This document shows positions 1 to 30,934 of a stretch of DNA of 30,934 nt, in pieces. Position 1 is the first letter of the stretch. Every line of letters begins with the position of its first letter. Origin of the DNA: Actinomycetota bacterium (GTDB taxonomy: Bacteria; Actinomycetota; Nitriliruptoria; Euzebyales; Egibacteraceae). The notes beneath the pieces were generated by a model. That model was not told the DNA's origin, did not search any database, and was given only the letters and a program-made list of their open reading frames with translations. The DNA lies in the NCBI GenBank assembly GCA_019347785.1, contig JAHWKQ010000001.1, positions 1,394 through 32,327 on the forward strand. Direction: 5' to 3'. The translations under genes were made by a program, and so were the position numbers.

Positions 1-51
1 GGCGATGGCGCGGTCCTGGACGCGGCGGATGCGGCTGGCGGTGGCGGTCAT
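1..51 (-). CDS. 5' end of a gene running off the left edge (MTATASRIRRVQDRAIA...), product unknown; probably island cargo
   Basis: ATG at 51-49 preceded by a strong RBS GAGGAGG (61-67, minus strand); frame is open to the window edge. Confidence 0.55.
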   Translation of the reverse strand, partial: MTATASRIRRVQDRAIA

Positions 52-149
52 GCTGCGTTACCTCCTCGTGGTGCGCGGCGGTTGCGGGGACGTAGTGCCG
101 AAGGGCGCCGCCCGTCATCAAAGCGGCACCCCCCGGGGGTCTTTGGCCG

Positions 150-1328
150 GTGGCGGCGAGGACAGGTAGTGGTAGCGAGCGCCCAGCTGGTTGCGAAGCC
201 CTGTCACACCTGTCACCTCAGTCACTGTGTGGGGGTCGATGGGTGACAGCTGTGACAGGTGTGACAGGGTCTCGCGGGAAGTACAGGACGAGGGTCGAGG
301 GAGATGTCCTCTCCGGCGCCTACATCGACCCCGCGGGCGCGCGCGAGACGGTGGCCGCGTTCGTCACCGAGTGGCGGCGCTCCGTGGTGGACCTGCGGCC
401 GACGACGCTGGCGCGCCTGGACGCCACGGTCCGCCACCAAGTGCTGCCGACGTTCGGGCACCTTCCCCTGTCGGGGATCTCGAACGCGGACGTACGGGCC
501 TGGGCGGCGGGCCTTCGAGCCGACGGCCTGTCGGTGTCGACGACCAGGAAGGCGGTGTTCGCGCTGCGCCGCATCCTCGCGGCCGCGGTCGCGGACCGAC
601 GCCTACCGAGCAACCCCGCGCATGAGGTCCCACTCCCCGGCGACGAGGCGCGCGAGCAGCGCTTCCTCACGGCCGAGGAGGTCGCCGACCTTGCCGACGC
701 GGCCGTGCCCAGGTTCCGCGCCTTCGTCCTGCTCGCGGCCTACGGCGGGTTGCGTTTCGGGGAGATGGCCGCGTTGCGCCGGCGCAGCATCGACCTGCTC
801 CGCGCCCGGGTGAAGGTCAGCGAGACGCTGGTCGAGCTCAACGGGAGCATGGCCTTCGGCCCCACGAAGACGCAGAACGGGCAGCGCACAGTCCCCCTTC
901 CTCGGCGCGTGGCGGCCGAGCTGGCCGAGCACCTGGAGCGCTACTGCGCCCGGGACGTCGATGCGCTGGCCTTCACGACGGTGCGTGGAGCACCGTTGCG
1001 GCGGGCGGCGTTCGGCCGTGACGTCTGGCGACCGGCAGTCGAGGCTGCCGGCCTCGACCCCCTGACCTGCCATCAGCTCAGGCACACGTTCGTGTCGCTT
1101 TGGGTGGCGGCCGGCGTGGACCTCGGGACGATCAGCAAGCGTGCCGGGCACAGCTCGGCGGCCTTCACCGAGGACAGGTGCAGGCACCTCTACGAAGACG
1201 CCGACGACAAGATCGCCGACCGCCTCGACGCCCTCCTGGAGGCCCTCGGGCCGTCTCATCCGGCGCCGGTCGTAGGGCCTCCCGGCCCCGCTGTAGTGGG
1301 CCCGCGTGGGCCGCGTCAGCCGCGATGA
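150..1328 (+). CDS. Phage-type tyrosine recombinase/integrase; N-terminus probably truncated, catalytic Tyr apparently replaced by Cys
   Basis: GAYIDP, core-binding domain, GLRFGE (R), TKT (K), HQLRH (HxxR), AGHSS (H), then FTEDRCRHLY where Y is expected at C; start codon uncertain. Confidence 0.85.
   Translation: MAARTGSGSERPAGCEALSHLSPQSLCGGRWVTAVTGVTGSRGKYRTRVEGDVLSGAYIDPAGARETVAAFVTEWRRSVVDLRPTTLARLDATVRHQVLPTFGHLPLSGISNADVRAWAAGLRADGLSVSTTRKAVFALRRILAAAVADRRLPSNPAHEVPLPGDEAREQRFLTAEEVADLADAAVPRFRAFVLLAAYGGLRFGEMAALRRRSIDLLRARVKVSETLVELNGSMAFGPTKTQNGQRTVPLPRRVAAELAEHLERYCARDVDALAFTTVRGAPLRRAAFGRDVWRPAVEAAGLDPLTCHQLRHTFVSLWVAAGVDLGTISKRAGHSSAAFTEDRCRHLYEDADDKIADRLDALLEALGPSHPAPVVGPPGPAVVGPRGPRQPR
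199..269. repeat. Symmetric array: 18-bp perfect inverted repeat made of 9-bp-period TGTCAC units (3 + 3 head-to-head)
   Basis: CCCTGTCACACCTGTCAC 199-216 / GTGACAGGTGTGACAGGG 252-269; units at 202, 211, 220 (1 mismatch) and 243, 252, 261. Confidence 0.85.
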
Positions 1329-1375
1329 GACGTCGGCGGGGGGCATAAACAGAGTCTGACCAGCAGCTTTGTCGG

Positions 1376-1448
1376 TGCCCCCGACGGGATTCGAACCCGC
1401 GTTGCCGGCTTGAAAGGCCGGGATCCTAGGCCGCTGGATGACGGGGGC
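1376..1448 (-). tRNA. tRNA-Glu (anticodon TTC)
   Basis: GCCCCCG/CGGGGGC acceptor stem, anticodon arm CCGGC-CTTTCAA-GCCGG, T-loop GGTTCGAATCC; CCA not encoded (followed by CCG). Confidence 0.97.
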
Positions 1449-1478
1449 GGGCCGGCCGGCGAGCAGCGCCGTCCGGCG

Positions 1479-1487
1479 ACGATACCA
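1479..1487 (-). promoter_or_regulatory. Possible extended -10 (TGG-TATCGT) for tRNA-Glu
   Basis: TGnTANNNT about 30 nt upstream of the mature tRNA 5' end; no clear -35. Confidence 0.35.
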
Positions 1488-1511
1488 GCGCCCCACCGGG
1501 GCGCGTTCGCG

Positions 1512-3146
1512 TCAGCGGGCCCGCCGGGAGGACCGGGGGAGCCGCAGGCCCCGTTGGACGGTCGGCCACGCGACGACGAGCGCGGCCCCGACCATGGCGG
1601 CGGGGCCCACGAGGCCTCCCAGGCGCACGGCGGGTGTCGCGCCGTCGATCAGCGGCAGGTCGGCGCGCACGACCGCCTGGTTGAACAGGCCGGTCCGCCG
1701 GGTCACGCGACCCCCGGGGTCGACCACCCCGGAGATCCCCGAGATGCCTGCATGCAGCAGCCAGCGGCCGGACTCGACGGCGCGCAGCTGGCTGAACGCC
1801 AGGTGCTGGCGGCTCATGGGGGTGCGTCCGAAGCTCGCGTTGCTCGTCGACACGAGCAGCAGCTGCGCACCGGCGCGGACCTCGCTTCGCGCCAGCTCGG
1901 GGAACACGTTCTCGAAGCAGATGAGCGTGCCGAGCCGGGCGTCACCGAAGCGCAGCAGTTGCGGGCGCCGGCCCGCCAGCATGTCGTTGGGGACCTGCTC
2001 GAGACCGGGGAACCATCCGAGCCACCGCCGTGCGGGCACGTACTCGGCGAACGGCACCGCCGACCGCTTGCGGTACATCTGCCCGAGGCGGCCGGGCGCG
2101 AGGACCTCCGCCTGGACGTTGTACAGCGTGTCCGGGCGCGGCCCGGCGAGGTAGGCCCCGGCCAGCAGGCGGCTGCCCCGGGTGACGGCCAGGGCCTCGG
2201 ACACCAGGGCCCGGACGGGCGCGTTGGCGGTGTCGCGGATGTCGGCGTCCAGCGAGTTCTCCGGCCACACCACCACGTCCGGCGGAGCCCCCGGCGCACG
2301 CGCCAGCGGCCGCGAGGCCTCGACCATCCGCTCGGCGACCCGGACGATGCGTCCCGTCTGGACGCGGGCGACCCCGGCCGCGCTCGTCGACTCGATGTCG
2401 TTGCCCTGCACGGCCGCCATGTCCAGCGACCGCCCTGTCGGTGGCGGCGGACCGATCAGGCCGAGGCCCACGGCTGCCAGGAGCGTCGCCACAGCGCTCA
2501 GCACCGGGGCCGCCGCGTGCCGCGGTGAGCGCCGCACGCGGTGCAGAGCCTCCTCGGCACAGGCGCCCAGCGCCGCGCAGACGCCGCTGACCCCGAGCAC
2601 GCCGAGGGTCCGGGCCACCGGCAACAGCGGCCCCCCGTCGTGCTGGGTGTAGCCGAGCACGCCCCACGGGAAGCCGCTCAGGGGGAACACGCTGCGCGCC
2701 GCCTCCAGCGCCACCCAGAACACGATGGCGACGGCGGGCCGCCACCGCCGCCCCTCCCAGTGGGCCATGCCCGCCACAAACGCGGCCACGGTGGAGGCCT
2801 GCAGCAGGCTCAGCAGCGCCCACGGCAGGACGCCGAACCGCTCCAGCCACCAGATCAGCGGCCCGAAGAACGCCAGGCCGGCCAGCAGCCCCCACCCGGC
2901 GGCGGCGCGCAGGGGCCGGGGCCCGCGGGCGCAGTGGCGCGCGAGCGCCAGCAGCGGCACCAGGGCGAGGGGGCCCGCCCACGCGACATCGACGGGAGGA
3001 TGACCGGCGTAGAGCAGCATGCCGCCGGCCGCGGCCAGGGCGGTGCGCGACAGCCCGCGGCGCGCGGGCCGCCGGACCGCGGAGGGACCACCGGCCGCGG
3101 CGGCGCGGTCGGTCTCGGCGGGGGCAGCGCCCCCGCCGGCGCTCAC
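1512..3146 (-). CDS. lnt: Apolipoprotein N-acyltransferase
   Basis: Multiple TM segments, FPWGVLGYTQ, catalytic triad WPEN (E), YRKR (K), ICFE (C); GTG start overlaps the upstream stop (GTGA). Confidence 0.93.
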   Translation of the reverse strand: MSAGGGAAPAETDRAAAAGGPSAVRRPARRGLSRTALAAAGGMLLYAGHPPVDVAWAGPLALVPLLALARHCARGPRPLRAAAGWGLLAGLAFFGPLIWWLERFGVLPWALLSLLQASTVAAFVAGMAHWEGRRWRPAVAIVFWVALEAARSVFPLSGFPWGVLGYTQHDGGPLLPVARTLGVLGVSGVCAALGACAEEALHRVRRSPRHAAAPVLSAVATLLAAVGLGLIGPPPPTGRSLDMAAVQGNDIESTSAAGVARVQTGRIVRVAERMVEASRPLARAPGAPPDVVVWPENSLDADIRDTANAPVRALVSEALAVTRGSRLLAGAYLAGPRPDTLYNVQAEVLAPGRLGQMYRKRSAVPFAEYVPARRWLGWFPGLEQVPNDMLAGRRPQLLRFGDARLGTLICFENVFPELARSEVRAGAQLLLVSTSNASFGRTPMSRQHLAFSQLRAVESGRWLLHAGISGISGVVDPGGRVTRRTGLFNQAVVRADLPLIDGATPAVRLGGLVGPAAMVGAALVVAWPTVQRGLRLPRSSRRAR

Positions 3147-3613
3147 ATGGAGTCCCGACAGATCAGCCGCTCCTCGTCGGCCAGTTGCGCCCGGCGCTTG
3201 ACGAGGAAGCAGGAGCGACAGGTGAACTCGCCCGCCCCCACCAGCGGGGTCACCGGGGTGAGGCCCTGACGGGACTCGCTGTCGATCTCGGAGTCGTCGA
3301 TGTCCCGTCCGCGGGTGAGCAGGGCCTCCAGGCTCTCCTCCTCGTCCTCGTCGTCCTCGTCCGCGACGTCCTCGTCCGCGACGTCCTCCTCGGGGACGTC
3401 GGGCTCGTCGGACGCGTCGTCGTCCTCCTCGGCGTCCTCGTCGCCGACCGGGTCGGCGTCCTTCTCTTCGGCCGGGTCGGCGTCGTCGAGGGCGTCGTCG
3501 TCGAGGGCGGTGGGGTCGTCGTAGTCCTGGAGGTCGTCGAGCTCGAGGCCGTCGTCGACATCCTCGTCGACTTCCTGGAACTCGTCGTCCTGGGGAACTT
3601 GCTCGCTGGCCAC
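3143..3613 (-). CDS. DUF4193 family protein with a long acidic N-terminal tract
   Basis: C-terminal GEFTCRSCFLVKRRAQLA...ICRD motif; GGAGG RBS before GTG at 3613. Confidence 0.85.
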   Translation of the reverse strand: MASEQVPQDDEFQEVDEDVDDGLELDDLQDYDDPTALDDDALDDADPAEEKDADPVGDEDAEEDDDASDEPDVPEEDVADEDVADEDDEDEEESLEALLTRGRDIDDSEIDSESRQGLTPVTPLVGAGEFTCRSCFLVKRRAQLADEERLICRDSM

Positions 3614-3723
3614 GTCGGCGTACCTCCGTGTATGGGTCCTGCTGACGACGGGAGACGCGATGGGCGCGCCGTTCGACTGTGCGGCGTATGGGGCCGGTTT
3701 GTAGCCGGTCGCTCCCCCGCTCG

Positions 3724-3750
3724 CAACGCACCGGTCGACCGATCCGTTCC
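3724..3750 (-). promoter_or_regulatory. ECF sigma (SigR/SigH/SigE-type) promoter for the DUF4193 gene
   Basis: GGAAC-N17-CGTTG, an exact match to the actinobacterial GGAAY-N18-GTT consensus. Confidence 0.65.
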
Positions 3751-3797
3751 CGTGGTTGAGAAGGTCACGTACCGTGCCCGGGGCCCGCGCGGGCGAC

Positions 3798-4415
3798 CTA
3801 CACCCGGAGGCGGCGGTACGCGGTGGACAGCGCGTCCGCGTACTCGTTCCAGCGGGCGCCGCCGTGGCCGCGGATCCAGCGCAGCCGCAACTCGGGCCGC
3901 TGCCGGGCCTTGGCATACAGCAGCCGCACGAGGTCGAGGTTGGCGATGGGACCGGCCTTGCGCCGCCAGCCGCGCGCCTCCCATTGCGGCGCCCACTCGT
4001 TGATGGTCCGCACCGCCAGGTCGCTGTCGGTGTAGATCGTCGCGGGCGTGCCCGCCGGCACGAGGTCGTAGCCGGCGAGCAGGGCGGTGAGCTCCATGCG
4101 GTTGTTCGTCGTGTGCGACTCGTGCCCGTGGGCCCGGGTGACCACCGCGTCGTCGACCGCGTAGACCGCGCCCCAGCCCCCGGGGCCGGGGTTGGGGTCG
4201 GCGCTGCCATCGGTGAACACGCCCGTGTCGGGCCCGCCGTGGTAGCGGTCGAGCACCTCCTCGACCGTCAGGTTCTCCTCCACCGCGCCGCGGGCGCCGC
4301 CGCCGCCGTCGCGGCAGTGGCGGCAGCGCCGCGGCGTCCATCCCGGGTAGCGCTCGACGACGGCGGTGGGCAGCGAGAAGGCCCCGCCACACTCGGTGCA
4401 GGTGAACTCGGGCAT
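3798..4415 (-). CDS. rnhA: Ribonuclease HI with an N-terminal Cys4 zinc-ribbon
   Basis: FTDGS, PGPGGWG, TTNNRMEL, YTDS, EW...W, WIRGH, NEYAD motifs; N-terminal CTEC...CRHC. Confidence 0.92.
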   Translation of the reverse strand: MPEFTCTECGGAFSLPTAVVERYPGWTPRRCRHCRDGGGGARGAVEENLTVEEVLDRYHGGPDTGVFTDGSADPNPGPGGWGAVYAVDDAVVTRAHGHESHTTNNRMELTALLAGYDLVPAGTPATIYTDSDLAVRTINEWAPQWEARGWRRKAGPIANLDLVRLLYAKARQRPELRLRWIRGHGGARWNEYADALSTAYRRLRV

Positions 4416-4422
4416 CGCGGTC

Positions 4423-4428
4423 ACCCTA
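4423..4428 (-). promoter_or_regulatory. -10 element TAGGGT, 7 nt from the rnhA ATG (leaderless)
   Basis: TANNNT at leaderless spacing, no RBS. Confidence 0.55.
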
Positions 4429-4465
4429 TCGTCCGAGGCGCCCGGGCGGCGCCGCACCCGGAGTG

Positions 4466-4751
4466 TCAGGCGCCCGCGACCGCGCGGCCGACGGCGCCCA
4501 GGACGGGCGGCAGCAGCAGGGTCGCCACCACCATGCCGACCGTCCAGGCGACCCGCCGGCGGCCCACGGGAAGGCCGGCGGCGACGTCGAGGACGGCCGC
4601 GAGCAGCAGCCAGACGCTGGCGACGACGGTGGCGGGCGGGCCTCCGGCCAGCAGCGGACCGATACCGGCGTCGCCGAGTGCCACCAGCGTCGCCGTCACC
4701 GCCAGCCATGTGGCCGCACCCGCCGTGAGCGCCCGGCGGATGACCCGGCGC

Positions 4752-4777
<26 letters not shown>
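4466..4777 (-). CDS. Small hypothetical membrane protein (about 3 hydrophobic segments)
   Basis: 103 aa hydrophobic ORF filling the gap, overlaps the end of the acyl-CoA dehydrogenase by 26 nt. Confidence 0.65.
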
Positions 4778-5906
<1,129 letters not shown>

Positions 5907-5910
5907 GCCG

Positions 5911-7008
5911 TCACCCGCCGACGGCGACGGGAGCGCGGTCGAGGGTGTTCAGGCGCTCCCCCCCGGCGTCGGTGACGACCACGATGTCCTCGATGCGCTG
6001 GCCGAAACGAGCCGGCAGGTATACGCCCGGCTCGACCGAGAAGGTCATGCCCGGCTCCAGGGCCAGGTCGTTGCCCGCGACGATGTACGGCTCCTCGTGC
6101 TCCTCCAGGCCGATGCCATGGCCGGTCCGGTGGACGAACAGGTCGCCGTAGCCGGCGTCGGTCAGCAGGTCGCGGGCGGCGGCGTCGACCGAGGCGGCGG
6201 TCGCGCCGGGGCGCACCGCCGCGCAGGCCGCCTCCTGGGCCGCCTCCAGCGCCGTGTGGGCGTCGGCGTACCCCTCCGGGGAGCGCCCGACCACGTAGTC
6301 CCGGGTGCAGTCCGAGCAGTAGCCGTCCATGGTCCCGCCGATGTCTACGACGACCCCGTCCCCGGCGCGCAGCCGGCGGGCGCCCGTCTCGTGGTGGGGC
6401 GAGGCTCCGTTGGGCCCGGACGCCACGATGACGAAGTTCACCCGCTCGTGGCCTTCGGCCAGGATCCGATCGGCGATGTCCCTGCCCACCTCCCGCTCGC
6501 TGCGCCCCGGGCGCAGCAGCCGGGGCACGCCCGCGTGCACCCGGTCGATGGCCCGCGCCGCCCGTCGCAGCGCCTCGACCTCGTGGCTCGTCTTGCGCAT
6601 GCGCAGCGCCCGGGTGACCGTCGAGGCCCGTAACCACGATGCCGCGGGGATGGACTCCTGCAGGCCCAGCAGGAACGTCGACCACAACCGGTCGCCGGCG
6701 CCCAGGGTCGGGCGTGGCGGCAGATCGGTCAGGGCGGCGGCGGCGAGTGCGTACGGGTCGTCGGTCTCGGCGAAGTCGCGCAGCTCGACGCCCTCGGGGA
6801 CGCCGGCGGCCTCGGCGCGGGGTCGCTCCAGGCGGGGCACGAGCAGGGTGTGGCGGCCGTCGGCGCGCGCGACCAGCAGCGTCAGCCGTTCGAGCGCGAG
6901 CGCGTGGTAGCCGGTGAGGTGGCGCAGGTCCGCGCCGGGGCCGAGGAGCAGGGCGTCGACGCCGGCCGCCGCCATCGCCTCGCTCGCCCGTGCCAGCGTG
7001 GTCGCCAT
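5911..7008 (-). CDS. pepE: Xaa-Pro dipeptidase/aminopeptidase P (M24B)
   Basis: Creatinase-like N-domain, RMRKT, SPHH, DIGG...YCSD, HRTGHGIGLEEHE, SVEPG, RIED; position matches mycobacterial pepE downstream of helY. Confidence 0.92.
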   Translation of the reverse strand: MATTLARASEAMAAAGVDALLLGPGADLRHLTGYHALALERLTLLVARADGRHTLLVPRLERPRAEAAGVPEGVELRDFAETDDPYALAAAALTDLPPRPTLGAGDRLWSTFLLGLQESIPAASWLRASTVTRALRMRKTSHEVEALRRAARAIDRVHAGVPRLLRPGRSEREVGRDIADRILAEGHERVNFVIVASGPNGASPHHETGARRLRAGDGVVVDIGGTMDGYCSDCTRDYVVGRSPEGYADAHTALEAAQEAACAAVRPGATAASVDAAARDLLTDAGYGDLFVHRTGHGIGLEEHEEPYIVAGNDLALEPGMTFSVEPGVYLPARFGQRIEDIVVVTDAGGERLNTLDRAPVAVGG

Positions 7009-7014
7009 GCCCCG

Positions 7015-7029
7015 ATCCTATGCAAGGAT
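7015..7029. promoter_or_regulatory. Back-to-back -10 elements for divergent leaderless genes (TAGGAT minus 7015-7020; AAGGAT plus 7024-7029)
   Basis: Each hexamer lies 6 nt from an ATG (7008 and 7036) in a 27-bp intergenic gap with no RBS; the plus-strand one is non-canonical. Confidence 0.55.
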
Positions 7030-7035
7030 GCCGGC

Positions 7036-7848
7036 ATGGCCGAGGTGGGCATCCGGGCCGTCGACGACGCGACCGGCTGCGGGCACGTCGAGGACCTGCA
7101 GCGCGCCGCGTGGGGCATGGCCGACGTCGAGGTCGTCCCGCGCGGCCAGCTCATCACCGCCGCCCACTTCGGCGGCATGGTGCTCGTCGCCTACGACGGC
7201 GACCGGCCCGTGGGCTTCGTCTACGGCTTCGTGGGCCTGGACGGCGACGAGACCGTGCTGTGCTCGCACATGCTCGGGGTCCTGCCCGAGTACCGCTCGC
7301 GCGACCTGGGCCGGCGCCTCAAGCTCGCGCAACGCGACGCCGCCCGCGAGCGGGGGCTGCGGCGGGTCGTGTGGACCTTCGACCCGCTCGAGTCGCGCAA
7401 CGCCTACCTGAACCTGCACAAGCTGGGCGCCGTCGCCGCCCACTACTACGTCGACCGGTACGGCCGGATGCGCGACGAGCTGAACCGCGGTCTGCCCACC
7501 GACCGGCTGCTGGCCGACTGGCGGCTCGACGAGCCCGTCGGGCGGCACCACGTGGCCGACGCCGCCGCCGCGCCGGCGCTGGCCGGCGCGGTGGACGAGG
7601 GCGGGTTGCCGCGCCCCGGGGAGCTTGATCGTGACGCGCTGGACGCCCCGGTCGCGCGGGTGGCGCTGCCCGCCGACGTCGGCGCGGTGAAGCGGGCCGA
7701 CGCCGGGGCGGCCCTCGCGTGGCGGCTGGGCGTGCGCGAGGCGCTGCGCGCCGCGTTCGACGCCGGGCTGCGCGCGGTCGACCTCAGCCCGCCCGCCGCC
7801 GGGGCGGCGGTGAGCTGGTACGTGCTGACGCGTGTCCCGCCGTCGTAG
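7036..7848 (+). CDS. GNAT acyltransferase, likely succinyl-CoA:D-amino acid N-succinyltransferase
   Basis: CSHMLGVLPEYR...GRRLK acyl-CoA motif, WTFDPL...NAYLN, GLPTDR; directly upstream of the NSAR/OSBS and M20 genes. Confidence 0.85.
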   Translation: MAEVGIRAVDDATGCGHVEDLQRAAWGMADVEVVPRGQLITAAHFGGMVLVAYDGDRPVGFVYGFVGLDGDETVLCSHMLGVLPEYRSRDLGRRLKLAQRDAARERGLRRVVWTFDPLESRNAYLNLHKLGAVAAHYYVDRYGRMRDELNRGLPTDRLLADWRLDEPVGRHHVADAAAAPALAGAVDEGGLPRPGELDRDALDAPVARVALPADVGAVKRADAGAALAWRLGVREALRAAFDAGLRAVDLSPPAAGAAVSWYVLTRVPPS

Positions 7849-8997
7849 ATGCCCGAGCTGACGCTGGAGCGCGTCGACCTGATCCGCGTCGCGATGCGCA
7901 TGCGCGGGCGCTTTCGCACCAGCTTCGGCACCCAGCGGGACCGCGACATCGTGCTGGCCCGCGTGCACTGCGGCGGGGTGCAGGGCTACGGGGAGCTGAC
8001 CGCCGGCGAGGAGCCGCTGTACAGCGAGGAGAGCGTCGAGACCGCGCTGACCTGCCTGCGCGCCCACCTGTTGCCGCGCGTCCTGGGCGCCACCGTCGCG
8101 CACCCCGCCGACCTCGCCGGCCGCTGGGCGGCCGTGCGCGGCAACCGCATGGCCAAGGCGGCCGTGGAGACCGCGGTGTGGGACGCCTGGGCACGGGCCC
8201 GCGGGGCCCCGCTGTCCAAGGCCCTCGGCGGGGGCCCTGGGCGGGTGCCCGCCGGCGTGAGCGTGGGTATCCACGACGACGTCGGCGCGCTGCTGGACGA
8301 GGTCGGGCGCTTCCTGGAGCAGGGCTACGCGCGGATCAAGATCAAGATCGAGCCGGGCTGGGACACCGACGTCGTCGAGGGGGTGCGCGACGCGTTCGGC
8401 GACATCCCCCTCATGGTCGACGCCAACTGCGCCTACACTCTGGCCGACGTCGAGCATCTGCGCCGGCTCGACGCCTACGGTCTGATGATGATCGAGCAGC
8501 CGCTGGCCGATGACGACATCGTCGACCACGCGGCCCTGCAGGCGCGACTGTCCACGCCGGTCTGCCTGGACGAGAGCATCCGCTCGGCGGCGACGGCCCG
8601 GCGCGCGCTGGACATCGGGGCCTGCCGGGTGGTCAACGCGAAGGTCGGTCGCCTGGGCGGGCACGCGGAGGCCCTGGCCCTGCACGAGCTGTGCCGCTCC
8701 CGTGGCGTGGACCTGTGGTGCGGCGGGATGCTCGAGTCCGGGATCGGCCGGCTGCACAACATCGCCCTGGCCAGCCTCCCCGGCTTCACCCTGCCGGGCG
8801 ACACCTCCGCCAGCGAGCGCTACTGGGAGCAGGACATCATCGAGCCGCCGGTGACGCTGGCGGCCGACGGTACCGTCGCCGTGCCCGCCGGGCCCGGCAT
8901 CGGGCACGCGGTGCGTGCCGACCGGCTGCGCGCCGTCACCGTCGCCGAGGAGTGCCACACCCCCGGGCGGGAGCCGTCGGGGAGCAGGGCCGGCTGA
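7849..8997 (+). CDS. menC: o-succinylbenzoate synthase / N-succinylamino acid racemase (enolase superfamily)
   Basis: KIK catalytic motif, DAN, IEQP, LDES metal ligands, NAKVGRLGG, GGMLESG, GDTSAS. Confidence 0.92.
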   Translation: MPELTLERVDLIRVAMRMRGRFRTSFGTQRDRDIVLARVHCGGVQGYGELTAGEEPLYSEESVETALTCLRAHLLPRVLGATVAHPADLAGRWAAVRGNRMAKAAVETAVWDAWARARGAPLSKALGGGPGRVPAGVSVGIHDDVGALLDEVGRFLEQGYARIKIKIEPGWDTDVVEGVRDAFGDIPLMVDANCAYTLADVEHLRRLDAYGLMMIEQPLADDDIVDHAALQARLSTPVCLDESIRSAATARRALDIGACRVVNAKVGRLGGHAEALALHELCRSRGVDLWCGGMLESGIGRLHNIALASLPGFTLPGDTSASERYWEQDIIEPPVTLAADGTVAVPAGPGIGHAVRADRLRAVTVAEECHTPGREPSGSRAG

Positions 8998-8999
8998 CG

Positions 9000-10160
9000 G
9001 TGGCGGACGGGCCCGCCGTCGCACGCCTGGCCGCGCACCTGCGCGAGGCCACCCCGGCGATGCTCGACGACCTGCGCCTGCTCGTCGAGCACGAGAGCCC
9101 CACCGGCGACGCCGGGCGCCTCGACGCGCTGGCCGAGACCACCGCGGCGCGCTGGGCCGAGCTCGGCTCCACGGTGCGCCGCCACCACCGCGAGGGGGTG
9201 GGGACGCACCTTGAGGTGCACTGGCCCGCCGATCCCCGCGACGGGAGCGACGCCCGGCCGGCATTGCTGTTGGGCCACATCGACACGGTCCACGCGGTCG
9301 GCACCCTGGCGCGCAACCCGTTCCGCGTCGAGGCCGGCCGCGCCTACGGACCCGGCTCACAGGACATGAAGGCCGGGATCGTCCTGGCCCTGCATGCGGT
9401 CCGCGCGCTGGGCGAGCTGGGCGTCAGGCCCGCCCGGCCCCTGGTGGTCCTGCTCACCGCCGACGAGGAGGCCGGCAGCCGTGACTCGCGCCCCCTCATC
9501 GAGGACGTCGCGGCCGGCTGCGCCCACGCTCTCGTGCTGGAGGCGGCCGGCCCCGGGGCCAGCCTGAAGACCGCCCGCAAGGGCATCGCCAACTACACGT
9601 TGACCGTCACGGGGCAGGCGGCGCACGCGGGGCAGGACTTCCCCCGCGGGGTCAACGCGAACGTGGCGCTCGCACGGCTCGCCGTGGCGGCCCACGAGCT
9701 GTCGGACCCGCAGTCGGGCACGACCGTCAACGTCGGTGTGGTGGCCGGGGGCACGCGCCCCAACGTCGTCGCGGAGCGTGCCCGCGCCGAGCTGGACGTG
9801 CGCTTCTGGGACGACGCCGAGGCACGGCGCGTCGAGCGCGCCCTGCGCGGCCTGCGGGTCGCCGCCGGGGCGCACCTGGCCGTGGACGGGGCGGTGAACC
9901 GCCCCGCCTTCCGGCGCACCCCGGCCGTGGGGCCGCTGGTGCGGGCCGCCCGCCGCGTGGCCGCGGCCCTGGGTGACGACCTGGACGAGACGTCGGTCGG
10001 CGGCGGCAGCGACGGCAACCTGACCGCGGCGCTCGGCCTGCCCACGCTGGACGGGCTCGGCGCGGTCGGCGCCGGCCTGCACACCGCCGACGAGTACGTC
10101 GAGGTCGCGTCCCTGCCGGATCGGGCGGCCCTGCTCGCCGGCCTGCTCGCCTCGCTGTAG
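9000..10160 (+). CDS. M20 metallopeptidase (carboxypeptidase G2-like; probable N-succinyl-L-amino acid desuccinylase)
   Basis: GHIDTV, DMKAG, DEE, LE, AHAG, GGGSDG, GLHTADE motifs; GTG start 2 nt after the menC stop. Confidence 0.9.
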   Translation: MADGPAVARLAAHLREATPAMLDDLRLLVEHESPTGDAGRLDALAETTAARWAELGSTVRRHHREGVGTHLEVHWPADPRDGSDARPALLLGHIDTVHAVGTLARNPFRVEAGRAYGPGSQDMKAGIVLALHAVRALGELGVRPARPLVVLLTADEEAGSRDSRPLIEDVAAGCAHALVLEAAGPGASLKTARKGIANYTLTVTGQAAHAGQDFPRGVNANVALARLAVAAHELSDPQSGTTVNVGVVAGGTRPNVVAERARAELDVRFWDDAEARRVERALRGLRVAAGAHLAVDGAVNRPAFRRTPAVGPLVRAARRVAAALGDDLDETSVGGGSDGNLTAALGLPTLDGLGAVGAGLHTADEYVEVASLPDRAALLAGLLASL

Positions 10161-10169
10161 CCGGCGGGC

Positions 10170-11078
10170 TCAGACCTTCACGCGCAGTGCCCGCCGCCGC
10201 AGCGTGACGGTCGCCGGCGTGCGGCCCAGCAGCCGGCCGTCGGCCTCCACCGCCAGGGGGCGCGCAGGCGCCACCGTGACGCGCGGTGACTGCCACTCCG
10301 TGATCTGCGGGTGCGGCAGGTGCTCGCCGCGCAGCAGCGGCTGGGTCAGGGTGAACACCTGGCTGCGCGGGCCGGTGAAGACGAGCACGTTGAGCCGCCC
10401 GTCGTCGGGCAGCGCCCGCGGCGCGACCTTCATGCCGCCGGAGAAGAACTGACCGTTGGCGGCGACGAGCGCCACGACCGGCAGCGTCGCGGCCGTGTGG
10501 GCGACGCGTACCTCGGCCTCCTGGCGGTCCAGCGTCGAGATGGCCGTCCAGGCCGCGAGCAGGTTGCCCACCCGGCCCGTCCACGCGGGCAGCCTGCGGC
10601 GGTGCCGCACGAGCTCCGCGCCCCACCCGACCTGGGCCACGTTGGCGAACAGCCGGCGGACCGGGCGCCCGTCGGGCGCCGCGCAGGCCACCTCACCGAT
10701 GTCGACGGTCATCGTGTGCGGACCGGTCAGGTGGCGGGCGACGACGTCGGCGCCCCGGTCCAGCCCGAACGTGCGCGCGAAGTCGCAGTCGACGCCGGCG
10801 ACGCCCAGCACCGGCAGGTCGCCAGCGCCGGGCGGCGTGTCGCCGCCGTCGCCCAGCAGCCCGTTGACGACGTCGTGGACGGTGGGGTCGCCGCCCACGG
10901 CGACGACGAGCTCGACGCCGTGATCACGGGCCGCCCGGGCCATTCCCACGGCGTCCCCGGGGCGGCGGGCGAGCGCGACGTCGTAGTCCAGCCCGGCCCC
11001 GCGCAGCGCCCGCTCCAGCGCGGGCAGCGTCGCGCGCCCGTGGCGCGGTCCGACGAGCAGCCGTGCGGCGGCGGTCAC
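10170..11078 (-). CDS. Diacylglycerol kinase family (YegS/Rv2252/BmrU-like) protein with degenerate ATP-site motifs
   Basis: VAVGGDPTVHDVVNGL, DFARTFGL, FANVAQVG, ANGQFFSGGM, EADG; GTGA-coupled to the helY stop. Confidence 0.85.
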   Translation of the reverse strand: MTAAARLLVGPRHGRATLPALERALRGAGLDYDVALARRPGDAVGMARAARDHGVELVVAVGGDPTVHDVVNGLLGDGGDTPPGAGDLPVLGVAGVDCDFARTFGLDRGADVVARHLTGPHTMTVDIGEVACAAPDGRPVRRLFANVAQVGWGAELVRHRRRLPAWTGRVGNLLAAWTAISTLDRQEAEVRVAHTAATLPVVALVAANGQFFSGGMKVAPRALPDDGRLNVLVFTGPRSQVFTLTQPLLRGEHLPHPQITEWQSPRVTVAPARPLAVEADGRLLGRTPATVTLRRRALRVKV

Positions 11079-13780
11079 ACGCCGCTGAAGGCGACAACGC
11101 CCCGTACGAGGCGCCGCGCCGCCTGGTGCGCCGCAGGCGAGCGGTGGTCGTCGCGGGTCACGTCGCGCAGCTGGCGCAGCAGGTCGGCGACCTGCTTGGT
11201 GGCGCGGACGAAGTCACCGGCCGTGAGCTCGCTGGCCCCGAGGGCGTCCTGGAGCGGCTGGCCCGAGGCCCAGCGCCAGGTGACGTCGGCGAAGCCGGGG
11301 TCCAGGGGCCGTGTCGGTGACAGCCCGGTGTCCGCCTCCCGCTCGACGACGTCGGCCCACACCGCCTGGGCGGCGTCGACCGCCTCGCGCACCCGCGGCG
11401 TCGGCAGGCGGGGCGGCGCCGGCTCCCGCGTCCGCGTCTCGTGCACGAAGACACTGGCCACCGCTGCGAGGTCGGCCGCGTCGAGCCCGTCGAGGACGCC
11501 GCGGCGCAGCGCCTCGGCCAGGACGAGGTCGGTGTCGGCGTACAGCCCGGCCAGCCGCAGCCCCTCCTCGGTCGGCTGCGGGGCCCGCCGGTCGTCGGTG
11601 AGATAGCCCATGGCGGTGAGCACCTCGACGATGCGGTCGAAGTCGCGCACGAGCGATCCGGTGCGCCGGTGGACGGAGCGCTCCAGGCGCTCGGTGGCCT
11701 CGGCGAGCTCGTCGTGGCGCCGCGCCCACCGGGCGGTCTCCTCCAGCGCGGGGTCGTGGTGCACCGGGTGCTCGCGCACGGCGCGCCGCAGGTGCTGCAG
11801 GCGGGTGGTGGTGGCCGGCTCGGCGGGCGCGTCGGACCCGCCGGCGGGGTCGTCGGGGCGCAGGCGGTGCAGCGCCTCGGCCACGGCCCGGCGGTACCCG
11901 GGCTGGCGCGGGCCGCCCGCGGCGGGCAGCGGTACCCGCCCCACCGACCACGGCGGGCTCGGGAACTCGCGGGGACCGAGCCGGATCAGCCTGCGGTCCT
12001 CGGTGACCGCCTGGGCGAGCGGCGTGCCGGTGCTGCTGCGCGAGCGCCCCACGATCGCCGCCCTGGGCGGGCGCCTGCCGCCCTTGGGCAGCAGCACCAC
12101 GTCCCCCTCGCGCAGGCGGTCGACGCCGTCGAGCACGGCGTCGCGTCGATGTTGACGACGCTCGCGGGCGACGGCCGACTCCAGGCGCGCCAGCTCCGTG
12201 CGCAGCGCCCAGTACTGGGCGAAGTCGCCGTGGTCCGAGCGCAGGTTGGCGGCGTAGCCGTCGAGGCCGCGGCGGTTCTCGGCGATCCGCCGCTGCTGGT
12301 CGACGACGGTCGCATCCGTCTGGAACTGCGCGAACGAGCTGGCCAGCAGCCGCTCCGCCCCGGCACGGCTGTGACGGCGCAGCAGGTTCACGGCCATGTT
12401 GTACGACGGCGCGAAGCTGGAGCGCAGCGGCTCGACGCGCCGGTCGACCAGGGAGGCGACGGTCGGGAAGTCCACGTCGCGCTGATAGAGCACGACGGCG
12501 TGGCCCACCCGGTCCAACCCACGGCGCCCCGCCCTGCCGGTCAGCTGGGTGAACTGCCCGGGGGTCAGCAGCTCGTGGCGCTGGCCGTTCCACTTCTCCA
12601 GCCGCTCGATGACAACCGTGCGGGCCGGCATGTTGATTCCCAGCGCCAGCGTCTCGGTGGCGAAGCAGGCCTTCACCAGGCCGTCGACGAACAGCCGCTC
12701 CACGGTCTCCTTGAACACCGGGACCATGCCCGCGTGGTGGGCGGCGACGCCGCGCTCCAGGGCGGACGCCCACGCCGCGAAGTCCAGCACGTCGAGGTCC
12801 CCGGCGGGCAGCGGGGCGGTCCGCTCCGCGACGACCCCGCGGATGCGCGCACGCTCGGGGGCGGTGGTGAGGGAGACGCCGGCGGCGACGAGCTGGTCCA
12901 CGGCGTCGTCGCAGCCGGCGCGGCTGAACAGGAAGTAGATGGCCGGCAGCCAGTCGCGCCGGGCCAGCTCCTCGACCATCTCGAAGCGGCGCGGCGCGCG
13001 TGGCCGGGGCCCGGGGACCCGTCGCCCGCGGCGGTTGACGCGCGCCGCCGCCCGGCGCTCCAGCATCAGCACCTCCGGGTTGGGCCGACCCCCGCGGGCC
13101 TGGCGCGCCGCCTGGACGTCGCTGCCCTGCCTGCGGCGCCCCGACGGCCCGCCGGCGGCCACGAACGTCGGCAGGACCCTGTCGTTGACCGCGTACGAGT
13201 GCTCCAGCGGGACAGGCCGCCGCTCGGAGATCACCACGTCGCACGACTCCCGGACGCCCCGCAGCCAGCGGCCGAATTCCTCGGCGTTGGACAGGGTGGC
13301 CGACAGGCAGGCGAGGGCCACGCTGGGCGGAAGTTGGACGATCACCTCCTCCCACACCGCGCCGCGTTCCCGGTCGGCCAGGTAGTGCACCTCGTCGAGC
13401 ACGACGGCGTGCAGGCCCACCAGTGCGGGCGAGCCCTCGTAGAGCATGTTGCGCAGCACCTCGGTCGTCATGACCACGACGGGGGCGTCGCCGTTGACGG
13501 CGTTGTCGCCGGTGAGCAGGCCCACGCGCTCCGGGCCGTGGCGCCGGGACAGATCGACGAACTTCTGGTTCGACAGGGCCTTGATGGGCGTCGTGTAGAA
13601 GCACTTGCCCTCGCGGTGCAGCGCCTGCCAGACGGCGTACTCGCCGACGACGGTCTTGCCGGCCCCCGTGGGCGCGGCGACGAGCACCGAGCGGTCGGCG
13701 GCCAGCGCGGCGACGCCCGCCCGCTGGAAGTCGTCGAGGGGAAAGTCGTAGGCGGCGCCGAAGCGCTGCGGCAGGTCCAT
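11075..13780 (-). CDS. helY: Ski2-like DEAD/DEAH RNA helicase HelY
   Basis: APTGAGKT, TTPIKALSNQK, DEVH, LSAT, ATETLALGINMPA, QLTGRAGRRG, DSHCT-like C-terminus; follows tatC. Confidence 0.95.
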   Translation of the reverse strand: MDLPQRFGAAYDFPLDDFQRAGVAALAADRSVLVAAPTGAGKTVVGEYAVWQALHREGKCFYTTPIKALSNQKFVDLSRRHGPERVGLLTGDNAVNGDAPVVVMTTEVLRNMLYEGSPALVGLHAVVLDEVHYLADRERGAVWEEVIVQLPPSVALACLSATLSNAEEFGRWLRGVRESCDVVISERRPVPLEHSYAVNDRVLPTFVAAGGPSGRRRQGSDVQAARQARGGRPNPEVLMLERRAAARVNRRGRRVPGPRPRAPRRFEMVEELARRDWLPAIYFLFSRAGCDDAVDQLVAAGVSLTTAPERARIRGVVAERTAPLPAGDLDVLDFAAWASALERGVAAHHAGMVPVFKETVERLFVDGLVKACFATETLALGINMPARTVVIERLEKWNGQRHELLTPGQFTQLTGRAGRRGLDRVGHAVVLYQRDVDFPTVASLVDRRVEPLRSSFAPSYNMAVNLLRRHSRAGAERLLASSFAQFQTDATVVDQQRRIAENRRGLDGYAANLRSDHGDFAQYWALRTELARLESAVARERRQHRRDAVLDGVDRLREGDVVLLPKGGRRPPRAAIVGRSRSSTGTPLAQAVTEDRRLIRLGPREFPSPPWSVGRVPLPAAGGPRQPGYRRAVAEALHRLRPDDPAGGSDAPAEPATTTRLQHLRRAVREHPVHHDPALEETARWARRHDELAEATERLERSVHRRTGSLVRDFDRIVEVLTAMGYLTDDRRAPQPTEEGLRLAGLYADTDLVLAEALRRGVLDGLDAADLAAVASVFVHETRTREPAPPRLPTPRVREAVDAAQAVWADVVEREADTGLSPTRPLDPGFADVTWRWASGQPLQDALGASELTAGDFVRATKQVADLLRQLRDVTRDDHRSPAAHQAARRLVRGVVAFSGV

Positions 13781-13786
13781 GTGATG

Positions 13787-13792
13787 AGCCTA
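13787..13792 (-). promoter_or_regulatory. -10 element TAGGCT, 6 nt from the helY ATG (leaderless)
   Basis: TANNNT in the 20-bp tatC-helY gap, no RBS. Confidence 0.6.
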
Positions 13793-13800
13793 CGTGCCCG

Positions 13801-14613
13801 TCAGCCGGACGCCGTGCCCGCGCCCCTGCGCTCGATCAGCCGCGCCGACAGGGCCGCCACCTCGTACAGGCCCGCCAGGGGCACCGCCATCAGCGACATC
13901 GTCAACGGGTCCTGCGTGGGGGTGAGGATGGCGGCGGCGGCGAAGACGCCGAGCAGGGCGTGGCGACGGTGGCGCCGCAGGCTCTCGGAGGTGACGACGC
14001 CCATGAGCGAGAGCGTCACGAGGATCAGCGGCAGCTCGAAGGCCACTCCGAAGGCGAGCATGGTGTGCAGGATGAAGGTGAGGTACCGGTTCGCCTCCAT
14101 CAGCGACACGACATTGGGGCCGGCGAAGCTCAGCAGCAGGTGCAGGCCGCGGGGGATGACGACGTAGCTGAACACCGCCCCACCCAGGAACAGCAGCTGG
14201 CTGATGACGACGAACGGCAGCGAGTAGCGGCGCTCGACGTCGTGCAGGCCGGGGGTCACGAAGCGCCACAGCTGGTAGCACACCACGGGCGCGGCGACGA
14301 CGATGGCCACGACGGCCGCGGCCTTCAGGCTGATGAAGAACGCCCCGAGCGGGTCGGTGAACACCAGGGAGCACCGGTCGGGGTCGAACGCCGAGGACCC
14401 GGCGCGCAGAGCCCGGGGCAGCTGGCAGTAGGGCCGGATGAGCAGCGCGAAGACCCACTCGCGAAGCGCGAAGCCCAGCGCGAAGCCCGCGGCGACGGCG
14501 ATGCCGGCCTTGACCAGCCGGGCGCGCAGCTCGGCGAGATGCTCGACGAGCGTCATCTCCCCGACGGCATGGTCCTGCCCCCCGCCGGCGGCGCGCGGGG
14601 CGGTGGCGGTCAC
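13801..14613 (-). CDS. tatC: Twin-arginine translocase subunit TatC
   Basis: MTLVEHLAELRARL, QLWRFVTPGL...ERR, FELP, AAILTPTQDP. Confidence 0.96.
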   Translation of the reverse strand: MTATAPRAAGGGQDHAVGEMTLVEHLAELRARLVKAGIAVAAGFALGFALREWVFALLIRPYCQLPRALRAGSSAFDPDRCSLVFTDPLGAFFISLKAAAVVAIVVAAPVVCYQLWRFVTPGLHDVERRYSLPFVVISQLLFLGGAVFSYVVIPRGLHLLLSFAGPNVVSLMEANRYLTFILHTMLAFGVAFELPLILVTLSLMGVVTSESLRRHRRHALLGVFAAAAILTPTQDPLTMSLMAVPLAGLYEVAALSARLIERRGAGTASG

Positions 14614-14619
14614 GAGGCG

Positions 14620-14838
14620 CTACCCGCGCTCCCGCTGCTCGCCGGCCTCGGCCGGTGCGGGCGCCTCGGTCGAGGGGTCCGCCTCGTCCTCGTCCGACCT
14701 GCTGTCCTCGACCCCGTGCTTGAAGTTCTTGATGCTCTTGCCGACCGCGCTGCCCAACTCCGGCAACTTCTTCCCGCCGAAGAGCAGCAGGGCGATGGCA
14801 AGGACCCAGATCAGCTCTCCACCGCCGATGTTCGGCAT
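14620..14838 (-). CDS. tatA: Twin-arginine translocase subunit TatA
   Basis: IGGGELIWVLAIALLLFGGKKLPELGSAVGKSIKNFK. Confidence 0.96.
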   Translation of the reverse strand: MPNIGGGELIWVLAIALLLFGGKKLPELGSAVGKSIKNFKHGVEDSRSDEDEADPSTEAPAPAEAGEQRERG

Positions 14839-14894
14839 TGTCGACCCCCTGTCGTGTCGGCGGCGGGTATTCCCGCCGCCGGGTGACTACGCCG

Positions 14895-14900
14895 AGTCTA
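14895..14900 (-). promoter_or_regulatory. -10 element TAGACT for tatAC
   Basis: TANNNT 57 nt upstream of the tatA ATG; its TAG is also the stop codon of the upstream ORF. Confidence 0.5.
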
Positions 14901-15164
14901 TCCCGGCGCCGGCCCGCCCGGAGGGGCCGTGCCGCGCCGGCCCGGTGGCGCGCTCTGCCAGCGCCGACGCAGCGCGTCGGCCTCCAGCGACGCCACGGCC
15001 AGCTCGGCGCGCAGCTCGTCGACCGCCCCCCGGGAGCGCTCGCCCGCGGCACCCGCGGCCGCGAGCAGATCGGACACGGTGGCACGCAGCCGGAGCGCCG
15101 CGACCGCGGCCGCGCCGAGGGCCGCGACGGCGGCCGTCACGGTCAGCAGGATGATCCCCGACAC
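14898..15164 (-). CDS. Small single-pass membrane protein with a coiled-coil-like tail, upstream of tatA
   Basis: GGGAGG RBS, GTG, N-terminal hydrophobic helix, 88 aa; own -10 (TAGCAT 15216-15221). Confidence 0.75.
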   Translation of the reverse strand: MSGIILLTVTAAVAALGAAAVAALRLRATVSDLLAAAGAAGERSRGAVDELRAELAVASLEADALRRRWQSAPPGRRGTAPPGGPAPG

Positions 15165-15226
15165 GGCGTCGCCTCCCGGTCCCCGCGGCCTCTCCCGGCG
15201 CGGCGGCGAGCCCGCATGCTACGCGG

Positions 15227-15583
15227 TCAGCCGCCGCCCTGGTCACGGCCCGGGTCGGTCAGCCGCTGGAACCAGTCGTCGAGCGAGATCAGCTCGTGGA
15301 AGTCCAGCAGGTCGTCGGGGGTGAGCGCCGGCGCCTGGCGCACCGAGTCCGCCACCCGCTCCGGCGCGCGGGGCCGGGTCTCCGGGCGGGCTTGGACGCC
15401 CCCGGAGACGAGCAGGCGGATCACCCGGTCGTCGGCCGGCTTGCGCACATGCGCACGGCAGTGTGGACACTCGAAGGAGTAGGCGGACCCGTCGGAGTTC
15501 CCACGGTCGACGTACAGGTCGATGTCGGCGGGCCCGAGGCTGACCTCCCCGCACGTGGGACATGTTGCCTTGATGGTGACCAT
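15227..15583 (-). CDS. Hypothetical Cys4 zinc-ribbon protein (118 aa)
   Basis: CPTCG...CPHC, C-terminal LTPDDLLDFHEL motif; GGAGG RBS before ATG at 15583. Confidence 0.85.
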   Translation of the reverse strand: MVTIKATCPTCGEVSLGPADIDLYVDRGNSDGSAYSFECPHCRAHVRKPADDRVIRLLVSGGVQARPETRPRAPERVADSVRQAPALTPDDLLDFHELISLDDWFQRLTDPGRDQGGG

Positions 15584-15642
15584 GTGCCGTGGCCTCCAGC
15601 GGGTCGTGACCTCCGGGGCGCACCCCTGCGGCCGTCCACCCG

Positions 15643-15670
15643 CTATCGGCAGCTCGCGCGGGGTGCTTGA
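15643..15670 (-). promoter_or_regulatory. sigma28 (FliA/WhiG)-like promoter for the zinc-ribbon gene
   Basis: TCAA-N16-GCCGATAG versus the sigma28 consensus TAAA-N15/16-GCCGATAA. Confidence 0.5.
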
Positions 15671-15672
15671 GA

Positions 15673-16620
15673 TCACGCCGACCGGTCATCGCCGTACAGC
15701 GCGAGCGTCTCCCGCGCGCGGTCGCGCACGAGCGACGACAGGGCGGCGGGCGCCACGACCGTGGCAGCGGCGCCGAGCCGCAGCACCAGGCGCGCGATCC
15801 CCTCCAGCTCACGGGCCCGCAGCGTCACCCGTCGGATGTCGTCACGGCCGTCGACGTGGTCGACGCGGAGCCACTCGGCCAGCCACCAGGCGTCGGGGCG
15901 CAGGTCGAGCACGACCGTGGTGTCATCCGGCCCCGGGCGGTAGGCGGGCGGCCCGGCCGGCGGCCGCGCGCCGTCGGCGACGCGCTCGCCGGTGGGATGC
16001 ACGGTTCGGATGCGGTCCAGGCGGAAGTCCCGCGGCGCCTGGACCCCGCGGCACCACGCCCGCAGGTACCAGGCGCCGCCGGCGCCGGCGACCTCCCACG
16101 GCTCGACGTCTCGCTCGGTGGTCTCGCCCTTTGACGCCGAGCGGTACACCAGGTGCAGCACCCGGCGCTCCTCGACGGCTCGCCACAGCAGCGGCAGGTG
16201 CTCGTCGCCGGGGGCGGACAGGTCGACCGCCACGCCCGGGTGGACCCCGAGGGCGCCCTCGAGCTTGTCCACGGCCCCGGCCAGTGGCTTGGAGCCGGCC
16301 AGGCCGACGCTCAGCAGCGCGCGGCCGGCCAGCAGCAGCGTGACCGCCTCGCGGAGGCTCAGCCGCAACGGCCGCCGGAAGAAGTCGGCCATGCGCACCA
16401 CCACGCGGTCCCCCACGACCGACGCCTCGATGAGGTCACCGCCGCCGTAGCCAGGCAATCCGCAGTAGCCCAGCATGTCCAGGTCGCGCGCCACCTCGGC
16501 GCGGTCGCCACCGAAGCGCCGGGCGACCTCGGCCAGCTCCACGCCGGGATGCTCGAGCAGCCAGGGCACCATCGTCAGCAGGCGCTCCAGGCGCTGCAGG
16601 GTGCGCGTCGGAGGGCTCAC
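15673..16620 (-). CDS. pafC: WYL-domain transcriptional activator PafC
   Basis: QRLERLLTMVPWL, CGLPGYGGGDLI, RPLRLS..EA, WYLRAWC...FRLDRI; RBS GGAGG. Confidence 0.93.
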   Translation of the reverse strand: MSPPTRTLQRLERLLTMVPWLLEHPGVELAEVARRFGGDRAEVARDLDMLGYCGLPGYGGGDLIEASVVGDRVVVRMADFFRRPLRLSLREAVTLLLAGRALLSVGLAGSKPLAGAVDKLEGALGVHPGVAVDLSAPGDEHLPLLWRAVEERRVLHLVYRSASKGETTERDVEPWEVAGAGGAWYLRAWCRGVQAPRDFRLDRIRTVHPTGERVADGARPPAGPPAYRPGPDDTTVVLDLRPDAWWLAEWLRVDHVDGRDDIRRVTLRARELEGIARLVLRLGAAATVVAPAALSSLVRDRARETLALYGDDRSA

Positions 16621-16621
16621 C

Positions 16622-17584
16622 CTAATCCTCCACCGCAGCCTCAGCGTTGGCGAGCGACCGCAACTGCTCGATGACACGCCGGCGCAGCGGGGCGGGGCCG
16701 CGCACGCGCAGCTCGGGGCCGTACTCCAGCGCCCAGCCGACGAAGCGGTCGGGGTCGCCGACCGGCACGGTGTAGCGGGTCCAGCCGCCGGGGACCGGAC
16801 GCCCGTCGCCGTGCGCCCGGCGGGCGACCAGCCAGCCGACGGACGGCGCGGCGTCCACCTCGGCGTCGGACGGCGCGTCGGCAGGCGGCTGCGGCAGGAC
16901 GTCGTCGACGGTGACCCCCTCCGGGGGCGGTTCGAACGCCTCGGACTCGCCGACGGTGGTCACGCGCCCGCGGATCCGGTCGAGCCGGAAGACGCGACGC
17001 CCCCGGCGCTCGTGGTCGCGACCGACCAGGTACCAGCGGCCCCGGCGGTGCACCACCGCATGGGGGTCGACGGTGCGCCTGGCCGTCCGTCCCTCGAGGG
17101 GGGCGTAGTCGAAGCGCACCACGGTTCGTGAGAGCTGCGCCTCCAGGAGGACGGCGCTGACGGGGTGGGACAGGTCCACACCCACGGGCGCGGCCGGGAC
17201 GAGGCGCTCGGCCGCGGGCTCGTCGGCGTCAACCTCCAGTTTGCGCAGGCCGGCCCCCGCCTCGTCGACCAGTCCGGTGACCTGCAGGGCGAGCGCCAGC
17301 GCCGTGAGCTCAGAGCCGCTCAGGGCCACCGACGGCAGGTCGTAGCTGCGGGGGTCGATGCGGTAGCCCTGGGTGTCGTCCCAGCGGCCCAGGGGCGCAG
17401 TGGTCACGGGGACGCCCAGTGCGCGCAGGTCGGCCTTGTCCCGCTCGAAAGTCCGCCGGAAGGCTTCGTGGGTGTCCTGGTCGTAGCCCGCGACGCGGTC
17501 GTGGATCTCGTCGGCTGTCATGGGCCGGCGGGTCTCGCGCAGGGCGATGACGAGGTTGACCAGCCGCTCGAGCCTGTCGATCAT
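16622..17584 (-). CDS. pafB: WYL-domain transcriptional activator PafB
   Basis: RLERLVNLVIAL, FRRTFERDKADLRALGVP, WYLVGRD...FRLDRI. Confidence 0.93.
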   Translation of the reverse strand: MIDRLERLVNLVIALRETRRPMTADEIHDRVAGYDQDTHEAFRRTFERDKADLRALGVPVTTAPLGRWDDTQGYRIDPRSYDLPSVALSGSELTALALALQVTGLVDEAGAGLRKLEVDADEPAAERLVPAAPVGVDLSHPVSAVLLEAQLSRTVVRFDYAPLEGRTARRTVDPHAVVHRRGRWYLVGRDHERRGRRVFRLDRIRGRVTTVGESEAFEPPPEGVTVDDVLPQPPADAPSDAEVDAAPSVGWLVARRAHGDGRPVPGGWTRYTVPVGDPDRFVGWALEYGPELRVRGPAPLRRRVIEQLRSLANAEAAVED

Positions 17585-17593
17585 GGCCCGCCG

Positions 17594-17599
17594 AGGCTA
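17594..17599 (-). promoter_or_regulatory. -10 element TAGCCT for pafBC (near-leaderless)
   Basis: TANNNT 9 nt from the ATG, no RBS. Confidence 0.4.
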
Positions 17600-17789
17600 C
17601 CTGGCCGGTGAGGCGGTCGCGGTCATGACCGGACGGCCAGCCGACGGGGGATGCGTGGCGCCGCTGCGCTTGCGATCATGGTGTGACCTCGTGATGGGGG
17701 GCGCCCGAAGCTGGCATCATCAAGGCGACTCGGGTCGACGGCCGCCGGGCGCTTCAGATCCGACGACCCATTCCGACGATGCAGGTGGC

Positions 17790-20654
17790 ATGTCCGCGAC
17801 ACGCGCACCCGAACGGCCTCCTCGCGGAAGGGCCGGCTCCGCCCCCGCCGGTGTGGTTCTCGGGTGGGCGGCGGTCGCGACACAGGTCCTCGCGGCCGGC
17901 TGGCTGCCCGTGCGTACGGCGATCGCACGTGCCGAGGCCCGCGCCGTGCCGGCGCTGGCGGCCTCTCCCAGGCTCGCCCTCCAAGGGCTGTCCGGCCTGC
18001 AGGCCCGCCTCGTCCCGATCCTGAGGGGCGTGGGCCGGGGCGTCGTCTCGGCGCTCGTCGGCGCCGAGGCACGACTCGTGCCGCTGCTCGGCGCCGCGGC
18101 GTCCGCGGTCGCCACCACGGTTCTCCGCCTGGACCGCCGCCTCATCCCACCCCTGTCGCGGGCGGACGCGACGGTCGCCGGCATCACGCGGCGGGCGCCG
18201 TCCCGGCTGGCGGACTGGACGAAGAAGGCCGGCCGGCCGGTCGTGGCCGTGGCCTCGACCACCGCCGAGTCCCCGCGCCGGCTCGCGCAGCGGCGGGAAC
18301 AGGCGTGGCGCCGCCGCGTCGAGGAGCGCCGGGCGATGGCACGGCGCCCGGCGGGCTTCACCTTCGTCCCGCGGCCGCCGGTACCCCCCACGATGCGGCT
18401 GCGCCGGGCGGGCCTGCACACCCTGCGGGCGACCGGCCTGCTGACCGCGACGCTGATCGCGCTGCTGCTGTTCGGGCTCGTCGCCGGGCAGTTCGGTGGC
18501 TACGCCGCCCGGGCCGCGGGCGGGGCCCTCAATCTCAACCTTGCCCTGCCTCAGGATGCGCAGCTGGCGCGGCTGCCCGAGCGCTCGGTCGTCTACGACT
18601 CCAAGGACCGGGTGCTGGCGGTGCTGCACGACGAGGTCAATCGCCAGGTGGTGTCGCTCGACCGCATCTCCAAGCAGATGCAGAACGCGGTCATCACCGC
18701 CGAGGACCGCGAGTTCTACGAGCACCCCGGGTATGACCTGGAGGCCGTCGGCCGGGCGGCGGTGGCCAACATCAAGGCGCAGGACGTCACCCAGGGCGGC
18801 TCCACCATCAGCCAGCAGCTGGCCAAGCAGAACTTCGCCGGCGACGAGCAGAGCCTGGAGCGCAAGTTCACCGAGCTGCTGTACTCGGTCGCCCTGGAGA
18901 GGCGCTTCTCCAAGGACGAGCTGCTCGTCCGCTACCTCAACGAGGTCTACTTCGGCTCGGGCAGCTACGGCGTGGCCGCCGCGGCGGAGGACTTCTTCGG
19001 CAAGCGCCCCAAGGACCTCAACGCCGCGGAGAGCGCGCTGCTGGCCGGTGCGATCCGCAGCCCCTCATCGCTCGACGCGCGCTCCTACCCCAAGGCGGCC
19101 CGCCGCCGGCGCAACCAGGTGCTGTCGGGCATGGCCGCGGAGGGCTACCTCACCCGCCAGCAGGCGCGGCACTGGAAGCGCACGCCGCTCAGGGTCGTCC
19201 CCGAGCAGGAGCGCCAGACCGACGAGCCGTACTTCGTGGCGGCCGTCAAGCGGGAGTTCCTGGCCAACCCCGCGTTCGGCGCGACCCGGGCGGAGCGCCG
19301 GCAGCAGCTGTTCAGCGGGGGCCTGCGCATCTCGACCTCGATCGACCAGCGGATGCAGAGGATCGCCGACGAGGTGGTGGACGCCAACTTCCCCATCTAC
19401 GGGGGCGCCACGGCGGCGATCGCATCGGTGGACCCCAGGACGGGGCGGGTGCTCGCCCTGCACGGCGGCGAGGACTTCGACGAGGAGCAGTTCGATCTGG
19501 CGGCGCAGGGGCGTCGGCAGCCGGGCTCGGCGTTCAAGCCGTTCGTGATGGCCACGGCGCTCAAGGAGGGCTTCCCGGTCGGGACCCGCCTGACGGGGCA
19601 GAGCCCCACGGTGTTCTCGGTCGAGGGGCCCGACTGGGAGGTCGGCAACTACGGGGGCGCCAGCTACGGCTCGCTGACCATTCCCGAAGCGCTGGTGAAC
19701 AGCGTGAACACCGCCTTCGCCCAGCTGATGCTGGCCGTCGGTCCCGCCGACGTCATCCGGCAGGCCAAGCGCATGGGCATCGACATGGAGCGTGCGACCG
19801 GAGGGGTGTCGAATCCGTCACTGGCGCTGGGCGGCTTCGATGTCGGCGTCACCCCCCTGGAGATGGCGGGCGCGTACGCGACGTTCGCCAACGGCGGCAG
19901 GCACCAGGAGCCGCACTTCATCGACAAGGTGCGCGACACCGAGGGCCGCGTCATCTACCGCGCCGACACCTCGGGGCGGCGGGTCCTCCCCCCGGCGGTC
20001 AACGGCGTGATGGTCGAGACCATGCAGCAGGTCGTCTCGCGCGGCACGGGCACCCGGGCCCAGCTGTACAACTGGGAGGAGGCCGGCAAGACCGGCACCA
20101 CCCAGGACTACTCCGACGCGTGGTTCATCGGCTACACGCCGGTGCTGTCCACCGCGGTCTGGGTCGGTCATCCCGACAGCCGCGAGCCGATGAACGGCGT
20201 GACCGGCGGGTCCTATCCCGCCTCGACGTGGCGCCAGTTCGTCGAGGCGGCGCTCGCCAACCGCCGGCCGGTCGGGTTCAAGGACGCCAGCACCAACCTG
20301 TCCGGGCTCGTGAGCGGCAAGGTCTCGGTTCCCGACGTCACCGGGGTGACCGAGACCACCGCCACCCAGCGCCTGCTGAGAGCCCGCCTGGTGGCCGAGC
20401 CGCAATCCACCGAGTCGGACGCACCAGAGGGCACCATCGTGTGGCAGAACCCGGACCCGGGTGACACCGCCAGGGTCGGCGACCGCGTCTACCTGGGGGT
20501 GTCGACCGGCTACGTCCCCGAGCCCGAGCCCGAGCCCCAGCCGCAGCCGGAGTCCGACGACGGTGGCGGCGGCGGCCAGGGTGGCGGCGGCGGCCAGGGT
20601 GGCGGCGGCGGCCAGGGTGACGCCGGCGGCCAGCAGGGGCCCCCGGACCGGTAG
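17790..20654 (+). CDS. Class A penicillin-binding protein (transglycosylase + transpeptidase + PASTA) with a long N-terminal extension
   Basis: EDREFYEHPG, QGGSTISQQLAK, YLNEVYFG; SAFK (SxxK), SVN (SxN), KTG; PASTA VPDVTG; start ATG 17790 after AGGTGG is tentative. Confidence 0.93.
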   Translation: MSATRAPERPPRGRAGSAPAGVVLGWAAVATQVLAAGWLPVRTAIARAEARAVPALAASPRLALQGLSGLQARLVPILRGVGRGVVSALVGAEARLVPLLGAAASAVATTVLRLDRRLIPPLSRADATVAGITRRAPSRLADWTKKAGRPVVAVASTTAESPRRLAQRREQAWRRRVEERRAMARRPAGFTFVPRPPVPPTMRLRRAGLHTLRATGLLTATLIALLLFGLVAGQFGGYAARAAGGALNLNLALPQDAQLARLPERSVVYDSKDRVLAVLHDEVNRQVVSLDRISKQMQNAVITAEDREFYEHPGYDLEAVGRAAVANIKAQDVTQGGSTISQQLAKQNFAGDEQSLERKFTELLYSVALERRFSKDELLVRYLNEVYFGSGSYGVAAAAEDFFGKRPKDLNAAESALLAGAIRSPSSLDARSYPKAARRRRNQVLSGMAAEGYLTRQQARHWKRTPLRVVPEQERQTDEPYFVAAVKREFLANPAFGATRAERRQQLFSGGLRISTSIDQRMQRIADEVVDANFPIYGGATAAIASVDPRTGRVLALHGGEDFDEEQFDLAAQGRRQPGSAFKPFVMATALKEGFPVGTRLTGQSPTVFSVEGPDWEVGNYGGASYGSLTIPEALVNSVNTAFAQLMLAVGPADVIRQAKRMGIDMERATGGVSNPSLALGGFDVGVTPLEMAGAYATFANGGRHQEPHFIDKVRDTEGRVIYRADTSGRRVLPPAVNGVMVETMQQVVSRGTGTRAQLYNWEEAGKTGTTQDYSDAWFIGYTPVLSTAVWVGHPDSREPMNGVTGGSYPASTWRQFVEAALANRRPVGFKDASTNLSGLVSGKVSVPDVTGVTETTATQRLLRARLVAEPQSTESDAPEGTIVWQNPDPGDTARVGDRVYLGVSTGYVPEPEPEPQPQPESDDGGGGGQGGGGGQGGGGGQGDAGGQQGPPDR
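17931..18194 (+). repeat. Four 66-bp (22-aa) degenerate repeats in the PBP N-terminus
   Basis: AEARAVP / LQARLVP / AEARLVP / LDRRLIP start at 17931, 17997, 18063, 18129. Confidence 0.8.
20562..20633 (+). repeat. 18-bp tandem repeat (GGTGGCGGCGGCGGCCAG x3 plus 1 degenerate) encoding GGGGGQ
   Basis: Direct reading; in the PBP C-terminal tail. Confidence 0.9.
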
Positions 20655-20658
20655 GGCG

Positions 20659-22014
20659 TCACATGCTGGCGATGAGCTTGTCGACCCGCTCGTCGGTGGC
20701 GCGGAACGGGTCCTTGCACAGCACCGTGCGCTGTGCCTGGTCGTTGAGCTTCAGGTGGACCCAGTCGACGGTGTAGTCACGGCGCCGGCGCTTGGCCTGG
20801 CGGATGAACTCGCCCCGCAGGCGCGCCCGGGTCGTCTGTGGGGGCAGGTCGCGCGCCCGCTGGATGCCCTGGTCGTCGACGACGCGGTCGACGCGGTCGC
20901 GGCGCTGCAGCAGGTTGTACAGCCCGCGGCTGCGGTTCACGTCGTGGTACTGCAGGTCGAGCATCGCCACGCGCGGGTGTGACAGCGGCAGGTCGTGGCG
21001 ACGACGGTAGTCGTCGACGAGGTGGTGCTTGGCGACCCAGTCGCACTCGCGCCCCAGCTTGAGCGGGTCGTCCTCGAGCGTCTGCAGCACCCGCGCCCAC
21101 TCGGCCAGCACGACGTCGGTCTCCGGGTCGGTGCCCTCGTGCTCCACGAACTGCGACACGCGCTCCAGGTAGTGCCGCTGGATCTCCAGTGCGCTCAGCT
21201 CCCGGCCCCCGATCAGCTTCACCCGCCGGGTGCACGACATGTCGTGGCTGATTTCGCGGATGGCTCGGATCGAGTTCTCCAGCGTCAGCTCGCGCATGAC
21301 GGTGCCCGCCTCGATCATGCGCAGCACTAGGTCCGTCGTCGCCAGCTTCAGCCAGACGGCGTACTCGCTCATGTTCGAGTCGCCGACGATGACGTGCAGT
21401 CGCCGGTACCGCTCGGCGTCCGCGTGCGGCTCGTCACGGCTGTTGATGATCGGGCGGCTGCGGGTCGTGGCCGACGACAGCCCCTCCCAGATGTGCTCGG
21501 CCCGCTGAGAGATGGAGTAGACGGCCCCGCGCGGGGTCTGCAGCATCTTGCCGGCGCCGGCGTAGATCTGGCGTGTGACGAGGAACGGGATGAGCGTGTC
21601 GGCCAGCTTCTGGAACTCCCCGAAGCGGGCGACGAGATAGTTCTCATGGCTGCCGTAGGAGTTGCCCGCCGAGTCGGTGTTGTTCTTGAACAGGTGGATC
21701 TGCCCGGAGATGCCCTCCTCGTGGAGGCGCTGCTCGGCCTGCTCCACCAGGTTCTCCAGGATGCGCTCCCCCGCCTTGTCGTGGGTGACGACGTCACGCA
21801 CCGAGTCGCACTCGGGAGTGGCGTACTCCGGGTGGGAGCCGACATCGAGGTACAGGCGGGCGCCGTTCTCCAGGAACACGTTGGACGAGCGGCCCCAACT
21901 GACGACCCGGCGGAACAGGTAGCGCGCGACCTCGTCGGGCGACAGCCGCCGCTGGCCCCGGAAGGTGCACGTCACGCCGTACTCGACCTCGAGGCCGAAG
22001 ATCCGACGCTGCAT
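20659..22014 (-). CDS. pafA: Pup-protein ligase
   Basis: [65 protein letters not shown]. Confidence 0.97.
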
Positions 22015-22086
22015 GTCACGGAGCCTTTCCTCGGTCGGGGCTCTCCCGCGCGCACCCGCCGCGGGAGCACCGGGCGGAGCCGCGTC

Positions 22087-22092
22087 AGTGTA
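22087..22092 (-). promoter_or_regulatory. -10 element TACACT for pafA
   Basis: In the prcA-pafA intergenic gap; RBS GAGGAAAGG downstream. Confidence 0.55.
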
Positions 22093-22133
22093 CGGCGGAC
22101 GGTCGCGGCGGCCGCGCCCCCTCCCCGGCGGCG

Positions 22134-22811
22134 TCAGGTCCCCGACTCCAGGGCCTCGGTGACCGCCTCGTCGCTCAGGCGACGGAACTTGCGCCGGCCC
22201 CGGCCCCGGTCGAGCACGGCGACCTCGAGCCGTCCGGCCAGCTCGTCGCCGTCGCTGAGCGCGGTGCGGGCCCACCCCAGGGCCGTTGCCAGCTGGCTGC
22301 CCGGCTGGTGCAGCTCCGACAGGCGTGCGTTGACGCGCTCGGCGTCGCCGCCGATGGCGACGAAGCCCTCCTCGTCGGTGATCGAGCCGTCGTAGAGGAT
22401 GTGGAACAGGTCCACGTCGGAGTCGCCGACCTCGGCGACGAGCAGCTCGACCTCGTAGGGCTTGGACCCCTCGGTGAAGGCGGTCCCCAGGGCCGTGGCG
22501 TACGCGTTGGCCAGCGAGCGTCCGGTCACGTCCTCGCGCGCGTACTGGTAGCCGCGCACGTCGGCGACCCTGATGCCGGCCACCCGCAGCTGCTCGAACT
22601 CGTTGTACTTGCCGACCGCGGCGAAGGCGATCCGGTCGTAGATCTCGCTGACCTTGCGCAGGCTCGACGAGGGGTTCTCGGCGACGAACAGCACCCCGGC
22701 GTCGTAGGCCACCGCGATGACGGACCGGCCACGGGCGATGCCCTTGCGGGCGTAGTCGGCCCGGTCCTTCATGAGCTGCTCGGGTGACACGTAGTAGGGC
22801 ATCGCCACCAC
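22134..22811 (-). CDS. prcA: 20S proteasome alpha subunit
   Basis: [41 protein letters not shown]; RBS GAGGAGG. Confidence 0.97.
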
Positions 22812-22877
22812 GGTGGGCGCCTCCTCTCTGTACGCGACCCGCGCCCACGCTCGCGCGCCCGGCGTCAGCGCGCCGGG

Positions 22878-23675
22878 TCAGCGCTGGCGCTGCTCGATGA
22901 CGCGCTCGACGCGGGCCGCCACGGCCTCGTCTTCCATCTCCCGGTAGCCGCCGGCGTCGATGACCGTCACCAGCGGGTAGATGCCCCGCACCAGGTCGGG
23001 CCCGCCGGTCGCGGAGTCCTCGTCCGCGGCGTCCCACAGGGCCTCGATCGCCATGTCCAGCGCGGTCTCGCGCTCGGCGCCCGGGGTGTAGCGGGCCTTC
23101 AGCGAGCCGCGGGCGTCACGCCCGCCGGAACCGGTGGACGCGAAGCGTCGCTCCTCGTAGCGCCCCCCGGCCGCGTCGTACTCGTAGATGCGCGAGCGGC
23201 CGGTGTGCGGGTCGTACCCGGCGAACAGCGGCACGACCACGAAGCCCTGCAGGGCCATGCCCAGGTTGCCCATCACCATGCGCGCCAGCATGTTGGCCTT
23301 GCCGTCCAGTGACAGGGGGCCGCCCTCGATCTTCTCGTAGTGCTCCAACTCGGTGGCGAAGACCTTCGCCAGCTCCATGGCCGGGCCGGCCGCGCCGGAG
23401 ATCGCCACGGCCGACCAGGCGTCGGCCTCGAAGACCTTGCGCATGTCCCGCTTGGAGATGACGTTGCCGGCGGTCGCCCGCCGGTCGCCGGCCATGACCA
23501 CACCCCCGTCGTAGGTCAGTGCCAGCACGGTGGTGCCCTCGACGTGATCGACGACCTCGTCGACCCGGGCGACGCCGGGGGCGGGGCGGGGCTGCGCCGC
23601 CGGACGGTCTCGTCGCAGGAGGGCCGAGAAGCTGGGGCCGTCGAGGTCGAACGCGCTCGGGCGCTCGAGCCTCAC
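22878..23675 (-). CDS. prcB: 20S proteasome beta subunit (propeptide + Thr1)
   Basis: EG/TTVLAL autocleavage site, [20 protein letters not shown]. Confidence 0.97.
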
Positions 23676-23857
23676 TGGCCACCCTTCTGGACATAGTTCT
23701 TGACGAACTCCTCGGCGTTCTCCTCGAGGACCTCGTCGATCTCGTCGAGCAGGTCGTCGACGTCGGACGTGTCGACCTGGTCGGCGGCGGACGTCTCGCC
23801 CGGCTCCTCCTCGGTCTGCCGCGGCCGCTGTCGGCGGACCCTCTCACCCTCGCTCAT
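23672..23857 (-). CDS. pup: Prokaryotic ubiquitin-like protein Pup (GGQ end, needs Dop deamidation)
   Basis: [28 protein letters not shown]. Confidence 0.98.
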   Translation of the reverse strand: MSEGERVRRQRPRQTEEEPGETSAADQVDTSDVDDLLDEIDEVLEENAEEFVKNYVQKGGQ

Positions 23858-23913
23858 GGCAGGCTCCTGACGCCGCACCCGGCCCGGGACGGTGGCCAGG
23901 GACGCGTGCCGGA

Positions 23914-23919
23914 AGTGTA
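23914..23919 (-). promoter_or_regulatory. -10 element TACACT for pup-prcB-prcA
   Basis: In the dop-pup gap; RBS AGGAG before the pup ATG. Confidence 0.55.
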
Positions 23920-23966
23920 GCGAGCGCCCGGGCGCGGCTGTCGAGGGCCCACAGGCAGGGCCGGCG

Positions 23967-25454
23967 TCAGCCCTGCAGGGCCTCCAGCAGCGGCGCGGCC
24001 GAGTCGCAGCGGTCGATGAGCTCCTCCACCTGCACGCGGCCACCGCGGCCGGGGTCCATCATCGGCACGCGCTGGAGCGTCTCCTTGCCGACGTCGAAGA
24101 TGATCGAGTCCCAGCCGGCCGCAGCGACCTGGTCGCGGTACTTGGCCAGGCACCGGCCGCGGAAGTAGGCCCGGGTGTCCTCGGGGGGCTCGGTGACCGC
24201 CCGTCGGACCTCCGACTCGGCCACGACGCGCTCGACCCGCCCGGACGCGGCCAGGCGGTTGTACAGGCCCTTGTCGCGACGCACGTCGTGGTACTGCAGG
24301 TCGACGAGCTTGAGCTTGTCGTGGTCCCAGGAGAGATCGTCGCGCTCGACGTAGCGTCGCAGCAGCCGGTACTTCGTCACCCAGTCGACGACGCCGTCCA
24401 GGCTCATCGGGTCGTCCTCGAGGGCCACGAGGATTCGTTCCCACACGGCCAGGACGTCCTTGGTGACCTCGTCGACAGCCACCTCCTTGCAGTAGCGCTG
24501 GGCGTGCTCCAAGTAGTGCCACTGCAACTCGACGGGCGTGACCCGGCGGCCGTCGCGCAGGAGCACGGGCCGCGAGCAGGTCAGGTCGTGGGAGACCTCG
24601 TGCAGCGCCGAAACGGGGGCGTCCACCGCGGGCGGGTCGGGCAGGAATCCGTCCTCGACCATCGACAGCAGCAGCCCCGTCGACCCCAGCTTGAGCAGGG
24701 TGCAGACCTCACTCATGTTCGCGTCGCCGACGATGACGTGTAGGCGGCGGAAGCGCTCGGGGTCGGCGTGCGGCTCGTCGCGCGTGTTGACGATCGGCCG
24801 CTTCAGCGTCGTCTCCAGGCCCACCTCGACCTCGACGAAGTCGGCGCGCTGCGACAACTGGTAGGGCACGTCGGGCAGGCCGTGCTCGTTGCCCAGGCGC
24901 CCGGCTCCGACCATGACCTGTCGTGTGACGAAGAACGGCGTGATCTGGCGGACGATCTGACCGAACGGCACCGCCCGGTCCACGATGTAGTTCTCGTGCA
25001 TGCCGTACGCGGCGCCCTTGCCGTCGGTGTTGTTCTTCGTGATGACGACCCGGCCGGGCCCACCCGGCAGCATCCGCCCGGCGCGCTCGGCCGCGACCTC
25101 CAGGATCCGCTCGCCGGCCTTGTCCCACACGACCGCGTCGCGGGGATTGGACACCTCGGGCGAGGAGAACTCGGGGTGGGCGTGGTCGACGTAGAAGCGG
25201 GCCCCGTTGGTCAGGATCGCGTTGGCCAGTCCCACGTCCTCCTCGGGCACCGGCTCGTGGGCGCTGGGCTGGGTGAACCCGCGGGCGTCGCGCAGCGGGT
25301 TCTCCTCCTCGTAGTCCCACCGCGCGCGGCGATGCCCGTCGGCGGCGTAGGCGTTGACGACCAGCGACGACGCGAGCACGGGGTTGAAGTCGGGACGCCC
25401 CACCACGGCGATCCCGTACTCGGTCTCGGTCCCCTGATACCTGACGAGCGTCAT
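23967..25454 (-). CDS. dop: Pup deamidase/depupylase
   Basis: [60 protein letters not shown]. Confidence 0.97.
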   Translation of the reverse strand: MTLVRYQGTETEYGIAVVGRPDFNPVLASSLVVNAYAADGHRRARWDYEEENPLRDARGFTQPSAHEPVPEEDVGLANAILTNGARFYVDHAHPEFSSPEVSNPRDAVVWDKAGERILEVAAERAGRMLPGGPGRVVITKNNTDGKGAAYGMHENYIVDRAVPFGQIVRQITPFFVTRQVMVGAGRLGNEHGLPDVPYQLSQRADFVEVEVGLETTLKRPIVNTRDEPHADPERFRRLHVIVGDANMSEVCTLLKLGSTGLLLSMVEDGFLPDPPAVDAPVSALHEVSHDLTCSRPVLLRDGRRVTPVELQWHYLEHAQRYCKEVAVDEVTKDVLAVWERILVALEDDPMSLDGVVDWVTKYRLLRRYVERDDLSWDHDKLKLVDLQYHDVRRDKGLYNRLAASGRVERVVAESEVRRAVTEPPEDTRAYFRGRCLAKYRDQVAAAGWDSIIFDVGKETLQRVPMMDPGRGGRVQVEELIDRCDSAAPLLEALQG

Positions 25455-25500
25455 CGCGTGCGCCCGCACCGCCAGGCACAGTGCGCCCGTCGGGACCCCC

Positions 25501-27222
25501 TCACAGGTACTGGCCGGTGTTGACGTTCTCGATGGACTTGCCGGGCGCCTGCCCGTCGCCGACCAGGGTCCGGACGAACACGATGCGCTCCCCCTTCTTG
25601 CCGGAGATGCGCGCCCAGTCGTCGGGGTTGGTGGTGTTCGGCAGGTCCTCGTTCTCGCGGAACTCGTCGCGGATGGCCTGGAACAGGTCCTCCGGGCTGA
25701 GGCCGCGCTGGCCCTCGTCGAGATAGCGCTTGATCGCCATCTTCTTGCCGCGGGCGATGACGTTCTCGATCATCGCGCCGGAGTTGAAGTCCTTGAAGTA
25801 CAGGACCTCCTTGTCGCCGTTGGCGTAGGTGACCTCCAGGAAGCGGTTCTCCTCCCGCGTGGCGTACATCCGCCGGCACGTCTGGTCGATCAGCCAGCGC
25901 ACCGCCGGCTCCTCCCCGTCGTGCCGCTTGACCAGGTCAGGGTGCAGCGGGAGGCCGGCGTGCAGATAGACGCCGAAGATCTCCCGGGCGGCGTCCTCGT
26001 CGGGCCGCTCGATCTTGATCTTCACGTCCAGGCGGCCGGGCCGCAGGATCGCCGGGTCGATCATGTCCTCCCGGTTGGACGCCCCGATGACGATGACGTC
26101 CTTGAGCGACTCGACGCCGTCGATCTCGGACAGCAGTTGCGGGACGATCGTGTTCTCCACGTCGCTGGAGATCCCCGATCCGCGCGTGCGGAAGATCGAG
26201 TCCATCTCGTCGAAGAAGACGATGACGGGAAAGCCCTCCTCGACCTTCTCCCGGGCGCGCTGGAAGATCAGTCGGATCTGCCGCTCGGTCTCCCCCACGT
26301 ACTTGTTGAGCAGCTCCGGGCCCTTGATGTTCAGGAAGTAGCTGCGCGCGTCGGAGCGCCCGGCGCGCTCGGCGACCCGGTGGGCCAGGGAGTTGGCGAC
26401 GGCCTTGGCGATCATCGTCTTGCCGCAGCCCGGCGGGCCGTACAGAAGAATCCCCTTCGGCGCGCGCAGCTCGTGCTCACGGAACAGGTCGGCGTGCAGG
26501 AAGGGCAGCTCGACGGCGTCCTGGATGGCCTCGATCTGGGCGCCCAGGCCCCCGATGTCCTCATAGGAGATGTCGGGCACCTCCTCCAGGATGAGCTCCT
26601 CCACCTCGGGACGGGGCAGGCGCTCGAGGGCGTGGTTGCTGCGGGTGTCGACGAGCAGCGTGTCACCCGCGCGCAGCGGCACCGACAGCAGCGGCTCGGC
26701 GACCCGCACCACCTGCTCGTCGTCGGTGTGGCCGATCACCAGGACGCGGTTGCCGTCCAGGCGCTCCTTGAACGTCATGGCCTCGCCGACGACGTCGAAG
26801 CGGGCGCCCTCGATGATGTTCAGCGCCTCGTTCAGGACGACCTCCTGGCCGCGCACCAGCGAACCGGCGTCCACCTCGGGGCCGAGGGCGACCCGCAGCT
26901 TGCGGCCCTGGGAGAAGACCTCGACGGTCTGGTCGTCGTGGGGCTCGAGGAACACGCCGAACGTCGACGGTGGCGCCGTCAGCTTCTCGACCTGCTCTTT
27001 GAGGGCGACGATCTGCTCGCGCGCCTCGCGCAGGGTCTCGGCCAGCTTGCTGTTCTGCGCCTGGGCGGTGGCCAGCCGGCCCTTGGTCTCCAGGACCCGC
27101 TCCTCCAGGGCCCGTGTGCGCGACGGTGACTCGTCAAGGCGTCGCCGCAGCAGGGCCGCCTCCTCCTCGAGGAACTTGACCTGCGTCCGCAGCTCGAGCA
27201 GTTCCGCCTCGTGGTCTGCCAT
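25501..27222 (-). CDS. arc: Proteasomal AAA ATPase ARC/Mpa
   Basis: N-terminal coiled coil, [13 protein letters not shown] pore loop, FFDEMD, RPGRLD, C-terminal GQYL. Confidence 0.97.
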
Positions 27223-27284
27223 GCGGATGCTCCTCTCTGACCGGAGCGTCGACCGGGGGCGTGAGCCGTGCCTCCTGCGCCCCG

Positions 27285-27290
27285 AGTATA
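27285..27290 (-). promoter_or_regulatory. -10 element TATACT for arc
   Basis: Near-consensus hexamer in the trmI-arc gap; RBS GAGGAG downstream. Confidence 0.6.
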
Positions 27291-27336
27291 TGGGTGTACC
27301 GGGCGCGCATCGCCTGTGCGCGCGGCCGGCCCCCGG

Positions 27337-28152
27337 CTACCGCGTCGGCGCGGCGAGGCGTCGCGCCGTCGTGAGGAACGCGGTGTGGGCGACCATGCGG
27401 TGGTCGGGGCGCACGGACTGGCCCTCCACGTGCCAGCCGCGCACCAGCGTTTCGGTCGTGTGCCGCAGCCCCCAGCGCCCGTCGGCCACCAGCGCCTCGT
27501 GCAGGCGCACGACCTGGGTCACGGTTGGCGTGTAGGCCACGAGGATGCCCCCGGGCCGCAGGGCGTCGGCGCCGGACTTGACGACCGCGGCCGGGTCGAG
27601 CAGGTCCAGCACCAGGCGGTCGCACGACTCGCCGTCCACCCCGTCGGCGACGTCGCCGCGGCGTAGCCGCCAGTTGGGCGGGCGCCCGCCGCAGCGGGCC
27701 TCGACGTTGCGCTCGGCCACGTCGGCGTGCTCGTCGCGGATCTCGAAGCTGGTCACCGCTCCCGTCGGCCCGACCGCCCGCAGCAGGGCGCACGTCAGCG
27801 CCCCCGAGCCGGCACCCGCCTCGACCACCGTGGCCCCGGGCCCCAGGTCAGCCAGCGCGACGATCATGGCCTGGTCCTTGGGATAGACGACCTGCGCCCC
27901 CCGGGGGGCCTTGACCGTCCAGTCGGCCGCCGTGGGCCGCAGGGCCAGCAGCGCCGACCTGCCGCTGCTCCGCACCGTGACGCCCTCGGGGCAACCGATC
28001 AGCGCATCGTGCTCCAGGATCCCGGCGTGGTAGTGGAAGCGGCCACCGGCCTGCAGCGTCACCATGTAGCGGCGGTCCTTGCGGTCGACGAGCAGCACCG
28101 TGTCACCCGGGCTGAACGGGTCGGGATGGCCCGGGCCGCGGGGTGCGCTCAT
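27337..28152 (-). CDS. trmI: tRNA (adenine-58 N1)-methyltransferase
   Basis: RGAQVVYPKD, VEAGAGSGALT, LDLLDP, W...GQSVRPDHRMVAHTAFL; ATGA-coupled to the upstream gene; classic position upstream of arc. Confidence 0.95.
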   Translation of the reverse strand: MSAPRGPGHPDPFSPGDTVLLVDRKDRRYMVTLQAGGRFHYHAGILEHDALIGCPEGVTVRSSGRSALLALRPTAADWTVKAPRGAQVVYPKDQAMIVALADLGPGATVVEAGAGSGALTCALLRAVGPTGAVTSFEIRDEHADVAERNVEARCGGRPPNWRLRRGDVADGVDGESCDRLVLDLLDPAAVVKSGADALRPGGILVAYTPTVTQVVRLHEALVADGRWGLRHTTETLVRGWHVEGQSVRPDHRMVAHTAFLTTARRLAAPTR

Positions 28153-29318
28153 CGGTGCGCGGCCGCCCGCGGCCGCCCCCCGCCCCCGCGCAGGAGCCGG
28201 CCGCGGGTGCGGCAGAAGGCGCACACCGCCTCACCGGTGGCGTCCGGACCCCGGGGCACGCTGGTGGGCATCCCGCAGCCGGCGCAGGGCGCCACCTCGC
28301 CGGGGTCGGCGTCGTCGCGGGCGAAGTGGCGGGGCTGCACGCGGTCGAGGAAGCCGAACAGGAACTGGGTCTTGGTACCCGGCGACCGGCGCTCCAGCTC
28401 GTTCAGGGCGTCCTTGTAGCGCAGCACGGTGTTGCCCTCGACGAGGGGGCACTCCTCGACGACGTAGTCCAGCCCCCTGATCACGCAGTAGGCGGCCATC
28501 TCCCGCTCACCGAGCCGGTACAGCGGCTTGACCTTGCGGGCCAGCTGCCCCGGCGCGGCCGGCAGCACGGGCGACTGGCGGGCCATGAACGGCGTCTGCC
28601 AGCGCAGCACGTTGCCCAGCAGCGTCGCGGCCTCGTCGTCCAGGTTGTGCCCGGTCGCCATCACGTCGTAGCCGTGCTCGAGGGCCACCCGGTTGAACAC
28701 GTAGCGCTTGGACAGCCCGCAGACGCCGCAGGAGGAGCGGGTGCGGTCGGCGGTGGCCCGGGGGATGTCGAAGCCGTGCTCGTCGGCCAGGTTCACCGTG
28801 CGCAGGCGCGCGCCCCGGGCGGCGGCGAAGTCGGCGACGACGCGGCCGGACCGGTCGGAGTACTTCCCGATGCCCAGCCCCAGGTAGAGGCCGTCGGCGC
28901 GGTAGCCCATGTCCAGCAGCACGTCCCACAGCGCCAGGGAGTCCTTGCCGCCGCTGACGGCCACCAGGACGTGGTCGTCGTAGGACAGCATCCCGTGGCG
29001 GTCGATCGCGGCGCGCACCTGCGACCGCACGTGGTCGACGAAGTGCCCGGCGCAGTAGGCCGCCCGGTGCCGAGCCACCTCGATGACCGACGGCGCGGGG
29101 CACGCGTGGCACCGCGCGGGCCCAGCGCCACCGGAGATCACCGGGCGGAGCTCGACCTCGGCGTCGTCGGGCAGCAGGTGGTCCTTGGTGACGAGCTGCC
29201 CGGCGTGGATGACCAGCACCGTCTCCGGGTTCACGTCGAAGCGCTCGAGCACCTGCGACACCCGCAGCGGGCCGTCGACCCGCTCGGTCCGTCTGGTGTT
29301 GCGGAAGTGGACCTGCAT
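28149..29318 (-). CDS. ttuA: Fusion of a ThiS/MoaD/TtuB ubiquitin-like sulfur carrier (aa 1-64, ...VISGG) and a TtuA/Ncs6-type tRNA 2-thiouridine synthase
   Basis: beta-grasp domain ending RPVISGG, then CHAC...CAGH, PP-loop SGGKDS, CGVC, TGHNLDDE, ECP, C-terminal CAGC...CAFC; no stop between the domains. Confidence 0.9.
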   Translation of the reverse strand: MQVHFRNTRRTERVDGPLRVSQVLERFDVNPETVLVIHAGQLVTKDHLLPDDAEVELRPVISGGAGPARCHACPAPSVIEVARHRAAYCAGHFVDHVRSQVRAAIDRHGMLSYDDHVLVAVSGGKDSLALWDVLLDMGYRADGLYLGLGIGKYSDRSGRVVADFAAARGARLRTVNLADEHGFDIPRATADRTRSSCGVCGLSKRYVFNRVALEHGYDVMATGHNLDDEAATLLGNVLRWQTPFMARQSPVLPAAPGQLARKVKPLYRLGEREMAAYCVIRGLDYVVEECPLVEGNTVLRYKDALNELERRSPGTKTQFLFGFLDRVQPRHFARDDADPGEVAPCAGCGMPTSVPRGPDATGEAVCAFCRTRGRLLRGGGGRPRAAAHR

Positions 29319-29331
29319 GTCGAGGTCGAGG

Positions 29332-30006
29332 CTAGCGACCCGTCCCGAGCGTGTCGGCGCCGAACAGCTCCAGACACGGCTCCAGGCCGTCCACCGTCAC
29401 GGCCGGCCGCTCCGAGGCCTCCCAGTCGTCGCGGGTCAGCACGAGGCGCCGCTCGATGGCGCGCTGCCCTCGTCGGACGCGCACGTTGTGGCCCTCGGGG
29501 TGGTAGCCCAGCCGCCGCGAGACGGCCAGGGACGCCGGGTTGTCGGTGAAGGCGCCGCTGCGGGCCTCCAGCGCCCCCAGGCCCGCGAAGGCCAGGTGCA
29601 GCACGGCGGCGCGCATCTCGGTGCCGATCCCGTGGCCCTGGTGAGACCGGCCCAGCCACGAGCCGGTGCCGACGGAGCGGGTGACCGCGAACTCGGTGGC
29701 CGTGATGCCCTGCATGCCGACGTGGCCGCTGTCCGCCAGCACCGCGAGGTCCAGGGTCCACTCCCCCGGCGTCCAGTGGGCGCGGGAGCGCCAGTGATGC
29801 CGCAGCATCCCCCGCTCCAGCTCCGGCGAGGGCTTGTCGGTCCACGCGGACAGGAAGGGCATGGTCTCCGGGGGGTGGACCCCGGCCGCCGCCAGCTCGG
29901 CGAGCGCGGCCAGGTCGTCGTCCGCAGGCAGGCGTAGCTCCAGTCGCGCGGTGCGCACCCGCAGACCGAACAGCGGCCACAGCCGCCTCAGCGCCTCGCC
30001 CACCAC
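29332..30006 (-). CDS. RimJ/RimL-type GNAT, Rv0802c-like (succinyl-CoA transferase family)
   Basis: WPLFGLRVRT.RLEL, GVHPPETMPF...W, GSWLG..HQGHGIGTEMRAAVL.LAF, DNPASLAVSRRLGY. Confidence 0.88.
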   Translation of the reverse strand: MVGEALRRLWPLFGLRVRTARLELRLPADDDLAALAELAAAGVHPPETMPFLSAWTDKPSPELERGMLRHHWRSRAHWTPGEWTLDLAVLADSGHVGMQGITATEFAVTRSVGTGSWLGRSHQGHGIGTEMRAAVLHLAFAGLGALEARSGAFTDNPASLAVSRRLGYHPEGHNVRVRRGQRAIERRLVLTRDDWEASERPAVTVDGLEPCLELFGADTLGTGR

Positions 30007-30012
30007 GGCCGG

Positions 30013-30036
30013 ATCCTAGACGCGCCCGCGTAGACT
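30013..30036. promoter_or_regulatory. Divergent leaderless promoters: TAGGAT (minus, 30013-30018) and TAGACT (plus, 30031-30036)
   Basis: Each is exactly 6 nt from its start codon (GTG 30006, ATG 30043) in a 36-bp gap. Confidence 0.65.
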
Positions 30037-30042
30037 GGGCGC

Positions 30043-30630
30043 ATGCCTGTCACGAGCCGGTCGGCCCCCGTCGCCGGGACCACGTTGGCGCTCAAGGAGT
30101 GGGGCGCGGTCGCCCACGGGCTGCTCGACGGCCGCCAGACGGTCCTGCTGCGCAAGGGGGGCATCCACGAGAAGCGCTTCCAGGTGGGCCGCGACACCTT
30201 CGTGCTGTTCCCCACCGTGGCCCACTCCCACCGCGAGCGGGTGCGCGACGAGCACGCCGACCTCATCGGTCTCGGCGAGGCCGACGTGGCCGGCGGCCGG
30301 CTGACCGTCCGGTGCGGGATCACCCTGGCCGGGGTGGTGCCCGTCGAGCGTGCCGAGGGTCTCGTCGACATCCGGGACCTGCACATCTGGACCGCGGAGT
30401 CGGTGCGCCGTGACCGCCTAGAGTTCCGCCCCAAGCACCGGCTGCAGGTGCTCGTCGTGGCGGCCGTGTCCCTGCCCGACCCGGTGACGGTGCCGCGGCT
30501 CGACGAGTACGGCGGCTGCAAGTCGTGGCTCGACCTGCCCCTGTCGTGGGATGGCCGCCAGGGCCGGCGCGTCCACAGCGACGAGCGGCTGGCCGCCGAC
30601 GTGGAGCGCGTACGCGCCGCCGTCGGCTGA
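30043..30630 (+). CDS. DUF1802 family protein
   Basis: ALKEW.AV...L..G.Q.VLLRKGGIHE, LFPTVAH, HIWT, YGGCKSW. Confidence 0.88.
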   Translation: MPVTSRSAPVAGTTLALKEWGAVAHGLLDGRQTVLLRKGGIHEKRFQVGRDTFVLFPTVAHSHRERVRDEHADLIGLGEADVAGGRLTVRCGITLAGVVPVERAEGLVDIRDLHIWTAESVRRDRLEFRPKHRLQVLVVAAVSLPDPVTVPRLDEYGGCKSWLDLPLSWDGRQGRRVHSDERLAADVERVRAAVG

Positions 30631-30632
30631 TC

Positions 30633-30651
30633 GGGGGCGGCTTCCGCCCCC
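30633..30651 (+). terminator. GC hairpin after the DUF1802 stop (possible terminator)
   Basis: GGGGGCGG-CTT-CCGCCCCC; no U-tract. Confidence 0.45.
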
Positions 30652-30734
30652 TGCTCGCACGTCGTGGAGCGTGCGGGCCGTATATGGCCGAAACGCTCCC
30701 ATGTCAGCACGTGTGGCGGCCCGGCGGCGGCGCG

Positions 30735-30762
30735 TTGCGGCCGGATTGGGCCGTGGCATACT
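30735..30762 (+). promoter_or_regulatory. Housekeeping promoter for tRNA-Leu
   Basis: TTGCGG-N16-CATACT with extended -10 TG. Confidence 0.6.
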
Positions 30763-30775
30763 CACCGTCCGCCCT

Positions 30776-30859
30776 GTCGGCGTGGCGGAACAGGTAGACG
30801 CGCATGGTTGAGGGCCATGTGCCCTTCGGGGCTTGGGGGTTCAAGTCCCCCCGCCGACA
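30776..30859 (+). tRNA. tRNA-Leu (anticodon GAG)
   Basis: GTCGGCG/CGCCGAC acceptor stem, CATGG-TTGAGGG-CCATG anticodon arm, long variable arm GCCC-TTCG-GGGC, GGTTCAAGTCC T-loop; CCA not encoded. Confidence 0.97.
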
Positions 30860-30934
30860 CAAGCCGCTGACCAGCGGAAACAGGCTCTCCGGGCACCCCC
30901 CGCTCCCCTACCACGACCCCTCCAGGCGGCCTCG

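What the first reader, a model, noticed from the sequence alone, without database searches (positions are those of the whole stretch)
28149..29318. Ubiquitin-like sulfur carrier genetically fused through its di-Gly to a TtuA tRNA thiolase, beside the Pup-proteasome operon
Seen: a 64-aa ThiS/TtuB-like domain ends RPVISGG (GG codons 29127-29132) and continues in frame via AGPAR into a complete TtuA (Zn fingers, PP-loop, CxxC and ECP Fe-S cysteines). No stop or restart codon lies at the junction. Established: in Thermus thermophilus TtuB is a separate protein whose free C-terminal Gly is thiocarboxylated and delivered to TtuA, and TtuB is also conjugated to TtuA. Inference: the buried GG cannot carry sulfur unless a protease releases it, as in a linear ubiquitin fusion. 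Otherwise the domain is a tethered scaffold or degradation tag. No E1 (MoeB/TtuC) or JAMM protease is in this window. The gene is co-oriented with trmI and arc, so two unrelated ubiquitin-like systems sit side by side.
Basis: partly seen in the sequence, partly recalled or inferred. Interest (0 to 1): 0.72.

Follow-up and report, generated by a model that had tools for sequence, protein, structure and literature searches.

The report
TtuB sulfur carrier fused to TtuA
One gene joins a small ubiquitin-like sulfur carrier (TtuB) through its Gly-Gly end to the tRNA-thiolating enzyme it serves (TtuA); the join is real and common in Actinomycetota, and the carrier most likely has to be cut free after Gly-Gly before it can work, a new arrangement of a known pathway.

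Summary
ORF 28149-29318 (-) encodes 389 aa: a 64-aa TtuB-like domain ending RPVISGG, a 5-residue linker (AGPAR), then a complete TtuA, 46-47% identical to Thermus TtuA.

It is not an assembly artefact. 79 of 151 actinobacterial ttuA loci are fused. The rest have ttuB just upstream, ending GG-stop (19) or GG plus a 1-29-residue tail (53).

Fused and split states change at least 4-8 times on the TtuA tree. The TtuB domain is as constrained in fused genes as in split ones.

The residue after GG is Ala or Ser in 68 of 80 distinct tails and linkers.

The AlphaFold2 model is confident everywhere inside the protein except residues 62-66, the junction.

Most likely the protein is a precursor cut after Gly64, as shown for MoaD-MoaE fusions. 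A Mec-type JAMM next to cysO is the leading candidate and was found in 40 of 41 relatives.

Neither the JAMM nor the E1 was found in this 84%-complete MAG. Cleavage itself is untested.

The gene sits in a conserved ttuB-ttuA-trmI unit (146 of 151 loci). Its closeness to the Pup genes comes through trmI-arc and gives no evidence of a functional link.

This scan has reported the same fusion at least 14 times on other genomes.

Verdict: new variant of a known kind, moderate interest.

The parts
28149..29318 (-). ttuB-ttuA fused gene, 389 aa plus TGA stop
   Evidence: Single open frame. Domain hits. AF2 mean pLDDT 92.8, pTM 0.88.
29127..29318 (-). TtuB (ThiS-family) domain, residues 1-64, ending RPVISGG; GG codons 29127-29132
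   Evidence: Pfam ThiS at 11-64, reaching the end of the profile. Best PDB sequence hit is Thermus TtuB 5ztb_E, with GG aligned to the chain end. The AF2 secondary structure (four strands and a helix, E2-5, E10-13, H20-26, E34-38, E41-43, E54-59) is consistent with a beta-grasp fold at pLDDT about 88-96. The domain is 64-65 aa in all 79 fused genes.
29112..29126 (-). Linker AGPAR (residues 65-69) between Gly64 and the first Zn-finger Cys; predicted cleavage site lies between Gly64 and Ala65
   Evidence: The only internal AF2 segment with pLDDT below 50 is residues 62-66. It corresponds codon for codon to the 5-codon spacer TAG-E-P-ATG-R of the split relative L110. It holds no in-frame start codon. 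The residue after GG is Ala in 53 and Ser in 15 of 80 distinct tails or linkers.
28152..29111 (-). TtuA domain, residues 70-389. N-terminal Zn finger C70/C73/C89/H92 (29043-29111); PP-loop SGGKDS (28938-28955); Fe-S cysteines C197, C200 (28719-28730) and C290 (28449-28451); C-terminal Zn finger C345-C369 (28212-28286)
   Evidence: Invariant columns in A1. Foldseek: 5ztb_B, 5gha and 5b4e (Thermus TtuA) at 46-47% identity, TM 0.90 by target, rmsd 1.5-1.7 A.
27337..28152 (-). trmI (tRNA m1A58 methyltransferase); its ATG (28150-28152) overlaps the ttuBA stop TGA (28149-28151) as ATGA
   Evidence: Pfam GCD14 and TrmI-like_N. The overlap is read from the sequence. trmI lies directly downstream of ttuA in 146 of 151 loci.
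25501..27222 (-). arc/mpa proteasomal AAA ATPase (context only)
   Evidence: Pfam AAA and Prot_ATP_ID_OB domains. Found beside trmI in 87 of 151 loci.
29332..30006 (-). GNAT acetyltransferase upstream, 13 nt from the ttuBA start (context only; not conserved)
   Evidence: Pfam Acetyltransf_3. Present in only 6 of 151 loci.

Best explanation
The gene encodes a TtuB-TtuA precursor polyprotein of the tRNA U54 2-thiolation pathway.

Shown:
- An orthologue of the Thermus sulfur carrier TtuB is joined in frame, through its Gly-Gly, to a complete Thermus-type TtuA.
- The gene is translationally coupled to trmI.

Inferred:
- A Gly-Gly-specific peptidase cuts between Gly64 and Ala65. The most probable candidate is the Mec-type JAMM metalloprotease encoded next to cysO elsewhere in the genome. 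This frees a 64-aa TtuB with a C-terminal Gly, and a TtuA that starts about four residues before its first zinc finger.
- The single MoeZ/TtuC-like E1 (ThiF family, about 390-aa open frame) then adenylates and thiocarboxylates TtuB.
- TtuB-COSH docks on TtuA in trans and gives its sulfur to the [4Fe-4S] cluster for thiolation of U54. This acts together with m1A58 made by TrmI.
- The fusion arose by loss of the ttuB stop and the ttuA start in a tightly packed ttuB-ttuA pair. It is tolerated because residues after GG are removed anyway.
For: (1) Identity of the two halves. TtuA is 46-47% identical to Thermus TtuA, TM 0.90, and all catalytic and metal-ligand residues are invariant. The best PDB match of the N-domain is Thermus TtuB, with GG aligned to its C-terminus.

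(2) Junction states across 151 actinobacterial loci: 79 fused, 53 GG plus a 1-29-residue tail, and only 19 exact GG-stop. Most TtuBs of the phylum therefore need trimming whether fused or not.

(3) The TtuA tree needs 8 fused/split changes, at least 4 of them forced by well-supported branches. Split forms are nested inside the fused Nitriliruptoria clade. In L110 the spacer TAG-E-P-ATG-R occupies the same 5 codons as AGPAR.

(4) Constraint is not relaxed. TtuB-to-TtuA divergence is 1.10 in fused genes and 1.14 in split ones, and RPVISGG is at least 90% conserved in fused genes.

(5) The residue after GG is Ala or Ser in 68 of 80 distinct tails and linkers, against a background of 10.6% Ala.

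(6) AF2 is confident on both domains. The only internal segment with pLDDT below 50 is residues 62-66.

(7) 71 of 79 fused genes, this one included, have no in-frame start codon in the linker. No second ttuA or ttuB copy was found in the genome.

(8) A Prok-JAB JAMM is present in 40 of 41 relatives and an E1 in 33 of 41. The JAMM lies next to cysO, and CysO also carries variable tails after GG, for example ANAGR in this genome.

(9) Experimental precedent. MoaX must be cut after Gly82 to be active (PMC4326299). DRJAMM and HvJAMM1 cut linear MoaD-MoaE or SAMP fusions (PMC8832034).
Against: No cleavage has been observed; everything rests on comparative inference.

Neither a JAMM above the cut-off nor an E1 was found in this MAG. 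It is 84% complete, and its cysO starts at a contig edge.

The JAMM is not specific to TtuB. It also occurs in relatives without ttuA, and it is never within 2.5-4 kb of ttuBA in any of 151 loci.

One fused genome (G091, 94% complete) and one tailed genome (G060, 93% complete) gave no JAMM hit at E <= 1e-10.

Some TtuA enzymes (Thermotoga, Pyrococcus) work with inorganic sulfide, so a carrier is not chemically indispensable.

Sequences in the counts are related, so the tallies overstate independence.
Confidence: 0.68

Rival explanations
1. The fusion is cleaved after Gly-Gly, but not by the Mec-type JAMM. Another cellular peptidase or an autocatalytic step would do it. The protease for mycobacterial MoaX is likewise still unidentified.
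For: JAMM is never adjacent to ttuBA. JAMM was not found at E <= 1e-10 in the fused genome G091 or the tailed genome G060. The MoaX paper states that its protease is unidentified (PMC4326299).
Against: JAMM is present in 40 of 41 relatives and, by hand count, in about 106 of 113 ttuBA genomes of the phylum sample. JAMMs are the only enzymes shown to cut linear Ubl sulfur-carrier fusions (PMC8832034). No other protease is conserved near the locus.
Confidence: 0.15
2. The fusion is never cleaved. The TtuB domain is a tethered structural or regulatory module. TtuA takes sulfur from sulfide or from another free carrier (CysO, ThiS or MoaD thiocarboxylate).
For: Sulfide-dependent TtuA enzymes exist (5mkp and 5mkq are among the fold hits). 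The genome has three free or tailed ThiS-family proteins. Ubl redundancy is reported in Thermococcus (PMC11323500 abstract). AF2 gives pTM 0.88 for the whole chain.
Against: RPVISGG and the whole domain are as conserved in fused genes as in split ones. Repeated reversion to separate genes argues that the two forms are functionally equivalent. Linkers as short as 3 residues leave little slack; no distance to the active site could be measured here. The TtuA half is closest to the TtuB-dependent Thermus enzyme at 46-47% identity, against 38-39% for the sulfide-using ones.
Confidence: 0.12
3. The fused Ubl domain links TtuA to the neighbouring Pup-proteasome system, for example as a degradation tag or through Ubl cross-talk.
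For: The gene is co-oriented with arc, dop and proteasome genes in the window. arc lies beside trmI in 87 of 151 loci.
Against: The conserved unit is ttuB-ttuA-trmI (146 of 151 loci). arc is adjacent in split and fused states alike. The trmI-arc neighbourhood is recalled to occur also in actinobacteria without ttuA, such as M. tuberculosis Rv2118c-Rv2115c; this is my own knowledge and was not tested here. No feature of the domain resembles Pup.
Confidence: 0.03
4. Assembly or sequencing artefact, or a pseudogene: a lost stop codon in this MAG only.
For: The window comes from a fragmented MAG of 280 contigs.
Against: The same open junction appears in 120 close homologues and in 79 loci from independent assemblies, including single-contig genomes. 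There are no frameshifts, and all catalytic residues are intact.
Confidence: 0.01

Closest known systems
Thermus thermophilus TtuA/TtuB (with the E1 TtuC, TtuD and IscS), the m5s2U54 tRNA thiolation system; PDB 5GHA, 5ZTB, 5B4E
   Same: The TtuA half is 46-47% identical, TM 0.90, with the same Zn fingers, PP-loop and three Fe-S cysteines. The N-domain is the TtuB orthologue, with ISGG aligned to TtuB's C-terminus. ttuB lies directly upstream of ttuA. There is a functional tie to TrmI: m1A58 is a positive determinant for 2-thiolation (PMC6313347).
   Different: In Thermus, TtuB is a separate protein ending in a free GG. Here it is one polypeptide with a 5-residue linker and no internal start codon. 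The host is an uncultured Nitriliruptoria lineage, not a known thermophile. TrmFO was not found, so the substrate may be U54 rather than m5U54.
Fused molybdopterin synthases MoaD-MoaE: M. tuberculosis MoaX and D. radiodurans DR2607 with DRJAMM; Haloferax SAMP1-MoaE cut by HvJAMM1
   Same: A ThiS/MoaD-family sulfur carrier is fused through its GG to the enzyme that uses its thiocarboxylate. Cleavage after GG is required for MoaX activity (PMC4326299), and JAMM enzymes perform it for DR2607 (PMC8832034). The residue after GG is small: Ser83 in MoaX, Ala65 here.
   Different: The partner enzyme and pathway differ: a tRNA thiolase rather than MPT synthase. No experiment exists for any TtuB-TtuA fusion.
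Mec-CysO-CysM cysteine pathway of actinobacteria and other tailed carriers (for example QbsE trimmed by the JAMM QbsD; recalled from my own knowledge)
   Same: A JAMM hydrolyses what follows the GG of a ThiS-family carrier. In the window's class, mec sits next to cysO, and CysO often carries a tail after GG.
   Different: Mec is known for removing cysteine from the CysO-Cys adduct. Action on a 325-residue C-terminal protein is only inferred.
Linear ubiquitin precursors of eukaryotes (polyubiquitin, Ub-ribosomal protein fusions)
   Same: A beta-grasp modifier is made as a head-to-tail fusion and released by cleavage after GG.
   Different: The protease classes differ, the carrier here is a sulfur carrier, and the fusion partner is its own client enzyme.

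Membership tests
TtuA (tRNA U54 2-sulfurtransferase, PP-loop / [4Fe-4S] type) | PP-loop ATP-binding motif SGGxDS | tested here: met
   SGGKDS at residues 122-127. S122-D126 are invariant in 113 sequences. Pfam PF01171, E 2.3e-10.
TtuA (tRNA U54 2-sulfurtransferase, PP-loop / [4Fe-4S] type) | Three cysteines that hold the [4Fe-4S] cluster (CxxC plus a distal Cys) | tested here: met
   C197, C200 and C290 are invariant.
TtuA (tRNA U54 2-sulfurtransferase, PP-loop / [4Fe-4S] type) | N- and C-terminal zinc fingers | tested here: met
   C70, C73, C89 (with H92) and C345, C348, C366, C369 are conserved. Pfam TtuA_LIM_N at 69-94, below its gathering score (23.5 against 27).
TtuA (tRNA U54 2-sulfurtransferase, PP-loop / [4Fe-4S] type) | Fold and sequence like solved TtuA | tested here: met
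   5ztb_B, 5gha and 5b4e at 46-47% identity, TM 0.90 by target, rmsd 1.5-1.7 A over 308 columns.
TtuA (tRNA U54 2-sulfurtransferase, PP-loop / [4Fe-4S] type) | Score over NCBIfam's equivalog cut-off (NF049949, Pyrococcus-type model) | tested here: not met
   252.8 bits against a cut-off of 450. The model is built on the archaeal type, and the protein is closer to the Thermus enzyme.
TtuA (tRNA U54 2-sulfurtransferase, PP-loop / [4Fe-4S] type) | 2-thiolation of U54 or m5U54 in tRNA | not testable with these tools
   Needs LC-MS of tRNA nucleosides. Only the conserved coupling to trmI supports a T-loop target.
TtuB / ThiS-family ubiquitin-like sulfur carrier | Small beta-grasp domain recognised by the ThiS profile | tested here: inconclusive
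   Pfam ThiS E 0.006, 17.5 bits, below the 22.5 cut-off for this protein. PF02597 is recorded for many of its close homologues. The AF2 secondary structure is consistent with a beta-grasp at pLDDT about 90, but the domain's fold was not compared on its own. The best PDB sequence hit is TtuB, E 6e-4.
TtuB / ThiS-family ubiquitin-like sulfur carrier | Gly-Gly at the very C-terminus, free for adenylation and thiocarboxylation | tested here: not met
   GG is at residues 63-64 of 389 and is followed in frame by AGPAR and TtuA. Only 19 of 151 loci in the phylum end exactly at GG.
TtuB / ThiS-family ubiquitin-like sulfur carrier | Encoded next to ttuA | tested here: met
   A TtuB-like ORF or domain precedes ttuA in all 151 loci examined.
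TtuB / ThiS-family ubiquitin-like sulfur carrier | An E1-like activating enzyme (TtuC/MoeZ) in the genome | tested here: inconclusive
   No ThiF hit over the cut-off in this 84%-complete MAG. Present at about 280 bits in 33 of 41 relatives.
Linear Ubl-enzyme precursors matured by JAMM (MoaD-MoaE / MoaX type) | Carrier fused through GG to the enzyme that uses its thiocarboxylate | tested here: met
Linear Ubl-enzyme precursors matured by JAMM (MoaD-MoaE / MoaX type) | Post-translational cleavage after GG, required for activity | not testable with these tools
   Indirect support only: junction states interchange, constraint is not relaxed, and the junction is predicted disordered.
Linear Ubl-enzyme precursors matured by JAMM (MoaD-MoaE / MoaX type) | JAMM/MPN+ metalloprotease in the same genome | tested here: inconclusive
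   In the own genome there is only a RadC-like weak hit. cysO begins at the edge of contig C148, where mec lies in relatives. A JAMM with the HxH...S..D motif was found in 40 of 41 relatives.

The most novel reading that the evidence does not exclude
The fusion is not simply a precursor. The Gly-Gly stays buried, or is released only under regulation. Uncleaved TtuB-TtuA would then be a 'born-conjugated' form that mimics the TtuB-TtuA conjugate seen in Thermus. tRNA T-loop thiolation would be switched by a deconjugating JAMM, or would run on sulfide with the Ubl domain acting as a cis regulator. That would make it a ubiquitin-like sulfur carrier working without a free C-terminus.
Probability: 0.1. 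Interest if true: 0.72.

Novelty: new variant of a known kind. Interest (0 to 1): 0.45.

Why it matters
Ubiquitin-like sulfur carriers work through a free C-terminal glycine. Here, and in most actinobacterial ttuB genes sampled (132 of 151 loci), that glycine is masked by a tail or by the client enzyme itself. This points to a routine ubiquitin-style maturation step in bacterial sulfur trafficking that has only been demonstrated for MoaD-MoaE.

The natural series of exact-GG, tailed and fused junctions gives a ready-made substrate panel for finding the protease, including the still unidentified one for mycobacterial MoaX.

It also shows that the 'thermophile-specific' U54 thiolation genes, coupled to trmI, are widespread in lineages not known to be thermophilic.

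My full-text searches found no paper describing a TtuB-TtuA fusion. Databases already annotate the two domains, and this scan has met the fusion many times. The step beyond current knowledge is therefore modest.

Tried and rejected
- Complex prediction (TtuB domain 1-64 against TtuA 67-389, both cut from alignment A1) was sent four times. The machine could not be reached, so there is no result.
- I looked for JAMM or E1 genes next to ttuBA. None was found within 2.5-4 kb in 151 loci, so gene neighbourhood cannot name the protease.
- I asked whether CysO tails resemble the TtuB linker of the same genome. In this genus both have five residues starting with Ala and ending with Arg (AGPAR against ANAGR and ARARR). 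Across relatives the tails are unrelated, so I do not use this as evidence.
- The weak JAMM hit in the own genome (L004) is a RadC-like protein, not Mec.
- The representative-library hits that looked like distant fusions (P0165, P0142, P0129, P0190) are frameshift-ridden metagenome calls and were not used.
- The apparent TtuB-TtuA-TrmI triple fusion in L126 has an out-of-frame-looking TtuA C-terminus. It is probably a sequencing frameshift.
The distance from Gly64 to the active site, and how the two domains sit on each other, could not be measured.
- The JAMM-versus-ttuBA cross-tabulation was counted by hand and is confounded by kinship. It is given only as context.
Full report
**Observation**

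The minus-strand ORF 28149-29318 is open for 389 codons. Residues 1-64 end in RPVISGG, with the GG codons at 29127-29132. Five residues (AGPAR) follow, and then the first zinc-finger cysteine of a full TtuA.

Pfam finds ThiS at residues 11-64, running to the last position of the profile, but at E 0.006, below the gathering score. It also finds TtuA_LIM_N at 69-94 and the PP-loop at 116-289. NCBIfam's TtuA model covers residues 69-371 at 252.8 bits, below the 450-bit cut-off of that Pyrococcus-type model.

The best sequence match of residues 1-66 in the PDB is Thermus thermophilus TtuB (5ztb_E, E 6e-4). TtuB's C-terminal ISGG aligns with residues 61-64.

An AlphaFold2 model built on a 113-sequence alignment has mean pLDDT 92.8 and pTM 0.88. 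Its TtuA part superposes on Thermus TtuA (5ztb, 5gha, 5b4e) at 46-47% identity, TM 0.90 and rmsd 1.5-1.7 A. The sulfide-using Thermotoga and Pyrococcus enzymes match at 38-39%.

The PP-loop, the three Fe-S cysteines (C197, C200, C290) and the zinc-finger cysteines C70, C73, C89, C345 and C348 are invariant in the alignment. C366 and C369 are at least 90% conserved.

**Not an artefact**

All 120 closest database homologues (65-90% identity) come from Egibacteraceae, Euzebyales or Nitriliruptorales MAGs of many projects. All are about 380-420 aa long. Every one of the 80 whose junction could be located by the Zn-finger pattern has VISGG followed in frame by a short linker and CxxC.

Whole-genome searches find the uninterrupted fusion in most relatives, including single-contig genomes.

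**Comparative anatomy of the junction**

I collected 151 ttuA loci of Actinomycetota (137 non-identical). A TtuB-like ORF or domain lies immediately upstream in every one.

| Junction state | Loci | Notes |
|---|---|---|
| Fused in frame | 79 | linkers of 3-15 residues |
| GG plus a tail, then stop | 53 | tails of 1-29 residues, such as A, AA, SHG, STP, ADEV |
| Stop exactly after GG | 19 | |

Most TtuBs of this phylum are thus made with something after the di-Gly, and the fusion is the extreme of a continuum.

A maximum-likelihood tree of the TtuA domain needs 8 fused/split changes. At least 4 are forced by well-supported branches, against a mean of 46 in label shuffles.

The window's class (Nitriliruptoria, 50 rows) is fused in 46. 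The 4 split forms are nested inside it:
- In L110 the junction reads ...VISGG-TAG-E-P-ATG(M)-R-CHAC. The same five codons form the AGPAR linker here.
- In L031-L033, ttuB ends GG-AA or GG-SHG and overlaps the ttuA start in another frame.

Other fused clades occur in unrelated families, some named Acidimicrobiia or Actinomycetes in record titles.

Such easy switching in both directions is what one expects if the fused and split products end up the same.

**Constraint**

The ratio of TtuB-domain to TtuA-domain divergence is 1.10 among fused genes and 1.14 among split genes. The same columns are conserved in both sets, and RPVISGG is at least 90% conserved in the fused set.

The residue after GG is Ala in 53 and Ser in 15 of 80 distinct tails and linkers. 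Background frequencies are 10.6% Ala and 4.3% Ser. The sequences are related, so this is a tendency and not a statistic.

The only internal stretch of the AF2 model with pLDDT below 50 is residues 62-66 (SGGAG), exactly the proposed scissile region.

In 71 of 79 fused genes, this one included, no ATG, GTG or TTG lies in frame in the linker, so TtuA cannot be made on its own. No second ttuA or ttuB was found in the genome.

**The machinery**

The whole MAG (2.1 Mb, 280 contigs, 84% complete) also gives no ThiF hit above the cut-off. It gives only a RadC-like weak JAB hit.

Relatives do have both. A ThiF-family E1 at about 280 bits, in an open frame of about 390 aa, is present in 33 of 41. A 150-aa Prok-JAB protein with the HxH...SxxD motif is present in 40 of 41.

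The JAMM lies directly upstream of a CysO-like carrier in the mec-cysO(-cysM) arrangement. This is seen in published relatives (L025-L029, L176-L194, L195-L214). It is also seen in the unpublished same-genus genome G001 (L030).

In the window's genome the cysO homologue starts 24 nt from the edge of contig C148, so mec would fall in the assembly gap. The placing of mec in this genus rests on unpublished G001. The general arrangement does not.

CysO itself drifts between GG-stop and GG plus a tail: ANAGR here, and ARARR, HR, C, G, AF, ALPR, SARR and longer tails elsewhere. This independently indicates a tail-trimming activity in these organisms.

In the phylum sample, a JAMM at E <= 1e-10 was found in about 106 of 113 genomes with ttuBA and in about half of the others. 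This is a hand count, and it is confounded by kinship.

The JAMM is not specific. It also occurs without ttuA, and it is never within 2.5-4 kb of ttuBA.

**Precedent**

- Cleavage of the M. tuberculosis MoaD-MoaE fusion MoaX between Gly82 and Ser83 is required for activity. Both glycines matter, and the protease is unidentified (PMC4326299).
- Deinococcus DRJAMM cuts its MoaD-MoaE fusion to leave a C-terminal Gly (PMC8832034).
- Haloferax HvJAMM1 cuts linear SAMP fusions (cited in PMC8832034).
- Full-text searches found no paper describing a TtuB-TtuA fusion. Makarova and Koonin noted ThiS genes next to PP-loop ATPases in archaea and MoaD-MoaE fusions, but not this one (PMC2948915).

**Context**

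The ttuBA stop overlaps the trmI start as ATGA at 28149-28152. trmI follows ttuA in 146 of 151 loci and arc in 87. The upstream GNAT is not conserved (6 of 151).

In Thermus, m1A58 made by TrmI is a positive determinant for 2-thiolation of U54, and the two bases pair in the T-loop (PMC6313347). The conserved functional unit is therefore ttuB-ttuA-trmI. Closeness to the Pup-proteasome genes comes through the trmI-arc neighbourhood and is equally present for split genes. I see no evidence of cross-talk between the two ubiquitin-like systems.

**Most likely mechanism**

- Shown: the architecture, the orthology of both halves, the operon, the distribution and the constraint.
- Inferred: cleavage between Gly64 and Ala65, probably by the Mec-type JAMM; activation of the freed TtuB by the single MoeZ/TtuC-like E1; docking in trans on TtuA; and sulfur transfer by way of the [4Fe-4S] cluster.
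- I put about 0.68 on the precursor model with a JAMM as the leading candidate, and a further 0.15 on cleavage by a different protease, so roughly 0.83 on cleavage by any protease.
- An uncleaved scaffold or sulfide-driven enzyme gets about 0.12.
- A Pup-related role gets about 0.03, and an artefact about 0.01.

**Relation to earlier notes of this scan**

Look-ups made after I had recorded my own reading show that the same fusion has been reported at least 14 times on other genomes, with the same interpretation. My results agree with them and were obtained independently here. They are not independent biological evidence.

**Verdict**

This is a real, conserved and recurrent gene fusion, and a new variant of a known kind (Ubl sulfur-carrier precursors such as MoaD-MoaE). 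It is of moderate interest. The decisive experiment, showing cleavage after Gly64 and naming the protease, is simple and remains to be done.

**Unpublished genomes**

G001 (L010, L021, L030), G019 (L011) and G124 (L084) contributed rows to the tree and the junction table. G041, G085, G155, G347 and G365 appear only in tallies. No conclusion depends on them except the placing of mec in this genus (G001).

Noticed in passing
L008 (G000:C128), ORF 691-1743 (-), 350 aa: A second linear Ubl fusion in the same genome. A ThiS/MoaD-family domain (Pfam ThiS E 5.5e-10, residues 5-81, ending LLPPVSGG) continues in frame into a multi-pass membrane protein of the CTP_transf_1 (CdsA-like cytidylyltransferase) family. 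I know of no described function for this architecture.
   Followed up: partly
L005 (G000:C148:24-254, +): The CysO-like carrier of the own genome ends ...LPAVAGG-ANAGR, five residues after GG. It starts at the contig edge, where relatives have the mec JAMM gene. CysO tails after GG are variable across the class.
   Followed up: partly
window 28149-28152: The ttuBA stop (TGA) and the trmI start (ATG) overlap as ATGA, which indicates translational coupling. The ORF lister's longer GTG start for trmI at 28224 is probably not the real one.
   Followed up: partly
own genome and 40 relatives: TrmFO (TIGR00137) was not found in 40 of 41 genomes. The TrmA/RumA family (PF05958) gives only weak partial hits in 23 of 41, and none in the window's genus. 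The TtuA substrate may therefore be unmethylated U54, giving s2U54 rather than m5s2U54. The hosts are not known thermophiles, although m5s2U54 is described as thermophile-specific (PMC6313347).
   Followed up: partly
L110 (SLAO01000186.1, Nitriliruptorales MAG): Inside the otherwise fused clade, one genome has ...VISGG-TAG-GAA-CCG-ATG-CGC-TGT. That is a stop right after GG and a ttuA start three codons later, in the same frame and with the same spacing as the fused AGPAR linker. It looks like a snapshot of the fusion-fission step.
   Followed up: yes
L126 (CAWCLK010000010.1), 4001-6217: An apparent 739-aa TtuB-TtuA-TrmI triple fusion. The TtuA C-terminus looks out of frame, so this is probably a sequencing frameshift in a long-read MAG.
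   Followed up: no
window 20659-23037 (-) and 23854-24522 (-): The frame holding PafA (Pup_ligase at residues 345-763) is open for 344 further residues upstream with no Pfam hit, and it overlaps the proteasome-subunit ORF 22878-23675. Only one proteasome subunit was recognised. The ORFs 23116-23847 and 23854-24522 gave no Pfam hit, and pup was not looked for. The gene calls of the Pup-proteasome block need proper start-codon work.
   Followed up: no
window 15673-17584 (-): Two WYL/WCX-domain regulators lie side by side; the one at 15673-16677 also has the PafC HTH domain (PafB/PafC-like pair). They are followed by a DEAD/DSHCT helicase at 11075-13780. This is the usual content of an actinobacterial pafABC region.
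   Followed up: no
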